This document shows, in pieces, positions 1 through 64,000 of a stretch of DNA of 64,000 bases; positions within the stretch are counted from its first letter, which is position 1, and the number at the start of each line of letters is the position of its first letter. The notes beneath the pieces are model-generated. The model searched no databases, was not told where the DNA came from, and saw only the letters and a program-made list of their open reading frames with translations. Source of the DNA: Methanobacteriota archaeon. GTDB taxonomy: Archaea > Thermoplasmatota > E2 > DHVEG-1. A program made the position numbers and the translations under genes. The stretch covers positions 256,001-320,000 of the forward strand of contig CAVYNH010000004.1 of assembly GCA_963769885.1 (NCBI GenBank). Direction: 5' to 3'.

Positions 1-522
1 CGACACCCGCAGCCGCTCAAACATCGCCTGGATCACGGTTAGGTTCCCGATATTCAATACAATATCCTGCACACCGACCTTCTTCAAAATCGTGAACGCC
101 AGCGCGATCAACTCCGCATGCGCCTCAGGCGTATCCGTCCCCAGCAGCTCACAGCCCGCCTGCCAGAACTCCCGATACCGCCCCTTCTGCGGACGGTCAT
201 ACCGGAAACAATTCCCAAAATAGAACAGCTTCAACGGCTTCGGCGCCATCTGCAGCCGCTCGATGTAACAGCGGATCACCGGCGCCGTCAACTCCGGACG
301 CAACGCCAGCTCACGGCCGCCCTTATCCACAAAATTATACAACTCATCAATGATCGACGCCCCGGACTTCGCCGTAAACACCTCCAGCGTCTCAAACGCC
401 GGCGTCTGAATCTCCCCATACCCAAACCCCCGGAACGTCTCCTCTACCTGCCGTTGCACAAACCGGCGTTTCAACATCTCCTCGGGGACAAAATCCCGGG
501 TACCTCGGGGAATCTGGTACAC
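1..522 (-). CDS. hisS: Histidyl-tRNA synthetase, N-terminal part (runs off the window start)
   Basis: Manual translation from GTG at 522: MYQIPRGTRDF...QTPAFETLEVFTAKSG...LALRPELTAP...FRYDRPQKGRYREFWQ, the class II HisRS motifs. Not in the ORF track because it is open at the edge. Confidence 0.95.
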   Translation of the reverse strand, partial: MYQIPRGTRDFVPEEMLKRRFVQRQVEETFRGFGYGEIQTPAFETLEVFTAKSGASIIDELYNFVDKGGRELALRPELTAPVIRCYIERLQMAPKPLKLFYFGNCFRYDRPQKGRYREFWQAGCELLGTDTPEAHAELIALAFTILKKVGVQDIVLNIGNLTVIQAMFERLRVS

Positions 523-668
523 ACTCCGCAGGTACCCCCGGGCTCATATAAAGAGGTTTCTCTCGGAACCACACAGGAGCCGCACCAGGCCCAGACGGCG
601 ACCACCACGGCTCATAACTATTATAAACCATGACATAATAAAAGAACCATAGGAGGCACCCGACCCCC

Positions 669-2384
669 ATGAAGACCACCACACTCTTCGCCATCGGAAT
701 CACTATCCTCTTCCTCACCCTCTCTGGCGCCGCCAGCGCCCAGACGCCGCTCACCACCCTCAACCCACCCCCAGCCCCCATCCGCCAGCCCGCCGAATTC
801 GACCCCATGACCGGCGTCCTCATCGCCTACCCCTTCGGCATCTCCTACCCCGTCATCAAAGAAATGGCGGAAAACGAAACCGTCTGCACCATCGTCAGCA
901 GCCTCGCCACCGAAACCACCGTCCTCAACCTCTACACCGCGAACGGCGTCAACACCGCCCACTGCACCTTCCTCATCGCCCCCACCGACTCTTACTGGAC
1001 CCGCGACTACGGCCCCTGGTTCATCTTCACCGGCGACAACCAACAAGGCATCATCGACTTCACCTACAACCGCCCCAGGCCCAACGACGACCAAATCCCC
1101 ACCAAATACGGCCTCAACCAAAGCATCCCCGTCTACAATATGCCGCTCACCACCACCGGCGGCAACTACATGACCGACGGCCAAGGCAACGCCATCTCCA
1201 CCACCCTCGTCTGGGAAGAAAACACGGGCCTCACCCACGACCAGATCAACCAGACCATGCACGACTACTGCGGCATCAACCGCTACATGGTCGTCCCGGA
1301 CGTCAACAGCGAATACATCGAACACGTCGACTGCTGGGGCAAATACCTCTCCCCGGACACTATCCTCATCCGCTCCGTCCCCCCCACCCACTCTCAATAC
1401 AACAAGATCGAGGCCGCAGTCGCCTACTTTAAAAACCAGACCAGCTGCTACGGCACTCCTTACCACGTTGCCCGCGTCTACACCCCCAACGATGAGCCCT
1501 ACACCAACTCGCTGATTCTGGACAATAAGGTCTACGTCCCCGTCATGGGCGACGCCTATGACGCTGCCGCCCTTCAATCCTACCGGGACGCGATGCCCGG
1601 CTACGAGGTCTTGGGGTTCACCGGGTTATCCGCACATCCCTGGGAGTCCACGGATGCGCTCCACTGCCGCGCCATGGGCATCACCGACCGTTACATGCTC
1701 TACATCCAGCACGTCCCACTACAGAACCAGACCGCGAGCGCGTCTGGGTTCCCGGTCACGGCAACCATCCATGCCTACAGCGGCCAGAGCCTCCTCCCAG
1801 GCTCCCCTAGCGTCGTCTACAAGGTCAACAACGGGTCCTGGAACACGGTCACAATGACCTCGACCGGCGGGGATGGCTACACCGCGACAATTCCTTCCCA
1901 GTCGGGAGGCAGCAAGATCTCGTATTATATCCATGCCGAGGACGGCTCAGGGCGGTCTGAGAACCACCCGTACATCGGTGCGGCTGGCGCCCATAGCTTC
2001 ATGGTCATCGGCGAGCCGAACCATCCCCCAGCGACGCCGGATCGGCCACAAGGAGCTAGCTCTGGCAAGCCGAAACAGCCCTATACTTATACAGCGATGA
2101 CCACGGACCCGGACAACGACACCTTGCTGTATAAATGGGACTGGGGCGACGGGACGACAAGTGACTGGCTCGGCCCCTCTGCATCAGGAGCGGTTGTGAA
2201 CGCCACGCATACCTGGGCGAAGAAGGGGACGTACTCGGTCAAGGTCATGGCCAAGGACAGCAACGGTCTGGAGAGCGACTGGTCCGAGCCTCTGGCGGTG
2301 ACGATGCCGTATTCGTGGCTTGACATGCTCCACGACCGGTTCCCGATTGTGTATTGGCTGCTTATCCACCTCTGTCGATGGTAG
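669..2384 (+). CDS. Secreted agmatine/peptidyl-arginine deiminase family protein with Ig-like and PKD domains
   Basis: Signal peptide; PAEF, WTRDYGP, GGN, HVD and LHC motifs; C-terminal PKD (YKWDWGDG...HTWAKKGTYSVKV). Confidence 0.88.
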   Translation: MKTTTLFAIGITILFLTLSGAASAQTPLTTLNPPPAPIRQPAEFDPMTGVLIAYPFGISYPVIKEMAENETVCTIVSSLATETTVLNLYTANGVNTAHCTFLIAPTDSYWTRDYGPWFIFTGDNQQGIIDFTYNRPRPNDDQIPTKYGLNQSIPVYNMPLTTTGGNYMTDGQGNAISTTLVWEENTGLTHDQINQTMHDYCGINRYMVVPDVNSEYIEHVDCWGKYLSPDTILIRSVPPTHSQYNKIEAAVAYFKNQTSCYGTPYHVARVYTPNDEPYTNSLILDNKVYVPVMGDAYDAAALQSYRDAMPGYEVLGFTGLSAHPWESTDALHCRAMGITDRYMLYIQHVPLQNQTASASGFPVTATIHAYSGQSLLPGSPSVVYKVNNGSWNTVTMTSTGGDGYTATIPSQSGGSKISYYIHAEDGSGRSENHPYIGAAGAHSFMVIGEPNHPPATPDRPQGASSGKPKQPYTYTAMTTDPDNDTLLYKWDWGDGTTSDWLGPSASGAVVNATHTWAKKGTYSVKVMAKDSNGLESDWSEPLAVTMPYSWLDMLHDRFPIVYWLLIHLCRW

Positions 2385-2471
2385 GCTGACCTTCTTTCTT
2401 TTTATTTTTTCAAGGAGAAACTTCTTGTAGGGGTAGCCGTTATCCTGTTGTCGTCCACAGGTGAATCTCAT

Positions 2472-3105
2472 ATGGAACTCTCCTCAACAGTGTACAGGTT
2501 TGCGACCGCGCGTCTGAACTTCTTCAAATGGCGGTTTGAGCTTGGGTTTGTACAAAAAAGTCTTGCTCGCTGTGGTTTTCGCGGGCATCACCGGTTTGAG
2601 TGCCCAGTTGCGGTTCTATTTACCAGGTTCGCCGGTTCCCTTGACTGCGCAGACCTGCGCGGTGTTAATCACTGCGGTGGTCCTGGGGAAATGGTGGGGC
2701 GGGATCAGTCAGAGCCTGTATCTGGTGATCGGCCTTGCCGGCGTCCCGTGGTTCGCGGGGTTCAACGGTGGGCTTTCGTACGTCTTCGGGGCGACCGGTG
2801 GGTATCTCATCGGGTTCGTGCTCGCGGCGTTCCTGTTAGGCTACCTGGTGGATTCACGGGTTGAAAACAGACGGTTTTCCTCGATGTTCGGTCTGATGCT
2901 GGTGATGAACTTCGTGGTCATCTACGGCTGCGGGCTGGTGTATCTGTACTTGTGGAGCCTGGCCCATGGGATGGCCGTTGACTTCGTCGGCTTGTTGATG
3001 ATGGGCGCGGTGCCGTTCGTGGTTGGCGACCTGGTGAAGATCGGGCTTGCCTCTGGGTTCTCCTCGAGTATCGCTCCGAAGGAGTCGTTCGGCGCCGAGG
3101 CATAA
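2472..3105 (+). CDS. bioY: BioY biotin transporter S component, with an apparent +1 frameshift in the A6 run at 2554-2559
   Basis: PGSPVPLTAQT, GLAGVPWFAG and GATGGYLIGF motifs. The N-terminus MELSS...FFKWRFELGFV lies in another frame and joins if one A is removed. Confidence 0.88.
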
Positions 3106-3115
3106 GTCGTCTTTT

Positions 3116-3313
3116 TTATCGCTTTTTTTCGTTTTCTTTGACTTTGTAGAGGGTGATAGAGCCGTCTGAAAGGACGACCCATCGGAGTTTGTTGCCGTTC
3201 TTGAGTCTGAGGAGCTCGACGACTTCCGCGGGGACGGTGACGCGGCGGCGTGATCCGCGGATGGTGATTGCGGTGTCCTTGATGCATTTGACGGCGTTGA
3301 GGTCTACTTTCAT
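3116..3313 (-). CDS. Small AbrB/MazE/SpoVT-type DNA-binding protein directly after pstB
   Basis: RVTVPAEVVELLRLKNGNKLRW swapped-hairpin pattern; GGAGG Shine-Dalgarno upstream. Confidence 0.7.
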   Translation of the reverse strand: MKVDLNAVKCIKDTAITIRGSRRRVTVPAEVVELLRLKNGNKLRWVVLSDGSITLYKVKENEKKR

Positions 3314-3334
3314 GGTTTCCCTCCTTTTCTTTGG

Positions 3335-4099
3335 TTAGCTAATCTCACCGCTGAGGTAGGCTTTCATCTCAGGGCTGGTGGGGTTGGTGAAGACGGCGTC
3401 GGCGGGGCCTTGTTCGACGACCATGCCGAAGTAGAGGAAGATGACGTAGTCGGCGACGCGTTTGGCCTGCCGTAGGGTGTGGGTGACGAGGATGACGGTG
3501 AATTCTTTTTTGAGTTTGAGGAGGAGTTTTTCGATTTGTTTGGCCGAGATTGGGTCGAGGGCGGAGGTGGGTTCGTCGCAGAGGATGACTTCGGGTTTGA
3601 CGGCGATGGCCCGGGCGAGGCAGAGGCGTTGTTGTTGGCCGACGGAGAGGCGGCTGGCGGGGTCGTGGAGGCGGTCTTTGACTTCGTTCCAGAGGCCGAC
3701 CTCTTGGAGGCAATGGTGGACGCCTTCTTCGATTTTGTGGGGGTTTTTGCCGTGGTGGATGCGCAGCCCGTAGGCGACATTCTCGAAGATGGACATGGGG
3801 AGGGGGTAGGGTTTTTGGCTGATGAGGCCCATTTTTTTTCTGATGTCGGGGACGTTGAGGCCGGAGGTCATGATGTCGATGCCGTCGACGACGATTTCGC
3901 CCTCGATTTTGACGTCGTCTTGGATGTCGAGGAGGCGGTTGAAGGATTTGAGCAGCGTGGTTTTACCGCAGCCGCTGGGGCCGATGATGGCGGTGAGTTG
4001 TTTGGCGGGGATCTCGATATTGATGTTTTTGAGGACGGGGGTGGTGTGGATGGTGACGCTGAGGGAGCGGGTTTCGATTTGGGTGGTTGATTTTGTCAT
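3335..4099 (-). CDS. pstB: Phosphate ABC transporter ATPase
   Basis: GPSGCGKT, LSVGQQQRLCLARA, DEPTSALDP. Confidence 0.95.
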   Translation of the reverse strand: MTKSTTQIETRSLSVTIHTTPVLKNINIEIPAKQLTAIIGPSGCGKTTLLKSFNRLLDIQDDVKIEGEIVVDGIDIMTSGLNVPDIRKKMGLISQKPYPLPMSIFENVAYGLRIHHGKNPHKIEEGVHHCLQEVGLWNEVKDRLHDPASRLSVGQQQRLCLARAIAVKPEVILCDEPTSALDPISAKQIEKLLLKLKKEFTVILVTHTLRQAKRVADYVIFLYFGMVVEQGPADAVFTNPTSPEMKAYLSGEIS

Positions 4100-4115
4100 G
4101 GGGTCTCCTTGTTGT

Positions 4116-4967
4116 TTATTTGATGATGTATTTGGATGATTTTTTTGTGAGGTAGCGGGTGAGGATGCTGATGGCGAGGACGATGAGGAGGAGGACGAAG
4201 GCGACGGCGTAGGCTTTGTTTTGGACGGCTTTGTCTGGCATGCCGGCGAGGTTGAGGATGATGGTGGGGAGGGCGGCGGTCTGGTCGAAGAGGGAGGTGG
4301 GGAGGTAGTTGGAGTCGCCGACGGTGAGGAGGATGGAGGCGGCGTCGCCGATGCCGCGGCCGAAGCCGAGGAGGATGCCGGCGACGATGCCGGGCATGGC
4401 CTGGCGGCGGACGACGCGGATGGCGGTTTCGAAGCGGGTGCTGCCGAGGCTGTAGGCGCTTTCTTTGAGGCCGTGGGGGACGACTTTGATGGATTCGTCG
4501 ATGCTGCGGGTGATGATGGGGATTTCGAGGAGGGTGAGGGCGATGATGCCGAAGAGGACGGAGCCGTGGTTGATGCCGATGGCGAAGCTGATGGTGATGG
4601 CGAAGACGCCGTAGATGATGGAGGGGATGCCCCACATGAGGTCGAGGATGATGCGGATGGCGCTGGAGGCGGTGGTGCCGAGGAAGTCTTTTTGGAGGTA
4701 TATGGCGATGAAGATGCTGAAGAGGAAGGCGAGGATGGTGGCGGGGACGACGAGGAGGAGGCTGCCGGTGATGGCGTTGAGGAAGCCGCCGCCTGGCCCG
4801 AGGTAGAAGGTGCCGGCGGTGGTTTCGGTGAGCATTTGGAGGGAGAGGCTGGCGGCGCCGTTGAAGATAATGACGCCGACGATGAGGACGAGGCTGCCGA
4901 TGACGATGAAGACGGAGGCGATCATGAGGGCGAGGAAGATTTTTTCTTCGAGGGTGCGTCGGTTCAG
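4116..4967 (-). CDS. pstA: Phosphate ABC transporter permease PstA (probable CTG start at 4967; first ATG at 4925)
   Basis: GIPSIIYG and ESAYSLGSTRFE EAA loop. The ORF-track start at 5495 is a shadow inside pstC. Confidence 0.9.
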   Translation of the reverse strand: MNRRTLEEKIFLALMIASVFIVIGSLVLIVGVIIFNGAASLSLQMLTETTAGTFYLGPGGGFLNAITGSLLLVVPATILAFLFSIFIAIYLQKDFLGTTASSAIRIILDLMWGIPSIIYGVFAITISFAIGINHGSVLFGIIALTLLEIPIITRSIDESIKVVPHGLKESAYSLGSTRFETAIRVVRRQAMPGIVAGILLGFGRGIGDAASILLTVGDSNYLPTSLFDQTAALPTIILNLAGMPDKAVQNKAYAVAFVLLLIVLAISILTRYLTKKSSKYIIK

Positions 4968-6022
4968 TATGCCCACCTCTTGCTGGTGTGCCGGAGGACG
5001 AGGAAGGCGAGGAGGTTGAAGATGAGGACGACGAGGAAGAGGATGAGGGCGACGAAGATGAGGGCGGAGGCGAGGAGGGGGATGGAGCTGACTTCGGTGT
5101 AGTTGTTGGCGATGAGGCTGGCGAGGGTCTGGCCTGGGCCGAAGAGGCTGCTGGGGATGAGTTCTTGGTTGCCGATGACCATGCTGACGGCGATGGTTTC
5201 GCCGAAGGCTCTGCCGAAGCCGAGGAAGATGGCGGAGAGGATCCCGGGTCCGGAGGCGCGGAAGAGGACTTTTTTGACGGTCTCCCATTTGGTGGCGCCC
5301 AGTGAGAGGCTGGCTTCTTTGAGGGCGATGGGGATCGAGCTGATGGATTCGATGCAGAGGCTGATGATGATGGGGAAGACCATGATGGATAGGATCAGGG
5401 AGGCAGCAAAGAGGCCGAAGCCGCTGCTGGTGTGGACGCCGAAGGCGGGGGCGATGGTGTCGCGGACGACGGGGACGAAGACGAGGAGGGCGCATAGGCC
5501 GAAGACGACGGAGGGGACGCCGGCGAGGACGTCGATGAAGGGGCGGATGGTGTTGCGGAAGCGGCTGGGGGCGTATTCGGCGATGTAGATGGCGGTGAGG
5601 AGGGAGACGGGGACGGCGATGAGCATGGAGATGGCGGTGACGATGAGGGTGTCGATGATGACGGCGAAGAGGCCGAACTGGCCGGAGAAGGGTTTCCAGG
5701 TGGAGGAGAAGAGGATGTCGGTGATGGAGCGGCCTTCGAGGACGGTGAAGGAGCCGTTGATGAGGATGGCGATGAGGAAGATGAAGATGGCGAGGGCGGC
5801 GAGGGTGATGGTCATCATGAGGCGGGTGCCCAGGATGTCGAAGAGCCGGCGGCTGATCCTGATGAAGTCGAAGAAGATGATGACAAGGGAGACGGCGAGA
5901 AGGGCGAGGAAGATGATGAGATTATTGAGAAGGAAAAGGGAGAGGAGGGCGAGGATAAAGATCAACAAGGCAGAGAAGAAGGATCTCTTCTTGACGACGC
6001 TGGCTGCCTTGTTGAAGCGCAT
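4964..6022 (-). CDS. pstC: Phosphate ABC transporter permease PstC
   Basis: LAGVPSVVFG, EASLSLGATKWET, GRAFGETIAV. Confidence 0.95.
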   Translation of the reverse strand: MRFNKAASVVKKRSFFSALLIFILALLSLFLLNNLIIFLALLAVSLVIIFFDFIRISRRLFDILGTRLMMTITLAALAIFIFLIAILINGSFTVLEGRSITDILFSSTWKPFSGQFGLFAVIIDTLIVTAISMLIAVPVSLLTAIYIAEYAPSRFRNTIRPFIDVLAGVPSVVFGLCALLVFVPVVRDTIAPAFGVHTSSGFGLFAASLILSIMVFPIIISLCIESISSIPIALKEASLSLGATKWETVKKVLFRASGPGILSAIFLGFGRAFGETIAVSMVIGNQELIPSSLFGPGQTLASLIANNYTEVSSIPLLASALIFVALILFLVVLIFNLLAFLVLRHTSKRWAY

Positions 6023-6041
6023 GAGCGAGGTTGTGGTGTTG

Positions 6042-7046
6042 TTATGTTCCGAGTTTGCTGAGCTGGTCGGCGATGATGGCGTCGGGGACTGGGGCGTAGC
6101 CGTTGGTGATGGTGAGTTGTTGGCCTTCGGTTAGGATCCAGCGGACGAAGTCGCGGGTTGCGCCTGTGAAGTTGTTGAGGGTGACGAGATAGACGAGTCT
6201 GGCGGGTGGGGCGTGGAGGTTGCCGTTGATCTCGGCGTTGACGATGTCGGTGCGGGTGGTGTAGATGGTTTCGTTGGCGTCGAGTTTGCCGTTGCCGTTG
6301 AAGTCGATGGGGACGACGACGAGGCCGGTCTTGGGGCGTAGGGTGGAGTTGGAGTAGATGTAGTTGACGTTGCTGTAGCCGATGCCCAATTGGTCGCTGA
6401 TGATGGAGGCTGACATGCTGTCGTCTCCTTTGACCTTGGTGACGGTTTCGACGGTGGGGAAATCGTCTTGGGTGTAGTTGCCCAGGAACTTCGCCCAGGT
6501 TTCTGCGGCGCCGCAGACGTCGGAACGGGAATAGACCTTGATGACGTCGGTGACGGTTGTGTCGTTGACGAGCGTGCCCCAGGTGGTGATGTTGCGGGTG
6601 ATGAAGACGTCGCGGAACTGTTGCTGGGTGAGGCCGGTGGTGGTGATCTTGTCTTTGACGGGGTTCGCGTCGTTGATGGTTGGGAGGACTGCGTCTTTGA
6701 CTACGGCAACGAAGACGATGCCTTTGTCTGCTTCAGCGGTGGTGACGTCTCGGGAGACCATGCCGAGGTTGACGGTGCCTGCGAGGGCGTCGGACATGCC
6801 TTTTCCGGCGCCGCCGGATGAGACGTCGATGCGGATGTTGGTGTGGTTCTTTTGGTAGGTTTGGGCCCAGACGACCATCATCGGGTATAGGCTGTAGGCG
6901 CCTGAGACCTTGATGGTGTTGGTGGTTTGTTGGCTGGTGCAGCCGCTGAAGCCGACGACGACGAGGGTGGTGGCGAGGAGAAGCGTTGTGACGGCGAGCA
7001 GGGTTTTGCGCTCAGGCCTGTGGGTTCCTTTCCTTTCTTTCATCAT
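6042..7046 (-). CDS. pstS: Phosphate ABC transporter substrate-binding lipoprotein
   Basis: Lipobox FSGC; SGAYSLYP, GGAGKG and GMVSR motifs; first gene of the pst operon. Confidence 0.92.
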   Translation of the reverse strand: MMKERKGTHRPERKTLLAVTTLLLATTLVVVGFSGCTSQQTTNTIKVSGAYSLYPMMVVWAQTYQKNHTNIRIDVSSGGAGKGMSDALAGTVNLGMVSRDVTTAEADKGIVFVAVVKDAVLPTINDANPVKDKITTTGLTQQQFRDVFITRNITTWGTLVNDTTVTDVIKVYSRSDVCGAAETWAKFLGNYTQDDFPTVETVTKVKGDDSMSASIISDQLGIGYSNVNYIYSNSTLRPKTGLVVVPIDFNGNGKLDANETIYTTRTDIVNAEINGNLHAPPARLVYLVTLNNFTGATRDFVRWILTEGQQLTITNGYAPVPDAIIADQLSKLGT

Positions 7047-7118
7047 GAATCTGTCTCCTTTTTTGGTACTGGTAAGCGTGACATTGCCTACCCCATGGCC
7101 GTACCATAGGCGCCCGGG

Positions 7119-7178
7119 TATTTAAAAGTATTGGTAAATATTGGCAAAATGCCAAAATTGGAAATTTATTGGAAAACA
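7119..7178 (-). promoter_or_regulatory. pstS promoter (TATA-like TTTAAATA) with upstream ATTGGNAAW x4 repeats and a TTGGCA-N3-TGCCAA palindrome
   Basis: TTGG cores at 7131, 7141, 7158 and 7169; palindrome at 7141-7155. Confidence 0.55.
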
Positions 7179-7294
7179 GCCATGAAAATCAGCGTATTCG
7201 AGCCCAATCCTGTGACAACGGGGTTTTCGCGGAAAAAAAGCAAAAAACAGAAAAACAGCGAAAGGGGGAAAAAGAAAGGGAAAAAAGGCGCCGG

Positions 7295-7702
7295 CTATTT
7301 GAGCCAGACGCGTATCTGCGGGCGGTTCTGTTTCTCCTCGACCTTGGTCGCGATCTTCTCTTCGCGGGCCAGCCAGCCGAGCGCGCTGAACGCCTCGCTG
7401 ACGTCGATGCGGGCCATCCGGGCAAGCGTTTGAACATCAATCTCGCCCTTCTGGGACAGGACCCCCCAGATCTTGCCGGCGTCCGTGCCGATCTTCGTGG
7501 TCAGGTTCGTGTCCCCGAGCTTGTACACGGTGCCGTTCTTACAGATCTTGTTCTCGCGGGCCAGCCAGCCGATCGCAGCCTGCAGCTCGCGCTCATCCAG
7601 GAGCGTCATCGTCAGGAGCTTCGTCTCTGACAGCGGTCCCTTGCAGTTCAGTGTTTCCCATACCTTTCCAGCATGCTCTCCAAATTGAGTCACAGGTGTC
7701 AT
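7295..7702 (-). CDS. Tandem winged-helix (DUF2582-like) protein
   Basis: Two copies of G.xAGK(V/I)W..L...A(I/L)GWLARE.KI; alternative GTG start at 7723. Confidence 0.8.
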   Translation of the reverse strand: MTPVTQFGEHAGKVWETLNCKGPLSETKLLTMTLLDERELQAAIGWLARENKICKNGTVYKLGDTNLTTKIGTDAGKIWGVLSQKGEIDVQTLARMARIDVSEAFSALGWLAREEKIATKVEEKQNRPQIRVWLK

Positions 7703-8047
7703 ACTCTCGAATCCCACCTTCACTTATCGCTAGAAGGTATAGCCTACAAGGTTATTAGTGTTATGATTCTGCGAAGCACCGCGGAAAAAAAATTGAATAG
7801 ACAACGCTGACGCACCCCTATTATTATAGTACTGTGCGGCGCAATCGCCCGTAGGACTCGGATAAGACTCACTTCGCGTTCGGGTCGCTAGCTGAAGCAC
7901 GTGAAGGAAGACCGCCGAGTGAGGAGGCAGGAATAACAAGAGAGGGAGATACTAAATGGTTACTGTGACACACAAGGCAGTGCAATACCAGAAGGCGACA
8001 AAGGTTCGAACTGCATAAGAATCACATGATTATGCACCGTCATCTAA

Positions 8048-8290
8048 TCAAACAAAAAAATAAAAACTACTCACAATCACCAAAAGTAATCCAAATCCAA
8101 GCCAAATCCCAGCAAGTACCCAAAATCCAACTGGATTCTCTTCTCTATTCAGCGATAATACTTGACTTGAGTACCGAGGAACGAAACGAAGTTCACCCTT
8201 TCTAATGTAATAAATACCGAACGATATTAATCCTATCCCCAAAACAAAGAATATCAGAATTTTTTCTACGCCTACACCTGCTGACATCAC
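8048..8290 (-). CDS. Small two-TM hypothetical protein (AT-rich)
   Basis: Two hydrophobic helices around REENPVGFW. Confidence 0.55.
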   Translation of the reverse strand: MMSAGVGVEKILIFFVLGIGLISFGIYYIRKGELRFVPRYSSQVLSLNREENPVGFWVLAGIWLGFGLLLVIVSSFYFFV

Positions 8291-8364
8291 AGGATCAATG
8301 AAAGAATCCGCTGGTTGGTAATAACATTTTTCGAGGTTTGAGTTATCCTCTATTGCTCAAGGAG

Positions 8365-8427
8365 ACCTGTTAGTGACCACAGGACATTCCCCACAGATAA
8401 GTCCCCACATCATTTTTCCACAGAATC
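8365..8427. mobile_element. Relic terminus of a related IS6-like element abutting the TSD
   Basis: 8386-8427 matches the right end 15609-15650 at 28/42 positions without gaps; shared ACCTGTTA (8365 and 15592); CCACA repeated about every 14 bp. Confidence 0.6.
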
Positions 8428-8435
8428 CACCCCAA
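8428..8435. repeat. Left target-site duplication CACCCCAA
   Basis: Identical 8-mer at 15651-15658; both copies directly flank the TIRs. Confidence 0.9.
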
Positions 8436-8476
8436 GGTTCTGTGTAAAACCGTAGTGGGAATTTTGTAGTGGGAAA
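8436..8476 (+). repeat. Left terminal inverted repeat
   Basis: GGTTCTGTGTAAAACCGTAGTGGGAATTTTGTAGTGGGAAA; 36/41 identical to the reverse complement of 15610-15650. Confidence 0.9.
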
Positions 8477-8546
8477 ATAGGGTTGGTGTTTCTACAGATA
8501 TGTTTTTAAAGAAAAAATCAATATTAAAACATCTTTAAGAGATGAA

Positions 8547-8867
8547 ATGATGGGTTTCTTCAAGAAGAAAGCAGAGGAGAAAACATCTCATATCAAGAAA
8601 ATTGAAACTGATGATAAAGAATTTGAAGATGTCACATTAGAAAAAAATATTGATGCAGATATCGGATATACGAAACGTGATCTTTACATTGTTCCTGGTG
8701 TTGATGAAGTTGATATCCCAAGGTCAAAGGTAAGGCAGGAGTTTTTAACCAGACCTACGAATTATAGATGTACTAAGTGTAAGAGTATCCTCTATAATAC
8801 GAAACTTGATGGTAGACATTATTATTGCCCAATCTGTAATGTGCAATGGGATAAGGACGATTTATAA
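8547..8867 (+). CDS. Hypothetical protein with C-terminal zinc ribbon
   Basis: CTKC...CPIC. Confidence 0.65.
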   Translation: MMGFFKKKAEEKTSHIKKIETDDKEFEDVTLEKNIDADIGYTKRDLYIVPGVDEVDIPRSKVRQEFLTRPTNYRCTKCKSILYNTKLDGRHYYCPICNVQWDKDDL

Positions 8868-8980
8868 TGCCAATTGATTTGCATAAAACCTTAGTTAAAA
8901 CTGTTTTACTGTTTTTCTGATACATTGGATTTGTGTATTTTAGGTTTGCAAACTATTTAAAAACTTAAAGTGTTTATTCT

Positions 8981-9048
8981 TATGCCACCCCTATCAATCT
9001 CACTCATGTGTTTCGCCAACTATGAGTCTTTTTGATGGGGGTGGTATA
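8981..9048 (+). ncRNA. Candidate small hairpin RNA inside the transposon
   Basis: 17-bp stem whose only two non-Watson-Crick pairs are G-U on the + strand; inner 6-bp stem; TTTAAAAA about 25 nt upstream; T-run downstream. Confidence 0.45.
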
Positions 9049-9127
9049 TATAACCAATTTTTCTAAAAACAATATATAAAAGAAAAAGAAAAACTATATT
9101 AGATTAGATTAAATTTCTTATTCTAAA

Positions 9128-9889
9128 ATGCCGATTGCTCTAAGTGTATTTGGATTAGACGAAATAGAAGAGAAAATATTTTTAAATGAAACAAAAAAAA
9201 CCTTCTCTTTATCTGATTTCCAATCAAACCTAGATTCAATTGCGGAGATCAAAGATATCCAGCCAGCTACCACAACTTTCACTCGAACATCCTATAATCC
9301 TCAAACAAAACGAGCAAAGTATTATGTCGAGCATTGGACCGATACAAATAAAGAAATCATTCGTGCTTTCCTGAAAGACCCGGACGAATCAATTCTCTAT
9401 GCTGACCAACTTTTAAAACCATTAGCAACTCATAAATTTGAATATGGATTTCAAACCTTAGTTAAACTTAATATCATGATTGATTTCGTGGACAAAGAGA
9501 TTTTTGTTTTTATGAATAAAAGAATCGCTAAACAGATAATAAATCGTTTGGAGGCAGTAGGAGGTTTAAAATCTCTCCCTATTTTCTTGAACTTAAAAAA
9601 CATAAGTTAAAGTGCAGTTGTTCAAGATGTTAATATTGTGTGGGAAGATGAACTGGATGTTAATGTTAAAAAAATCGGATGGATAGGGGTTCAAGTTCAT
9701 AAAGATAAGAGAGTAGATTTAAGCAAAGCAACTGCAATAAAAGTCGAAATAATAAGCAATCAAAAAATCATCCCTGATGTTTTTATTTCTGATGATGCTA
9801 GATTAAGTTCATTGTCCCCTAATGTGGGCACAAGTGAAATGGTCCAGATTTATAAGATATTAAAGGAGAAGACCAAACAATTAAGTTAG
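9128..9889 (+). pseudogene. About 253-codon hypothetical gene interrupted by one in-frame TAA (9608-9610)
   Basis: ORFs 9128-9610 and 9638-9889 are in the same frame: ...KNIS*SAVVQDVNIVWEDEL... Confidence 0.65.
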
Positions 9890-10537
9890 TAGTTTTTTAA
9901 CAATTTCTTGAACCATTGATAATCCTTTAAAGTTAATGCTAACTGTGTTTTCCATTATTATTTTTATTTTAGTTTTAGATTCTTGGTCCTCCATATTGAT
10001 TATGTAATTCTCAATGACAAAGCCCTTTGGTTTTTTTATGCGAATTAATTTCCATTGAAAAGGAAGTTCTAGATCGAGTTTGCAATTCAACAAAGAACGA
10101 AAAATCTTTTTATTGATAAGACCTTCAAAATCAATTATTATCTCACTTATTTTTTTTGACAAATCTCTTAGTCCGGATTCCATTCTTTCAATTTCTACAT
10201 AGACCTCTTTGATAGATACTTTAAAAACAATAACAGAATAATGGCTATTGGAAAAATCAAGTTTTATTTCATTGTCAATTTTTTTTGTTCCTTCACCAAA
10301 CATTGAATGTACTTCATTTTTTATAATATTAAAATCAGTCTCTGTTTCAAAAGTAAAAATCAACCTAGCATTCGCTCCTTTATTTGTAACGATAGCCCAT
10401 TTTTTTCTTAGTCTATTTAAAAGATCATATTTGTCTTCTATAAGTAAACCTATTATCGAACCCACACAAGTAGTAATGATTAGAATAAAGCCGACATATG
10501 TATTAACAAACTCTACTATTGAATTAAAGTCAGTCAG
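9881..10537 (-). CDS. Hypothetical protein with N-terminal TM helix (probable CTG start at 10537; GTG at 10465)
   Basis: Frame stays open upstream of 10465 and completes a TM segment (YVGFILIITTCVGSIIGLLI); GGTGA SD; overlaps the upstream stop as CTGA. Confidence 0.65.
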   Translation of the reverse strand: MTDFNSIVEFVNTYVGFILIITTCVGSIIGLLIEDKYDLLNRLRKKWAIVTNKGANARLIFTFETETDFNIIKNEVHSMFGEGTKKIDNEIKLDFSNSHYSVIVFKVSIKEVYVEIERMESGLRDLSKKISEIIIDFEGLINKKIFRSLLNCKLDLELPFQWKLIRIKKPKGFVIENYIINMEDQESKTKIKIIMENTVSINFKGLSMVQEIVKKLLT

Positions 10538-10734
10538 CCTTTTTCACCTTCGTTATTTTCCTTGTTTTGTGCTTTTTCAAGGAGTTCGACTTTTTGTAAT
10601 TCGATAAGTCGTAGTCGTAATGTCTCGTGAACAAATTCGCTTGAATCTCTATAAAGAAACCTTTTGTTATTTACAATTTCATTGATTTTTTTATGAATTT
10701 CAATATCTAAGTTTAGGGTCTTATATTTCGCCAT
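10534..10734 (-). CDS. Ribbon-helix-helix (CopG/Arc-like) regulator, divergent from the transposase
   Basis: YKTLNLD...KKINEIV...YRDSSEFVHETLR pattern. Confidence 0.7.
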   Translation of the reverse strand: MAKYKTLNLDIEIHKKINEIVNNKRFLYRDSSEFVHETLRLRLIELQKVELLEKAQNKENNEGEKG

Positions 10735-10814
10735 AACACATATATGGCTTATATATATGTTATACTATTTAAGTATATTTAGATACCTTTAAATAGAGAT
10801 TGTAATATGTAATA

Positions 10815-11999
10815 TTGGCGAAATACATGAGTGAACGAATAGACATTAAAGAAATGGTGAATGCTCGAAGAGCACGAGGCATGATTCTCCTTGAAAACGG
10901 ATTTGAACCAAAGGAAATTAACTCGAAGACATGGATTGTCCCAAGCCAAACAGGGAACGGCACATATACGGTTCATTATGCGGATGATGAACGGACCATT
11001 TGGAGATGCACCTGCAAAGACTTTGAAATTCGAGGGCTCCCATGTAAACATATCAATGCCGTGAAAATCTGGAAAAATCTCCATGATAGATTCGAGCAAC
11101 TAAACCTTAAAGTGAAACAAAGCATCAGCCTTGGAAACACTGAGACTCAAGGATGCAAATTCTGCCATTCATCAGACATCACAAGATACGGCGTGAAAAA
11201 CGGGAAGCAAGTCTATTTCTGTAAATCATGCAATCGAAGATTCGTGAACAATATTGATTTTGAAAACATGAAGTACAACCCTAAGATAATCGCCTTGACG
11301 CTTGATCTCTATTTCAAAGGGATAAGCCTTCGGAAAATCAGCCACCACCTCAAGCAGTTCTATAATCTGAATATCAGCCACAAGTCCGTGTACAATTGGA
11401 TAGAGAAGTACGTAGGAATCATGAATGAGTATGTGAACAGTATTCAACCTGATATTGGGGGCGTGTGGCATACTGATGAGATGATGGTGAAGGTGGATGG
11501 TTCCTGGGAGTATCTCTGGAATGTAATTGATGAAAGCACTCGATTCCAGCTTGCATCTATCGTTTCAAAGGAACGTCACGTTAGGGATGCACGCATGGTG
11601 TTCCAGAAGGCGAAGAAGAATGCTGGAGGAAGGAAACCAAAGTACTTAGTCACGGATGGACTATTAGCATATCGTGAGGCCGTCAATAAGGAGTTTAATA
11701 CGAATCACGGCAATATTGAGCATCTTTGGAATGTAGGGATACAACATCACCCGAACAACAACCATGTAGAACGGTTACATGGCACTATCCGCCAACGGGA
11801 AAAAGTCATACGAGGAATGAAGATAGAAGAGACTCCGATTATCGAGGGACATAGGTTATACTATAATTTCATCAAGCCCCATGAGGCGTTGAACGGAAAG
11901 ACACCATCAGAAGAAGCAGGGATAACCATCGAAGGGGAAGATAAATGGCTTACTCTCATGAAGAAATCAATTCAATATCAGAAGGCGAATAAACAATAA
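10815..11999 (+). CDS. IS6-family DDE transposase with N-terminal SWIM zinc finger and zinc ribbon
   Basis: CTC...CKH (SWIM), CKFC...CKSC, HTH (SLRKISHHL...SVYNWI), WHTDE...LVTDG...NNHVERLH. Confidence 0.9.
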   Translation: MAKYMSERIDIKEMVNARRARGMILLENGFEPKEINSKTWIVPSQTGNGTYTVHYADDERTIWRCTCKDFEIRGLPCKHINAVKIWKNLHDRFEQLNLKVKQSISLGNTETQGCKFCHSSDITRYGVKNGKQVYFCKSCNRRFVNNIDFENMKYNPKIIALTLDLYFKGISLRKISHHLKQFYNLNISHKSVYNWIEKYVGIMNEYVNSIQPDIGGVWHTDEMMVKVDGSWEYLWNVIDESTRFQLASIVSKERHVRDARMVFQKAKKNAGGRKPKYLVTDGLLAYREAVNKEFNTNHGNIEHLWNVGIQHHPNNNHVERLHGTIRQREKVIRGMKIEETPIIEGHRLYYNFIKPHEALNGKTPSEEAGITIEGEDKWLTLMKKSIQYQKANKQ

Positions 12000-12059
12000 C
12001 CCCTTCTTTTTTTCTTTTGCCAAAATTAAAGAAGAATCGAACAATATCGAATATCAGTT

Positions 12060-14885
12060 ATGGAAGATGACCTTGTTAAACAAAAAGTACAATCACTCAT
12101 AGATGATTTCAGAAGTAATTATAACGAATACAAGAAAGAATCCGAAGCTAGTATAGAAACAAAACTAATTGAACCACTCTTCAAATGTTTAGGTTGGACT
12201 GAAAAAGATTTTAGCAAACGAGAACGAACACAACGAGAAGGCAAACTAGGTTTTGCGGATTACACGTTCTACATAAAAGATAAGAAAGTATTTTTCCTCG
12301 AAGTAAAAAAGATTGGAGTGCCGTTAGACAAAGAGGCAGATGCACAAGTCGTATCTTATGCTCTATCAAAATCTGTTTCCATCGCAATCTCGACGAATTT
12401 CGAACAGCTCAAAGTGTTTTGTGTCGAAGAAGAGAATTTAGATAAAAGAATGATTTCAATCTTCAAAACACCAGAAGATTACCTTGACAAATTCTATGAT
12501 TTGATTTTACTTTCTAAGTCTAGTTTTGAACAAGATCTCTTAATGAAAAAAGCTGAAGACCTTAATCTATTAAAAAAACGGATAACCATAGATAAACCAC
12601 TTCTTGACAACCTAATTCTTATCCGTAAGTTCATTGCTGATGATATAGAGAAAAAATATTCAGGGAAATATCAACCCAATGAAAAAGAAGAGATCATACA
12701 AAGAATTATCGACAGACTGATTTTCATCAGGAAATGCGAGGACACAGGAATTAACCCAGAGAACCTGACCCTAAAAGATGTCCTCACAGTAACTGATGAA
12801 AAAGCATACAAAAAATTAAAAGAGATATTCGAAGAATACAATACTCGATACAATAGTGGATTATTCGCCATCGATAAAGACAATGAATGCGATAGGATAC
12901 AGATAACTGGAGATATAATTAAAAAACTCATTGGATATCTCTACATTTCCAGAAACGGAGGATACCACTATAATTTCGAATGGATACCTGCCGATATTCT
13001 TGGACAAGTCTATGAACAATACCTTGGAAAGATACTAGAACAAACAAAATCAGGTAAAGCCAAACTAACAAATGGACAGGTACATCGAAAGGAACAAGGC
13101 ATTTATTATACGCCTACCTTTGTCGTTGATTATATCGTAAAAACTACAGTTGGAGAAGTGTTGAAGAATAAAAAAGTAAAAGTAAAGGAATTAAAAATAT
13201 TGGACCCTGCTTGTGGCTCGGGTTCTTTCTTAATCAAAGCTTTTGATTATATCTACCGAAATCAATCAACCGGGGATTCTCAACAATATAGAATTGACGG
13301 TCAAGGGCAGTATTCTGTTAAAACAGAGATACTGAAAAATAATCTGTACGGAGTGGATTTAGATAATAAAGCAATAGAAATAACCAAGTTAAATTTACTC
13401 TTAAAAGCAGCGGAGAAAGGAAGACGTTTACCTGTAGAGATTGACATCAACATAAGACAAGGAAATTCATTAATCGACGACGAATCAATTGCAGGATTGA
13501 ATGCTTTTAAGTGGACCGACAAAACAAAAAATAAGGACAACAGGAAATTTGACGTAGTTATTGGAAATCCGCCTTATATCAAGGTAGAACAAATTAAAAA
13601 AGAAGAAAAAGAATGGATTTATCAAAATTTTGAAAACGCTACTGGAAGAACTGATTTATACGTACTTTTTTTAGAGAAAGCATTAGAGCTAACAAAGGAC
13701 GACGGCCTAATCTCTTTCATTATTCCAAGTATATGGATGAAAGCGAAATATGGAGAAAAACTAAGAGAGAATTTGGTAAGAAACTATCAGATAAAATCAA
13801 TCATCGACTTCGGCGATCTTAAGGTCTTTGAAAGTGTCACCACTTATCCATGTATCATTTTGATTAAAAAGAAGAAACCAACTGGAAACGACACCATCAT
13901 CTATTATAAAGTTCCTAGTTTGAATGAATCAATAATTAACAATCTTGAAAATGCTATAAAAAAGGACTCTTGGATGATTAGGCAAAAAGAATTTGATTGG
14001 AACTTTGCAAATCCACAGGTAAAAAAAATATTCGATAAATTAAACAAATCATCAAAAATCAGGCTAAGTGACCTAAGAGACCAAATTTATGAAGGTTTGA
14101 TTACCGGAGATAACAAGGCTTTTTTTGTTGATAGAGAGACAGTAGAAACAAAAAATCTCGAAAGGGAATTGTTAAAACCTGTTCCAAAAGGAAAAAACAT
14201 CAGACGTTTTTCAATTCGGTGGGAAAAAGAATATGTCATATATCCTTACAAACAGAATATGCTTAAGACTGAACCTGTTAATATCAAAGAATATCCAAAC
14301 GTAAATTCTTACCTTGCTGAATTTGAAAAAAAGCTCACAGCTAGAACCTCAATTAAAGGGACTAACAAAAAATGGTTTGAACATGTTCGTCCTAGAGAAA
14401 AATGGTGGTTTGAAAAACAAAAAATCTTAACTCCAAACCTATCATCAAGTAACAACTTTGCTATTGACGAAGGACGTTCAAATGAATATTTTTATGTTGA
14501 CCATGATGCATATGCGATTACGCTAAAAACAAATAGCAGAGAAGATTTATTGTTTATTTGTGGGCTTCTTAATTCATCTCTTATAGAGTTTTACATTAAG
14601 CAGATAAGTCCTATGTTCTCAGGTGGATATTACAAATATCATACTCAATATCTTGATCCAATCCCGATAATTAAACCATCTAAAAAAGAAGAAATCAGAT
14701 TCGTGAAATTAGTCGAGAGGATTATTCTTCTGAATAAAACATTAACAAAGATTGGCGATAAAAAGACTGCCGAAAGTGCAAAACTCGAAGAAGAAATTAA
14801 GAAAGTTGATAATCAAATCGATGAACTTGTTTTTGACCTCTACCATTTGACCAAAGACGAAAAGGAGATTATTAAAAAATCTTAA
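12060..14885 (+). CDS. Type IIG restriction-modification fusion (nuclease, N6-adenine MTase and TRD)
   Basis: N-terminal ADY...EVKK nuclease; GIYYTP, LDPACGSGSFL and GNPPY; TaqI-C-like C-terminus. Confidence 0.9.
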   Translation: MEDDLVKQKVQSLIDDFRSNYNEYKKESEASIETKLIEPLFKCLGWTEKDFSKRERTQREGKLGFADYTFYIKDKKVFFLEVKKIGVPLDKEADAQVVSYALSKSVSIAISTNFEQLKVFCVEEENLDKRMISIFKTPEDYLDKFYDLILLSKSSFEQDLLMKKAEDLNLLKKRITIDKPLLDNLILIRKFIADDIEKKYSGKYQPNEKEEIIQRIIDRLIFIRKCEDTGINPENLTLKDVLTVTDEKAYKKLKEIFEEYNTRYNSGLFAIDKDNECDRIQITGDIIKKLIGYLYISRNGGYHYNFEWIPADILGQVYEQYLGKILEQTKSGKAKLTNGQVHRKEQGIYYTPTFVVDYIVKTTVGEVLKNKKVKVKELKILDPACGSGSFLIKAFDYIYRNQSTGDSQQYRIDGQGQYSVKTEILKNNLYGVDLDNKAIEITKLNLLLKAAEKGRRLPVEIDINIRQGNSLIDDESIAGLNAFKWTDKTKNKDNRKFDVVIGNPPYIKVEQIKKEEKEWIYQNFENATGRTDLYVLFLEKALELTKDDGLISFIIPSIWMKAKYGEKLRENLVRNYQIKSIIDFGDLKVFESVTTYPCIILIKKKKPTGNDTIIYYKVPSLNESIINNLENAIKKDSWMIRQKEFDWNFANPQVKKIFDKLNKSSKIRLSDLRDQIYEGLITGDNKAFFVDRETVETKNLERELLKPVPKGKNIRRFSIRWEKEYVIYPYKQNMLKTEPVNIKEYPNVNSYLAEFEKKLTARTSIKGTNKKWFEHVRPREKWWFEKQKILTPNLSSSNNFAIDEGRSNEYFYVDHDAYAITLKTNSREDLLFICGLLNSSLIEFYIKQISPMFSGGYYKYHTQYLDPIPIIKPSKKEEIRFVKLVERIILLNKTLTKIGDKKTAESAKLEEEIKKVDNQIDELVFDLYHLTKDEKEIIKKS

Positions 14886-15430
14886 AGACTAAATATTTTA
14901 ATCTCTTTTATTTTTTCATTGACATTTTCAGGAGAGCAACATGGTAAATATTTTTCTGCATTCTTACAAAAAATCGAATCAGTAGAAACTAAGAGGTCAC
15001 AACCTACTTCTAATGCTGTTGCGAGATGAATCGAATCAGAAGCAGAAAGATTAGACTCTTTGCAAATCTTTATTGCCTTTTCGATGGCTACTTCATCTAA
15101 CCAATAAAATTGTACAAATTTATATGGAGTGAAAAACCTGTTTTTGATTTTTGTATAAATTAATTCTAGGGTCTTATCTGATAAATCTTTATCATCCCTT
15201 TTTCTTAAAATTTTTTTAAATGTCCATCCTTCTTTGATTTTTTCATAGATAAATTCATTATCCTTCTGCACACTTAAAGCTTCCATTAATGCAAATTGAG
15301 ATGTAATACAGTCCCATCCATTATTTTTTATTTCCTCTATCAGGTCAATGGAAGGAGTATGTATGCCTTGGACAATGTCAACAATGATGTTTGTATCTAT
15401 GTAAATCTTGGGTTTTATGAATACTTCCAT
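14882..15430 (-). CDS. PIN-domain (VapC-like) nuclease
   Basis: IYIDTNI...EA...DSIHLATA...LVSTD acidic PIN motifs. Confidence 0.85.
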   Translation of the reverse strand: MEVFIKPKIYIDTNIIVDIVQGIHTPSIDLIEEIKNNGWDCITSQFALMEALSVQKDNEFIYEKIKEGWTFKKILRKRDDKDLSDKTLELIYTKIKNRFFTPYKFVQFYWLDEVAIEKAIKICKESNLSASDSIHLATALEVGCDLLVSTDSIFCKNAEKYLPCCSPENVNEKIKEIKIFSL

Positions 15431-15432
15431 AA

Positions 15433-15591
15433 TTAAAATCTTGGCCTTCTTTTTTTGACATGTCTTGATGGTTTCCTTCTTCTACTGAAAAAAACTTTAT
15501 TGGAACTTATAGATTGACCATCCATAGTCTCCTCTGCCTTGCCTTCTGAATAATTAATCTCTGATTTATCATTTTCCTTTTTGTCGGCCAT
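15433..15591 (-). CDS. 52-aa ORF directly upstream of the PIN gene (possible antitoxin)
   Basis: MADKKENDKSEINYSEGKAEETMDGQSISSNKVFFSRRRKPSRHVKKRRPRF*, ending 2 nt before the PIN ATG. Confidence 0.5.
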   Translation of the reverse strand: MADKKENDKSEINYSEGKAEETMDGQSISSNKVFFSRRRKPSRHVKKRRPRF

Positions 15592-15609
15592 ACCTGTTAC
15601 CACTCTTGA

Positions 15610-15650
15610 TTTCCCACTACTAAATTCCCACTACTCCCTTACACAGAACC
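15610..15650 (-). repeat. Right terminal inverted repeat
   Basis: Reverse complement reads GGTTCTGTGTAAGGGAGTAGTGGGAATTTAGTAGTGGGAAA. Confidence 0.9.
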
Positions 15651-15658
15651 CACCCCAA
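15651..15658. repeat. Right target-site duplication CACCCCAA
   Basis: Identical to 8428-8435. Confidence 0.9.
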
Positions 15659-15671
15659 CAAGGTTTATATA
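15657..15671 (+). promoter_or_regulatory. BRE/TATA promoter of the ribosomal protein operon
   Basis: Purine-rich AACAAGG followed by TTTATATA (15664-15671), about 200 nt before rpl3. Confidence 0.65.
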
Positions 15672-15867
15672 CCAAATCCGGTATGCCAAGTAATCCTGGT
15701 CCTAACCAGACACGCATCCGGGCAATACCCACCACGGGCACCCCCGGCAAACAACGACCCACCAATCACTTCTTGGGCCGCGGCGGACATGTCACGGTTA
15801 GCGACACACACCACAGCAGGAAACCGAAGGAAACTTCAGTCTTCCAACTCACGGCAGAGGATACATT

Positions 15868-16860
15868 ATGCCAAACATCCACCATCCAAAAAGAGGCTCC
15901 CATGGATACTGGCCCCGCAAACGCGCCGCCAGCCAAACCCCCCACATCCAACGCTGGATCCAGGGCGGCGACAAACCCAAACTCCAAGCCTTCTTCGGAT
16001 ACAAAGCCGGCATGACCCACGCCTTCGTCGTCGACTACCGACCCACCAGCACCACCAGCGGCCGCGAAGTCAAAGTCCCCGTCACCGTCGTCGAAACCCC
16101 CCCTATGAGAATCGCCGCCATCCGCGCCTACCAACGCGACGCCTACGGCCTCCACGTCACCTACGAAACCTGGGCAGACAACCTCGAACCAGAACTCAAC
16201 CGACGCATCCCCATGCCTAAGAAAAAAACCCAGGCTCCAAAAGAGATCCCCACCGACGCCGAAGAAATCCGCGTCATCACCTACACCCAACCCAAACTCG
16301 TCACCGGCGTCCCCAAAAAAGCCCCCGAGATCACCGAAGTCAAAATCGGCGGCGGCACCATCCAAGACCAGATCACCTACGCTAAAAGCATCCTCGGCAA
16401 AGAACTCAAAATCAGCGACGTCGTCAGCGAAGGCGACATGCTCGACACCATCGCCGTCACCAAAGGCAAAGGATTCCAAGGCACCATCAAGCGCCACAAC
16501 GTCAAACTCCTCTTCCACAAAAACAGCAAACACCGACGCCTCATCGGCACCGCAGGCTCCTGGCACCCCAGCTACGTCCAAGCCACCGTCCCCCAGGCGG
16601 GACAAATGGGCTACGCCCAACGCACCGAATACAACAAGCGCGTCCTGAAGATCGGCGACAACGGCACCGAGATCACCCCCGCCGGCGGCTTCCCCAAATA
16701 CGGCGTCGTCCGCAACTCCTACATCCTCCTCCACGGCAGCATCCCCGGGCCCACCAAACGCCTCATCGGACTCCGAGACGCCATCCGCTACCAGCGCGGC
16801 GTCAAAGTCCAAAAACCAGAGGTCACCTTCATCTCAGTCAGCAGCAAACAAGGAGTGTAA
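15868..16860 (+). CDS. rpl3: 50S ribosomal protein L3 (uL3)
   Basis: PKRGSHGYWPRKRA, GYKAGMTH, KGKGFQG, AGQMGY. Confidence 0.97.
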   Translation: MPNIHHPKRGSHGYWPRKRAASQTPHIQRWIQGGDKPKLQAFFGYKAGMTHAFVVDYRPTSTTSGREVKVPVTVVETPPMRIAAIRAYQRDAYGLHVTYETWADNLEPELNRRIPMPKKKTQAPKEIPTDAEEIRVITYTQPKLVTGVPKKAPEITEVKIGGGTIQDQITYAKSILGKELKISDVVSEGDMLDTIAVTKGKGFQGTIKRHNVKLLFHKNSKHRRLIGTAGSWHPSYVQATVPQAGQMGYAQRTEYNKRVLKIGDNGTEITPAGGFPKYGVVRNSYILLHGSIPGPTKRLIGLRDAIRYQRGVKVQKPEVTFISVSSKQGV

Positions 16861-16863
16861 TCC

Positions 16864-17625
16864 ATGACGAAGATCAACGTCTACGGCATCGACGGCACGG
16901 TGAAAGAACAGATCACCCTCCCCAAGGTCTTCACCACCACCTACCGCCCAGACATCATCAAGAAATCCTTCGAAGTCACCCATTCCAACCAGCGACAGCC
17001 CTACGGCACCGACAAACTCGCCGGCCTCCGGCACGCCGTCGCCTCGGTCGGCAAAGGACGAGGCATGAGCCGCGTCCCCCGCCTCAGCCAGGGAAAAAAC
17101 GCCGCCCTCGCCCCTAGCGTCGTCGGCGGCAGACGCGCCCACCCACCCAAAGCGGAACGCAACTGGAAAGAAAAGATGAACAAAAAAGAACAACAGCTCG
17201 CCCGCAACAGCGCCCTCGCCGCAACCGCGGACAAGACCATCGTCACCGCACGCGGACACGCCTTCAAGGACGACATCACCCTTCCCATCGTCGTCGACGA
17301 CACCTTTGAAACACTCGCCAAGGTAAAAGACGTCATCGCCGCATTTGACAAGATCGGCATCTACAGCGACGTCCTCCGCGCCGAGAACGGCAAACACATC
17401 CGCGCCGGCAAGGGCAAGATGCGCGACCGCAAATACCGCATCCCGAAATCAATCCTCATCATCTCCACGAACGAAATCCTCGCTCGCAGCTCCAAGAACC
17501 TCACTGGCGTCGACGTCACGAAGCCCGCGCAGCTGAACATCGAGCTCCTCGCCCCCGGCGGCACCGCCGGCAGACTCACCCTCATCACCAAAGCCGCGCT
17601 CGCCAAACTCGGAGGTGCCAAGTAA
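16864..17625 (+). CDS. rpl4: 50S ribosomal protein L4 (uL4)
   Basis: GRGMSRVPR, GGRRAHPPK, LAPGG. Confidence 0.97.
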   Translation: MTKINVYGIDGTVKEQITLPKVFTTTYRPDIIKKSFEVTHSNQRQPYGTDKLAGLRHAVASVGKGRGMSRVPRLSQGKNAALAPSVVGGRRAHPPKAERNWKEKMNKKEQQLARNSALAATADKTIVTARGHAFKDDITLPIVVDDTFETLAKVKDVIAAFDKIGIYSDVLRAENGKHIRAGKGKMRDRKYRIPKSILIISTNEILARSSKNLTGVDVTKPAQLNIELLAPGGTAGRLTLITKAALAKLGGAK

Positions 17626-17626
17626 C

Positions 17627-17884
17627 ATGGACCCCTACGCCATCGTCCTCTACCCCCACGTCACTGAGAAAACCATGATGCAGATGGAACAGAAGAACGC
17701 TCTCGAGTTCATCGTCCGACGCACCGCGGCAAAGGCGCAGATCAAGGCCGCCGTCGAAAAAATGTTCGACGTCAAAGTCAAGAGCGTCAACACCCGCATC
17801 ACCAAAATCGGCAAACACGCCACCGTCATCTTCATGCCAGAGTTCAAGGCAGAGGACATCGGCATGCGCATAGGAGTCTTCTAA
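17627..17884 (+). CDS. rpl23: 50S ribosomal protein L23
   Basis: PHVTEK...VEKMFDVKVKSVNT. Confidence 0.95.
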   Translation: MDPYAIVLYPHVTEKTMMQMEQKNALEFIVRRTAAKAQIKAAVEKMFDVKVKSVNTRITKIGKHATVIFMPEFKAEDIGMRIGVF

Positions 17885-17896
17885 AGAGGTGAACCC

Positions 17897-18604
17897 ATGG
17901 GAAAGAACCTGATCCAACAACGCCGAGGCCGCCACCGAGGCCGTTTCAACGTCCAATCCCACAAATTCCGCGGAGACATCAAGTACGGTAGCGACAAAGA
18001 AATGCACGGCACTGTGACCGAGATCATCCACGACCCGGGTCGCAGCGCTCCTATCGCCAGACTCCGACTCCCTGACAACAAGACGCTACAGATACTCGCC
18101 ACCGAGGGCATCTCGGTCGGACAAACGATTACGTTCACCAAGAGCCGGGCGGACGTCGAACCCGGCAACATCATGCCCATCGGGGTCGTCCCCGAGGGGT
18201 ACCCTATTTATGATATTGAGATCACCCCCGGCGACGGCGGCAAGCTCGTCCGCGCCGGCGGCAGCAGCGCGTCCATCATCTCCCATGACCCACGCCGCAC
18301 GATCGTCCGGCTGCCCTCCGGACAATTCAAGACCTTAGATTCCATGTGTCGGGCGACCATCGGGGTACCCGCCGGCGGCGGACGTCCCGAGAAGCCGTTC
18401 ATGAAAGCAGGCAAAAAATACTGGGCGCGCCGGCCCAAGGGTAGACAATACCCCATCGTCCGTGGCATCGCCATGAACCCTGTGGACCACCCCCATGGTG
18501 GTGGAAGCCACCAGCACGTCGGCAAACCCAGCTCAGTCTCCCGTGGCGCGCCCCCGGGCCGAAAAGTCGGGAACATAGCGCCTCGCCGGACCGGACGGAG
18601 GTAG
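17897..18604 (+). CDS. rpl2: 50S ribosomal protein L2
   Basis: IIHDPGR, AMNPVDHPHGGG. Confidence 0.97.
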   Translation: MGKNLIQQRRGRHRGRFNVQSHKFRGDIKYGSDKEMHGTVTEIIHDPGRSAPIARLRLPDNKTLQILATEGISVGQTITFTKSRADVEPGNIMPIGVVPEGYPIYDIEITPGDGGKLVRAGGSSASIISHDPRRTIVRLPSGQFKTLDSMCRATIGVPAGGGRPEKPFMKAGKKYWARRPKGRQYPIVRGIAMNPVDHPHGGGSHQHVGKPSSVSRGAPPGRKVGNIAPRRTGRR

Positions 18605-18611
18605 ATGACTC

Positions 18612-19043
18612 ATGGTTGACATGAAACGCCGCAAGGATCGCAAGAAGATCGAAGTCCGGAAAAAGGAATTCCGCTACTACGGGCTGTCTTTGGAGGAGCT
18701 GCAGAAGCTCACTTTGGAGGAGCTGATGCCGCTGCTGCCGTCGCGAATCCGCCGGACATTCAAACGCGGATTGACCTACGAGCAGAACAAACTGCTCGAG
18801 GACATCAAGAACACCCCGCATGATGTGGTCGTCAAAACCCACAGCCGGGACATGCCGATCCTGCCGTCGTTCATCGGCCGCAACATCCAGGTACACAACG
18901 GCAAGGAGTTCGAGCGGATCAACATCCAACCGCAGATGGTCGGCCATTACCTCGGCGAGTTCGCCCTCACCCGCAAGAAGGTGAAGCACACCGGACCAGG
19001 TGTGGGTGCGACGAGAGGATCCAAGTTCATGCCATTGAAGTGA
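18612..19043 (+). CDS. rps19: 30S ribosomal protein S19
   Basis: GHYLGEFALTRK...PGVGATR. Confidence 0.96.
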   Translation: MVDMKRRKDRKKIEVRKKEFRYYGLSLEELQKLTLEELMPLLPSRIRRTFKRGLTYEQNKLLEDIKNTPHDVVVKTHSRDMPILPSFIGRNIQVHNGKEFERINIQPQMVGHYLGEFALTRKKVKHTGPGVGATRGSKFMPLK

Positions 19044-19049
19044 TGAGCC

Positions 19050-19496
19050 ATGCGCAGATATCAACAGGAGTTAAATCCGGAGAAGAGCGCCAAGGCGTTC
19101 GGCTTTGAGCTGCACTGCTCCCCCAAGGATTCCATGAACCTGGCGTACGCGCTGCGTGGGCTGACGCTGGAAGAGGGCAAGAAGTACCTCGAGAACGTCA
19201 TCGCCCTGAAGCAGCCCGTGCCTGCGGTGTACCACAAGCGCAAGATCCACCATCAGAAGGGCGCCGGCCCGGCGAACTTCCCGGAGAAGGCGGCTCGGTA
19301 CATGCTGAAGATCCTGGAGAACGCGGAGAACAACGCGGAGTACAAGGGGTTCACTCCGGAGACCATGCGCATCACTCACATCTCGGCCTACCAAGGCCGG
19401 GTCATCAAGGCGATCATGCCGCGTGCCCATGGCCGCGGGACGGACAGCAACGAGACAACGACTGATGTTGAAATCATCCTCGAAGAGGTAGAATAA
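19050..19496 (+). CDS. rpl22: 50S ribosomal protein L22
   Basis: NAENNAEYKG, PRAHGR. Confidence 0.96.
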   Translation: MRRYQQELNPEKSAKAFGFELHCSPKDSMNLAYALRGLTLEEGKKYLENVIALKQPVPAVYHKRKIHHQKGAGPANFPEKAARYMLKILENAENNAEYKGFTPETMRITHISAYQGRVIKAIMPRAHGRGTDSNETTTDVEIILEEVE

Positions 19497-20468
19497 ATGG
19501 CCAATGAACGCAAGTTTATCAGAGAGAACGCCAAGCGATCCCTCATCAAGCGGTTCCTCATCAAAGAAATCGAAGGTGCCGGCTTCGGCGGGATGAGCAT
19601 CCAGCGGACCCCGATCGGGACCCGCGTGAACATCCTCGTCGAACGTCCCGGCATGGTCATCGGCAAGAGCGGCGCGAAGATCCGGGAGCTGACCGAATCG
19701 ATCCGCGTCAAGTTCAACGTCGATAACCCTCAGATCGAGATCCAGGAGGCGGGGTCGAGCGCATCTCTCAACGCCCAGATCATGGCGGAGAAACTTGCGG
19801 AGGCATTGGAACGCGGCTGGCATTTCCGCCGCGCAGGCCACTCAACCGTCCGGCGCATCATGCAGTCCGGCGCGAAAGGCTGCCAGGTCATCATCTCCGG
19901 CAAGCTCACCGGCGAGCGGCACCGCACCGAGAAGTTCACCGAAGGCCACGTGAAGTACTGCGGTGAGACCGCCAAACAAATCATGGACATCGGCTTCGCA
20001 GTCGCCAAGCTCAAGCCCGGCGTGCTGGGCGTCAAGGTCCGCATCATGCGGCCCGACGCGCGCCTGCCGGACGACATCAAGATCACCATCCCCACGGCGC
20101 CTCCAGCGGCGCCCGCTGCAGCCGCGACTCCGGCGGCACCCGAGGCTCCCGCTCCAGCAGAAACACCAGTCGAGCCTGCCCCCGAGGTCGCTGCCGAACT
20201 CCGACAGCAGGCGGAGGAGAAACCCCCCGTTGAGGCCGAGATGGACGCCGAGAAGAAGACCCCGATCTCGGAGATTACCAAGATCCCCGGCATCGGCCCC
20301 TCCATCGTCAAACGGCTGGAGGCCGCGAAGATCTCCTCGCTGGAGGAACTCATGAGCATGGACCTCGACGACCTGCTCGCGATCGAGGGCATCGGCCAGA
20401 GGACGGCCGAGAATCTCGTCAAACACCTTAAAAAACTCATCGAGGAAGGTGACGTGAATGGTCCTTAA
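19497..20468 (+). CDS. rps3: 30S ribosomal protein S3 with Pro/Ala/Glu linker and C-terminal tandem HhH domain
   Basis: KH domain (RPGMVIGKSG) and S3 core; tail IPGIGP...IEGIGQ. Confidence 0.96.
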   Translation: MANERKFIRENAKRSLIKRFLIKEIEGAGFGGMSIQRTPIGTRVNILVERPGMVIGKSGAKIRELTESIRVKFNVDNPQIEIQEAGSSASLNAQIMAEKLAEALERGWHFRRAGHSTVRRIMQSGAKGCQVIISGKLTGERHRTEKFTEGHVKYCGETAKQIMDIGFAVAKLKPGVLGVKVRIMRPDARLPDDIKITIPTAPPAAPAAAATPAAPEAPAPAETPVEPAPEVAAELRQQAEEKPPVEAEMDAEKKTPISEITKIPGIGPSIVKRLEAAKISSLEELMSMDLDDLLAIEGIGQRTAENLVKHLKKLIEEGDVNGP

Positions 20469-20667
20469 GGCTAAAGAAATCCGCGGCATGTCTGCCGACG
20501 ACCGGCAGAAGAAGCTGCGGGAACTCCGAGAAGACCTGATGCATGAACGCGGGATGTCCGCCATGGGAGGGTCCACCCCGTCCCCCGGTAAGATCCGGCA
20601 GCTCCGGATGACAATCGCACGTATCCTGACGGTCATGCGGGAGGAAGGAGAACTCAAAAATGAGTGA
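20458..20667 (+). CDS. rpl29: 50S ribosomal protein L29
   Basis: PGKIRQLRMTIARILTV. Confidence 0.95.
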   Translation: MVLKAKEIRGMSADDRQKKLRELREDLMHERGMSAMGGSTPSPGKIRQLRMTIARILTVMREEGELKNE

Positions 20668-20959
20668 TATCTGCCCGAAATGCGGTCTCCCCAAGGAGAT
20701 CTGTGTCTGCGAAGAAATCGCCCGTGAACAGCAGAACATCACGATTGCTGTTGACAAGCGGCGATATGGAAAGACGATGACCGTCGTGGACGGCCTCAAC
20801 CCCCACGACCTGGACATGAGCGCGCTGGTCAGTAACCTGAAGTCCATCTGCGCCTGCGGCGGGACCATCAAGGATGGTAAAATCGAGCTGCAGGGCGACC
20901 ACCGGGCCAAGGTGCGGCAGGCGCTCGAGAAGCTCGGCTTCATCGTCGAAGTCCAGTAA
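20660..20959 (+). CDS. sui1: Translation initiation factor aIF1/SUI1
   Basis: CPKCGLP, ACGGT, IELQGDH. Confidence 0.95.
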   Translation: MSDICPKCGLPKEICVCEEIAREQQNITIAVDKRRYGKTMTVVDGLNPHDLDMSALVSNLKSICACGGTIKDGKIELQGDHRAKVRQALEKLGFIVEVQ

Positions 20960-21007
20960 ACATCCAGACCACCAAACTTCCTGCGTGAAGAACCGCCTCG
21001 AGGGATC

Positions 21008-21271
21008 ATGGATCACGACCCCGTCCTATGCGACGAATGGATCGGACGCGCCGTCACCATCGTCGCCTGCACCGACCCGACCTGGGTCGGACGCACCGGG
21101 GTCATCGTCGATGAGACAAAGAACACCTTCCTCATCGACATCGGCGGTGGCCGACGGCGCATCGCCAAACACACCGCGACCTTCCAACTCATGGTCGACA
21201 ACCGAACAATCAACATCAACGGAGCCCTCCTGCGGCATAGGCCGGAGGAGAGAATCAAACGACTAAGGTGA
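21008..21271 (+). CDS. rnp1: RNase P protein component 1 (Rpp29/Pop4)
   Basis: GVIVDETKNT...RPEERIK; canonical operon position. Confidence 0.92.
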   Translation: MDHDPVLCDEWIGRAVTIVACTDPTWVGRTGVIVDETKNTFLIDIGGGRRRIAKHTATFQLMVDNRTININGALLRHRPEERIKRLR

Positions 21272-21612
21272 ACGTCTTGGCAGAAGGAAAACAGCCACGA
21301 GACATAGGCTTAAACGTCAAAGCACCCAGCGAGAGCTGTGCCGACCGGGACTGCCCGTTCCATGGGGTCCTGCCGGTGCGCGGTCAGGTCCTGACCGGGG
21401 TGGTGGTCTCCACGAAACGGCACGGGACCATCGCCGTGCAGCGAGAATTCCAACATTTCATAAAGAAGTACGAACGGTATGAGAAACGGACGTCCATGTA
21501 CCACGCCCACTGCCCCCCCTGCATGAAGATCGGTATCGGGGATCAGGTGCGGATTGCGGAGTGCCGGCCACTCAGTAAGACCGTCTCGTTTGTAGCGGTG
21601 GAAAAACTATAA
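21268..21612 (+). CDS. rps17: 30S ribosomal protein S17
   Basis: CPFHG, KYERYEKR, ECRPLSKT. Confidence 0.96.
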   Translation: MNVLAEGKQPRDIGLNVKAPSESCADRDCPFHGVLPVRGQVLTGVVVSTKRHGTIAVQREFQHFIKKYERYEKRTSMYHAHCPPCMKIGIGDQVRIAECRPLSKTVSFVAVEKL

Positions 21613-21628
21613 ATCAAGGTGAACGGAC

Positions 21629-22027
21629 ATGAAAGGAATCGCGGGAAGAGTCATGCGGGGGCTGCCTGTGGGCGCCCGGATGAATTGCATCGACAACACT
21701 GGTGCGAAGGTCGTGCAGATTATCATGACGCTGAAGACCAAGGGTGTGCACCGGCGTACGCCGTCGGCGGGCGTCGGCGATATGGTCATCGTGAGCGTCA
21801 AGAAGGGCGCGACCGACATGAAACGTCAGATTCTCAAGGCCGTGATTGTCCGGCAGCGTCGGCCGTACCGTCGACCGGATGGGCTGATGGTCCAGTTCGA
21901 GGATAATGCCGCGGTGCTCATGACGGATACTGGTGAGACGAAGGGGACCATGATCAAGGGTCCTGTTGCGGTAGAAGCCGCGGAACGCTGGCCAAAGATT
22001 GCCGCATTGGCGGCGACCATCCTGTAA
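21629..22027 (+). CDS. rpl14: 50S ribosomal protein L14
   Basis: DNTGAK, FEDNAAV, IKGPVA. Confidence 0.96.
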
Positions 22028-22044
22028 GTTCGAGTTGAAGTCCT

Positions 22045-22728
22045 ATGACGACGATTAAAGCACGCAAACAACGATTGCAGCTGTATAATGCGCCGATCCA
22101 CCGGAAGCGGAAGTGGATCTCCTCGCATTTGACGGAGAACCTGCTGTTGAAGTACGACCGGCGTAGCGTCCCGGTCATCAAGGGTGACACCGTGAAGGTC
22201 ATGCGCGGCAGCTACAAGGGCCATGAAGATAAGGTGGCACAGGTCAACGTCCGTGACATGACGGTCAACGTCGAAGGCGTCATCGTCTCCAAGGCGAAGG
22301 GCGACAAGGTGGCGAAACCACTACCCGCCAGTAACCTGATGATTACCAAGCTGAATCTGACAGATAAATGGCGACGCCGGAAGCTGGAGTCCAAGCTGTC
22401 TGAGGCCGCGAAGAAGGAAGTCGAAAAAGAGGCCGAGGAGCAGATTAAGGCCCGCGAAGAAGAGCTCAAGGCCGCGGAACGTGCGAAGGAAGAAGCGGAG
22501 CGTGCCGCCAAGGCCGTCGAAGAGGCGGAAGAAGCCCCCACTGAGACTCCTGTTGAAGAGCCGGCCCCAGAGGCGGCTGAGGAAGAGGCCGCGCCGACCG
22601 CCGGGCCGGGAACACCCGCTGAGCCGACGCCGGCTGCTGAGAAGCCTGCCAAGGAGGAAGGCGAGGCGAAGAAGGTACCCGCGAAGAAGCCGACTCCCAA
22701 GCCGAAGAAAGAGGAGGGTGAAGCATGA
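22045..22728 (+). CDS. rpl24: 50S ribosomal protein L24 with long Glu/Ala/Pro/Lys C-terminal extension
   Basis: KGDTVKVMRG KOW motif; about 110-aa low-complexity tail. Confidence 0.95.
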   Translation: MTTIKARKQRLQLYNAPIHRKRKWISSHLTENLLLKYDRRSVPVIKGDTVKVMRGSYKGHEDKVAQVNVRDMTVNVEGVIVSKAKGDKVAKPLPASNLMITKLNLTDKWRRRKLESKLSEAAKKEVEKEAEEQIKAREEELKAAERAKEEAERAAKAVEEAEEAPTETPVEEPAPEAAEEEAAPTAGPGTPAEPTPAAEKPAKEEGEAKKVPAKKPTPKPKKEEGEA

Positions 22729-23441
22729 GCAAGCACCTGAAACGCTTAGCAGCACCTCGTGTGCTGAAGATTCCCCGAAAGGAGAAGCCGTGGATGATCC
22801 GGCCGTCCCCCGGGCCGCATCCCTTAGAGTATTCCATTCCCTTCGGCATCATCGTCCGAGACTACCTGCACCTCTGCGACTCATACAAGGAGGCGCGACG
22901 AATCATCTCCAACGGAGACGTCCTCGTTGATGGGCGGCCGCGCAAGGAGCACCAGTACCCCTGCGGGCTGATGGATGTCGTCTCGATTCCCAAGATGCAG
23001 CGCAATTTCCGGATCCTCTATGACCGCAAGGGCCGACTCGTCCTGGCGCCGATCGATGAGATCGACGCGGGCTGGAAGCTGTGCCGGATCACCAACAAGA
23101 CGACGGTGCATGGCCGGCGGACCCAGTTGAACTTCCATGACGGCCACAACATGCTCGTCGACAAGGACGAGTTCAAGACCGGCGATGTCCTGAAGATCAT
23201 GTTCAAAGACAACGCCATCGGTGAGGTCTACAAGTTCGACAAGGGGACCGTGTCCCTGATCACCGGCGGCAGCCACGTGGGCGAAATCGCCAACATCGAG
23301 GACATCCAGATCGTGCCGTCATCAAAGCCGAACCTCGCGAAGATGAAGGGCGAGGTGGAGTTCTCCACCATCGTCGACTACGTATTCCCTATTGGCAAGA
23401 CCAAACCCGGCATCACACTGCCTGAGGTGACCATCGCATGA
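22725..23441 (+). CDS. rps4e: 30S ribosomal protein S4e
   Basis: HLKRLAAP, PGPH, GLMDV. Confidence 0.96.
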   Translation: MSKHLKRLAAPRVLKIPRKEKPWMIRPSPGPHPLEYSIPFGIIVRDYLHLCDSYKEARRIISNGDVLVDGRPRKEHQYPCGLMDVVSIPKMQRNFRILYDRKGRLVLAPIDEIDAGWKLCRITNKTTVHGRRTQLNFHDGHNMLVDKDEFKTGDVLKIMFKDNAIGEVYKFDKGTVSLITGGSHVGEIANIEDIQIVPSSKPNLAKMKGEVEFSTIVDYVFPIGKTKPGITLPEVTIA

Positions 23442-23992
23442 GCCCAGAGCATCACAAGAAAAAGAAGAAATCCATCGTGCCGCAGAACCCGATCCGCGAG
23501 CCGCGCATCGCCAAGATCACGGTGAACATCGGGGTCGGCGAGGCCGGCGAGAAGCTCAAGAAAGCGGAGTCCGTGCTGCAGGGCGTCACCGGGCAGAAGC
23601 CGGTGCAGACACTGTCGAAGTCTACGATCAAGGACTGGGGCATCCGCAAGCTGATGCCGCTCGGCTGCAAGGTCACCTTGCGCAACAAGACCGCGGAGAA
23701 ATTCCTCATCGCGGCCTTCAAGATCCGGGAGAACCGGCTCGCCGCGTACTCCATCGACGACCAGGGGAACTTCTCCTTCGGCATCCCCGACCACACCCTC
23801 TTCGAAGGCCAGAAGTACGACCCTAACGTCGGCATCTTTGGCATGGACATCTGCGTCAGCATGAAACGCGCCGGGTACCGCATTAAAGACCGCCGCGTCA
23901 ACCGACGCAAGATCCCCTCCCGCAACGCGATCCCCGTCGAGGACACCGCTAAGTTCCTCGTTGACAAGTTCAAAGTCGAGGTGGTCGAATGA
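23438..23992 (+). CDS. rpl5: 50S ribosomal protein L5
   Basis: VNIGVGE, GCKVTLR, GNFSFGI. Confidence 0.96.
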
Positions 23993-24144
23993 GGATCAAA
24001 GAACGAAAGAAGGTCTACGGTCGCAAGGTCGGCTGCGAGCAATGTGGCAGGAAACGCGGACTCATCCGCCGCTTCGGCCTGCACCTCTGCCGACAGTGCT
24101 TCCGGGACCGAGCCGAAGAAATCGGATTCAAAAAATACGACTAA
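23989..24144 (+). CDS. rps14: 30S ribosomal protein S14 (zinc-binding, 51 aa)
   Basis: Manual translation: [51 protein letters not shown]. Confidence 0.95.
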
Positions 24145-24162
24145 GAGGGAGACGAAGAAACC

Positions 24163-24552
24163 ATGTTAAACAACCCACTGGCCGACGCCCTCTCTACCAT
24201 CAAGAACGCAGAGCTGCGAGGCATGGAGAACTGCATGATTCAGCCCTCCTCCAAGCTCATCGGCGGTATCCTCACCCTGCTCAAAGAGAAAGGCTTCGTC
24301 GGCAACTTCGAATTCATCGACGACGGCAAATCCGGCCTATTCAAAGTCGACCTTATCGGCAACATCAACAACTGCGGGGTCATCAAACCCCGATACCCCA
24401 TCAAACTGCGCGAAATGGAGAAATGGGAGGCCCGCTACCTGCCCGCCCGCGACTTCGGCGTCCTCATCCTTACCACCACCGAGGGCGTCATTAGCCACGA
24501 CGAGGCACGCAAGAAAGGCATCGGCGGCAAACTCCTCGCCTACGTGTATTAA
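24163..24552 (+). CDS. rps8: 30S ribosomal protein S8
   Basis: INNCGVIKPR, GGKLLAYVY. Confidence 0.96.
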   Translation: MLNNPLADALSTIKNAELRGMENCMIQPSSKLIGGILTLLKEKGFVGNFEFIDDGKSGLFKVDLIGNINNCGVIKPRYPIKLREMEKWEARYLPARDFGVLILTTTEGVISHDEARKKGIGGKLLAYVY

Positions 24553-24567
24553 GGGAGGTCATCCAGA

Positions 24568-25107
24568 ATGGCAGACACACCTATCACCAAAGAAGAAGTC
24601 AAGGTCCCCTCCGGCGTTACGGTCACCAAGACCGGCACCATCCTGGAGGTTAAAGGCCCCAAGGGCACGCTCTCTAAAGACTTCCCCAACCCCCTCATGC
24701 AGGTCACCATCACCAGCGATTTTATCGAGATCGTCTGCACCAGCGTCGCCCATAAGGCCGAAAAAGCACTCATAGGCACCTACAAGGCCCACCTCCGCAA
24801 CATGATCAAAGGCGTCACCACCGGCTACCAGTACACCATGAAGACCGTCTACAGCCACTTCCCCATCAAGACCAGCGTCGAAGGCGACCAGTTCGTCATC
24901 CAAAACTTCCTCGGCGAACGCTTCCCCCGCAAAGCCCAGATCCTCCCCGGCGTCAAAGTCGACGTCAAAGGAGACGCCATCACCATCTCCGGAATAGACA
25001 AAGAGACAGTCGGACAGACCACGGCCAACATCGAACGCGCCACCCGCGTCCGCAACCGCGACATTCGCGTCTTCCAAGACGGCGTCTACACCGTCACACG
25101 GAGCTAA
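24568..25107 (+). CDS. rpl6: 50S ribosomal protein L6
   Basis: YSHFPI, NFLGER, DIRVFQDGVY. Confidence 0.96.
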   Translation: MADTPITKEEVKVPSGVTVTKTGTILEVKGPKGTLSKDFPNPLMQVTITSDFIEIVCTSVAHKAEKALIGTYKAHLRNMIKGVTTGYQYTMKTVYSHFPIKTSVEGDQFVIQNFLGERFPRKAQILPGVKVDVKGDAITISGIDKETVGQTTANIERATRVRNRDIRVFQDGVYTVTRS

Positions 25108-25111
25108 AACC

Positions 25112-25831
25112 ATGGCAACCAAAGCAAACGTCCTCAAAGAATTCCAAACCCTCAAGGGCATCGGCAAAACCAAGGCCGAAAACCTCTACAACCACGGCTA
25201 CACCAGCATGGAGAAGCTCCGAAAGGCCTCCAAGGCAGACCTCGCCAAAGTCAAAGGCATGACAACCAAAACCGCCGGCGAGCTCCACGCCATACTCCAC
25301 GAGAAGAAACCGGCGAAAAAGCCCGCGAAGAAACCAGAAGAAAAACCCGAAGAAGGAGCACCCAAGAAAAAACCAACCCCAGAGACCGCCGGCACCAAAA
25401 TTGTCGAACCCGGCGAGAAAACCTACACCCCAAAAATAAAACCCATGCTCACCCCCAACGAACAACGCCAACTCACCATCCGCCGACAGATCAAAGACCG
25501 CACCCCCTACTTCCTCCGAGCCGAAGGCTTCCGCTACAAACGCATCCCGAAAAACTGGCGCCGACCAACCGGATACACCGGCAAACTCCGCATCAACCTC
25601 GGCTACCGACCCAGCAAAGTCCGCGTCGGCTTCAGCGGCCCACGCGACGTTCGTGGCCGCCACTCCTCCGGCTTCCAAGAGGTCCCCGTCAACACCGTCA
25701 AAGACCTTGACGCCATCGACCCCAAGACCCAGGCTGCACGCATCGGCAGCACCGTCGGCACCAAAAAACGCCTGCTAATCGCCAAACGCGCCGACGAACT
25801 CAAAATCAGACTCCTCAACTTCAAGAGGTAA
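25112..25831 (+). CDS. rpl32e: 50S ribosomal protein L32e with N-terminal HhH domain
   Basis: LKGIGKTKAE HhH; WRRPTG...RGRHSSG L32e core. Confidence 0.95.
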   Translation: MATKANVLKEFQTLKGIGKTKAENLYNHGYTSMEKLRKASKADLAKVKGMTTKTAGELHAILHEKKPAKKPAKKPEEKPEEGAPKKKPTPETAGTKIVEPGEKTYTPKIKPMLTPNEQRQLTIRRQIKDRTPYFLRAEGFRYKRIPKNWRRPTGYTGKLRINLGYRPSKVRVGFSGPRDVRGRHSSGFQEVPVNTVKDLDAIDPKTQAARIGSTVGTKKRLLIAKRADELKIRLLNFKR

Positions 25832-25837
25832 GGCACC

Positions 25838-26302
25838 ATGACCGACCTACGAAACCAACGCCGCATGGCCGCAGACCTACTCAAATGCGGCGAGAACCGC
25901 GTCTGGATGGACCCCGACCGCCTCGAAGAAATCGCCAAGGCCGTCACCCGCGGCGACGTCGCCATCCTCATCAACGGCGGCGCCATCACCAGCAAACAGA
26001 CCCACGGCATCTCCAACGCCCGCAAAAAATACAACCAGGCGCAACGCCGCAAAGGACGACGCACCGGCCAGGGCAGCCGCAAAGGCTCCAAACACGCCCG
26101 GCTCCCCCGCAAGGACCAATGGATCCGCACCATCCGACCCATCCGTGCCTACCTCAGACAACTCCGCGACGACAAGATTCTCGACGCCCACCGCTACCGC
26201 GACTACTATAAGAAAGCCAAGGGCGGCACCTTCCGCAACAAACAACACCTCAAAACACACCTCCAATCTGACGGCATTCAACTCAAGGAGGAAAAACAAT
26301 GA
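25838..26302 (+). CDS. rpl19e: 50S ribosomal protein L19e
   Basis: QRRMAA...RVWMDP, GSRKG. Confidence 0.96.
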   Translation: MTDLRNQRRMAADLLKCGENRVWMDPDRLEEIAKAVTRGDVAILINGGAITSKQTHGISNARKKYNQAQRRKGRRTGQGSRKGSKHARLPRKDQWIRTIRPIRAYLRQLRDDKILDAHRYRDYYKKAKGGTFRNKQHLKTHLQSDGIQLKEEKQ

Positions 26303-26808
26303 AACCAGGGCCACGCTATCACGTCAAACCGCGCCGGCACCGCCAGCGCAAGACCGACTACCACCGCAGACTCCGCCTCCTCCGCTCCAAGAAGACCCGA
26401 ATCGTCGTCCGATGGTCCCTGCAGAACATCCGCGTCCAGTTCATTGACTTCACCGAGCAAGGCGACGCCGTGGTCGCTTCGGCCATCAGCAGCGAGCTGA
26501 AAGGCACCTACCAGTGGAAATACTCCGCTGATTCTACCCCTGCCGCGTACCTCACCGGCCTGCTCGCCGGCGTACGTGCCAAGAAGAATGGCGTTGAGGA
26601 AGGAATTCTTGACATCGGGCTTTATCATCCGACTAAGGGGAGTCGCGTCTTCGCCGCCCTCAAAGGCGTCCTGGACGCCGGCGTCGTCTGCCCCCATGAC
26701 GAGGAGATGCTGCCGGGCAAAGACCGGCTGGTCGGCGCGCACCTCACCAAGGACATGAAGCCGCTCATTGATGACATTCATAAGAAAATCACAGGAGGCA
26801 ATATCTAA
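26299..26808 (+). CDS. rpl18: 50S ribosomal protein L18
   Basis: [22 protein letters not shown]. Confidence 0.96.
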
Positions 26809-27626
26809 TGCCAGGACCTCAACGTGGCGGCCCCCGGGGCCGCGGCGGAGGCGGGGATCGTGGGAGACCACGCCGCCGACGTCAGTTCGACGATGAAGAG
26901 AAGACACCCTTGATGTGGCAGCCAAAGACTCGGCTCGGCCGCATGGTCAAGATCGGTGAAATCACCACCATGAGTGATGCGCTCAAGACCGGGCTGCCGC
27001 TCCGCGAGCCTGAGGTCGTGGACATCCTTCTGCCCGATGTCGTTGACGAGGTCATCGACGTGAAAATGGTGCAGCGGATGACTGACTCCGGCAGGCGTGT
27101 GAAGTTCGTGATTACGGTCGCCGTCGGGAACAGCAATGGCTTCGTGGGCCTCGGTCAGGCGAAGGGTAAGGAAGTCGGTATGAGCATCAAGCGGGCGATC
27201 GAGAATGCGAAGCTGAACATCATCGAGATCCGCCGTGGCTGCGGGTCCTGGGAGTGCCGCTGTGGCACCCCGCATACCATCCCGTTCCAGGTGACCGGGA
27301 AGAGCGGATCCGTGGAGGTCACGTTCAAGCCGGCGCCGCGCGGCATCGGGCTTGCTACCGGTGATGTGGCGAAAAAGATCCTTAAGCTGGCCGGCGTTGC
27401 GGACTGTTGGGGGTTTACGGAGGGCAAGACCAAGACGGTGGTCAATTACGCCAAGGCCGTGTATGATGCGCTGATGAAGAACGCGGAGACACGTATCACG
27501 TCGTCTGAGATTACCAAGTTGGGCATCCTGCAGGGCAGTATCACTGCGGCGCCTCCTGCGCCGATGGCGGCTCCGGCTGACGCGTCGGGGCCTGGTCCTG
27601 CGCCTGTTGCGCAACCGGAGGGCTAA
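26808..27626 (+). CDS. rps5: 30S ribosomal protein S5
   Basis: [24 protein letters not shown]. Confidence 0.96.
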
Positions 27627-27629
27627 GTC

Positions 27630-28091
27630 ATGTTCGCCGTTGTTCGAGTGCGGGGGACGGTCAACGTTAACCCCGATGTGAAGCGCACGCTGCAGCTGTT
27701 GCGGCTCTCGCGGACCAATCACTGCGTCTTGGTCGAGGAGAACCCGGTATCGAAGGGTATGTTGCAGATTGTGAAGGATTACGTGACCTGGGGGGAGATT
27801 GATAAGGAGACCCTTGTGGCGTTAATCAAGAAGCGCGGGATGTTGATGGGTGATGCGCCGGTCACGGATGATTCCCTAAAGACGTCAACGCCGTTTTCGA
27901 CCGTGGAGAAGCTGGCGGAGGCGCTGCTTGCCAAGAAGTTCGTGTATCGTGATATCCCTGAGGTCAAGCCACTGTTCCGGTTGAATCCTCCGAAGCAGGG
28001 GTATCGGACGGTGAAGCGGTCGTTCCAGAACAAGGGCTCGCTTGGGTACCGTAAGGACGCGATCAACAAGTTAATCCAACGCATGTTATAA
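27630..28091 (+). CDS. rpl30: 50S ribosomal protein L30
   Basis: AVVRVRG, DYVTWGE, FRLNPP. Confidence 0.96.
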   Translation: MFAVVRVRGTVNVNPDVKRTLQLLRLSRTNHCVLVEENPVSKGMLQIVKDYVTWGEIDKETLVALIKKRGMLMGDAPVTDDSLKTSTPFSTVEKLAEALLAKKFVYRDIPEVKPLFRLNPPKQGYRTVKRSFQNKGSLGYRKDAINKLIQRML

Positions 28092-28184
28092 TTTCTTTTT
28101 CGGCGTGCGCCGATTTTTTTTCTTTTTTTCCACAACATTCTTATAGTGAGTCTATTTATCGGGTTTTGAGAGAAAGAGGGTGTA

Positions 28185-28406
28185 TTGGTTATGGAGGAAG
28201 TGCTCTACAATATAGAGATCCACAAGAATGAGGGAAGTTATTTAGGGAAGATTTATTCGGATATTGATGGGGTCAAGGAGTTTGAGAACAACCGGATTGA
28301 CCGGCTGTTGCGGGATATTATTGTGGATATGCAGTTGGCATTGGATGATGAGTTTACGACGCGGGCGACGCTGGAGCCGCCGGAGTTCATTGACGAGTTG
28401 AAGTAG
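28185..28406 (+). CDS. Small acidic hypothetical protein
   Basis: 73-aa ORF with GAGG SD filling the rpl30-rpoK gap. Confidence 0.6.
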   Translation: MVMEEVLYNIEIHKNEGSYLGKIYSDIDGVKEFENNRIDRLLRDIIVDMQLALDDEFTTRATLEPPEFIDELK

Positions 28407-28536
28407 CTGGCTCTGCAGGTGGGAGTTCCCGGGGGTTTTTCTCCTGGTTGCCCCTCCTGGGGTCTAAGGGGAACCTTTTTAAAGCTTACTGTTATTTACG
28501 GACTTCATCTTATCCGTCTTCATCGGAGGAAGAGAA

Positions 28537-28716
28537 TTGAATTACACCCGTTTCGAGAAAGCTCGTATCATCGGTGCCCGGGCCCTGCAGTTGTCGATGG
28601 GGGCGCCGTGTTTGCTGGCGAACCTTCCTAAGGAAATCATCGATCCTGTGGACATTGCGATGCTTGAGTTCGACGAGGGCGCGATTCCCATCACCGTGAA
28701 ACGTAGAGAGAGCTAA
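28537..28716 (+). CDS. rpoK: DNA-directed RNA polymerase subunit K (Rpo6)
   Basis: Manual translation from TTG: [24 protein letters not shown]...IPITVKR. Confidence 0.95.
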
Positions 28717-28732
28717 GAGAGACCGAAGGCCT

Positions 28733-29365
28733 ATGGCGGAAGAGAAACCCGTGGAGCAGCAGGATTCTGAGAACCCGATGCTGGTCAGCGAAGAGATTTA
28801 CATGACGTCCGGCGTTCATATTGGGACGCGACAGAAGACCGCGGACATCCGGGATTTCATTTACAAGGTCCGGAATGACGGCCTGTATATCATCGATGTG
28901 AAGAAGACGAACGAGCGGATCCGCAACGCGGCGAAGCTGCTGGCGCGCTACAACCCGTCCAAGGTGCTGGTGGTGTCGGTGCGGCAGTACGGGCAGAAGC
29001 CGGTGCAGAAGCTCGGCGAGTACACGAAGATCCAGGTGCTGGCTGGTCGGTTCCAGCCGGGGACGTTGACGAACCCGAACGCGAAGACGTTCCTGGAGCC
29101 GGAGATCATTATGTTGACTGACCCGCTGGCTGATGTGCAGGCGTTGCATGAGGCGAAGAACATCGGGATCCCGGTGGTGGCCTTGTGCGATACGAATAAT
29201 GAGACGAAGTACATCGATTACATCATCCCGACGAACAACAAGGGGCGTCGGGCGCTGGCGCTGATCTACTGGCTGCTGACGCGGGCGATCCTGCGGGAGC
29301 AGGGGAAGATCGCCTCGGATGAGGAGTTCACGGCGTCGGTCGAGGACTTCGAAGCCGAGATCTAA
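28733..29365 (+). CDS. rps2: 30S ribosomal protein S2
   Basis: SGVHIGT, GRFQPGTLTNP, IPTNNKG. Confidence 0.96.
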   Translation: MAEEKPVEQQDSENPMLVSEEIYMTSGVHIGTRQKTADIRDFIYKVRNDGLYIIDVKKTNERIRNAAKLLARYNPSKVLVVSVRQYGQKPVQKLGEYTKIQVLAGRFQPGTLTNPNAKTFLEPEIIMLTDPLADVQALHEAKNIGIPVVALCDTNNETKYIDYIIPTNNKGRRALALIYWLLTRAILREQGKIASDEEFTASVEDFEAEI

Positions 29366-29406
29366 TGGCCCCCCATTGTGTTTCTTTGGTGTGGCGGTAG
29401 TCTCCC

Positions 29407-30579
29407 ATGGAAGTGCAGGTAAGCGACCGGATTGTTCTGATTGGGACCGCCCATATTTCTGCGGAGAGCGTGGCGGAGGTCCGCGCGGCGATCGAGAAGT
29501 ACAAGCCGGATATTGTCGCGGTTGAGCTGTGTCAACGGCGCTGTGACGTGCTGACGAAGAAGATCCAGTGGGAGGAGACGCCGGTCACGTCGCTGATCCG
29601 GTCGAACAATGCGTATTATATGCTGGCGCAGACGTTTCTGTCGTCGATCCAGCGCAAGCTTGGCGAGGAGTACGGCGTGCAGCCGGGCTCTGAGATGGTC
29701 GCGGCGATGGAGGAGGCGAAGCAGCGGAACCTGCCGGTCGCCTTGGTTGACCGGGACATCACGGTGACGTTGAAGCGCGCGTGGCGCACGATGGGGTTTT
29801 TGGAGAAGGTGAAGGTCGGCTGGGAGTTCATCAAGGCCATGGTCGGCTTTGAGGACGAGGAGTTGGAAGAGCTGGACCTCAAGGAGCTGATGAAGCAGGA
29901 TGTGATCAGCTCGATGATGGAGGAGTTCAGCAAGATCGCGCCGAGCGCCTCCAACGTGTTGATCCATGAACGCGACCAGTACATCGCTACGAAGATAAAG
30001 GAAGAGAGCAAGAGAGGCCGCGTCCTTGCAGTCGTTGGCGCCGGGCATCTGACCGGGATTCAGGCGGAGCTGCAAAAGACGGAGGAGCCGTCGCTGCCGG
30101 AGCTTGAGAAGATCCCGAAGAAACGGGTGACCCTCAGCCGGGTCGTCGCAGTGCTGGTGCCGTTGTTGTTCATCGGGATCATAGCGTATCTGCTTCTGAC
30201 GCGTGGGGAGAGTGCATGGAATTCGATTGCGAACATGTTCTTGTGGTGGTTCCTGATTCATGGCGGGATCTCCGCGCTGGGGGCAGCGATCGCGCGGGGC
30301 CATCCGTTGGCGATTGGGACCGCATTCCTGGCGGCGCCGTTTACGTCGCTGGAGCCGTTCTTCGCGCCCGGGTGGTTCGCGGGGTTGGTGGAGGCGAAGT
30401 TCCGCAAACCGGTCATCAGGGACTTCCAGAACCTGGGGAAGATTACAAGTACGCGGGAGTTCCTTAACAACAAGGTGATTCGCCTGCTGATGGTCGTGGC
30501 CTTGGCGAACTTGGGGAGCATCATCGCGACGATCGTGTATTTCCCGCTGTTACCGTGGCTGTTGAAGATCGGGTTTTGA
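29407..30579 (+). CDS. TraB/GumN (Tiki) family membrane protein
   Basis: LIGTAHIS, VAVELC, PGSEM, ERD, VVGAGH; C-terminal TMs. Confidence 0.9.
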   Translation: MEVQVSDRIVLIGTAHISAESVAEVRAAIEKYKPDIVAVELCQRRCDVLTKKIQWEETPVTSLIRSNNAYYMLAQTFLSSIQRKLGEEYGVQPGSEMVAAMEEAKQRNLPVALVDRDITVTLKRAWRTMGFLEKVKVGWEFIKAMVGFEDEELEELDLKELMKQDVISSMMEEFSKIAPSASNVLIHERDQYIATKIKEESKRGRVLAVVGAGHLTGIQAELQKTEEPSLPELEKIPKKRVTLSRVVAVLVPLLFIGIIAYLLLTRGESAWNSIANMFLWWFLIHGGISALGAAIARGHPLAIGTAFLAAPFTSLEPFFAPGWFAGLVEAKFRKPVIRDFQNLGKITSTREFLNNKVIRLLMVVALANLGSIIATIVYFPLLPWLLKIGF

Positions 30580-30682
30580 AGGCAAATTTCTGTTCATTCA
30601 CTTGATCCAGAGGACTTTCCGTCGGGTTTAAAGGATGAGCGTCGATACTTCTTCTTGAGCCGCTGTGAGGGGTTGAAGCCGC

Positions 30683-31417
30683 GTGGAGAAGCGTGAGCCG
30701 AAGATCTATAGCTCGTTTCAGGATTTACCGCCGCGGGAGTACATGTACATCCCGGAGGGGCAGCTGGAGGTCGGGCGTCCCGGGTCGTTCGGCCGTATCG
30801 AGCTGATGCACATCGGCATCGCTTTGGTCGTGTTAACAGTGGCGTTCGCGTTGTCGTTCTCAGCGAACCAGCTGCCGATCCTTGGGTTGAACGTGGCTGG
30901 GTTTCTGGCTGCGCTGCCATTGTCGCTGCTGGGGATGGTGACAGGGTTCATGTTGCACGAGCTCGCGCATAAGTTCATGGCGCAGAGGTTAGGGCTATGG
31001 GCCGAGTTCCGTATCTTTCCCCTTGGTTTGGTATTGTCATTGGTCGTAGTTTTATTCACGGGGTTCGTGTTCGCGGCACCGGGTGCGGTGATGTTCCGTG
31101 GGAATGCGCGGGTTGAGGAGACCGGCAGGATCGCATCTGCGGGACCCTTGACGAACATTGTGATTGCGGCGGTGATGTTCGCGCTGGTCCCTTTGGTTGG
31201 TTCCGTGTCGGTGTTCGGGGTGAATCTCGACGAGGTGTTGATCTTCATCTGTTTCATTAATGGTCTGCTGGCGGTGTTCAATCTGCTGCCGTTTGGGCCG
31301 CTTGATGGGCGGAAGGTGTTTGCGTGGAATGGGCTGGTGTGGGCGGGGTTGATGGTGGCCGCGGTGGTGTTGGTGATGGCGCGGTTTGAGGCTGGTGTGC
31401 TGTTCCCGGGTTTATAA
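30683..31417 (+). CDS. Site-2 (M50) intramembrane metalloprotease
   Basis: HELAH, AGP, FNLLPFGPLDG. Confidence 0.9.
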   Translation: MEKREPKIYSSFQDLPPREYMYIPEGQLEVGRPGSFGRIELMHIGIALVVLTVAFALSFSANQLPILGLNVAGFLAALPLSLLGMVTGFMLHELAHKFMAQRLGLWAEFRIFPLGLVLSLVVVLFTGFVFAAPGAVMFRGNARVEETGRIASAGPLTNIVIAAVMFALVPLVGSVSVFGVNLDEVLIFICFINGLLAVFNLLPFGPLDGRKVFAWNGLVWAGLMVAAVVLVMARFEAGVLFPGL

Positions 31418-31465
31418 GGCATGTGGGGAAACTCTTATATCCTGGGGCGGGGAATGGTGGGGGAA

Positions 31466-32218
31466 ATGAAGACGATTGGGGTGTTTACTCGGGATTTTTC
31501 GCTGTATCATGATGTGATTGCGGTGTTGAAGCGGCGGATGCTGGGGTATGTGTCGTTATCGTCGCTTGAGGATATTCCGCGGCGGGTGGGCGTGATTCTG
31601 ACGTCGGAGGAGGAGCTGGCGTCGATTCCGTTGTTGAAGGCGGTGGCGGCGGATGCGTATGAGTCCGTGGATTGTGCGGTGGATTTGGCGTTGCAGAAGC
31701 TGACGGGGAAGGAGTTGTATTCGCGGTTGGTGGTGGGGATTGATCCGGGGGAGCGGCCGGGGTTGGCGGTGATGGGGGATGATGTGCTGCTGCAGAAGAC
31801 GAGTGTGGATGACCCGGGGGATGTGGTGTCTGAGGTGCGGCGGATTCAGCGGGTGTATCCGGCGAAGGAGATGGGGATCCGGATTGGGCATGGGTCCGTG
31901 ATTTTGCGCAATCGGATTATTAATTCGTTGATTCCGTTGGAGGTTCCGATTGAGATTGTGGATGAGTCACGGACCACACTTCCTGAGTTGCAGCGGGTCG
32001 CGCGGGATCGGGAGGCCGCGGCCGCGATCGCGTTGTTGAACGGGGGGCGGGTGGCGTCGCGGTTGCCGCTGGAGCCGACGCGGGGCGCGATTCGGAACGT
32101 GCAGCGGCACAGCCGGCAGCTGACGGACGGGCGGTTCACGATCTCGGAGGAGGTGGCGCTGCGGGTGCTGCGCGGCGAGCTGAGCCTCTCGGAGGCCGTT
32201 GAAGGCGTCCATGGATAA
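31466..32218 (+). CDS. Archaeal protein with RNase H-like (YqgF/RuvC-type) domain
   Basis: VVGIDPG...GLAV, IVDE, D...AAAIAL. Confidence 0.7.
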   Translation: MKTIGVFTRDFSLYHDVIAVLKRRMLGYVSLSSLEDIPRRVGVILTSEEELASIPLLKAVAADAYESVDCAVDLALQKLTGKELYSRLVVGIDPGERPGLAVMGDDVLLQKTSVDDPGDVVSEVRRIQRVYPAKEMGIRIGHGSVILRNRIINSLIPLEVPIEIVDESRTTLPELQRVARDREAAAAIALLNGGRVASRLPLEPTRGAIRNVQRHSRQLTDGRFTISEEVALRVLRGELSLSEAVEGVHG

Positions 32219-32318
32219 TAATTATCTCGTCTCTTTTCAGGAACGTGAAATCTAGAAGGTATCCTTATCATAAAATTTATATAAATGATATGTATTAGCA
32301 TCACACGGAGGACGTGAT

Positions 32319-32939
32319 ATGAAGAAAATTCTTGGAATCCTTGTTTGTATGCTGTTGATGACCACGCTTTTCCCAATCTCAGCTATGGCTGGAGACATGG
32401 AACACCCTGAAATATCGGACGCTATGGGAGACGGGATATTGAGCGTTGATATCCAAAAAGCCTGGTTCTCTGAGAACCCATCGACTCCGGATTATCTCTA
32501 TGTTACGATTCAGCTTGCGGCCCTCGAGCCATTTTATCGAGGGACTCTCCTGAATGACGTCTTCTGGACCATGAATGGTGAAAAATATTATGTTGCCGGT
32601 TGTCTCGGACGATATTTGGCCGGCGTCATCCATCGGTTGTATATAGATGTGGGTCTTGTACATCAGTATCAAGGGACTGAGATTAACGGTTTTCTGGATT
32701 TAACAAATCAAACGATCACCTGTATTATTCCGAAGTTACTCATCGGCAACCCGCACCCTGGCTATATCCTCACGAGGACCTTCGCCTGGTCATCGCAGCG
32801 CACCCCGTTCATGGAAAAGTTGGGGTGGGACGCCATGGTGAGGAGTTTGTTCTTTCAGAGGTTTGGATTAAGTAAGCTCAGCTGGATCGACCAGGCACCG
32901 GACAGCGGATACGGAAACGATTACACCATTCTCTACTAA
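32319..32939 (+). CDS. Secreted hypothetical protein
   Basis: Signal peptide MKKILGILVCMLL. Confidence 0.7.
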   Translation: MKKILGILVCMLLMTTLFPISAMAGDMEHPEISDAMGDGILSVDIQKAWFSENPSTPDYLYVTIQLAALEPFYRGTLLNDVFWTMNGEKYYVAGCLGRYLAGVIHRLYIDVGLVHQYQGTEINGFLDLTNQTITCIIPKLLIGNPHPGYILTRTFAWSSQRTPFMEKLGWDAMVRSLFFQRFGLSKLSWIDQAPDSGYGNDYTILY

Positions 32940-33084
32940 GAACACAGTGCAGCGCAGCACCCTTTCTTTTTTTTCTTTCATCTTCTCTCCTCTTTGTACT
33001 GCCTAAACCGAAGTCCGGTCTGTACGACGACAGTCTTTCTTCTGCACCCTTCCGATGAGTGTGAAAGTAACGGTTTCCCGCCAT
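32878..33084 (-). CDS. Small basic ORF with NRYFHTHRK motif (3' end uncertain)
   Basis: Motif shared at protein level with ORF 51568-51741. Confidence 0.35.
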   Translation of the reverse strand: MAGNRYFHTHRKGAEERLSSYRPDFGLGSTKRREDERKKRKGAALHCVLSREWCNRFRIRCPVPGRSS

Positions 33085-33172
33085 AAGTACGATTGGATTT
33101 GCCTCATTTGTACGATTTGTCAGTAGAGTAAATATTTTGTTGAGGCAGGGAGAATGGAGGGGTGGGCGGGCG

Positions 33173-34198
33173 CTATGTCTCAGTGGTAAACGTAAATACT
33201 TTGGTCGTAGTATCTTTACCGTCGGTGACTTGGACGGTCCAGGTGTAGAGGGTGGCGCTTTGCAGACTGCTGATGGGCACGTTGTAGGTGCCGTCTTTGA
33301 GCTGGTTGCCGTTCCCGCCGCCGATGTCGGGGTTGGTGACGACGCTGTAGCTCATCAGGTCGCCGTCGAAGTCTTGGATCGCAAATTGGAGCTGGGTGGT
33401 GTTCATAGGGACTTGCGTGGCGCCGTCCAGGGGGTAGACGGCTTCGATTTCTGGGGCGTTGTTCGGGTTCCATTGGACGATGTTCTTGGCGGCGACCTGG
33501 GTGAAGGCCGCGTAGCCGAACAGGGCGTAACCGGAGATCGGTGGCAGGAAGATGCTGAAGCCGATACCCCAGAATCCGAGGGAGAATCCGTGTTGTTTCC
33601 CGGTGGCGATGAACCCGGTGTGGGAGAGGAGGCCGCCGATGGAGGCGACTCCGACTTGGGTTTTCCAGAAGATGAAGATCCGCGGGACGGGGAGTTCGAT
33701 GAGGGGGAGGTACCTTGGTAGGATGATGAGGGGAAGGACGCCTCCGGTTCCCGTTGTGGCCATGTTGCAGACGAACTCATGGTCTCTATCTTGGCCGAAG
33801 AGCGTCGGCTGGGGCATATTGACGAGGCGTTCGCGGTAGTGTTGCAGCTGGGTGTGGACGTCGGCTGCGGTGAGGCCGTCTGGGAGGATGCCGTCTGCCT
33901 CCGCGTCGTAGAGAATCTGCTGCTGTACCGCTTGTGTTGCGGTGGATTGGGGACCGGCTGCGATGGCGTCTGCTAGCTTGGTGAAGAGCTCATGGAAGTG
34001 CTGTGCCTTCTCAACGGTGATGGTGGTGGTGTGCTGTCGTCCTGCGAAATAGCAGGTGATTGTCGCGGCTCCGTCTGTGGCTGGTTTCGTGGTTTGGATG
34101 GTTTGCTTTGTGAGTGAAGCAGCTGGCACTGAGGAGCTTACGAGTACGAGCGCCAGCGCTATGACTGAAACGAGAACCTTGTAGTTCATATGGTTCAT
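33173..34198 (-). CDS. Secreted protein, paralogue of the upstream gene, with C-terminal Ig/Fn3-like domain
   Basis: Signal peptide; IILPR...GFWGIGFSIFLPP block shared with 34427-36245. Confidence 0.8.
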   Translation of the reverse strand: MNHMNYKVLVSVIALALVLVSSSVPAASLTKQTIQTTKPATDGAATITCYFAGRQHTTTITVEKAQHFHELFTKLADAIAAGPQSTATQAVQQQILYDAEADGILPDGLTAADVHTQLQHYRERLVNMPQPTLFGQDRDHEFVCNMATTGTGGVLPLIILPRYLPLIELPVPRIFIFWKTQVGVASIGGLLSHTGFIATGKQHGFSLGFWGIGFSIFLPPISGYALFGYAAFTQVAAKNIVQWNPNNAPEIEAVYPLDGATQVPMNTTQLQFAIQDFDGDLMSYSVVTNPDIGGGNGNQLKDGTYNVPISSLQSATLYTWTVQVTDGKDTTTKVFTFTTET

Positions 34199-34426
34199 CC
34201 TTCCTTTAACCCCAAGTTAGCGAATTACCTTTACGTATTTTAAATTATCTCAAAGCAGAAAATCAATAATACCAAGAGAAAAACAAAAAAATATCCTTAT
34301 AATGAGAACTTACTCGACTTTCCTTGTATCCTCCTCATTATTTTTACAATAATGGCGTTTTACTAGATGTTCCTGTCAAGGGGAAAGCTGATTAATTTTT
34401 GTGGATGAAATCCCGTTTCGCCTCAG

Positions 34427-36245
34427 TCAATCATATTGGATGTGCAGGATCGGCGGGTTGTTCGGATCTTGTCGTGACCGGAAGTACGTACACACGTTTT
34501 CTCCACTCGTGTCCGCGAGGCGCCAGCCGTAGTTCGGTGTGCCGTGGTAGAAGCTGATGATGTCGCTTGTGACGTCCACAGTCATCCACAATCCAGGCTG
34601 AGATGGGATGTGTCCTGTTGCGCTGGATTGAGGGACATAGGATGGCTGGTTGTTCCATGTCGAAGTGTTTTCGTCCCAGGGGCTCGTGATCCTGTAGAAG
34701 TTAACCGGGTTTCCGGCCGGGTTTCCGTCAACACTCTTCCAGTAGTAGATATCCATGGTGGCGGAGCTGATGGTGATATTCGGTGGGAGCATGCTGAGGT
34801 CGTATTGAAGGAGGATGTCCCATTCCCACCCAGAGAGGCTTCGGACGACGATGTGATCGAGGGGGCCGCAGTTCCAATCGGGGTGGTTCTCCTCGAGGGT
34901 GTTGTCTTGGATTGGATTGATGTGGAATTCGTGTTCGGCAGTGGTCTGGAAGGTATAGACCTGATGGCTGGAGTGGGTGCCGTCTGAGGCGTTGACGTAC
35001 CATGTGGTACTGAGTCGAATACTGTAAATTGGAGACCGGGATGCTGAATCGGCCGTTATGCTGGTTGGTCTGGCTGCCGTGGCCGATGTCAGGGGAGGTT
35101 TCGACGGTGTAGCTGATGGGGTCGTTTTGGTAGTCGGTGAGGGTGAAGCTGAGGTTGCCGAGGGTGATGGGGATGTACTTTGCATGGTCTATTGGCTTGG
35201 GGTCTGTGATGGCGGGGGCGAGCATTTCGGTCGTGAAGCTGTAGGTTCCGATGGTGGTGTCTTTTCCATCGGAGACTTGGACGGTCCAGGTGTATGTAGT
35301 CGAGCTTTGGAGGTTTGTGATGGGGACCGTGTAGGTCCCATCGCGTTTCATGTTCCCGTTGCCGCCGCCGACGTCCGGGGTGGTGGTGACGCTGTAGCTC
35401 ATGAAGTCGCTGTCATCGTCCTTGATGTGGAACTGGAGTTCGTTCGTGTTCGTGGAGACATGGGTCGCGCCGTCGAGGGGGAAGACCGCAGAGACTTCTG
35501 GTGGGTTGTTAGGCGGCCATTGTTCAATGTAATCTGCGGTGACTTTGGTGTAGGCTGCGTACCCGATGAGGCCGTAGCCGCTGAGCGGCGGGAGGAAGAT
35601 GCTGAAGCCGATGCCCCAGAAGCCGAGGGCGATGCCTTGCTGGCTTCCTTCGGCGATGAACCCGGTCCGGGAGACAAGGCCGCCGACTGAGGTGATCCCG
35701 TATGAGGTCTTCCATCCGACGAACAGGCGGGGGATCGGGAGTTGGATAATAGGGATGAGCCTGGGGAGGATGATGATGGGGAAGGCGCTGCCTGTCCCAG
35801 AGGTGGCGAAGTTGCAGAGGAACTCTCGGTCGGTCGTCCCATAGGGGAGAGGCGAGGCGTGGGTTGCAGTATGGGCGGCGAGGCGTTCACCGTACTGCCG
35901 GATTATGGTGTGAGCCTCGGTCGCGGTCATGCCCTTGGGGAGGAGGCCGAATGCCTCCGCCTTGGCAAGAATCTGTTGTTGGAGGGCTCGGGTTTCGGTA
36001 GATTGGGGATCGTCTCCGGTCGCCTGGGTGAGTGCAGTAAGGAGCGTCTGGAAGTCTTGAGCGGCCTGTCTGGTCACGGTCACGGTTTGCGGTTTACCGC
36101 CGAAGTAGCAGGTGATTCTCGCTGCCTCGTTTTTCTCCTGCTCCGTAGTGGTTGAGGCGTGGTGTGACAGCAAGGATGCCGGTACAGTAGAGCTAACCAG
36201 CATGAAGGTGAGAACTGCGAGTGAGAAAAGTATCTTGTTTTTCAT
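34427..36245 (-). CDS. Secreted protein with Ig-like repeats and C-terminal DNRLRE-like domain; +1 frameshift near 35006
   Basis: TAC-C-ACA-TGG: removing one C gives YSTQYTWYVN and joins ORFs 34728-36245 and 34427-35185. Confidence 0.75.
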
Positions 36246-36377
36246 AAGTCCGTCCTTCCTTTACCCCGTGTATTAGAATTTCCTTCCCATATATTAAGTT
36301 TATTCTAGGCAGAAAATTAATTGAATAGGCTGTGATAAAGGAAGAAAATCTCCTTAAAATCGTTGTGAAAGGGGTTA

Positions 36378-36668
36378 TTATTCGATTATTTTCTTTGGGT
36401 AGCGGCCGGGGGAGATCGGGCCTTTCTTCCGTCCGTCTTCCCTGATGACGTTGTTGATGCCGTAGGGGTGGTTCTTCAGGGCGTTGTGCAGGTTGACGTG
36501 GCAGGCTGGGCAGACCCTGATCGCGATGTTCTTCTGGTAGTCGATGTGGTGCAGACACAGGCGGCGGTCCTCCAGGGATGGTCTCTCACTGGATTTCGCC
36601 CGTGCTGGCGGGACGTCCTCCCTTGGAACAAGTTCGATGCCGCAGACCTTGCAGTGGTACGGTTTCAC
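36378..36668 (-). CDS. Small zinc-binding HNH-like protein
   Basis: CKVC...LHHIDY...VCPACH...H. Confidence 0.65.
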   Translation of the reverse strand: MKPYHCKVCGIELVPREDVPPARAKSSERPSLEDRRLCLHHIDYQKNIAIRVCPACHVNLHNALKNHPYGINNVIREDGRKKGPISPGRYPKKIIE

Positions 36669-36727
36669 TGGTCTTTCCTATCAGAAATGAGGCTGATAAA
36701 CCTATGTTTTGAAAAATCTTTTTTTCA

Positions 36728-37954
36728 CTAGGCGTGGAGGAACAAGGATGTCTTGAGGATGAGGAAGACTTCGTTTTCGGTATAAATGTTTATTGGAAGC
36801 AAGGCCTGGCTCCTGCTGTACAGGAGGTATGGCCAGTACCCCGGCTTCGAGACGGTTATCAAGTAATGCCACGTGTGCTGGGTAGAACCTGCCAGCGTGA
36901 CGTCACATAGACCGGCGGTGTTGGTATAGCCGGACCCGGCGGCAGGGTCGCGGAGAAGGCGGGGAAGAAGGTCGAGTAAAAAGACATGGACTCTTGCCCC
37001 TTCGAGGGGCGCGGACCAGTTGCTATTGGGGTCTGTGGCCCATACGGTGACATGGACGATGACCGTCGGCGCTTCTGGCGTGTCGTCGGATGCCGAGAGC
37101 CCAGCGTAGTTATAGGCGATTGCCTCGACCGTTATATTTTCGTTCAATGAGTCGATCCATTCGAACGGTGCCTCGGTATCAGTATAGCAATGTCCTCCCA
37201 TCAAGTGAAATTCGACATAGTTTACCCCGCTTTCGCGATCCACAGCTTTGGCCACAAACACGAGATTATTTACTATCTTTTCCCTGAAGAGTGTGATCTC
37301 CGGCGGCGTCTGGTCAAACTTTAAAGATATAGGTTTTCCATAAACCTTGTTCCCCACATTATCTTTGCAATAGGTCTCGAAAGACGGATGATACTGACTG
37401 ATATTGAAGGGACCAGTGTATGGCTGCCACTCATGGTTGGGAGAGTACCGCCACCAAAGCTCCTTGACGCCAGATCCAGGCGTGGTGCTCCCCGCAAGGA
37501 TAGGGTCAACAGCTGTCAGCGTGACAGTGACGTTGCTGATGTACCATCCATGTTGCCCGTTCGGCCAAGGAGGATCGCTCGCCGAGACTATAGGAGGCGT
37601 TCCATCAATCTTGACTTCTACCTGTTTCACATCCTCAATGTTCCCAGCGTTGTCCACCGAATAAAACTGGACCACCGTAACTCCTTCGATTACGAACACG
37701 ATGCCCTCTGAATAAACCTGCCAGCTGCCATTATTACACCGGAAGTAAGTAACGTTCACCCCGGACTCATTGTCCGTCGCATTCAACGTCATTGTGACCC
37801 CCGGCTGCCAGAACCCATTCCACCCCTGCGGATTAAAAACGGCGACCGTCACAGGAGGCGTCATGTCATCGCGGGATGACATTGACCCTCCACACACTAG
37901 CATCACCATGCAGAGACAGAAAAAAATCCCGACTGTTTTCCTCCACATTAACAT
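36728..37954 (-). CDS. Secreted protein with Ig-like beta-sandwich repeats
   Basis: Signal peptide; repeated D.TPP...LNATDNESGV / SVDNAGN. Confidence 0.75.
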   Translation of the reverse strand: MLMWRKTVGIFFCLCMVMLVCGGSMSSRDDMTPPVTVAVFNPQGWNGFWQPGVTMTLNATDNESGVNVTYFRCNNGSWQVYSEGIVFVIEGVTVVQFYSVDNAGNIEDVKQVEVKIDGTPPIVSASDPPWPNGQHGWYISNVTVTLTAVDPILAGSTTPGSGVKELWWRYSPNHEWQPYTGPFNISQYHPSFETYCKDNVGNKVYGKPISLKFDQTPPEITLFREKIVNNLVFVAKAVDRESGVNYVEFHLMGGHCYTDTEAPFEWIDSLNENITVEAIAYNYAGLSASDDTPEAPTVIVHVTVWATDPNSNWSAPLEGARVHVFLLDLLPRLLRDPAAGSGYTNTAGLCDVTLAGSTQHTWHYLITVSKPGYWPYLLYSRSQALLPINIYTENEVFLILKTSLFLHA

Positions 37955-38134
37955 CTTCCCTCAAATAATAAAGGATGAACACATTAATTAATCTATTCAA
38001 ACGAACAAATTTCTTCTTATAAAAAGGCGAAGAGCTAAACTCTCATCCCTCAATATACTCCAACCTAGTTCCTCGCCCTCCGCTGTCACCCAAACGTTTA
38101 TGAGCCTCTTATCAATGCTCCCTGGGTAAGAGTA

Positions 38135-39685
38135 ATGGATCAGCGATTCGCACTCCTCAGCGTTTTTGATAAAACCAGTATTACCGACCTCGCCAGCGCC
38201 TTCGCCGCCGCCGACATCAGGATCCTCTCCACCGGCGGCACCGCCAAGGCCCTCAAGGCCGCCCGCATCCCCTACACCGAGGTCTCCGACTACACCGGCT
38301 TCCCCGAGATGCTCGACGGCCGCGTCAAAACCCTCCACCCCAAGATCCACGCCGGCATCCTCGCCCAACGACACAACAAAGACCACACCGCCACCCTCAC
38401 CAAACACGAAATCACCCTCATCGACTACGTCGTCTGCAACCTCTACCCCTTCGAAACCACCATCCAAAAACCCCACGTCACCATCGAAGACGCCATCGAG
38501 AACATCGACATCGGCGGCCCCAGCCTCCTTCGCGCCGCCGCCAAGAACTACCCCGGCGTCGTCGTCCTCACCTCACCAGCCCAATACCCAGACGTCATCA
38601 CCGCCCTGAAAACCAAGACCCCCATCACCCTCGAGCAGCGCCAGCAGTACGCCATCGCCGCCTACGCCCACACCGCCCAATACGACACCCTCATCACCAC
38701 CTACCTCCGCACCACATGGGCACCCGACCCTTACCCCACCGACCTCACCCTCACCTTCAGAAAAAAACAAGCCATGCGCTACGGCGAAAACCCACACCAA
38801 CACGCAGCCTTCTACCACACCCTCCCACCACCAACCGAGCCCTGCATCACCACCACCACCCAACTCCACGGCAAAGAACTCTCCTACAACAACATCCTCG
38901 ACAGCAACACCGCCATCGAAACCCTCAAAGAATTCACCGCCCCCACCTGCGTCATCGTCAAACACGCCACCCCCTGCGGCATCGCCACCGCCCTCACCCC
39001 CCTCCAAGCTTGGAAAGACGCGTACGCCACCGACGTCTACAGCCCCTACGGCGGCATCGTCGCCTTCAACCGCCAACTCGACGCCGACACCGCCACCGAA
39101 CTTGGCCAGTACTTCCTCGAAGTCATCATCGCCCCCGACTACACCCCTCAAGCCCAAACCATCCTTGAACAAAAAAAGAACCTCAGACTCCTCACCCTCC
39201 CCGGCCTCGACAAAGAAATCACACGCGGCGGCACCGAATACCGTAGCGTCGTCGGCGGCCTCCTCACCCAAGACCGCGACACCACCTTCACCCCCCCAGA
39301 CACCTGGAAAACCGTCACCACCACACACCCAACACAAGCCCAACTCGACAGCATGGCCTTCGCCGCCCGCTGCGTCAAACACATCAAATCCAACAGCGTC
39401 GTCTTCGTCACCGGCACCCAAACCGTCGGCATCGGCGGCGGACAGACCAGCAGAGTCGACGCCGTCTGGATCGCCACCCACAAAGGCCAAGACCGCATCC
39501 GCGGCAGCACCATGGCCTCCGACGCCTTCTTCCCCTTCAGAGACGCCGTCGACGTCGCCGCCCAAGCCGGCGTCGCCGCCATCCTCCAACCCGGCGGCAG
39601 CATCCGCGACGACGAAGTCATCCAAGCCGCCAACGAACACCACATCCCCATGGTCTTCACCGGCCAACGCTACTTCCGCCACTAA
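38135..39685 (+). CDS. purH: Bifunctional AICAR transformylase/IMP cyclohydrolase
   Basis: STGGT, GRVKTLHP, IDIGGP, RYGENPHQ, ASDAFFPF, QPGGS. Confidence 0.96.
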   Translation: MDQRFALLSVFDKTSITDLASAFAAADIRILSTGGTAKALKAARIPYTEVSDYTGFPEMLDGRVKTLHPKIHAGILAQRHNKDHTATLTKHEITLIDYVVCNLYPFETTIQKPHVTIEDAIENIDIGGPSLLRAAAKNYPGVVVLTSPAQYPDVITALKTKTPITLEQRQQYAIAAYAHTAQYDTLITTYLRTTWAPDPYPTDLTLTFRKKQAMRYGENPHQHAAFYHTLPPPTEPCITTTTQLHGKELSYNNILDSNTAIETLKEFTAPTCVIVKHATPCGIATALTPLQAWKDAYATDVYSPYGGIVAFNRQLDADTATELGQYFLEVIIAPDYTPQAQTILEQKKNLRLLTLPGLDKEITRGGTEYRSVVGGLLTQDRDTTFTPPDTWKTVTTTHPTQAQLDSMAFAARCVKHIKSNSVVFVTGTQTVGIGGGQTSRVDAVWIATHKGQDRIRGSTMASDAFFPFRDAVDVAAQAGVAAILQPGGSIRDDEVIQAANEHHIPMVFTGQRYFRH

Positions 39686-39713
39686 AAACAAAAACCAAAC
39701 AAAACGGACACCC

Positions 39714-41486
39714 ATGCACCTCACCATCAAAGCCCGCGACGGACCCGCCCGCACCGGCATCCTCACCATCCACGACACCACCATCCACACCCCCTCCATC
39801 CTCACCCTCACCCCCACCACCATCCCCAACACCATCCACCTCACCACCATCCCCACCACCCTCTTCTCCCCACACCCCAAACCCACCAGCTACCTCCTCT
39901 ACCCCAACAACCTCCCACTCCCCTTCCAAAAAGAGACACTCACCTCCTCACAAAAAACCCCAGACCTCCACCTCATCCCCCCGACCCCAGAACTCCTCAC
40001 TAACCTCACCACCACCCCCGGCACCTTCTACACCGTCACCAACGCCGCCCAACTCTACCACCACCAAACCGCCTTCGTCGCCTTCATCACCACCCTCCGC
40101 CAGACCCTCGCCCCCGAAAGCCTCCTCTACCTCCCCGCCATCGCCACCCCCACCACCCTCGCCATCCTCACCTACCTCGGCGCCGACCTCACCGACACCA
40201 CCCAAGCCCACCTCGCCGCCCACCACCACACCCTCCTCTTCCCCACCGGCCCCATCCCCCAAACCGACCTCACCGAACTCCCCTGCCACTGCCCAACCTG
40301 CACCACTATCAAAGACCCAACAACCATGACCTGCTCCGACATCCTCACCCACAACATCCACGCCCTCACCACCGAAGCCCAACACATCCGCACCGCCATC
40401 ACCCGCGGCACCCTCCGCGAACACGTCGAAACCCGCGTCCGCGCCGACCCACACGCCACCGCACTCCTCCGACTCCTCGACCACAACCACCCCGCCTACC
40501 TCGAAGAAGCCACCCCCCTCACCAGACGCTACCCCCTCCTCGCCACCACCCGCGAAGCCCTCACCCGCCCCGAAGTCCGCCGCTACCAACACCGCGTCCT
40601 CTACCGCTACCACAAACCACCAACCGCCCACATCCTCCTCCTGCTCCCCTGTGCCGCCCACAAACCATACTCCGAATCCAAAAGCCACACCCTCTTCCGA
40701 GCCGCCCTGCTCGCCAGCCCCAACCCCTGGGCAGTGCACGAACTCATCGTCACCTCCCCCCTCGGCCTCGTCCCTCGCGAACTCGAGATCGTCCCCCCAG
40801 CCTCCTGCTACGACATCGCGGTCACCGGCCACTGGGACGACGACGAGAAGACCATGATCACCCGACTCCTCCGCCACTACCTCGCAGCCAACCGATACGA
40901 CCAGATCATCAGCCACCTCGGCCCCCACCTCCATGCCATTGTCGAAGCCTTGATCCCTGGCGCGACGGTGACCTGCGTAGACATCCCAACCTCGGACGCA
41001 TCACTCGACCGTCTCAAACAGGAGCTCGGTGTCCGCACCGCTCAGTACCCCCGGGTCAGCCCAGCCCAGCATGCCTGCGAAGAAGTCAGCGCCGTCGCCG
41101 CCTACCAGTTCGGCCCAGCCATCGCCGCCGCCCTCATGAAAGACAGCGCCGTCCGCGGTCGCTACCCGTACCGCAAGATCCTCAAGAGCAACAAGCAGCT
41201 CGGCATGATCACCGACCGAGGCCTCATCTCCTTGACGTTTGGCGGTGCGCAGGCCTGCGCCGCCGAATCTGGGTACTCCGTCACCATCGCGGACGACTTC
41301 CGCCTAATCGGCTCCGTGTTCGCTCCCGGCATCATCCAGGCCGACCCAGGAATCCGCATCGGGGACGACGTCTGGGTGAGACAAAACAACATGGTCCGCG
41401 GCGTCGGCGTCGCGACCATGAGCGGACCGGAGATGAACCGCGCACGGCACGGGGAGGCGATACGAATCCGCCATCGCCATACCTGA
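39714..41486 (+). CDS. arcS: Archaeosine synthase alpha subunit (TGT-like, DUF5591-type and PUA domains)
   Basis: RDGPARTG, CHCPTC, LLLPCAAHKPYS, TSPLGLVPRELE, C-terminal PUA. ATG at 39714. Confidence 0.9.
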   Translation: MHLTIKARDGPARTGILTIHDTTIHTPSILTLTPTTIPNTIHLTTIPTTLFSPHPKPTSYLLYPNNLPLPFQKETLTSSQKTPDLHLIPPTPELLTNLTTTPGTFYTVTNAAQLYHHQTAFVAFITTLRQTLAPESLLYLPAIATPTTLAILTYLGADLTDTTQAHLAAHHHTLLFPTGPIPQTDLTELPCHCPTCTTIKDPTTMTCSDILTHNIHALTTEAQHIRTAITRGTLREHVETRVRADPHATALLRLLDHNHPAYLEEATPLTRRYPLLATTREALTRPEVRRYQHRVLYRYHKPPTAHILLLLPCAAHKPYSESKSHTLFRAALLASPNPWAVHELIVTSPLGLVPRELEIVPPASCYDIAVTGHWDDDEKTMITRLLRHYLAANRYDQIISHLGPHLHAIVEALIPGATVTCVDIPTSDASLDRLKQELGVRTAQYPRVSPAQHACEEVSAVAAYQFGPAIAAALMKDSAVRGRYPYRKILKSNKQLGMITDRGLISLTFGGAQACAAESGYSVTIADDFRLIGSVFAPGIIQADPGIRIGDDVWVRQNNMVRGVGVATMSGPEMNRARHGEAIRIRHRHT

Positions 41487-41508
41487 GCTAAAAAAAGAAA
41501 ACGGTCCC

Positions 41509-41850
41509 TTATTTTCTTGCAGCGACCGTAATCGTGCCCATGTACCCGCACTGGGGGCAGGTATGAGTAAACGAGGTCGGCTTCTTGGTGCGGACCGAGA
41601 GGGAGAACGTCTTCTTACAGGAAGGGCAACGATACAGATGCACGGCAGAGGCAGGGGCTTTGTCAGTCGGAGACTTCGCAGTCTTCCGCACCCCAAGCAG
41701 CATCCATACAAGCGGGATGAGCAGGACAACGTCGACGAAGAGAACCTGCAGCATCCACCCGTTCTCATTGACCATATCATACATTGCGACGATCAGCGTC
41801 ACCAGACCCAGGGGGATGACGCAAACCGCGATGAGGACGCGTCGGTTCAT
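41509..41850 (-). CDS. Small membrane protein with C-terminal zinc ribbon
   Basis: Two TMs, CPSC...CPQCG; GGAGG SD. Confidence 0.7.
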   Translation of the reverse strand: MNRRVLIAVCVIPLGLVTLIVAMYDMVNENGWMLQVLFVDVVLLIPLVWMLLGVRKTAKSPTDKAPASAVHLYRCPSCKKTFSLSVRTKKPTSFTHTCPQCGYMGTITVAARK

Positions 41851-41854
41851 GAGG

Positions 41855-44834
41855 CTACCTCCTCCGAATAACGAGAAGGCCGAGGAGGAAGATGACGACG
41901 AAGAACACCACCGCGAGGGTGAGGTAAAGAGCATGGTCCTGAAAGACCTCGATCAGGGATGCCTCTTGGCGGCCATGCAGAGGGTCTGTATGGGCAGTGT
42001 ACTCTTGTAGGTTACTGGCACCGTCCCCGTCCGAGTCGATGAGGGCATCCGAGGCGTTGTACGGGTCAAGCCCGTACAACAGTTCCCAGTCATCCGGCAG
42101 CCCGTCGTTGTCGGTGTCGTTGAGATCGAGGGTGATCCAGAACGTCATCTCGGGGCTGCGGGCGGTGTTGTTATAGTAGTCGACGCTGGAGACGCGATAG
42201 ATGTACTTACCGAGGTCGTGGTAGATCTGGGTGATTTGATAGTATCCGGTCGTGTTCTTTTGGAGGATCACGTCAGAGTAGGTGCCATCAGGCGTGGTGA
42301 TGCGGGCTTGGACGCTGCGGATGCCGTAGTTGTCGTGGGTCCCGCAGGTGATCTTCACGGGAAGGCCGGGGAGCTGGACCTGGGGCTCGACTTCGATGAG
42401 GTCCAGGGACGGCGGGGTCTTGTCGATGACGACGGTGAAGTTCCCCGTAGCAGTGGCCTTGTTTTTAAAGTAGGCGGCGTCGGTCGCGGTGATCGTAAAG
42501 CTGTATCTCCCGAGGGCCCAGGTATCCAGCAGGGTGTAGCGATACCTGGTATCGTTGAGGAGGGTCATGTTGGCGGCGAGTTGGGTGTTCTTGGGGGTTT
42601 TGATGGTGATGCTGACGAGGCTGATACCGGAGGCGTCGGTCGCCCTGACGGTGAAGATGGCGGGGAATCCTTTTTCGATGATGCCGGGCTCTTCGAGGAT
42701 GCTGATGACGGGCTTGTTCTTTTCCGCCGGGATGACCACCAGGGGTCGGTCGAGGCGTTTGAGGCGGTTGTTCGTGTCGTTGTAGTCTGGGGTGGAGGCG
42801 TTGGGGTGAATCTCGACGCCGACGTAACCATTCCCCCCTGTATTTCTCGTCGCCGTACTTGACGGGGGACCAGGTGAGGTCGACGATCATGGTCTCTCCC
42901 ACGTCAAGGGAGATGGTCGTGGAGTTCACTTCTCCTGTGTAGAGCACGTTGGGGGGGTCGTGCTGTTCGACGAAGAGGGCGATGGTGTAGTTGACGCCGG
43001 TCTTATGTCCGTTGTTGCGGATGGTGGTGGCGATGACTCCGGCGCCGTACTCGTTGAGGGCTGTGCTCGGCAGGCTGATGTCGACAACGGTGAAGTCGGC
43101 AGCGCCTTGGACGGTGACGGTGGCGGTCTTGTTGTTGTTGGCGGTGTTCGGCTCGGTGTAGTCCGAGCAGCTGATGGTGACGGTGATCTTGTAGGTGCCT
43201 TGGGTGGGGTGCCAGTAGCAGACGAAGCTGGTGTTCTTGTCTTTTGGTAGCACGTTTCCGGTGGAGTTCAAGAGGTAGGTGGAGTTGCATTTGAAGCTGA
43301 TGCGGACGTCGGGGACGGTGGCGTTGGTGGCAGTGGCGTAGGCGGTGATGGTGACGTTGCCTTCCGTGGGGGTGTTAGGGAATCGCAGGTATGTGAGGGC
43401 GATGTCCGGGATGGTGATGTTGAGGGAGTAGTTCTGCCGATTGATGTACCCGGCGTTGTCTATGGCGGTGGCGCGAATGCTCCAGTTGCCTCTGGGGAGG
43501 TTGAGGCGCTGGGTCCATTTGAGGGTATCGAGGGTGGAGAACGTCAGGGTCCGGTTGAAATGGCCGTTGAGGAGGAGGTCGGCGGTGACGGATTTGGCTT
43601 TCGCGACGGTTTTCAGGGTGATGGTGAAGTCTGTATTCGGCAGATAGAAGGTTTGGATGACGGTGGAGGGCTCCAGCCACCAGCCTTCGGGGTTGCTGGT
43701 GGAGTCGATGACGGCGGTGCCGGGGTTTTGGTGGATGGGTTTGGAGAGGTTGGTCCGGGTGCCGTTGTTGTCGTAGGTGTCGAAGTAGACGAGGTAGAAA
43801 CCGCGGCCGGTGACAGCCCAAGTGAGGTCTCCTTTCGCGTTGGTCTGAGAAGCGTAGTCGTTGGCTCTAGTGAACTTATAGGGGATGACGTTGTTTTTTC
43901 CGGCAGCGTATTTGACGACGGTAATAGTGGCGTCTTCAAGGGGCTTACTAGTGAGGCCGAGGGTGTGGAGTGCGGCGGTGAAGTTCACGGTCTTGGTGAG
44001 GTTTCCGGTGCCGGTGGCATTGTAGTAGTAGCGGTAGTGCCAGCTGGTGTTCCACCAGGGGATTTTAACCGTGGTGATGGTGGCGACGAGGGTGGCGGTG
44101 TTGTTGGTTTCGTTGAGTTCGTAGACGGTATGGTCTGGGTCGAGGACGATGGTGACGGTGGTAAGACCGGCGGTGGTCGGGGTCCAGCTGAAGGTGAGGG
44201 CCCAGAGTTGGCCGTGTTGGAGGCCAATGATGGCGGTGGTGTTGATGGTTTTGTCATTGATGCGGCAGTCGGCGTGGATGGTTTCGGTGGTGTTGGCGCC
44301 GGTGTTGGTCGCAGTGGCTTGCAGGGTGATGAGGGAGCCGACGGTGGTGGTGCCGGTGAGGGTGATTGGGGTGGTGAAGGCGAGGTCTGGGGGCGGGGGG
44401 TGGATGGTGATGGTGGCGGTGCGGTAGTTGTTGTGGGGGTTGGGGTCGTTGAGGCCGGTGCGGGCGGTGAAGTTGAGGGTGCGGTTTTGTGGTAGGTTGG
44501 CGGGATGGTGGCTAGTGAATTTGGCGATCCAGTAGAGGGTGAAGGTATGGTGGGTGGTGGTGAGGGTGATGGTGGTGTTGATGCTGGTGGTGTAGGTGCC
44601 GTCGACGAGGAGGCTGACGTTGATCCAGGTATTGTTATTGAGGTTGGGGGGGGTGGTGATGTTGACGGGGAGGGTGAGGTTGGTGCCGACGATGGTATCG
44701 GTGGGGATGGTGAGGGGGTCGATGGAGAGGTCGACTTGGGTGGAGGCGGTGGCGGGGAGGGCGAGGGATGGTAGAATGATGAGGACGGCCAGTACGGTGA
44801 GTATCGTGTGCGTGGTAGAACCAGGGTTTTGCAT
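41855..44834 (-). CDS. Large cell-surface protein (CARDB and Ig repeats, Ca-binding DxDxDG repeats, C-terminal TM); +1 frameshift near 42830
   Basis: PDL...ELNETNN CARDB; DTDNDGLPDDWE...DSDGDG; TM followed by RRR. Frames join across GGGGGGAATGGTTAC. Confidence 0.75.
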
Positions 44835-44917
44835 TGTTCTCCTCCCGATGTGCTGGCGTCATATTTGGTTCGTAGTATTTCTATTTTTTGATAAAAATAT
44901 CGGCTTTCGGGTATTTA

Positions 44918-46162
44918 TTATTCGGTCAGTCGGTAGGGTCTGAGGTCGACGTAGTCGCCGAGGCGGACCCAGAGGGCGAGGTGGGTGAGGCCGGTGAGGG
45001 TGATGTTGGCGCTGAGGGAGGCGTAGAGGCGGGTGGGGGGGAGGAGCGGGCGGCCGTGAGGCAGGAGGATTTTCCAGGAGAAGAAGATGGTGCCGGTGAA
45101 TTTGGTGGTGGCGTGGGGGGTGAGTTCGTGTTCGGTGAGGTTCCCGTAGGCGAGGTAGTTAAGGCCAGTGGAGAGGACTGAGTAGTAGTCGATGCGCAGA
45201 TCCTTGACGTAGAGGGGGAGGCTGGAGGGGTTGTAGACGGTGAGGTTGGTTTCTCCTTGAATGCCGCCTTTGACGCGGTGGGTGTCGACGAAGAGGCGTA
45301 GTTCGATGGGGGCGGTGTGGGGAAGGAGGGTTCCGAGGTCGGGGAATGCGAGGGTGACGGCGGTGCTGAGGGGGAGGGTTTTAGTGGTGCCGGCGATGAT
45401 GGCGCTGGCTTTGCTAGTGAAGGTGATGGTAAGGGTTTGGGCGTTGAGGATGCTGAAGGCGAGGAAGCCGTTGCTGTAAAGGGTGGCATTGGCCTTGGCA
45501 GGGATGGTGCCGTTGGTGATGGGGAGGAGGGTGACGGTTTCGTTGGTTTCGTTGCCGATGCTGAGGGTGGTGTCGTGGAGGCCGAGGGCGAAGGCGTTGG
45601 GGTTGGTGATGGTGATGGTGGTGTTGAGGGCGATGCTGGTGTTGGTGATGGTGCCGAGGGTGGGGGCGATGTGGATGGTGGGGAGGTGGATCTGGTCGAT
45701 GAGGTCGTCGATGCTGGCTTGGATGGTGAGGCTGAGGGGGAGGGTTTTGTGGATGATGGCGAAGGTGATGTCGATGTCGCCGGTGAGGGCGGCGGTGAGG
45801 AGGCCGGTGAGGTTGCCGGAGAGCGTGATGGCTTTGGTGTCGGTGAGGGTGGTGGTGGTGTGGGCGGGGATGGTGCCGTTGGCGAGGGGGATGCTGGCGA
45901 GGTCGGTGGTCGTGGTGCGGAGGGTGAGGGTGAGGTGTTGGAGGCTGAGGTCAAAGTCGTTGGTGTTGTGGATGGTGAGGGTGTAAGCGAGGGTTGCCTG
46001 GTCGGTGCCGAGTGTGAAGGTGGTGACGGCGATCTCGATTTTCGGGAGGCTGGCGGAGTTGACAGTGAAGATAAGGAAGGCGCTGACGGCGATGTTGAAG
46101 ATGATGAGGATGAGGAGGACTAGGAGGGCGAAGAGGGTTCGTCGTCTGGGAAGGGGTCGCAT
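44918..46162 (-). CDS. Membrane-anchored multi-LEA_2/WHy-domain protein
   Basis: N-terminal TM; three repeats with (H/T/Y)N(T/P)(N/S)-type motifs. Confidence 0.7.
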   Translation of the reverse strand: MRPLPRRRTLFALLVLLILIIFNIAVSAFLIFTVNSASLPKIEIAVTTFTLGTDQATLAYTLTIHNTNDFDLSLQHLTLTLRTTTTDLASIPLANGTIPAHTTTTLTDTKAITLSGNLTGLLTAALTGDIDITFAIIHKTLPLSLTIQASIDDLIDQIHLPTIHIAPTLGTITNTSIALNTTITITNPNAFALGLHDTTLSIGNETNETVTLLPITNGTIPAKANATLYSNGFLAFSILNAQTLTITFTSKASAIIAGTTKTLPLSTAVTLAFPDLGTLLPHTAPIELRLFVDTHRVKGGIQGETNLTVYNPSSLPLYVKDLRIDYYSVLSTGLNYLAYGNLTEHELTPHATTKFTGTIFFSWKILLPHGRPLLPPTRLYASLSANITLTGLTHLALWVRLGDYVDLRPYRLTE

Positions 46163-46336
46163 GGTGGCGGTTTTTAATTATCTTATATTATATATATTAC
46201 TGTCGATGCCTCGGTGTTTTTATGGTTTACGGAAGGGGGAAGGCCTTTTCTTTTTGAAATCTGGATTTTTTTGTCTGTGGGAAAATAGTCGTTATACGGT
46301 ATGGTGTCTATAAAAAATAGAAAAGATGGGGGTCGC

Positions 46337-47818
46337 CTAGAACCCCAAGAGGCGTCGAAGGACCGGGAACGCATGAGGGAAATGTTCGAGTATCCAGGAG
46401 AGGATGCGCGGCGGCTGGTACGGCATCTTCACGGGGAGTGTTGACCAGTTGCTTGAGGCGTTGTAGGGATCGACTGCCTTTGCCTTGATGGTGTAGGTGC
46501 CTCGTTTTTGCCATGTGTGGTTCGCCTGCGCCGCGGCCCCGGAGTTGTATGGGCCGATTTGTTCGACTGCGCTGCCGTCCCCCCAGTCGATGAAATACCG
46601 GACTTGGTTCCCGTCGGGATCAATCGACGAGAAGGAGTATTGGACAGGTACTCGCGGTTTTCCACTGGATGGTCCATTGATCGATGGGGGTGCCGGTGGG
46701 TTGTTAATAGATTCTGAGACGACGTAGTCTATCGGAGAGCCATCGAGGTACCATTGGCCAGCGTCTTCCAAAAGTTGTCCTTCTTTTTCGGTGGTGTCGC
46801 CCGCGGTGTCATTCCCTTGCCGTTCGTCGTCGCGGTACTCAAGGAACACGCAGCCTTGCTGGGTGTAGATGCCGGCGAGCATGATGCAGTGGTGGTCATA
46901 GCATATCTCGACGTCCTCCGTCTTCAGCTCGTATTGGAGCCAGTCCTTCAGGTTCGCGGGGTTTTCCTCTGTGCAGCCGGCGACATTGTTACTCATCCAT
47001 CCAGTCAAGTCAACGAACTTGGTGACCGCCCTGCCGTCCTGTCCTTTGAGGTAGGCGGCTTTGGTCTCCAGCATCTGTTCTTCATCGTGGTGTCCTGTGC
47101 CGTGGCCGACTCCTAGGCCTGCGAGATCGTTGTAGACGTCCTGCGCGGTTTTCCCTGGTGGGAGATTCTTCAAATCGTACGTGGTATCCAGCCATTTGAT
47201 GCTGCGAGCGTATGCGCCGGTGATGCAGTTATTAGGTGCCTCTTGAACGCTGGAGATGTTGGTGTGTTTCAGAGCATCTGTGACAGGCCCTGATGCAATG
47301 TGTCCGCGGGGGAAGCCGACTTTCTGCGGGGGGTCGACGGTATGGCCCCAAGCGTCGCGATCAGAAGGTATCACCATATACGAGACATTGTTGCCTTGCG
47401 GCTGGGTTTGAAGCGGGGCACGCTCATACGAGACGATAGCTTGGAGGGAACTCAATGGCATGCCTTCGTGGAGACCGAGGTCCGCGATGTTGAAGTAGAC
47501 GACTTGGTCAAGGGGGAGATGATACGCTACGGGGAAAATCGGGTAGTTTTGGACAATCCAGGCAGGGGCATACCCAGCGGTTGCGACGATGTTAACGTAC
47601 CAAAAGGCGGAATCGGGCACGGTATGGAGATCAATTCGTCCCCACAATGAATGCATTACGAGCGGCATGCCGTTATAATACCAATCGAGCTGACTGAACG
47701 CGACGGTATGACGGGGTTGATCTACTTTATCACTGTCTATCCTTTGAGCATTTACCATAGGAATGGCGGTTGCAAGTAACAGCATGCAGATAAAGAATCC
47801 AACTATCTTCGTTTTCAT
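46337..47818 (-). CDS. Secreted protein with putative papain-like cysteine peptidase domain and PKD
   Basis: Signal peptide; QEAPNNC...HCIMLAGI...YRDD; PKD IDWGDG. Confidence 0.65.
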   Translation of the reverse strand: MKTKIVGFFICMLLLATAIPMVNAQRIDSDKVDQPRHTVAFSQLDWYYNGMPLVMHSLWGRIDLHTVPDSAFWYVNIVATAGYAPAWIVQNYPIFPVAYHLPLDQVVYFNIADLGLHEGMPLSSLQAIVSYERAPLQTQPQGNNVSYMVIPSDRDAWGHTVDPPQKVGFPRGHIASGPVTDALKHTNISSVQEAPNNCITGAYARSIKWLDTTYDLKNLPPGKTAQDVYNDLAGLGVGHGTGHHDEEQMLETKAAYLKGQDGRAVTKFVDLTGWMSNNVAGCTEENPANLKDWLQYELKTEDVEICYDHHCIMLAGIYTQQGCVFLEYRDDERQGNDTAGDTTEKEGQLLEDAGQWYLDGSPIDYVVSESINNPPAPPSINGPSSGKPRVPVQYSFSSIDPDGNQVRYFIDWGDGSAVEQIGPYNSGAAAQANHTWQKRGTYTIKAKAVDPYNASSNWSTLPVKMPYQPPRILSWILEHFPHAFPVLRRLLGF

Positions 47819-48103
47819 GGTGGCTTTCCTCCCCATGCCTAGACATGGCACACCTTCTTATTGTTCAATAGTATATAAATTTTCACAATTGAATGTACTT
47901 TGACAGATAGAAAAAAATTTTAACTAATTTGTTTTGACTGGGCTCGGTTTGATACGGTTCACTTGGAAGATAAGAATTTTTCTTGTTTATTTTTCACGGT
48001 TGAATACTGCAAGAAAGTAAAAAAAATTGAGTAAAAGAAATAGCCTCAACAGCGTAAAAATCAAAAAACTAAGATTTTTAACAAATGGAATTCATTTTGA
48101 ATC

Positions 48104-48541
48104 TCAACTCGAGCCGGCATCCAAGGCTTCGTTGACGAGGGCGTCCGCTTGGGCCTGATGGGGGTTGCTCCTGGGAACGTTTCGATAAATCACTTTTACG
48201 AAGGCTTTCTCCCGTCTTTTGACAGCTTCGTAGAGCGGGAGAAGATGGGGAGCCTTGATCTGATAAGACCCTTTCATTTGTCTGATGACGACTTCGGAGT
48301 CCATGAACACATGGACTTCCCCTTGAGTATGCCGGACTGCGAGTTGTAGCGCTTTCAGTAGCGCGGTGTACTCAGCGACGTTGTTTGTCGCAGTCCCAAT
48401 GAATTCCTTATGCCGTTCGATGACCTGGTCGTGTTCATCGAGAATAATGACGCCGATAGCCGCAGGACCGGGATTGCGTCTCGATCCCCCGTCAGCATAG
48501 ACAGAAACCAGTCGGTGTATCACAGTTACCTCGCTCTCCAA
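48104..48541 (-). CDS. rnhA: Ribonuclease HI (archaeal type)
   Basis: YADGGSRRNPGPA, TNNVAEY, MDSE, ADALVNEALD. Confidence 0.93.
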   Translation of the reverse strand: MESEVTVIHRLVSVYADGGSRRNPGPAAIGVIILDEHDQVIERHKEFIGTATNNVAEYTALLKALQLAVRHTQGEVHVFMDSEVVIRQMKGSYQIKAPHLLPLYEAVKRREKAFVKVIYRNVPRSNPHQAQADALVNEALDAGSS

Positions 48542-48736
48542 CGACTTTTGTAGGACAGACCCCTGGAGTTTAAAAAGATTTCATTAAAAAAATGAGGCTC
48601 CCGGAGCAGTCCAGGCCCCGGAGTCTTCCTATACTAGGATTCGTCAGATACCTTGCCTTGAGGAATCAAGCTTGCCCAGATGGCCGGGCTCAACCATGAG
48701 AAGAACGCACGGTGCGTCGAGGGTATCATAGGGAAA

Positions 48737-50365
48737 TCAACCGTAGAATTGCACGGAATCCAGGGAAGGACGAAGGTACGAACCATGATCTGCGTCAACA
48801 TAGAGGGAGTTGTTGGCCACCTGCGAAGTCGTGTTCCGGGCGATGCCGTCCCTCGTGTTGGGGTTCGCAAGGAACCGTGGGTAGTTGGAGCTGGAGACCG
48901 CGACCCGGATGCTGTGTCCGATGTCCCACATATACGAGATGCTCATGAGGTCGACCTCGACCCGGTAGACAGTGCCCGGCTGCATGAACTCCCAATGGTC
49001 GGTGCCATTGCGGTTCCGCATTCGCAGGATCCCATCGCAGATTAGCATGCTGCGGCCGTCTGGATACACATCCGTGAGTTTCACGGTGAAGTCCGTGTCC
49101 GGCCGATCCGAGCTGACATAAAGGACCGCGTGGACCCGGCCGGTCGCCTCGAATGGATGCGTCAGCACCGGGCTGGTGAAGACGATGACGTCGCTTCGGT
49201 TCTCGACGGGCCGCTGGTCGTAGGGACCGAGTTTACCGTAGAGCTCCTGACCACCCCGGGTGGGGACCGGGTGGTTTGGGTTATAGGCGTAGGTGAATGG
49301 GCTTCCGGCTGTCGCGGGCGACTGCAGGAGGCTGTGGTTCGCGTGGAAGTAGAAGTTGGCCGGTGTGGAGGCGGGAGGCCAGTCTGTGGTATGCCGCCAG
49401 AAATTGCCGGAGCCATTAATGTCCCCCATGACGTAATAACTCACCGCTGGGTAGCTGTCATAGCCTTCAGGATTCCCTTGGGTGTACTGATTGACCATCT
49501 TCCAGAAGAGGTCTTGGCTGATGTTGTCGACGGAGTCCTTGGGGTAGGTAAGCTGGCCTTGTTTCGTGGAGCCCATGTTGACGTGGATCCAGGGGCCAAT
49601 AATGAGCTTGGATTTCCCAAGCGCCCCAGATCCGCCGTGGTATTGGTATCCCTCATAGGCGTCGATGGTGCCCTGGGTGAAGATGTCGTACCAGCCGCCC
49701 ATGTGAATGGCGGGGACGTTGACGTCGGAATAGTGGGTGTCGATGGTGACGTTCTGCCAGAAGGGGTCGGTGCTGTTCTCGTGGAGGTAGACGTCGTCGA
49801 GTATGTAGGTGCTGTTCACGCCTTCAAGCCAGTTGACGACCAGGTTCTTGCGGAATTCGCCGCCCTGGTACATGGCCCAGGTGAAGAGGTTGGGGGTTGC
49901 GAACTGGATGAACTGGCAGGCGAGGTTTGGCGGGTTTGCGCCGGCGGTGAGGTACTGGGTGATGCCGAGGGCGGAGGCGCCGAAGGTGGCGACCTTGCCG
50001 TTGCTGAAGGATTGGTTGGCGACCCAGGCGAGGGTGTCGGGGCCGTCGGTTGACTCGTTGCGGAAGACGGTGTCGTTGCCATCGGAGTCGTGGCGCCCGC
50101 GCATGTCTTGGATGACGGTCGGCCAACCTTGGTTGGCGAAGGCTTTACCGATGAGGATTCCTTGATTTTTTCCATAGGGGGTGCGGATGAGGATGCTGCC
50201 GTGGGGCTGCTGGCCTCGTTTGGCGTAGACGTCGGTAGCGAGGCGGGTGCCGTCGCGCATGGGAACCATATAGGTCTTAGGTGCGACGCAACCGCTGAGG
50301 AGTATGGTGGTGGTGAGCAGCATGCAAAGGGCGAGGATTAGGAGTGGCGTTTTCATCTGTTTCAT
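48737..50365 (-). CDS. CocE/NonD (S15) hydrolase, lipoprotein
   Basis: LSGC lipobox, VPMRDG, RTPY, GASALG, GGWYD, GPWIH. Confidence 0.9.
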   Translation of the reverse strand: MKQMKTPLLILALCMLLTTTILLSGCVAPKTYMVPMRDGTRLATDVYAKRGQQPHGSILIRTPYGKNQGILIGKAFANQGWPTVIQDMRGRHDSDGNDTVFRNESTDGPDTLAWVANQSFSNGKVATFGASALGITQYLTAGANPPNLACQFIQFATPNLFTWAMYQGGEFRKNLVVNWLEGVNSTYILDDVYLHENSTDPFWQNVTIDTHYSDVNVPAIHMGGWYDIFTQGTIDAYEGYQYHGGSGALGKSKLIIGPWIHVNMGSTKQGQLTYPKDSVDNISQDLFWKMVNQYTQGNPEGYDSYPAVSYYVMGDINGSGNFWRHTTDWPPASTPANFYFHANHSLLQSPATAGSPFTYAYNPNHPVPTRGGQELYGKLGPYDQRPVENRSDVIVFTSPVLTHPFEATGRVHAVLYVSSDRPDTDFTVKLTDVYPDGRSMLICDGILRMRNRNGTDHWEFMQPGTVYRVEVDLMSISYMWDIGHSIRVAVSSSNYPRFLANPNTRDGIARNTTSQVANNSLYVDADHGSYLRPSLDSVQFYG

Positions 50366-50785
50366 AATCGTGTTTCCCCCTTGTAGGACTTATCATCCTT
50401 GGGTTATTTCATGGTTTCGCTCTCGGAGGGGGCGTGAAAAGGGCGGGGATGGCGGAATGTCAGGGTTGTTTTAAATAGGATGGCGGCGGAAGCAGGGTCA
50501 GGTGAACACGTGAAATACCAGCAGAAGAAGACCTATGGTGAGAGATGGGAGCACAAAGGCTATCGGCACCAATACCGAAAGAAGTATCCGCAGAAGAAAA
50601 ACTCTTCGTATAAGACGCAGTACGCCAGCTGAGCCGGTCTCCGGTCGGTTGGCGCGCAACTCCAGCTGAACCCTCATTCTTCCTCTCTCGCATCTCATTT
50701 TTCTTTCTTCTTTTGTTTTTCTGTTTTTTTATCGAAGCGATGGTACGAGTCATTAAGTAATATTGGCTGTTATCCCCTTGTGCGG

Positions 50786-51538
50786 ATGCAGCGGACACAA
50801 GGCGACCTCTATCCGCTTGTGAAGGATCTGAGGACGAAGGCGCAGTTCACGCGCGAGATTTCCAAGCGGTACCAGGCGTACGGGGAGTTACTGGACAAGG
50901 ATACGATCGCGTTTTTGTTGGTTGATGAGTTGGGGCGCAATTCCTTCAGTCTGACGCCGATCTCCCGGTTGGCGGCAGGGATGGATGCGACCGTGGTCGC
51001 GATGGTAGGGGGGGTCGCCGAGGTGAAGACGTTTCGGAAGAAGAACGGGACGGTTGGCAAGGTCCTCAATCTCGATATCGCAGACGAGTCCGGGGGCTGT
51101 CGATTGGCGCTCTGGAATAAGGACATCGAGCTGGTGAAGAGCAAAGGGATTTCGGTGGGCACCCGGATCCGGGTCATCAACGGGTACACGAAGGACTCGT
51201 ATGGTTGCGCGGAGTTGAATCTGGGGAAATGGGGGATGCTGGAAGTCGAGCCTATGGCCGAGCAGACTTCTGACTCATCGATTGATCAGGTCCTCAGTGG
51301 CGTCCTTGTGAGCCGGGAGGCGACTCGCGCTTTTTTCAAAGAGAACGGCGAGATTGGGTTTGTGACGTCGATAACCGTAAAAACCACGAGCGGGGAGATC
51401 CTGCCGGTGACGTTGCGTGATGCGTCGGTGAAGTCGATCCAGGGCATCAAGCTTGGGGAATCGATCGCTTTGCAACGAGGACCGAACGCGATCAAAAACG
51501 GGACCGACGAGTGGCATTTCGGTCGCACAGAAGGATAA
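50786..51538 (+). CDS. Replication protein A/SSB-like OB-fold protein
   Basis: KTFRKKNG...GKV...DESG...LW OB fold, repeated. Confidence 0.8.
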   Translation: MQRTQGDLYPLVKDLRTKAQFTREISKRYQAYGELLDKDTIAFLLVDELGRNSFSLTPISRLAAGMDATVVAMVGGVAEVKTFRKKNGTVGKVLNLDIADESGGCRLALWNKDIELVKSKGISVGTRIRVINGYTKDSYGCAELNLGKWGMLEVEPMAEQTSDSSIDQVLSGVLVSREATRAFFKENGEIGFVTSITVKTTSGEILPVTLRDASVKSIQGIKLGESIALQRGPNAIKNGTDEWHFGRTEG

Positions 51539-51567
51539 TAAGAGAGGATGTCGATTGCAGGGACTCG

Positions 51568-51741
51568 ATGCGGCCGGGTCATCGTCCTCCGCGGGATAAG
51601 CGCTATTTTCATACCCAGAGAAAGTTCGATACCGCGCACCGGGTACAGCTCAATGAACGGATTGATGCGCTCGCGAAACGGCGGATTCGTCAAGTGACCA
51701 AAGCCCAGGTGAAGGCCTGCCGGAGCAGGCCGAGGGCGTAA
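51568..51741 (+). CDS. Small basic ORF with KRYFHTQRK motif
   Basis: 57 aa, followed by a terminator-like hairpin; motif shared with 32878-33084. Confidence 0.4.
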   Translation: MRPGHRPPRDKRYFHTQRKFDTAHRVQLNERIDALAKRRIRQVTKAQVKACRSRPRA

Positions 51742-51765
51742 GCTCCCCCGGGGAAAAATAAGGGG

Positions 51766-51797
51766 GTTGCCCGTCTGAACCACCTCAGGCGGACAAC
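51766..51797. terminator. Hairpin between convergent genes
   Basis: GTTGCCCGTCTGA-ACCACC-TCAGGCGGACAAC. Confidence 0.45.
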
Positions 51798-51880
51798 GAG
51801 TTTCCTAATGACCAGTGCTGATAATTACAGCCGATGGCTTAATATCAATCGAAAAATAGTGATGAAACACTATTGAATCA

Positions 51881-53371
51881 TTATTGAACAATCATGTTCG
51901 CTGAGGATTTGCCGGCGAGAGCCTGCCTGCCCTTCTCAGTTATGTACACGGCCTTGGACCGGCCGTACTTCTTCACGAAGACCAACCCCAAGGACTCCAG
52001 CATCCGCAGCTTGATCGTCGTCGTCGAATAGGCGATGACAAACTTCATCCGAATCTTTTTGAACGAAACGACCACGTTGCTTTGATTTTGCTCGTACACG
52101 TACCGGAGGATTGCGACCAGGGAATCATCAATCTCCACCGGGGCCTCGACCTGCGACGGCAGGACGTGAAGCTCATGGCTGAGGAGCGCCCGCTCCCGCT
52201 CAGAGAAGAAGACGGGGTCCGCCTGCACGAACAGGATGGCGTTCGTTTCAGAGATCGCCTCGGTCGCCTTGTAGATGAACCGGAGAAACTCATCAAAGGA
52301 GAATCGACTGATCAGGTAGTCGACCCGGGACAGCAGGATTACACAGTTCTTCCGATGTCTGATGAACTCCTTGATCACGGCCAGCATCTCCTCCAGCGTC
52401 GACACCGCCTCAGGACCGCGTTTCATTTCCTTGATGAGGCGGACTTGAACGCCCTCCAGGGGAAGCCCAAAGAGCGTCTCCGGGGAATTCACCCGTGTCA
52501 TCAACAACCCATGGCTATCGGTCCTGGTCAGGGAGAAGAACGGATGGTTTGCCGTGAGCGGCGGCCGCTCGAAGCTAATATAAGCCCGGCCCTTGAGAAG
52601 CTCCTGGTGCCGCTTCTGCTCCGCCGTGATATCCTCAGCGAGAAGCACAAGACTGAGGTCCGTGTCGCTTGCCTGGGTGAGGAAGGAATGCCTCAGGCCG
52701 AGAACGCACTCCACGCCGTTTATATCTCGGATACAGATCTCCTGCAACGACACCTTCTTCCCATGAAAGACCGCGTCGATTTCCTCGGCCAGCAGTTTTG
52801 GGTCACTGAAGACGCCGCATTCCTCCACCCTCTTCCGCATGATGTCTCGCTGCCGGACACCAGTAATCCGCTCAATGGTTTTGTTCCACAGGAAAATCCG
52901 GTGCGTCTGGTCGATGGAGATAATCACGTTGGACGCATTGCCGATGATGTTGTTAAGCTGACTACGGTACTGCAGCAGCTGTGTCTCCATCAGATGCTTG
53001 TAGACGGCGATCTCGATGTTGCTTTGCAGCTCGTGGTCTTCCACGGGCTTGATAATGTAACCGTACGGCTCGGTGATTTTCGCACGGCTCAGTGTTTTGG
53101 TATCCGTGTACGCCGTCAGGAACACCACCGGGATCCTATACAGGATTCTGATTTGCTTTGCCGCTTCGATGCCGTCCATGTCACCGCCGAGTTGGATTTC
53201 CATGAGGATGACATCAGGGTGAAGGTCCTTCGCCTTTTGCACCGCCTCCTGACCGGAGGTCGCGATGCCGGGAACCCTGTACCCGAGTTTCTCAAGACGT
53301 TTTTTGATGCTGGCGGCGATGATGAGCTCGTCCTCGACGAGTAGGACTCGGATTTTTTCCATGGTTTTCAC
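51881..53371 (-). CDS. Receiver-PAS-DUF835-wHTH signalling protein
   Basis: LLVEDE...FLTA...IIKP receiver; PAS; DUF835-like (GLLMTR, VILLSRVDYL); C-terminal wHTH (VYITEKGR). Confidence 0.85.
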   Translation of the reverse strand: MKTMEKIRVLLVEDELIIAASIKKRLEKLGYRVPGIATSGQEAVQKAKDLHPDVILMEIQLGGDMDGIEAAKQIRILYRIPVVFLTAYTDTKTLSRAKITEPYGYIIKPVEDHELQSNIEIAVYKHLMETQLLQYRSQLNNIIGNASNVIISIDQTHRIFLWNKTIERITGVRQRDIMRKRVEECGVFSDPKLLAEEIDAVFHGKKVSLQEICIRDINGVECVLGLRHSFLTQASDTDLSLVLLAEDITAEQKRHQELLKGRAYISFERPPLTANHPFFSLTRTDSHGLLMTRVNSPETLFGLPLEGVQVRLIKEMKRGPEAVSTLEEMLAVIKEFIRHRKNCVILLSRVDYLISRFSFDEFLRFIYKATEAISETNAILFVQADPVFFSERERALLSHELHVLPSQVEAPVEIDDSLVAILRYVYEQNQSNVVVSFKKIRMKFVIAYSTTTIKLRMLESLGLVFVKKYGRSKAVYITEKGRQALAGKSSANMIVQ

Positions 53372-53635
53372 CTCTTCCTCCTCTCTTTGCTCGGGAACCC
53401 GATGGTAAAGACTGCTCCATTCGACCGGCCCAAGTCGATGGTCTCATGCAGCTGGCTGATGAGGATATTCACCAGTTGGAGCCCCAAGGGTTTTCGCGGC
53501 CCGGAAATCCAGCCCGGGTGGGAAACCCAACGCTGCCGTCACCAGCACCGAGATTAGCGCGTACTCAGAGTGATTTATCGCACACGAGAAAACACACAGG
53601 ACCTATAAAAGCCAACGCCCCAGGAGAAATCCTGA

Positions 53636-53962
53636 CTAACATCCGCCCTGCACATATCTCGCATGATGCTCCCACGCCTCCTGCGCCCGCTGCAGCTCCC
53701 GGCCCAGATACAGATAATGCGTCGCCAACAAGGGCGGCACCCGCTTCTCGATCGTATCGCATAACGCGTCCGCCCGCGTCCCCGTAAACACCATCTCCAA
53801 CCGACCAGACACGATCCGCCCCCCACGAACCACGTTCGAATAGAACTCCACCCGAATCCCACCCTTCGCTGCCTCAATCACGAAGAACCCCGCGGGATCT
53901 AATATTACATCCTTCTGCGCGGTCTTGCGCGCCGCATACGACGGCACCTCCCTATCCACCAT
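53636..53962 (-). CDS. DUF4346-like protein
   Basis: LDPAGFFVI...HYLYLGRELQRAQ...YVQ. Confidence 0.8.
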   Translation of the reverse strand: MVDREVPSYAARKTAQKDVILDPAGFFVIEAAKGGIRVEFYSNVVRGGRIVSGRLEMVFTGTRADALCDTIEKRVPPLLATHYLYLGRELQRAQEAWEHHARYVQGGC

Positions 53963-54851
53963 ACACCCTCACCTTCGCCTCCTGCAAATTCCTCAATTTA
54001 TGAAACGCAACCTCACGCGGCAACATCCGCAGCCCGCAATCCGGCGCCACCTGCACCACCCGACACCCGAACACCTCCTCCGCCCGCTCCAAATGACTGG
54101 CAATCTCCTCAACAGCCTCCACCCGCGCATCATCCGCCCGCACCGCCCCCACACACATCCCCTTCTCCGACGGATACTCCCGAAACGTCGCAAACAACTT
54201 TGGTGATGCCGCAAACTCATGCGACAACACATCCACCGGCATCCCCACCAACCGCCCCACAATCCCAGAGACGTTCCCGCACACATGCAGCCGCATCGGA
54301 CACGCCACCCCCCGACTCACGATCCCGATCGCCTCCTCCGCATACTCCGGCAGCTCATTGCTGAACCACGGCTCATCCACACTCACCATATCCACAAACC
54401 ACGACAACGCCGCCGCCTCCTGCCGCAACGCCTCCGCAAACGCCAGACAGCACGCCCGCTCATCACGATAAAACGAATCCACACACGACTTCATCAACGT
54501 AAACGGCCCCGTCACCACCCCCAGCACCTTCACCGACGGCCCCACCACTCGACGCACCACCTCCGCGTCCCGCACCGTGATTCCCCCACAATACTCAATC
54601 GGACCCACCACCTCGGTCCGCGCCCGCACCCGACAGCCGCCCAGCCGCCGCGCGAACAACTGCACGAACGGATCCCGCGTCTGCCCATCAGACACCAGCT
54701 CGATGCCCGCCTCCACCATATCACCCACCGCGTCCACGATATACGGGTTCCACGACACCTCCTCCCCAGCGAAGTACTGCGCCATCAACTCCATCGGCGG
54801 CACCACGACCGGATACGACCCGACGACGCTGCTCAATACGCACCGACTCAT
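53952..54851 (-). CDS. Single-barrel (core) MetE-type methionine synthase, methylcobamide:homocysteine methyltransferase (MesA-like)
   Basis: 299 aa; VGSYP, SDGQ, GPFTL, VDEP; Zn ligands HVC, E, PDCG; no N-terminal folate barrel. Confidence 0.88.
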   Translation of the reverse strand: MSRCVLSSVVGSYPVVVPPMELMAQYFAGEEVSWNPYIVDAVGDMVEAGIELVSDGQTRDPFVQLFARRLGGCRVRARTEVVGPIEYCGGITVRDAEVVRRVVGPSVKVLGVVTGPFTLMKSCVDSFYRDERACCLAFAEALRQEAAALSWFVDMVSVDEPWFSNELPEYAEEAIGIVSRGVACPMRLHVCGNVSGIVGRLVGMPVDVLSHEFAASPKLFATFREYPSEKGMCVGAVRADDARVEAVEEIASHLERAEEVFGCRVVQVAPDCGLRMLPREVAFHKLRNLQEAKVRVYGG

Positions 54852-55756
54852 GGGGACAGCACCCTCCGCGGATGCCGCACCGCCGGGCAGACCCCGAAGT
54901 ACGCCTCTGTATACTCGGACACGACCATGTCGAACCAGGCCATCAACGGCACCACCACGGGAGCATGGACGATCGGGCCGAAGACCGCGAAATCACCGCC
55001 GAACAAGGCGACCCCCGCGTTCGACGCCGCATCCACCACGTCCTTCACATCCCCATACCGATGTAGCCATTTCGACTTCTCCACGACGTTATGGATCGCG
55101 CAGCCTGCAGGCAGCCCGTACTCCTCCTTGATGACCGGCAGCGACGCCAGCGCGGCCCCGCTGTTCTGCCCCGGCGCAAGCGCCGCGGTGTCCACCAGAA
55201 TCTTCTTCAGCCCCAGCGAGGATGCGACCGCCAGCAGCCCGCTTTCGATGAGGTGGGCCCCGTTTTCGAGGACTTCAACCCGCCCATCAGGGGATGAATC
55301 CTTGGGGTTGAACGCGACGATGATCGCCATCGCCGGCGGATGCGCCTTCAACGCCTCGCGTTCCGGTGCGGTTATCCCGATGTGCAGCGAATTATAGATT
55401 GTCCGGTCCAACAACCCGTGATCGCGTAGTGCCTCCAACGCCTTGACCTTGATCGCCGGTTCGATGACATCCACAGAGAACGGATGCCCGTCCGGGAGAT
55501 GCTGTTCCAGGAAATCAAGGATCGGCTCGAGGTACTCCTCCTTGCGGATGAAGACATCCGGGATTGTCGGCATCCCGGTCTCCTCGCCTGCCCGCAGCAT
55601 CGCCGCAAGCTGCGGAGCCGCGGCCGAGAAATGAGGCGCCCCTTTGAAGAATAGACCGCCGAACAACACCGTGGGATGCTCCCCCGGCTGTCCTCCAAAA
55701 TAAATCCCGCCGATCTCCATGACCTGCTGAGCCTTCGTAAACGAATACACCCTCAC
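54848..55756 (-). CDS. mtrH: Methyl-pterin:corrinoid methyltransferase, MtrH family
   Basis: FTKAQQVMEIGG..FGGQPGEHPTVL, IYNS, VDTA, GLPAGCAIHN, FGPI. Confidence 0.88.
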   Translation of the reverse strand: MRVYSFTKAQQVMEIGGIYFGGQPGEHPTVLFGGLFFKGAPHFSAAAPQLAAMLRAGEETGMPTIPDVFIRKEEYLEPILDFLEQHLPDGHPFSVDVIEPAIKVKALEALRDHGLLDRTIYNSLHIGITAPEREALKAHPPAMAIIVAFNPKDSSPDGRVEVLENGAHLIESGLLAVASSLGLKKILVDTAALAPGQNSGAALASLPVIKEEYGLPAGCAIHNVVEKSKWLHRYGDVKDVVDAASNAGVALFGGDFAVFGPIVHAPVVVPLMAWFDMVVSEYTEAYFGVCPAVRHPRRVLSP

Positions 55757-56319
55757 TCACCTCTTTTCCTAACCCGACCCCGGGCGTCAATCATGATCCG
55801 CGCATGCAACGCCCGCGCGTCCCCAAGGCCGACTGTGGCCTCCGGCTTAATCCGAATCGCAATGTACGGTTCGCCGAACAAGGGCGGCGCCCGCTGATGA
55901 AGCTCTACGATCTGTTCGGACAACCGTCCCGGGTCCACGACCCCCACACAGTCCACGGTCTCTATCTGCTCGCGGAAACGGTTGATGGCCTCCTGTGTGA
56001 TGTTCTCGATGTACGGGATCGCCCCTGGCGCCTGGATGATCCGATGGTGTTCGTCGATGCCATGGCGGTGCAACGCCAGCAGCGACGCCCCGGACCGATG
56101 CCCGCGGATCTCCTCGCCGCAGACGACGACGTAGCGGATATGCGGGTTGGAGATTACGTTCGCCACGACCTTTTCGATGCCGATATTCTCCGTCTTCAGC
56201 CGCCCATAGATCGCCACGTCCGACGGAGGAGCGTACTCGATATTGAGCAGCACCACGGCGACGCAGCCGGTTGACGGGCCTGTCGTGAACTCACCGCCCC
56301 ATGGATAGTACTCGGTCAT
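55753..56319 (-). CDS. mtrA: Soluble MtrA-family corrinoid protein (no membrane anchor)
   Basis: KTENIGIEKVVAN.ISNP.IRY...CGEEIRGH (cobalt-ligand His), GAIPYIEN. Confidence 0.9.
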   Translation of the reverse strand: MTEYYPWGGEFTTGPSTGCVAVVLLNIEYAPPSDVAIYGRLKTENIGIEKVVANVISNPHIRYVVVCGEEIRGHRSGASLLALHRHGIDEHHRIIQAPGAIPYIENITQEAINRFREQIETVDCVGVVDPGRLSEQIVELHQRAPPLFGEPYIAIRIKPEATVGLGDARALHARIMIDARGRVRKRGE

Positions 56320-56353
56320 GACTGACGGAGACTGATAACGAAATCACAGGTTT

Positions 56354-56986
56354 TTAATCTGCCGAAGCAAGACAGTAGCAGATGATTTCCTCGGCGGCGA
56401 ACCACTGCCGCCCCACGATAGTCCCAGTAAGTCGACCTTGGCGAAACAAGGTGGTGACTACCTCCGGCGGCGACCGGGAGCTGATGATGGTATAGGCCCG
56501 TGCATTGGCAGTAAAGAACCGCCCGACGTCCTTAAGGAAGCGGCCGGTGACCGCAAGGCCGCCAGCCCCACCGCTCGTTGCCAAATCCAGCCATTGATCG
56601 AGCAATTCACCAGCAGGGGTCGGCACGTACGGGGGGTTGAAGACAATGAGGTCGAACCGTTCTCTGGGTCGGACGACGGTGAAGAGGTCACCGAGGCGAA
56701 CGTCCATGATCCCAATGATGCGGGACTGGTTTCGTATAAGGTTCTGCCGGCAGTTCTCCACAGCGTGCGGGTTGCAGTCGCTGGCGACGACGCGGGCGCC
56801 GGCGTGGGCGCAGGCCAGCGCGATGATGCCGCAGCCGGTGCCCAGCTCGAGGACCGCCTCCTGCGGCCGCGGATGGATATTCTCGAGGAGGAGGAAGGTG
56901 TCTTCGGCAGGGTCGTAAACCCTAGGGTCGACGTCGATCATCAAACCCTGGTACGAGAAGGCCTTCGGGTGCGCTTGTTCACGCAT
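56354..56986 (-). CDS. HemK2/N6AMT1-type SAM methyltransferase
   Basis: VYDPAEDT, LELGTGCG, FNPPY. Confidence 0.9.
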   Translation of the reverse strand: MREQAHPKAFSYQGLMIDVDPRVYDPAEDTFLLLENIHPRPQEAVLELGTGCGIIALACAHAGARVVASDCNPHAVENCRQNLIRNQSRIIGIMDVRLGDLFTVVRPRERFDLIVFNPPYVPTPAGELLDQWLDLATSGGAGGLAVTGRFLKDVGRFFTANARAYTIISSRSPPEVVTTLFRQGRLTGTIVGRQWFAAEEIICYCLASAD

Positions 56987-57305
56987 TCCCCAGGATATTT
57001 TCTCAGGGTTATATAAGGACTCGCGAATTCGAAAAACAGAGAGGGAGAGAGGGGGTAGTCAGTAAATAGACAAATAATGAGGGAGCGGGGCTCATGGAAA
57101 CGGGTAGTCAAAGTCTAGGCTACGGTGTATTTTTGGAAGCTGTTGACGCCTATTTGGTCTCAGTTGAAACGCCAGCAAGTCGTGGAATGCACGGGAAGAC
57201 CGCCTGACTACCTTTTTTATAAGTAACGTTGGTAACAGATACGTTGATATATTTAAATAGGAAACAACAGTACGTACTTGTACTAAAGATTGGGGGAAAT
57301 TCGTC

Positions 57306-58971
57306 ATGAAGCATTCACTCGTTGCACTCGTCCTCGTCACGCTGATGCTGTGCAGTGCTGTCACAGGTACTGGGAAACCGAATCGCGCCTGAGGCCCGCG
57401 CCGTCACGGCTGACGATTGGTGGGCGCAGATGCACCACGACGCGGGGAACACCGGCAGCACGACCGCCGCAGGACCCACCACCTACCAACCGTACTGGCA
57501 GACCACGCTGATGGAAAGCATCACCGACGCGGTCCCACTCGTCGTCAACAACCGCGTCTACATCAACACCAACTCTTACTACAAAGATACGACGACGCAC
57601 CCGCTGACCCTGTTCGGTTCCACGCCGATGACCCCACAGCGGGTCCTCCAAAACCTTGAAGGCGGACCCGGCGCCGCCTACTGCCTCAACGCCACGACCG
57701 GCGTGCAAATCTGGCGCCACGCCGTCTACGCCCCCAACCACCCCGTCTACCTTAACGGCAAACTCTACTTCACGGACATGAACACGGGATCCTACACCGG
57801 CTACCTCTACTGCCTCAACGCCACGACTGGCACCCAGGTCAGCGCCACCCCCTTCGCCGGCGTCGGCACCAGCCCGACTATCACGGCTAACAGCAAGCTC
57901 TACTACGGTACCCTGGACCTCTACTCTATTACCAGCACCATCATCTGCGCTTCATCCTCCGGCACTACCCTCTGGACCTATTCTATCCCCGGCTACCAAG
58001 TGGTCTTCTCTGCCCCCGCCGTCGACAGCGGGAACCTCTACGTCATCTCCTGCGACCTCTACGGCTACTACTCTTATACCGGCACCCTGATCTGCCTGAA
58101 CGCAGACACGGGCGCCTACAAATGGTCCCACACCATCGGCACCTTGTTCTCCTATTACTACGTGGCCCCCACCCCCATCGCCTCCGCCGGCAAGGTCTAC
58201 GTCACCGACATCAACCTCTACGGCTACTACTCCTACATCCGCTGCTACGTCGGAAGCACCGGCGCGACCGCCTGGTCCTACCCCATCTACATGGGTGTCC
58301 CGATCGGCAACCTCGCCCTCTCCGACGGCGCTGTGTACGGTACCTATGCGGACTTAAACGCCTACGGCACAGACCTCATCAAACTCTACGCCACCAACGG
58401 CACTCGACAATGGACCACCCTGGTCACTGCCAACTCATACAGTCTTTTCGGTGGAACCATCTGCGGTGCAGACAACGTTCTCGTCACCTCCTCCGACGGT
58501 ACAACCGAGTACCCCAACATCATCATCACCCTCAACAAGACAAACGCCGACTATGTCTGGTCCTACACCCTCCCCTTCCAAATTCCAGGCGGCCTGTCGC
58601 TCTGCGGCGACACCCTCTATTTCGCGGGTATCGACGGCAGCGTCTATGCGGTCAAAGACCAGCTTAAAATCACCCGCTTCGCTGGAGGATTCCTCCGCGC
58701 CAAAGCCGTCCTCACCAACAACGGCCCTCACCCATTCACCACCATCACCTGGCTCTTCAACGTGAACGGCGGCTACTACGGAAAAATCAGCCTTTCGACC
58801 AACAGCACAATCTCCCTTATCAACGGCAGCCAAACCATAGTAGTCTCCATCGGACCAATCTTCGGCATCGGCAAGATCCACCTCGACTTCTTCGCCACCC
58901 CCCAAGGATGCTCACCTATGCGCCGTAGCGGTGAAGGGATCGTCTTCGGCCCCTTCATCCTCGCCCACTGA
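57306..58971 (+). CDS. Secreted PQQ-like beta-propeller protein; +1 frameshift just after the signal peptide
   Basis: WAQMHHDAGNTG; repeated YCLNATTG...W. Signal peptide MKHSLVALVLVTLMLCSAV from ATG 57306 is one base out of frame. Confidence 0.8.
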
Positions 58972-59172
58972 ACACGCGCACCTAAACTCTTTGAAGAGTC
59001 ACCGTGATGCCCCGCGGTGAGGAGCCATTGAGCCTAGGCTGCTCTCATTGCACCTCAACCCCTCCTTCTTCGAGGAAAAGCAATACGTTTAATACAGGGT
59101 GACTTGATAACCCCCCTCAAGCCAACAGCGCCACGTCGGGGGTGAATATTTATCGCACTAGATCTAGCCTAT

Positions 59173-59433
59173 GTGGTTGAACTCGGGCCTCTGTTAGCAA
59201 CGCTTGTCTTCATCATCATCGCCATCGAACTCGACGACCTCATCAAAGCCACCATCTCCCTCGGCATCAGCAGCGCGATCCTCGCCGCCGTCTTCTTCAC
59301 CCTCAACGCTCCCTACGCCGCCGTCTTCGAACTCAGCGTCGCCGCCGGCCTCATCACCGTCCTGCTCCTCGCCGCCATCGGCCTCATCGAACGCACCCAA
59401 GAACCCACCCCACCCCGGGAGGAGAACCCATGA
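59173..59433 (+). CDS. Membrane hydrogenase/Mrp subunit (DUF4040, NuoJ N-terminal-like)
   Basis: LNAPYAAVFELSVAAGL. Confidence 0.8.
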   Translation: MVELGPLLATLVFIIIAIELDDLIKATISLGISSAILAAVFFTLNAPYAAVFELSVAAGLITVLLLAAIGLIERTQEPTPPREENP

Positions 59434-59669
59434 CGGCCATCAAACCCTACATCACCTACGGCTTCGCCATCGTCCTCTTCCTCTTCATCATCATCACCTT
59501 CAACCGCCTCATCAGCGAAGGCATCCCCACCCCCACCGTCACCACCGGCCCCTTCTCCCAAGCGCTCTGGACCCAATGGGGCCTCGCCGTCCTCATCCTC
59601 GCCTTCATCGCACTAGCGGGCGCCGCAAGCGTCCTCGTCCTCCTCGGAGGTGGCTGGCGATGGGACTAG
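59430..59669 (+). CDS. Small membrane subunit (NuoJ C-terminal-like)
   Basis: Two TMs, ALWTQWGL; overlapping start and stop codons. Confidence 0.7.
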   Translation: MTAIKPYITYGFAIVLFLFIIITFNRLISEGIPTPTVTTGPFSQALWTQWGLAVLILAFIALAGAASVLVLLGGGWRWD

Positions 59670-59953
59670 TCCTCGCAAACTACCTCATGTTCGCAGTCAT
59701 GATCCTGTTCCTAGGGCTCTACTGCCTCCTCACCAAAAAAAGCCTCATTAAAAGCGCCATCGGCATCAGCATCATGGTCAAAGGCGCCTCGCTAAGCTTC
59801 CTCGCCGCCGGCGGCGCCACCGCTCAGGCCATCGTCGTCCTCATCATCGTCATCGACGCCATCGTCGCCGCCATCCTGCTCAGCCTCGCCGTCAACGTCT
59901 ACCGCCGCACCGGCAGCCTCAGCATCGAAGAACTCCGGAAGCTCTGGGGGTGA
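59660..59953 (+). CDS. NuoK/MnhC-like subunit
   Basis: GLYCLL..KSLIK...AQAIV...RRTGS...LWG from ATG 59660. Confidence 0.85.
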   Translation: MGLVLANYLMFAVMILFLGLYCLLTKKSLIKSAIGISIMVKGASLSFLAAGGATAQAIVVLIIVIDAIVAAILLSLAVNVYRRTGSLSIEELRKLWG

Positions 59954-59959
59954 ACCACG

Positions 59960-61777
59960 ATGACCACGAACGAACTCCTCGTCTGGCTCGCCCTCTTCCT
60001 CCCCTTCGCCGGCACCGCCCTCGTCCCCCTCATCGCCAGGGCCGGCGCCAAACCCAAGGTCTACCTCGCCGTCCTCCTAGGATTCCTCACCGCCGCCGCC
60101 ACCCTCATCATCCTTGACCTCGTCTGGCTCGGCGGCACCGGCCTTTCCTACAGCTTCGCCTGGGCACCCTCACTTGGCAGCACCACCTCCACCGGACTGA
60201 GCTTCACCGTCTACATCGACCCGCTCGCCGCCATGATGGCCGCCATCGCCGGCGGCATCGGCGCCCTCGTCCTCCTCTACTCCGTCAAATACATGGAGGG
60301 CAACGCCGGCCTCACCCGCTACTACGCCTTGGTCCTGCTCTTCATCGGCTCCATGATCGGCCTCGTCTTCGTCGACAACCTCCTCATCCTCTATTTCTTC
60401 TGGGAGGCCGTCGGCCTCTGCTCCTACGCCCTCATCGGCTTCTACACCACGGACCCCAAGGCGGCCCGCGCCGGCATCAAGGCCCTTGTCACCACCCGCG
60501 TCGGTGACATCGCCTTGCTCATTGGTATCTTCATCCTCGCCGCCGGCGCCACCAGCCTGGGCGCCGACTTCTTCAGCCAAGCCCTCAGCATCCGCTACCT
60601 CATCGCCCACGTCGCGAGCATCGCCCCGACCACCCTTGCGATTGCTGGTTTCTGTTTCATCGTCGGCGCCATGGGGAAGTCCGCGCAAGTCCCCTTGCAC
60701 GTCTGGTTGCCGGATGCGATGGAGGCGCCCACCACCATCAGCGCCTTGATCCACGCTGCGACCATGGTCAACGCTGGCGTCTACGTCATGGCCCGGTCCC
60801 TGCCTCTGTTCGCTTCGGTGCCGTATTGGACGGAGACGCTGATGTGGATCGGCATCATCACGGCGTTCCTGGCCGCGACCATGGCCCTCGTTGAGCCTGA
60901 CCTGAAGCGGGTCTTGGCGTACTCGACGGTCAGCCAGCTGGGCTTCATGATGTTCGGCATCGGGCTCGGCTTCCCTGGGTTTATCGCCGCGACTTTCTTC
61001 CTCCTCAGCCACGCCGTCTTCAAGGCGCTCCTGTTCCTCGGCGCCGGCTCCGTCATCCATAATCTCGGCACCCGGAACATGTACGAGATGGGCGGTCTGA
61101 AATCCTCGATGAAGCTTACCTATTACACCATGCTGATTGGTGGCCTCTCGCTTGCCGGACTGATCCCGTTGGCAGGGTTCTGGAGCAAGGATTACGTGCT
61201 CCTCGCCGCCTGGGAGACCGGCCAGTACATCCCCATGATTATCATGGTAATCACTGCGGTCTTGACTGCGGCGTACACGTTCCGGATGCTGAACCTCGTG
61301 TTCTGGGCGCAGCCGAGCCGCGAGCACCATGTGCATCCGACCCCATGGCAGATGAGCCTGCCGCTATTGGTTCTCGCGATTGGGACGACCATCGCGTGGC
61401 TCGCGATCGGGTTTCTCTCACGGTCGTATGTGGTGTTCGGGTTCGCAGAGGCCCATGGGTTCACGGTGCTGAGTTTCATTGTTGATACGGTCACGAAGCC
61501 AGCGATTATCTTCTCCCTGACTGCGTTGGTTGTCGGTCTTGGGCTCTTCTATGCCCGAAAGAGGTATGCGGCGAATTCGGTTGGCGCTGCGACCGTCACC
61601 GTGGCGCGGAAAGGCTATGGGTTTGATGCGTTCTACAGCGCGCTCGTCGCCGGGTTGGTACGGTTCGGCAACGTGTTCCGCCGCACCCAAACAGGTGACT
61701 TGAACTATAACCTCACCGGGTTTGTCATCGGGCTCGTAATTCTCATGGTCGTATTGTTCTTCTACGGAGGGGTCTAA
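59960..61777 (+). CDS. NuoL/MnhA-like antiporter subunit
   Basis: WEAVG, KSAQVPLHVWLPDAMEAPTTISALIHAATMV, LAYSTVSQLG. Confidence 0.92.
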   Translation: MTTNELLVWLALFLPFAGTALVPLIARAGAKPKVYLAVLLGFLTAAATLIILDLVWLGGTGLSYSFAWAPSLGSTTSTGLSFTVYIDPLAAMMAAIAGGIGALVLLYSVKYMEGNAGLTRYYALVLLFIGSMIGLVFVDNLLILYFFWEAVGLCSYALIGFYTTDPKAARAGIKALVTTRVGDIALLIGIFILAAGATSLGADFFSQALSIRYLIAHVASIAPTTLAIAGFCFIVGAMGKSAQVPLHVWLPDAMEAPTTISALIHAATMVNAGVYVMARSLPLFASVPYWTETLMWIGIITAFLAATMALVEPDLKRVLAYSTVSQLGFMMFGIGLGFPGFIAATFFLLSHAVFKALLFLGAGSVIHNLGTRNMYEMGGLKSSMKLTYYTMLIGGLSLAGLIPLAGFWSKDYVLLAAWETGQYIPMIIMVITAVLTAAYTFRMLNLVFWAQPSREHHVHPTPWQMSLPLLVLAIGTTIAWLAIGFLSRSYVVFGFAEAHGFTVLSFIVDTVTKPAIIFSLTALVVGLGLFYARKRYAANSVGAATVTVARKGYGFDAFYSALVAGLVRFGNVFRRTQTGDLNYNLTGFVIGLVILMVVLFFYGGV

Positions 61778-61779
61778 CC

Positions 61780-63285
61780 ATGGACCTGCTGTTGCTGCCG
61801 TTGGCCTTCCTTCTTTCCGGAGGTATCTTGTCGTATGCGGTGGGTCGGCTGGAGCGGCTGTATAAGAAACGGTTCCTCGCGGGAACCGTCGCATTCCTGT
61901 TCTTTTTGGTTGCCTTGGTCGTGCAGATCTTCGTGAGCCTGCAGGTCTGGCAGGGGACTGCCGTGGCGGGAACGATTGGGGGCACGCAGCTGCGGATGGA
62001 TGCGTTGTCGGTGTACCTCTCGCTCGTCGCGTTGGTCTTGGGGACCGCGGTCTGCCTGTATTCGATCGCGTACATGAAGGATGACGTGGGCCAGGAGTAC
62101 TACTACCTGCTGCTAATGCTGATGGTCGCGGGGATCCTGGGGTTGAGTCTGGCGACGGATTTCTTCGTGTTGTATCTGTTCTTTGAGTTGATGTCGATTC
62201 CGTCGTATGCGTTGGTCGCGTTCCGCCGTAATGATGGGATGGCGGTGGAGGCGGGCGTCAAGTACCTCGTGATGAGCGCGGCCGGCTCGGTGATCGCGGT
62301 CTTTGGGATTTCGCTGATCTATCTCCAGACGGGGACCGTGGTCTTCTTAAGCCTCCTGGGCAGTCTGCAGGATGCGCTGATGCTACAGGTCGCGGTGATC
62401 TTCTTGATCGTGGGGTTTGGGGTGAAGGCCGCGATTGTGCCGCTGCATACCTGGCTGCCGGATGCGCATTCGGTGGCTCCCTCCGGGATTAGTGCGATGC
62501 TGTCCGGGATTGTGATTGGCGCTGGGTTCTTCACGTTGATGAGGAGCCTGCTGGTGTTCTCCGGGTCGGGGATCCCGACGGGGCAGATTCTGATTATTTT
62601 TTCATTGCTATCGATGACGGTCGGCAACATCATGGCGTTCTCGCAGCTGTACCGCGAGCGGGTCGATCTGAAGCGGATCCTGGCGTACTCGAGCGTGGCG
62701 CAGATGGGGTACATCATCCTGGGCATTGGGGTGGGGATGGCGTACGGCATCCGGACGGGGTATGAGGGTGGGCTGTTCCATCTTATGACGCATGCGTTCA
62801 TGAAAGGGTTGGCCTTTTTGTGTGCGGGGGTGATGATCCATCATCTGGGGACCCGGTACCTCAATGAGATGCAGGGCATCGGGTTGTCCATGAAGGTGAC
62901 GGGGTTCACCTTGTCGCTGGCGTTGCTGTCGCTGGCTGGTGTCCCGCCGCTGAGTGGGTTCATGAGCGAGTGGCTCGTCTTCAGCAGTGCGATCATGACG
63001 TATAGTGTCATTGGCTGGGTCGGGATCCTGGTTGCGGTGATTGCGTTGGCGAACGGGCTGGTGAGCCTTGGGTATTACCTGCCGATCATCCGGAAGCTCT
63101 ACCTGAGTCCGAAGGAGGAGGAGAAGGCGAAGATCATGGGCCTGCGTGACCCGTCGATGGCGATGCTGGCGGCGATCCTCGTCTTGGCCGCGGTCACCCT
63201 CGTTCTGGGCGTCTGGCCGGAGCTGGGCCTACGGACCATCAAACCCGCGGTGGACGCGATCCTCAGCATCGGAGGTGGCCTATGA
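61780..63285 (+). CDS. MnhD/NuoM/NuoN-like antiporter subunit
   Basis: FELMS, KAAIVPLHTWLPDAH, LAYSSVAQMG, GVPPLSGF. Confidence 0.9.
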   Translation: MDLLLLPLAFLLSGGILSYAVGRLERLYKKRFLAGTVAFLFFLVALVVQIFVSLQVWQGTAVAGTIGGTQLRMDALSVYLSLVALVLGTAVCLYSIAYMKDDVGQEYYYLLLMLMVAGILGLSLATDFFVLYLFFELMSIPSYALVAFRRNDGMAVEAGVKYLVMSAAGSVIAVFGISLIYLQTGTVVFLSLLGSLQDALMLQVAVIFLIVGFGVKAAIVPLHTWLPDAHSVAPSGISAMLSGIVIGAGFFTLMRSLLVFSGSGIPTGQILIIFSLLSMTVGNIMAFSQLYRERVDLKRILAYSSVAQMGYIILGIGVGMAYGIRTGYEGGLFHLMTHAFMKGLAFLCAGVMIHHLGTRYLNEMQGIGLSMKVTGFTLSLALLSLAGVPPLSGFMSEWLVFSSAIMTYSVIGWVGILVAVIALANGLVSLGYYLPIIRKLYLSPKEEEKAKIMGLRDPSMAMLAAILVLAAVTLVLGVWPELGLRTIKPAVDAILSIGGGL

Positions 63286-63617
63286 TTGACCTGATTACGC
63301 CGATCGTGTCGTTCCTGGTCTTGCTGGTGATCGTGGTCCTGCTGTATCTGTTCGCGGGGCGGCTGGAGCCGCCGTTCCATGCGACCAAGTACAAGACCAA
63401 GAGTTATTTCTGCGGCGAGGAGGCCCCGCCGGTGGAGGAGGCGCACCAGTCGTACGATTTCTTCCATGTCGCGTTCTACTTCACGATCCTGCATGTGGGC
63501 GTGCTCGTGGCCGCGACCGCGCCGGTCGGCGCGAGCGCGCTCATCGCGGCGGTACTCATCGGGGTGCTGGGGCTGTCGGCGTTCGCGCTGTTCGTGGGAG
63601 GCAAGGATCATGCTTAA
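63282..63617 (+). CDS. NuoA-like subunit
   Basis: TM-YFCGE-two TM architecture. Confidence 0.75.
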   Translation: MIDLITPIVSFLVLLVIVVLLYLFAGRLEPPFHATKYKTKSYFCGEEAPPVEEAHQSYDFFHVAFYFTILHVGVLVAATAPVGASALIAAVLIGVLGLSAFALFVGGKDHA

Positions 63618-64000
63618 GAAACTGGTGAAGTGGGCGCGGGTGAAGTCCCCGTGGATCCTGCATATGAACTGCGGGTCGTGCAACGGCTGCGACATCGAGA
63701 TCCTCGCTGCCCTGATCCCGCGCATGGATGTGGAGCGGTTCGGCGTCCTGCTGAAGGGGAGTCCGCGGCAGGCGGATGTGATGATCTGCACGGGGCCGGT
63801 GACGAAGCAGATGACGGAGCGGCTGCGGCGGGTTTATGACCAGATGCCGGAGCCGAAGTTCGTCGTCGTGGTCGGCCAGTGCGGCAGCAGCGGCGGTGTA
63901 TTCGCTGGGGCGTACGGCGTCGAGGGCGGGGTGGACAAAGTGATCCCGGTCGATGCCTATATCCCTGGGTGTCCACCGCGGCCGGAGGCGATCGCGGACG
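63610..64000 (+). CDS. Group 4 [NiFe]-hydrogenase small subunit (NuoB-like), truncated by the window end
   Basis: Manual translation: GSCNGCDIE, SPRQAD, GQC, IPGCPPRPE. CxxC is hydrogenase-type, not the adjacent CC of NuoB. Confidence 0.9.
   Translation, partial: MLKKLVKWARVKSPWILHMNCGSCNGCDIEILAALIPRMDVERFGVLLKGSPRQADVMICTGPVTKQMTERLRRVYDQMPEPKFVVVVGQCGSSGGVFAGAYGVEGGVDKVIPVDAYIPGCPPRPEAIAD

Follow-up and report, generated by a model that had tools for sequence, protein, structure and literature searches.

Results

Organization of the rpl3 upstream region

In the window, by which we mean the whole 64,000-nucleotide stretch of DNA analysed here, the region upstream of the ribosomal-protein operon (rpl3 followed by rpl4, rpl2, rps19, rpl22 and rps3) is occupied by an intact cargo transposon, designated element W, and by the remainder of an older relative that ends flush with the left target-site duplication of element W (Table 1). 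The G+C content of element W is about 0.30-0.35 as compared to about 0.6 in the flanks. Its terminal inverted repeats of 52 nt are 81% complementary, with 20 of 24 positions matching at the tips, and the surrounding 8-bp duplication is perfect. Both ends start with GGTTCTGTGT, i.e. with GG tips and an internal CTGT motif, and repeated boxes are found within the about 50 nt of each repeat.

Table 1. Features of the rpl3 upstream region (positions in the window).
Feature	Position	Strand	Basis
Relic transposase remnant, IS6-type C-terminus (about aa 340-393), frameshifted	7855..8003	+	tblastn, own-genome search, DNA identity
80-aa ORF between relic transposase remnant and relic end	8048..8290	-	ORF list; low G+C, as in the relic
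Right terminal inverted repeat of the relic (older related element)	8365..8427	+	28/42 match, end model, three subterminal boxes
Left target-site duplication copy CACCCCAA; also spacer between relic end and element W	8428..8435	.	sequence
Element W, intact IS6-family cargo transposon, 7,215 bp	8436..15650	+	terminal inverted repeats and perfect 8-bp duplication
Left terminal inverted repeat of element W	8436..8487	+	repeat search, end model
Transposase of element W, 394 aa	10815..11999	+	Pfam PF04434, PF13610; NCBIfam NF033587, NF050000
Cargo: type IIG restriction-modification enzyme (Eco57I/MmeI-like), 941 aa	12060..14885	+	Pfam PF07669, PF02384, PF12950, PF20473
Cargo: PIN-domain protein, 182 aa	14882..15430	-	Pfam PF01850
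Right terminal inverted repeat of element W	15599..15650	+	repeat search, end model
Right target-site duplication copy CACCCCAA	15651..15658	.	sequence
BRE-like CAAGG (5 bases) and TATA box TTTATATA, intact rpl3 operon promoter	15659..15671	+	G001 homologue, family conservation, target logo
rpl3, first gene of the ribosomal-protein operon	15868..16860	+	ORF list; 94% identical to same-genus orthologue

Beside the transposase gene, element W holds at least six open reading frames, among them those for a restriction-modification enzyme and a PIN protein. The transposase is composed of a SWIM zinc finger (aa 51-84), a zinc ribbon of the IS1/IS1595 type (aa 114-145) and an IS6 core with DDE. The core matched the full NCBIfam profile NF033587 with 134.2 bits (cut-off 125; aa 149-354) and Pfam PF13610 with 74.9 bits (cut-off 27). 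An AlphaFold2 model of the protein calculated from a 14-sequence alignment was poor (mean pLDDT 52). Within element W, 20 bases at positions 9000-9019 are 95% complementary to the start of the transposase gene (10815-10834).

A truncated older element next to element W

The initial annotation had noticed that the 42 bp left of the duplication resemble the right end of element W in the same orientation and that both are followed by CACCCCAA. Its coordinates and counts are right: positions 8386-8427 align without gaps to 15609-15650 with 28 of 42 matches. When the right end was scored against all 127,918 42-mers of the window on both strands, only three segments reached 28 matches: the relic (28), the left inverted repeat (36) and the right end's own sequence (42). 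The next values were 25 for an offset self-match and 24. The similarity further in is likewise real, as ACCTGTTA is present at 8367-8374 and at 15592-15599 and joins the alignment via one 4-base gap. The relic has retained the subterminal architecture of the live ends, namely three short boxes spaced by about 15 bases, and its tip is mutated, reading GA, not GG, in the inward direction.

Upstream of this end and in the same orientation we found a transposase remnant, indicating that the relic is a true truncated older element. The remnant matched family transposases in tblastn (E about 1e-8, with a frame change near 7962) and was also recovered in a search of the organism's own genome, where it shares 71% DNA identity with the 3′ end of the transposase gene of the copy on contig C1. 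In total, about 0.6 kb of the right-hand part is left, oriented as element W and ending at 8427. Like the initial annotation, we looked for the left end of the relic and found none. Compared with a same-genus genome, the host flank is clearly homologous as far as 7771 and marginally so as far as 7837, a match that 8 of 500 shuffles equalled, and a weak transposase-like translation may extend back to 7780. Taken together, these limits place the left boundary of the relic within 7772-7855, and the missing left part was probably lost together with some host spacer. The 80-aa open reading frame between remnant and end, which is without Pfam match, is possible relic cargo. Rfam and tRNA scans of positions 6500-17000 gave nothing relevant at the joint of relic and element.

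The rpl3 promoter and its empty counterpart

The TATA box TTTATATA at 15664-15671 starts five bases past the right copy of the duplication, and BRE and TATA box are intact, just as initially described. In 15 of 21 family genomes checked, a TATA box is located 174-204 bases upstream of the rpl3 start, in the remaining ones 110-228 bases, and in the same-genus genome G001 it is found 196 bases before the start codon at the homologous place. This conservation across the family identifies the box at 15664 as the conserved promoter of the rpl3 operon, which has a long leader.

The G001 genome, whose Rpl3 protein is 94% identical, has the same flanking genes and an empty site. About 230 bases of spacer extend from a DUF2582 gene to the TATA box, a similar octamer is present, and relic and element are both missing. 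The 42-bp segment is absent there as well and is not conserved host promoter sequence. Instead, a transposase remnant plus an end, neither of which occurs in G001, supports the earlier proposal that two related elements hit the same base. A TATA box supplied by the element itself was ruled out, as empty sites have it too.

The leader itself (15672-15867) measures about 196 bases from TATA box to start codon. It contains a block of 34 bases (15692-15725) with a short inverted repeat able to form a hairpin; the same-genus genome has this block unchanged, and it can still be recognised in the metagenome lineage L065 and in G006, a genome of another genus. The leader, which is without Rfam match, may be an autoregulatory ribosomal-protein leader.

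Related elements insert in a fixed register upstream of TATA boxes

Related elements were collected from 20 loci of species genomes and 80 loci of metagenomes, most loci thus being metagenome contigs. Without regard to the flanks, a sequence was accepted as an element if it had GG tips, inverted repeats identical at no fewer than 17/24 positions and a perfect 8-bp duplication. After removal of duplicates by duplication and flanks, 32 non-redundant elements were obtained, among which related populations may remain; the two C1 copies, which are one copy doubled in a foldback, were counted once.

In 24 of the 32 elements, the motif TTTAWATA (at least 7 of 8 positions, 18 times perfect) starts exactly at +14 outside one end, i.e. 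after the duplication plus five bases. With at least 6 of 8 matching positions the number increases to 27. The other 54 offsets gave 15 TATA matches in total, 0-3 each. The background rate of the motif in these loci is 0.39% per position, which gives a probability of about 5e-44 for 24 out of 32. One-sided ends beyond the 32 elements also follow the rule. Insertion by this family therefore keeps a constant register to archaeal core promoters, and random flanks of homologous elements, an outcome that the initial annotation had considered, were not observed. Since all target duplications differ and either end can face the TATA box (left 14, right 18), the insertions are independent events; the shared orientation of the relic and element W is not a family rule.

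One might object that insertion is random and that elements survived only where genes and promoters were spared, piling up upstream of promoters. Assemblies do show fixed or surviving insertions only, and insertions are tolerated in intergenic DNA upstream of promoters. Such selection leaves the single-base precision unexplained, however, as insertions a few bases further upstream would be equally harmless, and at thermosome genes the insertion moves a conserved block away from the core promoter, a position that does not stand out as the most neutral one. We regard this explanation as barely credible. Nevertheless, as only survivors are visible, selection may sharpen the picture of the register.

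At the 17 non-thermosome targets, conservation is confined to the TATA box, a BRE-like AA within the five bases before it and two promoter positions further downstream. Since the target logo shows no conservation of the duplicated octamer, a sequence-specific octamer was rejected as target. Thermosome promoters account for about half of the sites, so that part of the signal derives from one promoter type, and the 17 other sites show the signal too. The rule is not absolute. Five of the 32 elements are without convincing TATA box at +14, and deviations by 1-2 bases were seen in G006 at rpl3 and in L078. The rule reaches transposases that are 38-57% identical, less regularly, and among distant clades (35-40% identity) it held in some and not in others. 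A phylum-wide search with 20 fetched regions added three newly resolved elements with mixed results.

Target promoters in this and other genomes

The targeted genes encode the thermosome, Rpl3, Rpl44e, Rps8e, Hsp20, a zinc-ribbon protein resembling RNA polymerase M/TFS and a few others. All three copies in the organism's own genome sit at promoters, namely those of the rpl3 operon, the thermosome and the 16S rRNA operon. The C1 copy has a different duplication, and its surroundings mirror those of element W with a decayed end flush on one side and the duplication, five bases and a TATA box on the other. The third copy (L153; contig C6, 779104-783583) is 4.5 kb long and has its own 8-bp duplication. 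It keeps the register to a TATA box, about 410 bases ahead of the 16S rRNA gene.

Empty thermosome promoters were found in 11 of 61 family genomes. They consist of a conserved upstream block, 8 bases, 5 bases and the TATA box and thus have the occupied architecture minus the element and one octamer. The rpl3 promoter is independently occupied in L065 by two elements in opposite orientation at another octamer; the tip of the distal one shares 20 identical bases with the left end of element W. In G006 the rpl3 promoter is occupied as well, with the TATA box at +15.

Elements are stacked at the promoter-proximal octamer

Twelve of the 32 elements adjoin the end of another element right after the 8-bp duplication, and ten of these have a TATA box at +14 on the other side. 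The two exceptions are the outer member of a triple stack and an element whose TATA box is shifted by 2. With a broader end model, all ten abutting pairs had a gap of exactly 8 bases, and no other gap from 0 to 40 occurred. L046 and L105 each have three copies of one octamer, which flank the stack on its outer and promoter sides and separate its members. Visibly decayed or cut-down stack members are promoter-distal in the window, in C1, in L046 and in L105. The distal element at the rpl44e promoter of L105 (11248-12276) is 1,029 bp long, has family ends and the same octamer on both sides, and is probably a non-autonomous, internally deleted derivative.

These stacks bear on the alternative that the end of an older relative attracted the new element, the promoter being incidental, as known from IS26 inserting next to IS26 and IS30 at inverted repeats. 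The number of adjoining ends is in line with it, and so is the fact that the top-strand target bond of the new element equals the bond that the transposase would cut at the right end of the relic. However, 20 of 32 elements are without neighbouring end and the unstacked ones lie in the same TATA register, empty thermosome promoters present the target without any end, most stacked elements face a TATA box at +14 regardless of their neighbour, and decayed members are always promoter-distal. The relic and the new end are only 67% identical, and the gap is always the 8-bp duplication and never 0, which differs from targeted conservative insertion by IS26 (PMC7986276). Targeting next to pre-existing ends, one of two options in the initial annotation, is thus very improbable, whereas its other option, a promoter-proximal preference, is favoured by single unstacked elements in the same register.

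Discussion

The most plausible explanation of the joint upstream of rpl3, to which we assign a probability of roughly 0.9, is two successive insertions of related IS6-family cargo transposons at the same 8 host bases as a result of targeting in a promoter register. The staggered cuts enclose the octamer that occupies the positions 13 to 6 bases before the first T of the TATA box and borders the BRE on its upstream side. Owing to the duplication, one octamer copy always remains beside BRE and TATA box; the promoter is thereby preserved and the landing pad restored. A further element of the family takes the promoter-proximal octamer and pushes the earlier one outward, giving rise to the order old end, 8 bp, new element, same 8 bp, 5 bp and TATA box. 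At rpl3, the older element arrived first and later lost its left part, and the 7.2-kb element W followed. As each insertion regenerates the 8-bp target beside BRE and TATA box, newcomers stack. A regenerating landing pad also explains the flush end of the relic, as its predictable consequence, and makes attraction to old ends unnecessary.

How the register is read can be envisaged in two ways. Guidance by host factors, i.e. by the initiation complex of a TBP-bent TATA box and TFB on the BRE, is slightly better than an even bet in our estimation. Two observations fit this idea, namely that the busiest promoters are preferred and that insertions border the upstream side of the BRE, the site occupied by TFB. 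Alternatively, the transposase might recognise the BRE/TATA sequence or its bendability directly, e.g. via the zinc ribbon, with TBP and TFB playing no part. Direct DNA recognition is common among site-specific transposases, conservation at the targets coincides exactly with the BRE-like AA and the TATA box, and SWIM-less transposases with a zinc ribbon keep the register. On the other hand, targets are the busiest promoters, yet near-consensus TATA octamers occur at 0.39% of all positions, and the TATA box is unlike the transposase-site boxes in the element's own ends. As strong promoters also have the best consensus, the argument from promoter activity does not decide against direct reading. 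We consider direct reading nearly as likely as reading of the TBP/TFB-bound promoter, its chances being moderately below even.

The initial annotation had suggested tethering to TBP/TFB, possibly via the SWIM domain. A role of this domain in targeting is weakened by SWIM-less relatives. The L114 element, seen twice, has no SWIM motif in any frame, encodes a transposase of 320 aa with zinc ribbon and IS6 core only, and is followed by a TATA box at +14. The SWIM-less L113 behaves like L114, and the equally SWIM-less L108 is stacked with an 8-bp gap. Since these relatives keep the register, the SWIM finger is probably dispensable for it and probably not the promoter reader. The closest SWIM-less genomes provided no element ends in the phylum-wide search and its 20 regions.

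Judged from its transposase, ends and duplication, element W is a member of the IS6 family, albeit an atypical one. In common with IS26, IS257 and IS240, it has a core that passes the NCBIfam IS6 equivalog and Pfam DDE_Tnp_IS240 models, ends with GG followed by the CTGT motif and an 8-bp target duplication; GG tips and the CTGT motif are end features of the family (PMC7986276). The family is further characterised by transposition via replicative cointegrates, which recombination then resolves. Typical members comprise about 0.8 kb with a single gene and have no marked target preference (PMC7986276, PMC6807381). The IS6 review lists only one member with a passenger gene, restricts zinc-finger extensions to clostridial clades and mentions neither a SWIM domain nor promoter targeting (PMC7986276). 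In contrast, the elements described here (7,215 bp for element W, 2-8 kb for its relatives) carry cargo on both sides of the transposase gene, have 50-nt ends with repeated boxes, SWIM and zinc-ribbon extensions, and insert with base precision upstream of a TATA box.

Targeted conservative insertion by IS26 also places a new unit directly beside an older related copy and builds arrays, but it requires matching ends and leaves neither gap nor duplication (PMC7986276). At element W, spacer and duplication are both present and the relic end matches in 28 of 42 positions. Throughout the family, the duplication accounts for the 8-bp gap, a neighbour of only 67% identity or in a decayed state is tolerated, and it is the promoter that determines the position.

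The yeast retrotransposon Ty3 is directed to the start sites of Pol III genes by TFIIIB, a factor that includes TBP and Brf1, the homologue of TFB. Ty1, Tf1 of S. pombe and the TRE elements of Dictyostelium can be named alongside it. The resemblance to our elements is one of outline: a fixed position beside a TBP-containing complex, sparing of the gene, a preference for active promoters and repeated insertion. In the archaeal family, the fixed position relative to the TBP-bound promoter element is documented by the 24 of 32 elements at +14 and by the 8 + 5 bases of the empty sites. Factor dependence has been demonstrated for Ty3, a eukaryotic retroelement whose life cycle is unrelated to that of IS6 elements, whereas here it is postulated, the site lies upstream of BRE and TATA box rather than at the start site, and the two systems have no relationship. 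We tentatively propose, at odds just short of even, that a widespread archaeal clade of IS6 cargo transposons is guided by TBP/TFB, which would make it a prokaryotic counterpart of Ty3/TFIIIB, and incidentally builds integron-like cargo stacks at the strongest promoters. If so, defence and other cargo genes would be stacked directly upstream of the promoters of rRNA, ribosomal-protein and chaperonin genes.

Tn7 inserts at attTn7 downstream of glmS via TnsD. It uses one sequence-specific site per genome and a dedicated targeting protein, and target immunity prevents stacking. Like Tn7, the family described here follows a safe-harbour strategy, inserting at an exact distance from a feature conserved in an essential gene. 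In contrast to Tn7, it uses many promoters, stacking is common, and no dedicated targeting gene was identified.

Neither a full-text literature search nor the IS6 review nor a survey of insertion sequences in archaea from 2026 yielded any mention of such targeting. For Archaea, a DNA transposon that inserts with base precision at the upstream border of BRE and TATA box thus appears to be undescribed. If the register is read from TBP/TFB, it would represent an independent prokaryotic invention of the TFIIIB strategy of Ty3 and a simple system for studying how a transposition machinery docks on the transcription initiation complex. The rule marks active core promoters in uncultured archaea, each insertion pointing to a TATA box, and accounts for the tandem arrays in which mobile cargo such as restriction-modification and PIN genes is found before housekeeping genes. 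The rule might also be put to use for inserting DNA at a defined position upstream of archaeal promoters.

The safe harbour may not be wholly free of harm, as every insertion parts the upstream block from the core promoter by kilobases. At thermosome promoters, this conserved block comprises about 30 bases, ends with ...TTCGGAACTACTGC directly upstream of the 8-bp target and could be a regulator site. The TTCGGAACTACTGC block was seen in the flanks of L041, L042, L050 and L061 and at the empty sites L195-L205.

In the organism's own genome, contig C1 starts with a foldback of 19.4 kb (1-19446), whose inverted arms are 98.9% identical and meet near 9725. It is probably an artefact of long-read assembly and doubles the thermosome-side transposon. 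Between the foldback arms, at about 7782-11669, lie tandem repeats of roughly 190 bases that are 81-84% alike.

Follow-up and report, generated by a model that had tools for sequence, protein, structure and literature searches.

The 7,215-bp insert at positions 8436-15650 of the window, as the whole 64,000-nt stretch analysed here is called, is a genuine and intact mobile element, a unit transposon from an uncultured Thermoplasmatota archaeon. With a probability of roughly 0.85, it is an IS6-branch transposon that inserts 5 nt upstream of the TATA boxes of strong promoters and stacks at the landing pads re-created by its own insertion. This fixed-distance docking upstream of the TATA boxes of very strong host promoters is a new observation. 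No published description of TATA-proximal insertion by such elements was found in the literature, and a promoter-proximal target goes unmentioned in the available portions of two IS6 reviews (PMC7986276, PMC6807381). The features of the element and of its host locus are collected in Table 1.

Table 1. Features of the element and of the host locus, in window coordinates.
Feature	Position	Strand	Details
Degraded older element, same family	7772-8427	+	Transposase C-terminal remnant ~7861-7971; right end 8370-8427
8-bp target-site duplication, left copy	8428-8435	.	CACCCCAA; doubles as spacer to the older relic end
Left inverted end	8436-8487	+	12-nt tip 8436-8447; repeats 8452-8461 and 8466-8475; weaker third site 8482-8487
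106-aa zinc-ribbon protein	8547-8867	+	C-terminal CxxC...CxxC; sub-threshold HMM hits only
Three-gene module, no assigned function	9128-9610, 9638-9889, 9881-10465	+, +, -	Recurs as a unit elsewhere
66-aa ORF, possibly a regulator	10534-10734	-	Divergent from transposase gene; in L097 and L113, homologues precede the transposase gene; no HMM match
Transposase, 394 aa	10815-11999	+	SWIM finger, Zn ribbon, HTH, IS6-type DDE core
Predicted Type IIG restriction-modification enzyme, 941 aa	12060-14885	+	PADLOC REase_MTase_IIG 8.5e-125, residues 7-937
PIN-domain protein, 182 aa; likely toxin or nuclease	14882-15430	-	PF01850 7.6e-11
56-aa ORF, possible antitoxin partner of the PIN protein	15433-15603	-	Directly upstream of PIN gene; no HMM match
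Right inverted end	15599-15650	-	Mirrors left end; tip 15639-15650; repeats 15625-15634 and 15611-15620; weaker third site 15599-15604
8-bp target-site duplication, right copy	15651-15658	.	CACCCCAA, exact
Host TATA box TTTATATA	15664-15671	+	5 nt past right duplication; promoter of the ribosomal-protein operon opening with L3 and L4
Ribosomal-protein genes L3 and L4	15868-16860 (L3), 16864-17625 (L4)		First two genes of the operon

The element has a GC content of 33.3%, against 55.5% in its 2-kb flanks and about 55-59% in the chromosome. An earlier note on this DNA had described 41-bp terminal inverted repeats, a perfect 8-bp duplication, tandem end sites at 14-bp spacing, and a unit-transposon architecture in which passengers flank a single, central IS6-type transposase with an extra N-terminal SWIM finger, and all of this is borne out. 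The repeat search extends the imperfect inverted ends to 52 nt with an 81% match, the first 41 nt agreeing at 36 positions. Both ends open with GGTTCTGTGTAA and carry the subterminal repeat GTAGTGGGAA, whose left-end sites lie 14 bp apart and are mirrored at the right end. The same architecture is conserved across 75 ends of the family, with a consensus start identical to that of the ends described here and a clear 14-bp periodicity: shifting by 14 nt gives 3.9 mismatches, compared with about 10 at other shifts. About eight passenger ORFs are found on both arms of the transposase gene. A motif search of the element returned no family-type end motifs besides the two outer ends, and closer inverted repeats adjoining the transposase gene, which the earlier note had named as a counter-indication, were not listed by the repeat search. 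With one transposase and a single pair of ends, the element is a tIS in ISfinder's terms, that is, an insertion sequence with passenger genes.

Within the IS6 family, the element belongs to a large branch from archaea. Its transposase scores 134.2 bits against the IS6 equivalog model NF033587 (cut-off 125) and matches the Pfam families DDE_Tnp_IS240 (PF13610, 9.1e-21) and SWIM (2.5e-7). The predicted SWIM residues are C65, C67, C77, and H79, those of the Zn ribbon C114, C117, C136, and C139, and those of the catalytic triad D221, D281, and E319, the latter being invariant among 46 diverse relatives. The AF2 model has a mean pLDDT of 90, and its best structural match is the transposase of the IS256-family ISCth4, followed by retroviral integrases. 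The best annotated sequence matches are of the ISCpe7 type, with 32% identity over residues 146-377, a similarity that stops short of the SWIM and Zn-ribbon region. A role of the SWIM finger in steering target choice was considered and finds no support: of two relatives whose N-termini differ, L186 also lies 5 nt from a TATA-like box and L188 does not.

The likeness to IS26, IS257, and IS240 includes, besides the DDE core, the 8-bp target duplication and the GG..CTGT tips, which fit the family consensus of a GG start and an internal cTGTt given in the available part of one review (PMC7986276). Known IS6 members, as described in the accessible text of both reviews, are elements of about 0.7-1.8 kb with ends of 15-20 bp and a transposase gene only, moving cargo through paired copies (PMC7986276, PMC6807381). 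In contrast, the present element holds its cargo inside one pair of three-site ends, its transposase has the additional SWIM finger and Zn ribbon, and its family shows a fixed promoter-proximal target. The closest precedents differ as well. ISCpe7 and its relatives (Clostridia, clades h and i) also have an N-terminal Zn-finger extension but are bacterial elements of 1.2-1.8 kb, and ISDsp3, recorded as the single known IS6 tIS and thus able to carry a passenger, is present in single copy with one hypothetical gene; defence cargo, multi-site ends, or promoter targeting are not described for any of them in the consulted portion of that review (PMC7986276).

The cargo is only partly that proposed by the earlier note. 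Its Type IIG restriction-modification enzyme and its zinc-ribbon protein are recovered, its pair of PIN genes is reduced to a single one, and its RHH and transmembrane labels find no HMM support. The predicted Type IIG enzyme matches the Pfam domains Eco57I, N6_Mtase, and TaqI_C, with a weak HSDR_N_2 match at the N-terminus, so that nuclease, gamma-class N6-methylase, and specificity domains appear to be combined in one polypeptide, the arrangement expected of Type IIG. The three-gene module matches nothing in Pfam, PADLOC, or NCBIfam and gave no lead in a protein-atlas search; the same adjacent genes are found in two relatives, L119 (43-63% identity) and L087 (31-36%).

The earlier note also saw here a little-characterised archaeal transposon family that moves defence genes, and the wider sample agrees with this. 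The family comprises 409 clusters at E<=1e-30 in a 50%-identity protein library, and 40 of the 401 genomes sampled from the phylum have matches. Delimitation by ends and duplication across 99 related loci and this genome yielded 18 elements, 3.2-8.1 kb in size, each of which has cargo and one transposase gene. An exact 8-bp duplication flanks all 18, as it does all other end pairs of the genome, and in more distant clades the duplication is 9 bp. IS6 members transpose through cointegrates, in which replicons are fused, and shift cargo between directly repeated pairs; here only single duplication-flanked copies were seen, and the cargo of the 18 includes no resolvase gene. Most of this cargo is made up of DNA methylases and restriction enzymes, accompanied by Shedu, GmrSD, and PIN, which upholds the view of it as anti-virus systems in the main; relatives carry genes outside this category too, namely for TrkH, an amino-acid permease, and a Na/H exchanger.

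Within the same genome, three further end pairs have exact 8-bp duplications, and they amount to at least two independent elements because two of the pairs are arms of one palindrome. Contig C1 begins with a suspicious palindrome of 19.4 kb. The two elements (C6:779104-783583 and C1:835-6232) have their own duplications and different cargo, lie upstream of the 16S rRNA and thermosome genes, and share with the present element only the ends and the transposase gene (about 75% nucleotide identity). Since the three copies are at most ~80% identical, there is no sign of recent transposition within the genome.

At the rpl3 locus, the same-genus genome G167 has the homologous TATA box and leader and is free of the 7.9 kb corresponding to window positions ~7772-15659, an empty site at this locus. 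The missing segment includes the older relic, whose right end has a mutated tip and 14-bp spaced repeats and is separated from the intact element by exactly 8 bp. The earlier note overlooked that this relic forms the left flank, and likewise the insertion at a set distance from the TATA box and the resulting stacking.

Across the family, a TTTAWATA motif (<=1 mismatch) starts at outward position +14, which corresponds to a TATA box exactly 5 nt downstream of the 8-bp duplication, in 16 of 70 non-redundant ends, against 0-2 at every other offset from 1 to 37; many of the target sites represent one orthologous promoter, that of the thermosome gene in related hosts, which makes the 16 hits less than fully independent. 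Reading of the flanks places a TATA box at +14 in 14 of the 17 distinct duplication-verified elements, while in the remaining three, which lack a canonical one there, a TATA-like motif is displaced by about 2 nt (L107, L128) or the match at +14 is only weak (L089). The target promoters identified are those of rpl3, 16S rRNA, thermosome, Hsp70, rpS8e, rpL44e, and PPDK. Natural replicates exist in L097 and L116: their host flanks are 97-98% identical, yet the same 8 bp received a different element in each, the two facing opposite ways. L115 and L129 repeat the pattern. Stacking is evident from 11 distinct junctions in which two ends are separated by 8 bp, including that at 8427/8436 of the window, and in one clade with 9-bp duplications three elements stand in a row before an Hsp70 gene. 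A second, unrelated transposon of DDE_Tnp_1 type occupies the same landing pads.

All insertions studied are fixed ones in assembled MAG and metagenome contigs, and a survivorship bias, with insertions elsewhere lost, is possible and would inflate the apparent specificity. Taken further, insertion could be random or merely AT-biased, with selection retaining only the copies in a harmless gap upstream of the core promoter. Insertion ahead of a BRE/TATA that stays whole is plausibly neutral, and the presence of an unrelated transposon type in the same gaps would fit plain selection as well as a cue from a host complex. This explanation is nevertheless improbable, since selection would hardly produce the single-nucleotide precision of the +14 signal when intergenic DNA offers many equally harmless positions, nor the occupation of identical 8 bp by different elements in near-identical hosts, and the duplicated 8-mers are not AT-rich.

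The spaced junctions could alternatively arise if new copies were drawn to the ends of resident elements rather than to a promoter, a form of inverted-repeat targeting known for IS911 and IS30. The 11 junctions are what such end-targeting would leave, but lone elements with no neighbouring end still lie 5 nt from a TATA box (C6, L120, L142, L116), and the first element of every stack must have found its promoter unaided. End-targeting may thus supplement a landmark but cannot replace it, and as the full explanation it is very unlikely. Finally, the 22-point gap in GC content, in a genome that is a MAG and has a palindromic contig start, would be compatible with an assembly or binning chimera. 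This can be given almost no credence: the exact duplication is found at both junctions inside a single contig of 392 kb, collinearity with G167 extends through the host sequence to either side, and the same architecture recurs at two other loci of the genome and in dozens of other assemblies.

In the favoured reading, that of a transposon docking at a set distance from promoters, the single transposase probably binds the 12-nt tip and the three subterminal sites at 14-bp spacing of each end, and it cuts the target with an 8-bp stagger, as the duplications show. Its target is a non-random one: at strong promoters, exactly 5 nt separate the duplication from the TATA box downstream and the BRE/TATA core is left whole, and from the intact promoter the host gene would still be expressed. 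The promoter-proximal copy of the duplication restores the landing pad, so that later elements insert at the same 8 bp, giving stacks of the form dup-E1-dup-E2-dup-TATA, of which the degraded older element followed by the intact one at rpl3 is an example. Retention is probably favoured by the cargo, restriction-modification and PIN genes here and mostly restriction-modification or other defence genes in relatives, and strong promoters probably become small defence islands through it.

The transposase may read either the TATA DNA itself or the promoter complex bent by TBP/TFB. The second option leads to a more tentative proposal, in which the transposase might be steered by the archaeal pre-initiation complex, reading TBP/TFB on BRE/TATA, or the DNA bend they cause, at a fixed upstream distance; the proposal is possible, with the odds somewhat against it. 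The analogy is with Ty3, which uses TFIIIB (TBP and the TFIIB-like Brf1) to integrate at Pol III start sites. The outcome is similar to that of Ty3 and other promoter-docking retroelements, in that a set spacing is kept between the insertion and a core promoter element, the site is reused, and the host gene is not disrupted; Ty3, however, is an LTR retrotransposon and the present element an archaeal DDE DNA transposon, for which contact with TBP/TFB is hypothetical. Such steering, if true, would give prokaryotes a DNA transposon equivalent to Ty3 and its docking on TFIIIB, and would account for the preference for the cell's strongest promoters (rRNA, ribosomal proteins, thermosome, Hsp70); the DDE_Tnp_1-type transposon on the same pads would then be a case of convergent use of a host cue.

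The resemblance to Mu and Tn7 noted earlier is confined to layout, with several transposase-binding-type repeats per end and passengers within one end pair. None of the elements showed a TnsB/MuA-type transposase, an AAA+ target selector (TnsC/MuB), or any further accessory gene for transposition, and no ATPase or second transposition gene is among the 25 listed of 33 Pfam families matched by the 97 ORFs of the 18 elements. Tn7 and Mu also generate a 5-bp duplication instead of 8 bp. Tn7 uses a fixed safe site, and against the single att site of Tn7-like elements the present family uses a class of sites, the TATA boxes. Because its elements stack, the family shows no sign of target immunity.

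According to a 2019 survey of archaeal mobile elements, no passenger-carrying DNA transposons had been detected in archaea (PMC6563490), and ISDsp3 stands as the only IS6 tIS in the available part of the 2021 family review (PMC7986276); against these records, the family is abundant. Where archaeal MAGs have low-GC blocks ahead of genes for rRNA, ribosomal proteins, or chaperonins, these may accordingly be real stacked transposons and not mis-assemblies. Base-pair-precise docking upstream of TATA boxes offers a simple, testable system for the choice of safe sites by a DNA transposase and, if the cue is TBP/TFB, would represent a compact, single-protein system for promoter-directed integration. 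For the hosts, the finding points to a possible way for defence genes, those for restriction included, to spread and accumulate in archaeal genomes.

The element is a mobile unit and one member of a family whose insertions lie at a fixed spacing from the TATA boxes of highly expressed genes. It is 7,215 bp long and resides on a 392-kb contig of a MAG of 2.09 Mb in 7 contigs, where the window spans G000:C4:256001-320000, with a GC content of 33%, compared with 55.5% in its 2-kb flanks and ~59% in the local profile. Its inverted-repeat ends match at 81% over 52 nt, and the 36 matches that the earlier note had counted over the first 41 nt are borne out. At either end there is a 12-nt tip starting GGTTCTGT, followed inward by two copies of GTAGTGGGAA at 14 bp spacing and then by a weaker third site, while the 8-bp sequence CACCCCAA is duplicated exactly at both flanks. 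Inverted repeats hugging the transposase gene, which the earlier note had regarded as speaking against its delimitation, were looked for and none were found: the family tip is present in the outer pair only, and no family-type end motif lies between these two ends. No RNA genes are detected by Rfam in window 7000-17000.

Features of the element and its surroundings (window coordinates)
Feature	Position	Arm	Details
Element	8436-15650		
Left end	8436-8487		
Right end	15599-15650		
Three hypothetical genes	9128-10465	left	160, 83, 194 aa
Zn-ribbon protein		left	
Transposase	10815-11999	central	394 aa
Type IIG R-M enzyme		right	full-length; PADLOC 8.5e-125
PIN-domain protein		right	
56-aa ORF		right	adjoins PIN-domain gene
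20-nt inverted copy of transposase gene start	9000-9019 vs 10815-10834	left	95%
End of another family member	8370-8427		mutated tip, 14-bp spaced repeats
Transposase C-terminal remnant	~7861-7971		
TATA box TTTATATA	15664-15671		

In the transposase, residues 51-84 form a SWIM finger and residues 114-145 a four-cysteine Zn ribbon of the IS1/IS1595 type, alongside a DDE_Tnp_IS240 core; the protein passes the NCBIfam IS6 equivalog with 134 bits against a cut-off of 125. Across 46 aligned relatives with 30-75% identity, the SWIM ligands C65, C67, C77 and H79, the ribbon cysteines C114, C117, C136 and C139, and the residues D221, D239, D281 and E319 are all invariant. The AlphaFold model has high confidence (mean pLDDT 90), and the solved structures closest to it are those of the IS256-family ISCth4 transposase and of retroviral integrases; the fold search returned generic RNase-H-fold transposases and integrases only, with no IS6-family transposase structure among the matches listed. 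The best annotated plasmid relatives are the ISCpe7-type "long" IS6 transposases of Clostridia, with 32% identity restricted to the HTH-DDE part. According to two IS6 reviews (PMC7986276, PMC6807381), known members measure 0.7-1.8 kb with ends of 15-20 bp, whereas the element described here has 7,215 bp and 52-nt ends. The same reviews describe cargo as moving via paired copies, mention Zn-finger extensions for Clostridial clades only, and list ISDsp3 as the single passenger-carrying member. According to a 2019 survey, no DNA transposons with passenger genes had been detected in archaea (PMC6563490).

The transposase is present in 40 of the 401 sampled genomes of the phylum, and its relatives form more than 500 close clusters in a 90%-identity collection and 409 clusters at E<=1e-30 in a 50%-identity library. 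Using the end motif and an exact duplication as delimiters, 18 elements of 3.2-8.1 kb were obtained from 99 related contigs plus the host genome, each with one transposase gene and none (0/18) of plain IS size. A generic finder of inverted repeats and duplications yielded mostly nothing on 14 more distant loci, many of whose transposase matches lie near a contig end. The layout of the ends is shared across the family: in the consensus of 75 distinct ends the tip is retained along with three TGGGAA/TGGT sites, and shifting it by 14 nt leaves 3.9 mismatches, compared with ~10 at other shifts. Within the host genome, end pairs of this type are also found at C6:779104-783583 (4,480 bp, with an intact transposase at 78% identity), C1:835-6232 and C1:13219-18612, each with its own exact 8-bp duplication. 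What these elements have in common is the transposase gene (~75% nucleotide identity) and the ends only, the cargo being different.

The two C1 copies are counted once because they lie in the two arms of a palindrome of 19.4 kb extending to the start of the contig (C1:1-19446, locus L019; 1-9682 vs 19446-9767, 98.9%, with an 84-bp centre). This palindrome, which takes in the start of the thermosome gene and one element per arm, reflects either a fold-back in the assembly or a genuine inverted duplication. A further element end starts at C1:6241, 8 bp past the first C1 element, and a lone family-type end with the tip and 14-bp spaced repeats, for which no partner was detected, lies outside the window at G000:C4:113567. 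A 6,961-bp element was also found at L091 (CAZQSR010000113.1), labelled as an Ignavibacteriaceae bacterium; its flank is a promoter sequence resembling the archaeal thermosome promoter of other loci, and the contig probably belongs to an archaeon and was assigned to a bacterial MAG by mis-binning. On a Nitrosopumilaceae chromosome (OZ242376.1), L101:7408-11847 is a 4.4-kb family member whose 22-nt ends match perfectly and whose 8-bp duplication is placed 5 nt from a TATA-like box. The candidacy of this element as a SWIM-less relative was rejected, as the SWIM part is separated from the Zn-DDE part by another inserted gene, probably that of a second IS, with a putative transposase of 398 aa as its product.

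The cargo of the 18 delimited elements (97 ORFs, 18 of them transposases) consists chiefly of DNA methylases and restriction enzymes. Among the cargo are N6_Mtase (7), Eco57I (5) and N6_N4_Mtase (3), and MT-A70, ThaI, BglII, Type ISP, GmrSD and a Type I S subunit occur once each, together with Shedu SduA, PIN (3), 8xMP (3) and a few transporters. In the C1 copy, the cargo comprises a methylase-Mrr fusion, a TGT-like protein and an 8xMP membrane protein. The three hypothetical genes in the left arm of the element recur, all together, in two other elements (L119:3147-4468 and L087:5009-6327). They have no matches in Pfam, NCBIfam or PADLOC, and a protein atlas search with the 194-aa protein gave no usable lead; the module is carried by at least three different elements and is a candidate defence or addiction system. 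Immediately ahead of it sits the 20-nt inverted copy of the codons that open the transposase gene, which may be a scar left when cargo was exchanged with an element in the opposite orientation. In genome G066, L057:3885-7069 stands in the middle of three elements stacked before Hsp70. Its ends match and its duplication measures 9 bp, with no transposase match at E<=1e-10 and a sole ORF of 964 aa lacking a Pfam match; it may be a non-autonomous cargo element that is mobilised in trans.

In the window, 5 nt separate the right duplication from the TATA box beyond it, and the genes for ribosomal proteins L3 and L4 lie ~200 nt downstream. The same 5-nt layout is seen for the C6 element, before TTTAAATA and then the 16S rRNA gene, and for the C1 element, before the thermosome gene. 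When elements were detected by their ends alone and the flanks scored afterwards (TTTAWATA, <=1 mismatch), a TATA match began at outward position +14 in 16 of 70 non-redundant ends, compared with 0-2 ends for each of the other positions between 1 and 37. Read from the flanks, 14 of the 17 distinct duplication-verified elements have the TATA box at +14; two others have a TATA-like motif ~2 nt further out, and one has a weak match only. The thermosome gene lies downstream at at least eight loci, with different duplicated 8-mers, and the other nameable downstream genes are those for Hsp70, rpS8e, rpL44e, a PEP-utilising enzyme and a PKD-domain protein. The spacing extends to clades at 35-45% identity, some of them with 9-bp duplications, and to the Nitrosopumilaceae element, and it is found with the transposase gene pointing toward the TATA box (9 elements) or away from it (5). 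At L097 and L116, whose host flanks are 97-98% identical, different elements in opposite orientation occupy the identical 8 bp before rpS8e; L115 and L129 show this same arrangement before the thermosome gene. A full-text literature search found no account of archaeal transposons whose insertion is directed to promoters or TATA boxes.

The host genome contains 313 exact TTTAWATA octamers, and yet three of three independent insertions are at top-expressed genes, which hints at a cue beyond the octamer itself, although selection could also produce this pattern. The candidate cues are the TATA sequence and the TBP/TFB complex. A link of the SWIM finger to targeting is unsupported: among eight regions searched only two elements, from relatives that differ at the transposase N-terminus, could be delimited, one at a TATA-like box (L186) and one not (L188). 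A second, unrelated transposon type, with a DDE_Tnp_1 transposase and tips (G/A)CAGTAGTTCCGAA, occurs at the same promoter landing pads (L083:11745-18095). Its tips are also found in L091, L103, L109, L129 and L151, and in the last of these the distance from the tip to the thermosome TATA box downstream of it is 13 nt, which puts the tip exactly at the far edge of the 8 bp duplicated by the IS6-like elements.

Elements of the family can be stacked. In 11 distinct junctions, two ends face each other over exactly 8 bp equal to the flanking duplication, and in a clade with 9-bp duplications three elements follow one another before Hsp70. In the window, the older end terminates 8 bp short of the intact element. 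This degraded copy is the farther of the two from the promoter, as expected if the newest arrival always adjoins the TATA box. A resident end is unnecessary for insertion, as shown by the single elements at C6, L116, L120 and L142, whose side away from the promoter adjoins ordinary host DNA. G167, a genome of the same genus, aligns with the right flank (88% identity) from window 15660 on and with the left flank up to ~7771, with ~200 bp between the two matches compared with 7.9 kb in the host. The earlier note had proposed that an empty site should collapse to a single copy of the 8-mer; G167 lacks the element and has the TATA box and leader, preceded by one diverged counterpart of the 8-mer. 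As G167 represents a related species rather than an allele, it supports the collapse without proving it exactly.

For this family, it is proposed that the transposase would bind the tip and the three repeats, and that the host promoter would stay functional after insertion. The duplication restores 8 bp next to the promoter, and the landing pad therefore outlasts the insertion. The cargo would aid retention of the element.

Follow-up and report, generated by a model that had tools for sequence, protein, structure and literature searches.

Kilobase-scale domains of strong strand skew along the chromosome of an uncultured archaeon

The purH–LEA_2 locus

The locus described here (positions 37955–46336) belongs to a window of 64 kb, this being the whole stretch of DNA that was analysed. 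It is bounded by two intergenic regions from which strong strand skew extends inwards. The left one (37955–38134) is AT-rich and lies upstream of purH, and rightward of it the + strand is C/A-rich: GC skew at fourfold-degenerate sites of this strand passes from -0.36 at 37501–38000 to -1.00 at 38001–38500, where C occupies 57 of 61 sites. The purH gene itself (38135–39685, + strand), coding for AICARFT/IMPCHase (Pfam E=7e-114), has an extremely C-rich coding strand, with a fourfold GC skew of -0.98 over 278 sites. The orthologue of a sister species shows -0.79, and those of other genera range from -0.45 to +0.23.

The archaeosine synthase gene arcS (39714–41486, + strand; Pfam DUF5591, TGT and PUA) is almost free of G over its first ~600 nt, and its + strand fourfold skew (-1.00, -0.82 and -0.62 along the gene) fades toward the 3' end. 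A previous sequence-only reading had described the N-terminus of ArcS as rich in Thr, Pro, His and Leu, and these four residues indeed make up 55.2% of aa 1–230 versus 28.9% of the remainder.

Two opposed tails meet between 41487 and 42464, a zone into which the gene of a TSP3/Big_13 surface protein (- strand) extends with its 3' part. Fourfold skew is 0.00 at 41501–42000 and +0.08 at 42001–42500, and GC3 is lower. The following gene (42465–44834, - strand) codes for a CARDB-domain surface protein (Pfam CARDB E=3e-19); its coding strand is C-rich, maximally at the 5' end, the + strand fourfold skew rising from +0.47 to +0.90 between 42501 and 44501. The gene for a LEA_2-domain protein (44918–46162, - strand) has an extremely C-rich coding strand, with a fourfold skew of -0.93. 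The right intergenic region (46163–46336) is the point from which the - strand is C/A-rich leftward; the + strand fourfold skew goes here from +0.96 (45501) to +0.66 (46001) and +0.21 (46501), with a jump of -0.44 at 46325.

Other skewed domains in the window

The pstSCAB operon (3335–7046, - strand) carries a domain of the same kind, whose onset is at ~7.1k. Between 3501 and 6500 the fourfold skew of the + strand takes values of +0.84 to +1.00, and it descends to +0.67 (3001) and +0.22 (2001). The tail extends beyond the operon and reaches the convergent BioY gene as well as the 3' end of a deiminase gene. The ribosomal-protein operon (15868–28091, + strand) is transcribed in one direction, and its per-gene fourfold skew extends from -0.95 to +0.42, with two C-rich domains (L3–L23 and S8–L19e), a neutral stretch and a G-rich end. 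The changes among ribosomal-protein genes are smooth, as illustrated by L3 (-0.95), S19 (-0.04), L19e (-0.94), S5 (+0.03) and S2 (+0.64). The genes for S2, TraB and M50 and an unnamed gene at 31421–32218 (together 28733–32218, + strand) have G-rich coding strands, with fourfold skews of +0.64, +0.46, +0.69 and +0.78, respectively; here the polarity runs against the genes.

G-rich coding strands are also found in the cluster of PterinBD, core-MetE, MtrH and MtrA (53636–56319, - strand). The onset, with a jump of -0.43 at 53600, lies at ~53.6k, where the cluster has its 3' end; toward the 5' end the + strand fourfold skew fades (-0.77, -0.95, -0.63, -0.46, -0.35, -0.15). At 1–1500 the skew forms a hump of one polarity, with a C-rich + strand, that is centred on the divergent hisS/deiminase promoter region: GC skew over 300 nt is -0.08 at position -1000, -0.44 at +800 and -0.14 at +1700, and the coding strand of hisS has +0.68 and the 5' part of the deiminase gene -0.88. 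A further C-rich domain covers a PQQ-repeat gene and the start of a membrane hydrogenase/antiporter cluster (57355–60500, + strand). Its fourfold skew (-0.51, -0.72, -0.77, -0.90 at 60001, -0.22 at 60501 and +0.42 at 62001) falls off suddenly within the first antiporter gene and turns G-rich further on, a profile other than the usual sharp start with slow fade. The part of the window that lacks skew is foreign DNA (8000–15500, and a Big_7 gene at 36728–37954).

All ten stretches that the sequence-only reading had listed as C/A- or G/T-rich on the + strand have the expected sign in 1-kb windows. For instance, skew is -0.36/-0.40 at 1–1500, +0.30 to +0.47 at 3001–6500, -0.48 to -0.64 at 38001–41000 and +0.33 to about +0.61 at 42501–46500. 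The same reading held that coding strands can be of either type, and this is the case: purH and arcS (+) and the CARDB and LEA_2 genes (-) are C-rich, and core-MetE, PterinBD and MtrH (-) and S2, TraB, M50 and the gene at 31421–32218 (+) are G-rich. Its description of a skew that starts abruptly near an intergenic region and fades or flips within an operon agrees with the fourfold profiles at arcS and the hydrogenase cluster.

Amplitude and composition of the skew

The direction of the window genes was taken from Pfam searches with all 268 stop-to-stop frames of at least 100 aa. Beyond the window a crude gene caller was used, which recovered 53 of the 57 Pfam genes of the window and covered 75% of the genome.

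Freely evolving positions are almost all C on one strand and G on its partner, in blocks of a few kb. Within Pfam-supported genes, the + strand has C at 98 of 106 fourfold-degenerate sites at 40001–40500 and G at 95 of 99 at 45501–46000. The extremes of GC skew in 1-kb windows of the 64-kb window are -0.64 and about +0.60, and fourfold skew per window gene ranges from -0.98 (purH) to +0.88 (core MetE). The skew is present genome-wide: the standard deviation of 500-nt GC skew is 0.25, versus ~0.06 from sampling alone, and autocorrelation is gone by about 2.5 kb.

The C/A-rich strand will be called M and its G/T-rich partner K. AT skew is anticorrelated with GC skew (-0.48 to -0.77), the order of bases on M being C>>A>G~T. 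Fourfold sites on M are C in 83%, A in 8%, G in 5% and T in 4%; 95% of NNY codons end in C and only 27% of NNR codons end in G. G-rich coding strands are the mirror image, with G at 80% of fourfold sites, only 26% of NNY codons ending in C and 95% of NNR codons ending in G. One strand thus shows an excess corresponding to C→T and A→G, as in deamination of the mitochondrial type. To reproduce the composition, a four-state model needs both a strong G/C pull and an at least 100-fold excess of G→A on M. The skew showed no dependence on base context.

Protein composition follows the skew. Threonine is 9.5% in C-rich genes versus 4.8% in G-rich genes, valine is 5.3% versus 10.3%, and the skew at codon positions 1+2 correlates with that at fourfold sites (r=0.55). 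GC3 is ~0.8 versus an intergenic GC of 0.465, and fourfold skew is about three times larger than intergenic skew (~0.3). GC and skew of the spacers are far below the fourfold values, which would mean that the spacers are under constraint or that the pressure acts more strongly within genes.

Onsets and tails

The genome-wide profile is a sawtooth, with 22 sharp drops versus 6 sharp rises (jumps of at least 0.6) and a spacing between sharp switches of about 13 kb. M is oriented 5'→3' away from the onset sites. Averaged over 78 onsets, the tail has a skew of -0.46 and reaches 0 at about 3.3 kb. A co-directional gene starts within 350 nt in 64 cases, whereas 11 of the 78 fall within genes and 8 at 3' gene ends. 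By a simple calculation from counts, onsets are ~5 times commoner at 5' than at 3' gene ends. Most onsets are one-sided, only 7 of the 78 being clearly two-sided. A search for a motif at the breakpoints, as suggested by the sequence-only reading, found none at the onsets.

Position and gene strand

The skew tracks position and not the gene. Adjacent genes on opposite strands have similar + strand fourfold skews, both when divergent (r=0.61, n=131) and when convergent (r=0.50, n=149), and when divergent neighbours are compared on their coding strands the correlation is negative (-0.61). Intergenic skew follows that of the flanks (r=0.75): upstream gaps of at least 200 nt have +0.19 to +0.29 at G-rich genes, -0.12 to -0.29 at C-rich genes and about 0 at weakly skewed ones. 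Skew also changes within genes (106 versus 17 among 255 long genes). C-rich genes fade 5'→3' in 102 cases versus 20, and G-rich genes show no 5'→3' gradient (10 versus 8). In tight operons a downstream drift from C-rich to G-rich occurs in 52 pairs versus 13, and skew resets only at wide gaps (36 versus 39).

The initial proposal that the domains are independent of gene direction holds insofar as opposite-strand neighbours share polarity. It does not hold for the onsets, mostly placed at co-directional gene starts, or for the frequency of the two types of coding strand, 44% being C-rich and 9.5% G-rich.

Three simple causes were rejected. Plain transcription-associated asymmetry, in which gene strand would fully explain the skew, is contradicted by the correlation between gene strand and per-gene + strand skew (r=-0.51 only), by the likeness of opposite-strand neighbours and by the Pfam support for G-rich-coding genes (62 of 74 predicted ones have matches, including enolase, TBP, CDC48 and GluRS). 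A single replication origin had already been considered no explanation, and in 40-kb bins of the three largest contigs |GC skew| never exceeds 0.067, with no replichore-scale pattern. Translational codon bias, likewise discounted from the outset, is at odds with the within-gene changes, the skewed spacers and the lack of tRNA dosage asymmetry: isoacceptors with G34, U34 and C34 are nearly all encoded by single-copy genes, so that the number of tRNA genes does not differ between codons ending in C and in G.

Conservation of the domains

The genome is a 7-contig metagenome assembly, and one foreign low-GC island lies in the window, so that chimeric assembly, sequencing error or imported patches of different composition had to be considered. 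However, the window is inside a 392-kb contig, and contigs of 8.3 and 10.3 kb from other public runs, which differ from it by 3–5%, bridge the borders at 41.5k, 46.2k, 50.4k and 53.6k; assembly joins are therefore excluded. The changes are confined to synonymous or tolerated positions of intact conserved genes such as purH, and the truly foreign DNA carries no skew. The comparison of orthologous loci called for by the sequence-only reading gave the same answer, since a separately assembled sister species keeps gene order and polarity (r=0.69; same sign in 51 of 53 strongly skewed gene pairs). Thus, an artefact or mosaic is hardly credible and, given the sister species and the bridging contigs, can be taken as refuted for practical purposes. 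The conservation between the two species indicates that the onset sites are fixed over evolutionary time.

Possible origin of the asymmetry

In our preferred reading, held tentatively and given somewhat less than an even chance, a site-anchored, one-directional and strand-asymmetric mutation pressure acts on the DNA, mostly from promoter regions. M would lose G and T and gain C and A, K would lose C and A, and a strong general G/C pull at synonymous sites would then leave fourfold sites almost purely C (or G). In this view the domains are a footprint on the DNA and no property of genes or codons. The anchors would be fixed sites, mostly promoter-bearing intergenic regions, with M leaving them 5'→3'; fading over about 3 kb and the meeting of opposed tails in neutral zones would give rise to the sawtooth. 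The likeliest agent would be a one-directional transaction that is launched from promoter regions along transcription and repeatedly resynthesises the RNA-like strand or exposes its template, for instance strand replacement primed by a transcript or a nick, or long excision followed by refill. Errors could arise through deamination of the template K strand (C→U, A→hypoxanthine) or through A/C, C/C and A/A mispairs that persist in the new strand. There is also a second layer of this polarity, set by position and crossing genes of either direction, which may stem from read-through or antisense events or from a separate replication-like process. The sequence-only reading had already proposed that a localised, strand-asymmetric process of mutation or repair spreads from many fixed sites, and this fits the position effect, the skewed spacers, the conservation in the sister species and the consistent direction.

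NucS/EndoMS is the only mismatch-repair candidate found in the genome, where searches for MutS and a Y-family polymerase found neither. In vitro, NucS/EndoMS cuts A/C, C/C and A/A mispairs very little or not at all. Relatives without skew also carry NucS, UDG, EndoV and PolB, and no gene gain or loss accounting for the skew was found in the lineage by comparison with them. A more specific scheme, which we regard as unlikely, is that the lineage copies or re-copies its chromosome from about a hundred Orc-independent, promoter-proximal starts by transcript-primed, one-directional synthesis of a few kb, the blind spot of NucS/EndoMS writing C/A-richness into the new strand.

Several facts speak against a pressure launched from promoters. 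In E. coli and mammals, transcription-associated asymmetry makes the coding strand G+T-rich; by this analogy the sign seen here appears to be opposite, as it is to the expectation from R-loop exposure of the non-template strand. No correctly directed gene lies between the domain edge and 56 of 94 strongly G-rich-coding genes, so that unannotated antisense starts would be needed. The coding skews of divergent neighbours are of opposite sign, and one polarity can centre on a divergent promoter. The intragenic onsets (11/78) and those at 3' gene ends (8/78) also count against it, as do the low GC and skew of the spacers relative to fourfold sites and the absence of an onset motif, of base context and of a lineage-specific repair gene among those looked for.

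The first idea put forward, fork polarity from many replication initiation sites, seems rather improbable to us. Sharp switches would be fixed initiation sites, ramps would reflect random meeting of forks, the nascent leading strand would be C/A-rich and genes would be co-oriented with forks, the G-rich-coding ones being the head-on minority. Such forks would run through spacers and genes of both directions, as the skew does, and would leave no replichore-scale pattern; the predominance of C-rich over G-rich coding strands resembles a leading-strand gene bias. No sign of dispersed Orc-dependent origins was found, however. Only two Orc1/Cdc6 genes were detected. Of the 25 occurrences of the ORB-like core SAGTGGAAA a single one is closer than 600 nt to an onset, and pairs are seen only at cdc6. 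The sole predictable origin is a candidate beside cdc6 and nucS (contig C6, 261631–262035) with an A/T tract and two ORB-like elements. There the + strand skew switches from + to -, as at the other sharp sites, but gene orientation on C6 converges on the site instead of diverging from it. At this one site the strands that leave it are C-rich, which for forks departing from it would be opposite to the canonical sense, and we know of no prokaryote with a C-rich leading strand, the canonical one being G-rich. A spacing of ~13 kb would imply roughly 150 initiation sites in 2 Mb, few onsets are two-sided, and divergent neighbours are usually of one polarity instead of both pointing away. A sawtooth with jumps of one sense and gradual returns, similar to the one seen here, is known from human skew N-domains (PMC2764438, PMC3320577).

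If open AT-rich spacers contained hot spots of recurrent breaks or nicks, 5'→3' resection with subsequent refill would expose and deaminate the 3'-ended K strand while the resected M strand is resynthesised, in the manner of strand-coordinated mutation clusters around breaks and of gene-conversion polarity gradients. This geometry yields the observed sign with no extra assumption, the new strand growing 5'→3' from the site; the fading kilobase tail matches resection lengths, and non-coding DNA would be affected too. In yeast, damage to resected single-stranded DNA gives strand-coordinated clusters (PMC6786661, PMC3521656). We nevertheless consider breaks quite improbable: a two-ended break predicts opposite tails on both sides, seen at 7 of 78 onsets, the tails along a gene starting at the site (64/78) are left unaccounted for, and no site motif was found. 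Selection is very unlikely, be it translational for NNC/NNA codons, for unstructured G-poor (or C-poor) RNA, or against R-loops or G-quadruplexes on the non-template strand. In its favour, tRNAs with G34 and U34 read NNC and NNA through Watson–Crick pairing, the contrast of GC3 and fourfold skew with the spacers is large, and the effect is maximal at 5' gene ends. Against selection stand the equal tRNA gene dosage, the equally extreme but opposite composition of G-rich-coding genes, housekeeping ones included, the polarity shared with opposite-strand neighbours and non-coding DNA, and the amino-acid composition dragged along.

Comparison with known systems

In vertebrate mtDNA an A+C-rich L strand faces a G+T-rich H strand, which is ascribed to deamination of C to U and A to hypoxanthine in the strand that stays single during replication. 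The archaeal domains share with it one A+C-rich strand that is nearly G-free at synonymous positions, a G+T-rich partner, a maximum at fourfold sites, an effect on amino-acid composition and a gradation along the molecule. Unlike mtDNA, about a hundred domains of a few kb alternate in polarity on a 2-Mb cellular chromosome, and C (or G) alone makes up 80–100% of fourfold sites because of the added G/C pull. Provided that the sharp sites are starts, it is the A+C-rich strand that leaves them 5'→3', whereas the displaced H strand behaves in the reverse way.

Compared with human N-domains, the amplitude is roughly tenfold. N-domains form a sawtooth in strand asymmetry whose jumps lie at replication origins, and they share with the archaeal profile sharp jumps of one sense, gradual returns and a tendency of the jumps to lie at promoters of genes pointing away; the archaeal scale is ~100 times smaller (~13 kb versus ~1 Mb), the sense of the jump is mirrored and most onsets are one-sided (PMC2764438, PMC3320577). 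With respect to prokaryotes, the usual sense of coding strands is opposite to that of the mostly C-rich ones found here. Bacterial and archaeal GC skew is likewise a keto/amino asymmetry that is clearest at synonymous sites and correlates with the direction of genes, but the present skew has no replichore pattern, flips every few kb and attains fourfold values of +/-1 (PMC3269012, PMC3269016). Finally, tracts of somatic hypermutation start at the promoter and fade over 1–2 kb. Such tracts and the kataegis-like clusters of resected single-stranded DNA (PMC6786661, PMC3521656) resemble the domains in being kilobase-long, site-anchored, one-stranded and fading, and the exposed-strand geometry fits the sign; both are somatic mutation clusters, whereas the archaeal skew is an evolutionary steady state at places fixed across species, with no base context.

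A literature search found no published description of kilobase skew domains of this type, and the data point to a DNA process, strong, local and acting on one strand, for which there is as yet no description from archaea. Sequence alone informs on replication, transcription and repair mainly through strand asymmetry. In this archaeon the asymmetry comes close in strength to that of animal mitochondria, yet it is arranged in kilobase domains on a cellular chromosome, and strong enough to alter proteins, threonine doubling and valine halving in C-rich relative to G-rich domains. If a site-anchored DNA transaction is responsible, the genome maps its starts and its reach in an uncultured archaeon that is still out of reach of bench work; if the chromosome is copied or re-copied from about a hundred starts, the fourfold sawtooth would be a sequence-encoded map of that activity. 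Gene finders and tools for codon usage and GC skew will misread such genomes, in which shadow frames of 300–400 aa are open opposite real genes, and protein phylogenies will be biased by composition-driven amino-acid replacements.

Strand skew within the window

The source genome comprises 2.09 Mb in seven contigs, with 55% GC. In 1-kb windows, the GC skew of the window reaches -0.64 (39501-40500) and +0.60 (45001-46000), AT skew having the opposite sign, and the sign is right for every C/A-rich and G/T-rich stretch that the sequence-only reading had picked out by eye. Gene directions were taken from a Pfam scan of all 268 stop-to-stop frames of at least 100 aa (cut-off E≤1e-5), in which matches were confined to one strand per locus and no shadow frame gave any. 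The focal region (38135-46162) is made up of two convergent blocks, since purH (38135-39685) and arcS (39714-41486) lie on the + strand and the genes for proteins with TSP3/Big_13, CARDB (42465-44834) and LEA_2 (44918-46162) domains on the - strand. Both blocks are C-rich on their own coding strand. This rule is broken elsewhere in the window: the coding strands of hisS, S2, TraB, M50, an unnamed gene (31421-32218), PterinBD, core-MetE and MtrH are G-rich. Coding strands can therefore be of either type, as had been proposed, and GC skew at fourfold-degenerate sites (fourfold skew) ranges from -0.98 in purH to +0.88 in core MetE.

At its extremes the bias is nearly complete. In 500-nt bins, C occupies 57 of 61 fourfold sites of the + strand at 38001-38500 and 98 of 106 at 40001-40500, and G occupies 88 of 93 at 4001-4500 and 95 of 99 at 45501-46000. 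GC3 is high throughout, so that G and C are swapped for each other. Skew also changes gradually within single genes, such as the deiminase gene (669-2384), arcS, PepX and the first antiporter gene, and from gene to gene along the ribosomal-protein operon (L3 -0.95, S19 -0.04, L19e -0.94, S5 +0.03, S2 +0.64); arcS and the first antiporter gene bear out the earlier impression that skew fades or flips within an operon.

Two features of gene content were seen in passing. MtrA, MtrH, a core-MetE-like methyltransferase and a pterin-binding DUF4346 protein form a compact cluster (53636-56319), all with G-rich coding strands, that looks like a corrinoid/pterin methyl-transfer module. Two ribosomal proteins, encoded within 19497-20468 and 25112-25831, carry helix-hairpin-helix (HHH_5) domains, at the C-terminus of S3 and the N-terminus of L32e; such fusions are unusual.

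Skew as a property of DNA

The skew is a property of DNA, not of codons. Spacers (46.5% GC) track the skew of their flanking genes (r=0.75), and those between strongly skewed flanks, 33 divergent spacers included, have a mean skew of -0.30 or +0.31. Upstream non-coding gaps of at least 200 nt range from +0.19 to +0.29 before G-rich-coding genes and from -0.12 to -0.29 before C-rich ones, and are close to 0 before weakly skewed genes. The G34, U34 and C34 tRNA isoacceptors are nearly all single genes, which makes tRNA gene dosage equal for C- and G-ending codons. Codon bias, already discounted in the sequence-only reading, thus fails on both skewed spacers and tRNA dosage. ARAGORN found 44 tRNA genes in this genome, with one tRNA-like gene labelled '???' that has the four-letter anticodon gtag; tRNA-Trp and tRNA-Tyr were not found among the 44, likely because they are intron-containing archaeal tRNAs.

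At fourfold sites the C/A-rich strand (M) contains 83.3% C, 8.0% A, 4.8% G and 3.9% T; 95% of its NNY codons end in C and only 27% of its NNR codons in G. The corresponding values for its G/T-rich partner (K), measured on G-rich coding strands, are 80.2% G, 10.6% T, 6.1% C and 3.1% A, with 26% of NNY codons ending in C and 95% of NNR codons in G. The signature is therefore a keto/amino asymmetry plus a pull to G/C, and it is equivalent whether written as C→T and A→G on K or as A and C replacing G and T on M. Fourfold composition barely varies with the previous or next base, so no motif-specific deaminase signature is present. A four-state model requires a strong G/C pull (scaled coefficient 4-8) together with an at least 100-fold G→A excess on M, and its transitions-only form (loss 0.0045) fits as well as that with added G→C and T→A excess (0.0043); template deamination and misincorporation thus cannot be separated by composition alone.

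Extent along the genome and relation to genes

The standard deviation (SD) of GC skew in 500-nt windows is 0.25 across the genome, sampling alone giving about 0.06. Windows beyond |0.3| make up 23-29% of six contigs and 12% of the remaining one (C1), and the autocorrelation of skew stays positive out to about 2.5 kb, turning negative at 3-8 kb. No replichore-scale skew was found, 40-kb bins staying within ±0.067, and single-origin replication skew fails as an explanation, as anticipated.

A home-made crude gene caller, blind to the identity of G or C at third positions, gave 1,595 genes covering 75% of the genome and assigned the right strand to 53 of 57 Pfam-supported genes in the window. In the 1,365 genes that have 60 or more fourfold sites, coding-strand skew runs from -1 to +0.9 with a mean of -0.30; 44% fall below -0.5 and 9.5% above +0.5. 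Pfam shows the G-rich-coding genes to be genuine, since 62 of the 74 in a 400-kb part of contig C6, taken without selection, have a match (E≤1e-6) and 12 have none. Gene strand and + strand skew are correlated (r=-0.51), and the + strand skew of adjacent genes is correlated in divergent (r=0.61, n=131), convergent (r=0.50, n=149) and same-strand pairs (r=0.78, n=623). The claim that the domains are independent of gene direction is too strong: opposite-strand neighbours do share skew, but 64 of 78 onsets lie at co-directional gene starts.

Onsets and tails

Along the genome the skew has a sawtooth shape: it climbs slowly and falls sharply. At a threshold of 0.6 there are 22 downward and 6 upward jumps (51 and 20 at 0.5), 17 of the 22 large drops fall in divergent spacers, and in C6:100-260k sharp drops follow one another at intervals of roughly 13 kb, as read from the per-gene list. 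The M strand runs 5'→3' outward from the sharp site. Seventy-eight sharp one-sided onsets were located, at which mean oriented skew passes from +0.07 just before to -0.46 just after; along the tail the mean returns to 0 after about 3.3 kb and stands at +0.1 after 5-6 kb. Clearly two-sided onsets number only 7 of the 78, and two-sided, origin-like emission was for this reason rejected as the rule.

The co-directional gene starts lie within 350 nt of these 64 onsets, the skew starting some 150 nt before the start codon. Sorted by their surroundings, the onsets comprise 39 divergent ones, 20 tandem ones (with the tail along the downstream gene), 11 within genes and 8 at 3' gene ends. Wide spacers number 201 divergent, 307 tandem and 75 convergent, and arithmetic on these counts puts the frequency of onsets at a 5' end about five times above that at a 3' end. 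Within operons whose gaps are tight (<30 nt), skew drifts downstream from C-rich towards G-rich, the change exceeding +0.5 in 52 pairs and lying below -0.5 in 13, whereas across wide gaps it is symmetric (36 versus 39 pairs). Fading in the 5'→3' direction prevails in C-rich genes (102 versus 20) and intermediate genes (54 versus 8); G-rich-coding genes have no gradient (10 versus 8).

There are counter-examples. Among 94 strongly G-rich-coding genes, 56 have no gene of the required direction before the domain edge; a hump of one polarity is centred on the divergent hisS/deiminase promoter; and at 57.4-60.5k the skew of the domain builds up along a ramp, only to fall off abruptly within a gene. 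When 6-8-mers at the 78 onsets were compared with those of 301 control upstream regions, no onset motif emerged, only C/A-rich words enriched as a result of the skew itself. RNA genes were rejected as the onsets, since neither a tRNA nor an Rfam family was found within the window.

Together, these data show a directional, strand-asymmetric pressure at the DNA level. Its anchors are fixed in evolution, its effect dies away within a few kb, and it is launched preferentially at gene 5' ends, in the direction of the gene.

Conservation and lineage distribution

Four further public metagenome runs, from wetland and freshwater sediment, supplied contigs that were compared over 36001-56000; 834 places differ. 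A strain 3-5% different spans 38492-46746 and 46779-56000, crossing every focal border; the borders are therefore not assembly joins, a coincidence that the sequence-only reading had named as fatal to it. Differences in one run (X1), both polarities pooled, are A>G 156, C>T 136, T>C 126 and G>A 116. A Big_7-domain gene (36728-37954), weakly skewed and with a GC of 0.52, does not occur in the related strain of X1 and of a further run, X2, where 36560 is joined to 38088 with 173 other letters between; this insertion/deletion polymorphism falls right at the purH onset site.

In the sister species (G001; 341 kb compared), median protein identity is 78.5% and gene order is largely retained. Coding-strand skew is correlated between the two species (r=0.69, 172 orthologue pairs) and polarity is kept in 51 of 53 strongly skewed pairs, with a lower mean |skew| in G001 (0.32 versus 0.52). 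This retained polarity, the sharp onsets and the fading tails fit the earlier proposal of a localised strand-asymmetric process acting from many fixed sites. The purH gene has a fourfold skew of -0.98 here, -0.79 in G001 and -0.45 to +0.23 in ten other genera of the family (locus GC 29-48%).

Measured in 500-nt windows, where sampling alone would give 0.045, keto/amino skew has an SD of 0.239 in the source genome, 0.144 in G001, 0.137 and 0.160 in the relatives G014 and G015 (both 41% GC), 0.087-0.090 in G018, G008 and G003, and 0.054 in G029. In G008, G003 and G029, GC and AT skews are positively correlated, as in ordinary purine loading. Since the 41%-GC relatives are skewed and the others low, the process predates the GC rise and is restricted to a subclade, being strongest in the source genome.

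DNA that appears recently acquired has little skew, namely the Big_7 gene and a 30%-GC island (8000-15500). This island lies amid 55-60% GC, directly upstream of the L3 ribosomal-protein operon, and encodes a DDE transposase of the IS240 type that bears a SWIM finger (10815-11999), a type IIG restriction-modification enzyme resembling Eco57I/MmeI (12060-14885) and a protein with a PIN domain (14882-15430). Its near-absent skew is expected of recent acquisition.

Possible causes

Strand asymmetry is usually explained by one strand being left exposed, either the non-template strand or the template of the lagging strand. Both versions predict the opposite sign, the RNA-like strand being C-rich here. 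The cause placed first, tentatively, is one-directional strand replacement or exposure launched from promoters. A strand would be replaced, or a template exposed, and the new strand would run 5'→3' outward from the launch site. Two chemistries agree with the sign, deamination of the template K strand and A/C, C/C and A/A mispairs persisting in the new strand; in the latter case the strand that is preferentially new would gain A and C. Seven gene families were searched in five genomes (G000, the source, with G001, G014, G008 and G003; completeness 83-92%). UDG, EndoV, NucS, PolB and Orc1/Cdc6 are present in skewed genomes and in at least two low-skew relatives, UDG not being found in G014 or G003; MutS and a Y-family polymerase were not found in any of the five. 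No gene among these families is distinguishing, and gain or loss of a repair gene from this set was rejected as the cause, as was Rev1-like insertion of C opposite abasic sites, for which no Y-family polymerase was found. As NucS/EndoMS and others are shared with low-skew relatives, mispair persistence would explain the sign of the skew, not its lineage.

Dispersed replication initiation, with leading-strand synthesis from many sites, has the right geometry and is placed second, as rather unlikely. A candidate origin (C6:261631-262035), in which a pair of ORB-like elements (core SAGTGGAAA, with G runs) flanks a long A/T tract, is situated upstream of orc1/cdc6 (260362-261630), itself adjoining nucS (259508-260320); skew switches there from + to -, in the same sense as at other sharp sites. 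Over the 200 kb to its right, 64-74% of coding is on the - strand, the genes facing toward the site. Orc-dependent multi-origin replication, for which this switch counts as one favourable point, otherwise found no support in this genome, and the many dispersed origins suggested earlier are in that version unsupported. Resection and refilling of tracts from breaks or nicks, in which the new strand also runs 5'→3' from the site as required, comes third and is slightly less likely again. Selection rather than mutation is improbable; its bistable form, favouring any strong skew, was rejected because 500-nt skew is unimodal at 0 and, along the ramps, stays intermediate for kilobases. Least credible by far is an artefact, given the contigs from other runs that bridge the focal borders and the polarity retained in G001. 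A share of the probability is assigned to none of these causes.

Mitochondrial strand asymmetry has the same signature as these domains. Human N-domains have the same sawtooth, but in mirror image and at about 100 times the size; mutation tracts anchored at resection sites or promoters have the geometry of the tails, but are somatic. No description of kb-scale skew domains in archaea was found in the literature searched, which excluded subscription-only papers. The kind of feature, mutational strand asymmetry, is known; as far as could be found, its scale, amplitude and organisation here are undescribed.

Effects on proteins and gene finding

Amino-acid usage is pulled along by the skew. Skew at codon positions 1+2 is correlated with fourfold skew (r=0.55), and C-rich and G-rich genes differ in T (9.5/4.8%), H (3.4/2.0%), V (5.3/10.3%) and G (6.5/8.5%). 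Open frames of 300-430 aa overlap or oppose real genes in the window, for example at 38573-39886 (-), 39948-40934 (-), 43560-44495 (+) and 54219-55397 (+), none with a Pfam match; such long shadow frames arise because one base is almost absent from a strand. Genomes of such skew may be mis-annotated by standard gene callers.

In arcS, G is nearly absent from the first ~600 nt. The N-terminus of ArcS is indeed rich in Thr, Pro, His and Leu, as had been read by eye: in residues 1-230, T+P+H+L amount to 55.2% and G+V+E+D+R to 10.4%, against 28.9% and 31.7% in the remainder. In an alignment with the orthologues of seven relatives, T, I, H, N and K replace V, G, R, D and E by comparison with the three listed. 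The Pfam TGT profile is matched at positions 205-354 only, the N-terminal half of the domain having diverged. The T/P-rich part also differs in length among strains, X1/X2 having 70 other letters in place of 39812-39845 and lacking 27 nt at 39957, and the ArcS of the sister species has 13 additional residues in its N-terminal part.

Follow-up and report, generated by a model that had tools for sequence, protein, structure and literature searches.

A four-gene mtrA-mtrH-metE-DUF4346 cluster as a likely soluble, cobamide-dependent methionine synthase in a non-methanogenic Thermoplasmatota archaeon

Here, we propose that four tightly packed genes of a sediment archaeon likely encode a soluble, multi-subunit, cobamide-dependent methionine synthase, which would make them a split functional analogue of MetH. 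The gene content of this cluster, its catalytic motifs, its conservation, the absence of alternatives and its phyletic complementarity to other methionine synthases are shown below. There are no biochemical, genetic or expression data, and the methylation of homocysteine is inferred. The idea has been partly anticipated by Price et al. (2021, 2024) and Loh et al. (2021).

RESULTS

Layout of the cluster

The cluster occupies positions 53636-56319 on the minus strand of a 64,000-nt window, that is, the whole stretch of DNA analysed here, which stems from a Thermoplasmatota MAG (2.09 Mb, 92% complete) of a non-methanogenic sediment archaeon. Its four ORFs follow each other in the order mtrA-mtrH-core metE-DUF4346. 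Reading the sequence directly, we find an ATGA overlap between MtrH and MetE and an 11-nt overlap between MetE and DUF4346, both as listed in the original prediction, which had been made from the sequence alone. A third overlap in that list, the GTGA between MtrA and MtrH, held only in part, being valid for the longest MtrH ORF only. Since the relatives of MtrH begin with MFSFTK, its true start is probably the GTG at 55750 (300 aa), 2 nt past the MtrA stop. The two genes are contiguous under either start. The other parts of the predicted layout (four overlapping genes for an anchor-less MtrA with its cobalt-ligand His, MtrH, a 299-aa MetE with zinc ligands and a DUF4346 protein) all held. An Rfam scan of positions 52500-57500 returned no RNA family at E <= 1, and we therefore see no riboswitch in this interval.

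A soluble corrinoid carrier and two putative methyltransferases

The first gene (55753..56319, minus strand) codes for an MtrA-like, soluble corrinoid carrier of 188 aa, which scores 163 bits against PF04208 (cut-off, 25) and 137 bits against 5LAA. Its residues H74, E44 and I101 align to His84, Glu54 and Ile111 in the structure of the M. fervidus MtrA homologue, in which His84 is the cobalt ligand, and all three are unchanged across 66 sequences; by alignment, the hallmark of MtrA, i.e., His84 with its hydrogen-bond linkage to Glu54/Ile111, is thus met. The protein lacks a C-terminal hydrophobic or transmembrane segment (maximum of 1.34 in a 19-residue Kyte-Doolittle window; tail mean, -0.4) and is short compared with the ~240 aa of anchored MtrA. 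Neither a second MtrA nor the membrane subunit MtrE was found anywhere in the 92%-complete genome. Hence, the two marks of a membrane Mtr complex, an anchor at the C terminus of MtrA and the presence of MtrE, are not met. MtrE was the only one of the Mtr subunits B to G to be searched for; the original prediction had noted no mtrBCDEFG nearby.

The second gene (54848..55756, minus strand; 302 aa in its longest ORF) encodes an MtrH-like, methyl-pterin:corrinoid methyltransferase. Membership in the family is clear (PF02007, 172 bits; cut-off, 22.8), while the score against TIGR01114, the equivalog specific for methyl-H4MPT, is 178 bits and lies under the cut-off of 271. Similarity is about equal to a methanogen MtrH (9QTP, 138 bits) and to the methylcorrinoid:tetrahydrofolate methyltransferase MtgA (6SJ8, 126 bits), and the NCBIfam MtgA model is matched as well. 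For MtrH, the transfer of a methyl group from methyl-H4MPT onto cob(I)alamin has been demonstrated (Hippler and Thauer 1999, cited in PMC7005905). It is encoded by a single-copy gene, and no PF00809 pterin-binding domain, as found in MetH and AcsE, was detected in the genome, which leaves MtrH as its sole candidate for a methyl-pterin-using methyltransferase, within the limits of 92% completeness.

The third gene (53952..54851, minus strand) encodes a core, that is, single-barrel, MetE of 299 aa, a candidate methylcobamide:homocysteine methyltransferase. It matches PF01717 with 94 bits, next to a faint URO-D/MtaA-like signal of 20 bits. Against NF002119 ('methionine synthase'), which we take to be the model representing MesA, it scores 209 bits, under the curated cut-off of 258. 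All of its zinc ligands (H189-x-C191, E212 and C272) are the same in each of 65 relatives. In addition, G11-S12-Y13-P14, D159-E160-P161 and the HxC, E and DCG elements can be aligned with the motifs for homocysteine and zinc in T. maritima MetE, and these motifs are invariant or nearly so across the 65 sequences. In MetE, the GS(Y/F)P and DEP motifs bind the amino-acid part of homocysteine. The protein does not qualify as a full-length MetE, having PF01717 alone without the N-terminal second barrel (PF08267), which assists full-length enzymes in binding methyl-folate polyglutamate, and unlike in the split MetE pairs of other families, no second PF01717 or PF08267 gene adjoins it. Indeed, the genome has no other PF01717 gene. 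In a tree limited to Thermoplasmatota MetE-family genes, and thus without methanogen MesA, the MtrA-linked MetEs, including that of the cluster, form one clade (99/92 support) separate from the split-MetE halves.

Characterised core MetEs accept methyl groups from methylcobalamin, not from methyl-tetrahydrofolate or methyl-H4MPT (Schroeder and Thauer 1999, cited in PMC7005905 and PMC7857596), and MtrA has been predicted to be the methyl donor of MesA by Price et al. (PMC7857596). Because MetE (209 vs 258 bits) and MtrH both score under equivalog cut-offs, it is possible that their substrate specificities differ from those of the characterised enzymes.

Genome-wide metabolic context

The wider genome supports a role of the cluster in methionine synthesis. 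Searches found neither McrA, nor a MetH-type homocysteine domain (PF02574; MetH/BHMT), nor a second MetE, leaving the cluster MetE as the only methionine synthase candidate in this 92%-complete genome. Likewise not found were CoFeSP (CdhD), which is the corrinoid protein of CODH/ACS, and Mer and Mch. In contrast, the genome has MetV-MetF, encoded away from the cluster, as well as FolD and an SAH hydrolase. Given the presence of MetV-MetF and FolD and the failure to find Mer and Mch, the balance tips toward methyl-tetrahydrofolate rather than methyl-H4MPT as the donor in this genome; this is inferred, and the pterin specificity of MtrH remains open.

Ten proteins with a B12-binding domain, none of them of MetH length, show that the cell clearly uses cobamides. 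CobS was absent from searches of both the genome and that of a genus-mate, meaning that the cell would need to import complete cobamides. Similarly, no ATP-dependent reductive activase of the RamA/RACo type (PF14574) was found in either genome, which leaves the rescue of oxidised Co(II)-MtrA without an explanation. At 92% completeness, single absences are no proof, a caveat that is softened by the family-wide pattern described next.

Conservation and phyletic pattern

The order MtrA-MtrH-MetE-DUF4346 is kept in essentially all of the 80 Thermoplasmatota loci that are not cut by contig ends (43-78% MetE identity). These loci represent about 80 species-level relatives, all of them Thermoplasmatota MAGs without methanogen annotation. 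The same order recurs in two more divergent contigs (36-50% identity). In a divergent relative, the arrangement is aspartate kinase-MetF-MtrA-MtrH-MetE-DUF4346, with MetF directly upstream, which ties the cassette to the aspartate-family pathway and to the enzyme that forms methyl-pterin. MtrA is unlinked from the other three genes in loci L033, L035 and L056; where this occurs, a complete chromosome still carries a single MtrA copy, and MtrH remains beside MetE.

The flanks of the 80 loci hold no fifth conserved partner, recurring neighbours being housekeeping genes only (an RPA-like OB-fold protein, RadA, NAD kinase and HemK2/MTQ2). The upstream HemK2/MTQ2 gene was considered as a SAM-dependent reactivator and rejected: it scores 128 bits against the archaeal HemK2 model (cut-off, 87) and is adjacent in only 19 of the 80 loci.

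In a sample of 201 genomes of the phylum, the cluster provides the single MetE in all 16 genomes of the source's family. A MetH-length gene is present in none of the 25 DUF4346-positive genomes, and in 24 of these 25, MetEs of this clade are accompanied by MtrA and MtrH. Other families of the phylum have MetH or a split two-gene MetE in place of the cluster. Within this sample, the cluster thus excludes full-length MetH. A second MetE-family hit, possibly a split MetE, was seen in one or two cluster genomes outside the source's family and in 0/16 within it. The second hit in genome G089 is probably one frameshifted gene, and genome G022 is too fragmented to tell.

DUF4346, a probable accessory subunit

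The last gene (53636..53962, minus strand) encodes a 108-aa protein of the DUF4346 family (PF14251, 'PterinBD-DUF4346'; 66 bits, cut-off 29.6), a probable accessory subunit of the relay. At least 75 of the 80 loci keep it in the 3'-terminal position of the cluster, where it always directly adjoins MetE. Its predicted model (pLDDT 92.6) consists of three long beta-strands and two helices and has no clear relative in the PDB: Foldseek returned nothing at E <= 0.001, and the best VIA-align Z score (5.8, to PSRP-3/ribosomal proteins) is within background. We therefore draw no function from the fold. Structural neighbours in the ESM Atlas (TM 0.69-0.74) are all PF14251 proteins.

More informative are domain fusions in other organisms. 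A word-index search for longer DUF4346 proteins returned nothing; an exhaustive HMMER search and the ESM Atlas, by contrast, revealed DUF4346 at the C-terminal side of fusions with MtrA, DHPS-like pterin-binding domains or thymidylate-synthase-like domains. The partner is MtrA, not MetE, in 8 of 10 fused representatives. MtrA-DUF4346 fusions are also found beside thymidylate-synthase-like genes, so that the MtrA/DUF4346 pair is not exclusive to methionine synthesis. These fusions fit a structural partner, adaptor or subunit, a role that is possible and inferred. No redox or ATPase motif was found in DUF4346.

DISCUSSION

A proposed split methionine synthase

We consider it likely that the four proteins act as a relay. 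MetV-MetF, encoded elsewhere in the genome, would reduce methylene-tetrahydrofolate or a related pterin to the methyl-pterin, from which MtrH would move the methyl group onto the Co(I) cobamide of the anchor-less MtrA. Core MetE, via a zinc-activated homocysteine thiolate, would then take the methyl group from methyl-Co(III)-MtrA to yield methionine and Co(I). DUF4346 may be a small accessory subunit that most probably binds MtrA, the pterin enzyme or both, stabilising or orienting the relay. Homocysteine would be supplied at least by SAH hydrolase, and the system would in this way close the SAM methyl cycle. Which way the methyl group flows, which pterin donates it, whether the proteins form a physical complex and what, if anything, DUF4346 does are all matters of inference.

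The original prediction had sketched this soluble relay, from methyl-pterin via MtrH, MtrA-cobamide and MetE to homocysteine, in a probable non-methanogen. Every genomic check that it asked for supports it, with the methylation step itself remaining inferred. Two of the checks it proposed came out in its favour: McrA, MtrE, a MetH-type domain and a second MetE were not found in the genome, and the four-gene cluster is conserved in ~80 species-level relatives and in more distant lineages. Its donor, methyl-H4MPT 'or a related pterin', is refined here in that methyl-H4F appears the better guess for this genome. Of the two roles suggested for DUF4346, that of an adaptor fits the domain fusions, while that of a reactivation subunit has no support: DUF4346 shows neither a redox nor an ATPase motif, its fold gave no structural match, and a RamA/RACo activase was not detected in the genome.

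A bolder reading would be that soluble MtrA and DUF4346 form a general, ancient one-carbon relay module serving different pterin enzymes, with DUF4346 docking the carrier to the pterin barrel. The module would work here with MtrH and core MetE and elsewhere with thymidylate-synthase-like and DHPS-like enzymes, to which it is fused or next to which it is encoded; the energy-conserving membrane Mtr of methanogens would be a later elaboration, not the source. We regard this reading as unlikely.

Alternative explanations

The cassette might instead run in the catabolic direction, with a MetE-like enzyme demethylating methionine, methanethiol, DMS or methylmercaptopropionate onto MtrA and with MtrH feeding the methyl group into the pterin pool, where it would be oxidised or assimilated. 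Orphan MtrAH of non-methanogens are usually proposed to funnel methyl groups into the Wood-Ljungdahl pathway (PMC9635834), the MtrH relative MtgA runs from corrinoid to tetrahydrofolate, and MetF and FolD could oxidise methyl-H4F. Against this, the corrinoid protein of CODH/ACS was not found in the genome, so that there is no Wood-Ljungdahl sink, and MetE retains all homocysteine-binding motifs. Moving a methyl group from a thioether onto a pterin is endergonic (roughly 30 kJ/mol); for running it backwards, methanogens depend on the Na+-driven membrane Mtr, and the cassette is soluble. Moreover, if the cassette were catabolic, no methionine synthase would remain in the genome or anywhere in the family. 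We hold this alternative to be very unlikely.

Just as improbable is a relay that is real yet serves coenzyme M or another small thiol instead of homocysteine. A methyl-tetrahydrofolate:CoM methyltransferase has been proposed for mtrAH of Methanomassiliicoccales (Speth and Orphan, quoted in bioRxiv 10.1101/2020.03.09.984617), and MetE both scores under the methionine-synthase equivalog cut-off and shows the URO-D/MtaA-like signal. However, that signal is faint (20 bits, compared with 94 for PF01717), the GS(Y/F)P and DEP homocysteine motifs are invariant, methyl-CoM would be without use where McrA was not found, and neither the genome nor the family has another methionine synthase. We give equally little credence to the idea that core MetE takes the methyl group directly from methyl-pterin, with DUF4346 replacing the missing N-terminal barrel and MtrA/MtrH being separate and merely co-regulated. 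In its favour, DUF4346 always adjoins MetE and is fused to pterin-binding enzymes in other organisms, and MtrA is separable from the other three genes (L033, L035 and L056). Yet characterised core MetEs use neither methyl-tetrahydrofolate nor methyl-H4MPT (PMC7005905, PMC7857596), 8/10 fused DUF4346 representatives have MtrA rather than MetE as their partner, MtrA and MtrH accompany this MetE clade in 24/25 genomes, and MtrH still sits beside MetE when MtrA is displaced.

Relation to known systems

Among the closest known counterparts is MesA, the methylcobalamin:homocysteine methyltransferase of methanogens (Schroeder and Thauer 1999; Price et al. 2021, PMC7857596; Price 2024, PMC11378808). 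Both are single-barrel proteins of ~300 aa with a zinc site and without a folate-binding N-terminal barrel, both would have NF002119 as their nearest NCBIfam model if, as we infer, it represents MesA, and for both, an MtrA-family corrinoid protein is the proposed donor. MesA, however, is defined as restricted to methanogens and by an identity of at least ~40% to the characterised M. marburgensis enzyme (Price et al. 2021), and it is thought to borrow the membrane Mtr. The restriction to methanogens is not met here, where Mcr and the membrane Mtr were not found in the host and the relatives are Thermoplasmatota MAGs not annotated as methanogens. Unlike MesA, the cluster MetE shares an operon with a dedicated soluble MtrA, MtrH and DUF4346, and it stays below the NF002119 cut-off (209 vs 258 bits).

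With MetH, the cluster would share its chemistry, from methyl-pterin via a Co(I)/methyl-Co(III) cobamide in the His-on state to zinc-activated homocysteine, and each combines a B12 carrier with one barrel for the pterin and another for homocysteine. In contrast to MetH, the parts of the cluster are separate polypeptides, without module-by-module homology to it: the B12 domain is of the MtrA type rather than the MetH Rossmann/cap type, the homocysteine module is of the MetE type rather than PF02574, and a SAM-dependent reactivation domain is missing from the cluster. Three-component MT1-corrinoid protein-MT2 systems (MtgABC of Desulfitobacterium and MtaABC of Methanosarcina) likewise co-encode two methyltransferases and a small corrinoid carrier, and MtgA is itself an MtrH-family enzyme (126 bits to the cluster MtrH). 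The cluster differs from these in its MtrA-type rather than MtaC/MtgC-type carrier, in the proposed anabolic flow from pterin to thiol, in its fourth conserved subunit, DUF4346, and in that no RamA-type activase was found in the genome.

Colocalisation of CoP, MtrH and metE has been described in 'Ca. Methanomethylicus' (Loh et al. 2021, PMC7886697). Cytoplasmic MtrA homologues of methanogens (Wagner et al. 2016, PMC4915002) resemble the cluster MtrA in being anchor-less, ~170-190 aa long and in keeping His84, and mtxXAH of methanogens is reported to pair an MtrA homologue with an MtrH homologue, as the cluster does (Harms and Thauer 1997). Unlike the cluster, these occur in methanogens beside a full Mtr complex, and a linkage to MetE or DUF4346 is not described in the literature searched.

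Significance

The role of MtrA/MtrH genes in non-methanogens has been called unclear in recent papers (PMC9635834; PMC11291895; bioRxiv 10.1101/2020.03.09.984617), and the physiological methyl donor of folate-independent core methionine synthases is an open question (PMC7857596). The cluster makes both questions testable with four small soluble proteins. If our proposal is true, it would provide a job for 'methanogenesis' genes in non-methanogens, put right the 'methanogenesis' annotations that sediment archaea receive in metagenomic surveys, and give DUF4346 its first functional context. It would also add a third methionine synthase architecture next to MetH and MetE, and would mean that abundant benthic Thermoplasmatota rely on external cobamide for methionine and for the regeneration of SAM.

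The mtrA-mtrH-core metE-DUF4346 operon

Four open reading frames lie on the minus strand of positions 53636-56319, and profile searches assigned their translations to the families named in the original prediction, a claim that thus held: MtrA (55753-56319; 188 aa; PF04208, 163 bits), MtrH (54848-55756; 302 aa; PF02007, 172 bits), the catalytic barrel of MetE (53952-54851; 299 aa; PF01717, 94 bits; NF002119 'methionine synthase', 209 bits) and DUF4346 (53636-53962; 108 aa; PF14251, 66 bits). Of the gene overlaps claimed at the same time, ATGA and the 11-nt overlap could both be read from the sequence, while GTGA held only in part, being true for the longest MtrH frame alone. Since MtrH relatives start with MFSFTK, the true MtrH start is probably the GTG at 55750, 2 nt past the mtrA stop. 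GC and GC3 are even across the four genes and their neighbours and thus give no hint of recent import of the cluster.

The minus-strand gene for a HemK2/MTQ2-type SAM-dependent methyltransferase (56354-56986) stops 34 nt before mtrA and is the upstream neighbour in 19/80 related loci. Overlapping its stop codon, ∼35 nt before the mtrA ATG, a TATA-like TTAAAAA (56351-56357) might constitute the operon promoter. On the other side, a response regulator with receiver, PAS and DUF835 domains plus a winged-helix tail (51881-53371) sits between the operon and an RPA-like OB-fold gene (50780-51538). Since in 70/80 relatives the operon is followed immediately by this OB-fold gene in convergent orientation, we regard the response regulator as a lineage-specific insertion. 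Farther away, positions 8000-16000 form a low-GC island (33-36% GC versus 55-63% elsewhere), probably a mobile defence island gained by horizontal transfer; it encodes a DDE transposase of the IS240 family that carries a SWIM finger (10815-11999), a type IIG restriction-modification enzyme of 941 aa resembling Eco57I/MmeI (12060-14885) and, at 14882-15430, a protein with a PIN domain.

Conservation and phyletic distribution

Scanning one genome per species, we collected 80 loci with relatives of the window MetE at 43-78% identity. Using the four proteins as tblastn queries, we observed the order MtrA-MtrH-MetE-DUF4346, with all genes on the same strand, in practically all loci that a contig end does not cut. 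MtrA is displaced upstream by 2.4 kb and 5.6 kb in loci L033 and L035, and in a complete chromosome (L056) it is missing at the locus and present once elsewhere. Two more divergent contigs, L095 and L145 (36-50% identity to the window proteins), keep the same gene order. In L145, the genes at 545-4336, all on the same strand, read aspartate kinase-MetF-MtrA-MtrH-MetE-DUF4346, with MetE as two ORFs owing to an apparent frameshift in the assembly; the methyl-pterin-forming reductase MetF (MTHFR) and an aspartate-family entry enzyme are thus physically joined to the cassette. The flanks of the 80 loci hold housekeeping genes only (RPA-like OB-fold protein, RadA, NAD kinase, HemK2/MTQ2), which argues that the four genes form a functional unit.

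In an evenly drawn phylum sample of 201 genomes, DUF4346 was matched in 25, MtrA in 29, any PF01717 gene in 57, and PF02574 in 20. The cluster occurs throughout the window's family, in 16/16 genomes with one PF01717 match apiece, and also in 8 genomes of 7 other families. MtrA and MetE accompany DUF4346 in 24/25 genomes; none of the 25 carries a MetH-length gene, and two encode a short PF02574 protein (308 or 410 aa). Other families have MetH (e.g., 9/9 in one family) or a split MetE made of two adjacent PF01717 genes. In a maximum-likelihood tree of 46 MetE-family sequences, all MtrA-linked MetEs fall into one clade (99/92), separate from the split MetEs, both their catalytic and their N-terminal-like halves. 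Because kin are not independent, we take the phyletic result as a pattern rather than a statistic.

In four near-complete genomes of one genus (G121, G164, G168 and G184), a frame of 267-289 aa contains an MtrA-like domain, and neither DUF4346 nor a clear MetE accompanies it. Genome G016 lacks both MtrA and DUF4346; its only MetE sits on a long branch as the sister of the MtrA-linked clade. Variants or decayed forms of the system are one possible explanation.

Gene content of the host genome

The assembly comprises 2.09 Mb in 7 contigs. All relatives of the genome are sediment MAGs of Thermoplasmatota, among them SG8-52, SM1-50 and SCGC AB-539-N05. Whole-genome searches returned a single gene each for MtrA, MtrH, DUF4346 and PF01717, and all four lie inside the cluster. 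The same searches of this 92%-complete assembly found no McrA, MtrE, homocysteine-binding domain of MetH/BHMT, CdhD/CoFeSP corrinoid protein, Mer, Mch, RamA/RACo activase or HcyBio. A MetV-MetF pair, FolD and SAH hydrolase are encoded, as are ten B12-binding-domain proteins, none of MetH length, since one has 136 aa and the rest 440-650 aa. From these presences and absences we infer that the cell produces a methyl-pterin, in all likelihood a folate-type one, with MtrH as sole candidate user; that it generates homocysteine, for whose remethylation this MetE is the sole candidate; and that it uses cobamides, seemingly dependent on import.

Neither this genome nor its genus-mate yielded CobS or PF00809 pterin-binding domains (MetH or AcsE module, DHPS), yet the ten B12-binding-domain proteins and folate-type one-carbon enzymes are there. 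This points to import of cobamide and perhaps also of folate, or to an unrecognised pterin pathway.

Conserved features of MtrA, MetE and MtrH

MtrA aligns (137 bits) across the whole cobalamin-binding domain with 5LAA, the crystal structure of a cytoplasmic MtrA homologue from Methanothermus fervidus with cobalamin bound (PMC4915002). Counted through this alignment, its His74, Glu44 and Ile101, all invariant in 66 orthologues, match the cobalt ligand His84 and the residues Glu54 and Ile111, which form a hydrogen-bond linkage according to Wagner et al. (PMC4915002). With 188 residues and no hydrophobic segment, the protein is one of the 'cytoplasmic MtrA homologues', a class that the same authors noted in some non-methanogens (PMC4915002). 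Its C-terminal tail of ∼30 residues is conserved and hydrophilic (D167, H172 and neighbours); we assign no role to it.

When a profile of the MetE clade was aligned with Thermotoga maritima MetE, the GSYP/GSFP, IDEP, H-x-C, E and DCG motifs fell in register with its C-terminal barrel. Across 65 sequences, H189, C191, E212, C272, G11-S12-P14 and D159-E160-P161 show no variation. The window MetE lacks a second barrel. MtrH is nearly equidistant from methanogen MtrH (138 bits) and MtgA (126 bits), the Desulfitobacterium methylcorrinoid:tetrahydrofolate methyltransferase, so that sequence alone does not settle the pterin.

DUF4346 as a possible docking subunit

A confident alignment-based model of DUF4346 (pLDDT 92.6) shows a three-stranded meander against two helices, for which neither Foldseek nor an exhaustive VIA-align search gave an above-background fold match. 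When 1.84 billion proteins were searched exhaustively with HMMER, only 521 representatives passed E ≤ 0.001. Many of them stand alone, at ∼100-130 aa. We scanned ten longer members: in eight, DUF4346 is fused to MtrA (one of these also has a thymidylate-synthase-like domain), and in the other two it forms the C-terminus of a DHPS-like pterin-binding protein. The ESM Atlas holds the same architectures plus ThyA-like-DUF4346. DUF4346 thus travels with MtrA-type carriers and pterin-dependent enzymes, and these fusions would fit a docking or stabilising subunit between them, a role we put forward only tentatively. Of the two functions originally predicted, adaptor or reactivation subunit, the former is compatible with the fusions and the latter is unsupported: in DUF4346 we saw neither a cysteine cluster nor a nucleotide-binding motif, nor anything else that points to reactivation by redox chemistry or ATP. 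The conserved polar residues D22, E39, N43, H82, Y85, E89, Y103 and Q105 and a near-invariant C-terminal GGC are unexplained.

MtrA-DUF4346 fusions from other contexts include the proteins P0176, P0187 and P0206. One fusion adjoins a thymidylate-synthase-like gene and a dCTP deaminase, another joins three domains (MtrA, ThyA-like and DUF4346), and one may contain an intein-like insertion (24 bits, below cut-off). They hint that an MtrA/DUF4346 module might serve pyrimidine or one-carbon metabolism unrelated to methionine.

A predicted methyl-H4F relay and its rivals

The best-supported reading, probable but a prediction rather than a demonstrated enzyme, is a methyl relay inferred without experiments. 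MetVF would make methyl-H4F, MtrH would pass the methyl group to Co(I)-MtrA, and the resulting methyl-Co(III)-MtrA would serve core MetE in forming methionine.

The direction of methyl flow is inferred on two grounds: no alternative methionine synthase is known in the genome, and thermodynamics favours it. Methyl transfer from a pterin to a thioether is exergonic by ∼30 kJ/mol, and only the Na+-coupled membrane complex can drive it backwards; with this in mind, we consider it unlikely that the operon acts catabolically by demethylating methylated sulfur compounds. A thiol other than homocysteine as acceptor, for instance CoM, seems equally doubtful. Finally, MetE and DUF4346 might together use the methyl-pterin directly, which we hold to be improbable as well. 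The weak points of the relay reading are the absence of a reactivation route, the dependence on imported cobamide, MetE and MtrH scores below equivalog cut-offs, and the lack of any experiments.

Parts of this picture have precedents. Price et al. described MesA as a core MetE in methanogens only, with MtrA as predicted donor (PMC7857596), and later noted that the two adjoin each other in 'a few genomes' (PMC11378808). Loh et al. reported a corrinoid protein-MtrH pair next to a metE homologue in 'Ca. Methanomethylicus', possibly anabolic (PMC7886697). For MtrAH of non-methanogens, published accounts still regard the role as unclear or suggest methyl funnelling or methylation of CoM. In the literature we searched, the four-gene operon is neither described nor tested, and DUF4346 is not mentioned. 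We predict, by inference from sequence alone, that the cassette is a corrinoid three-component methyltransferase system that would work like MetH; it would do so with MtrA, MtrH, a MesA-like MetE and a new fourth subunit.
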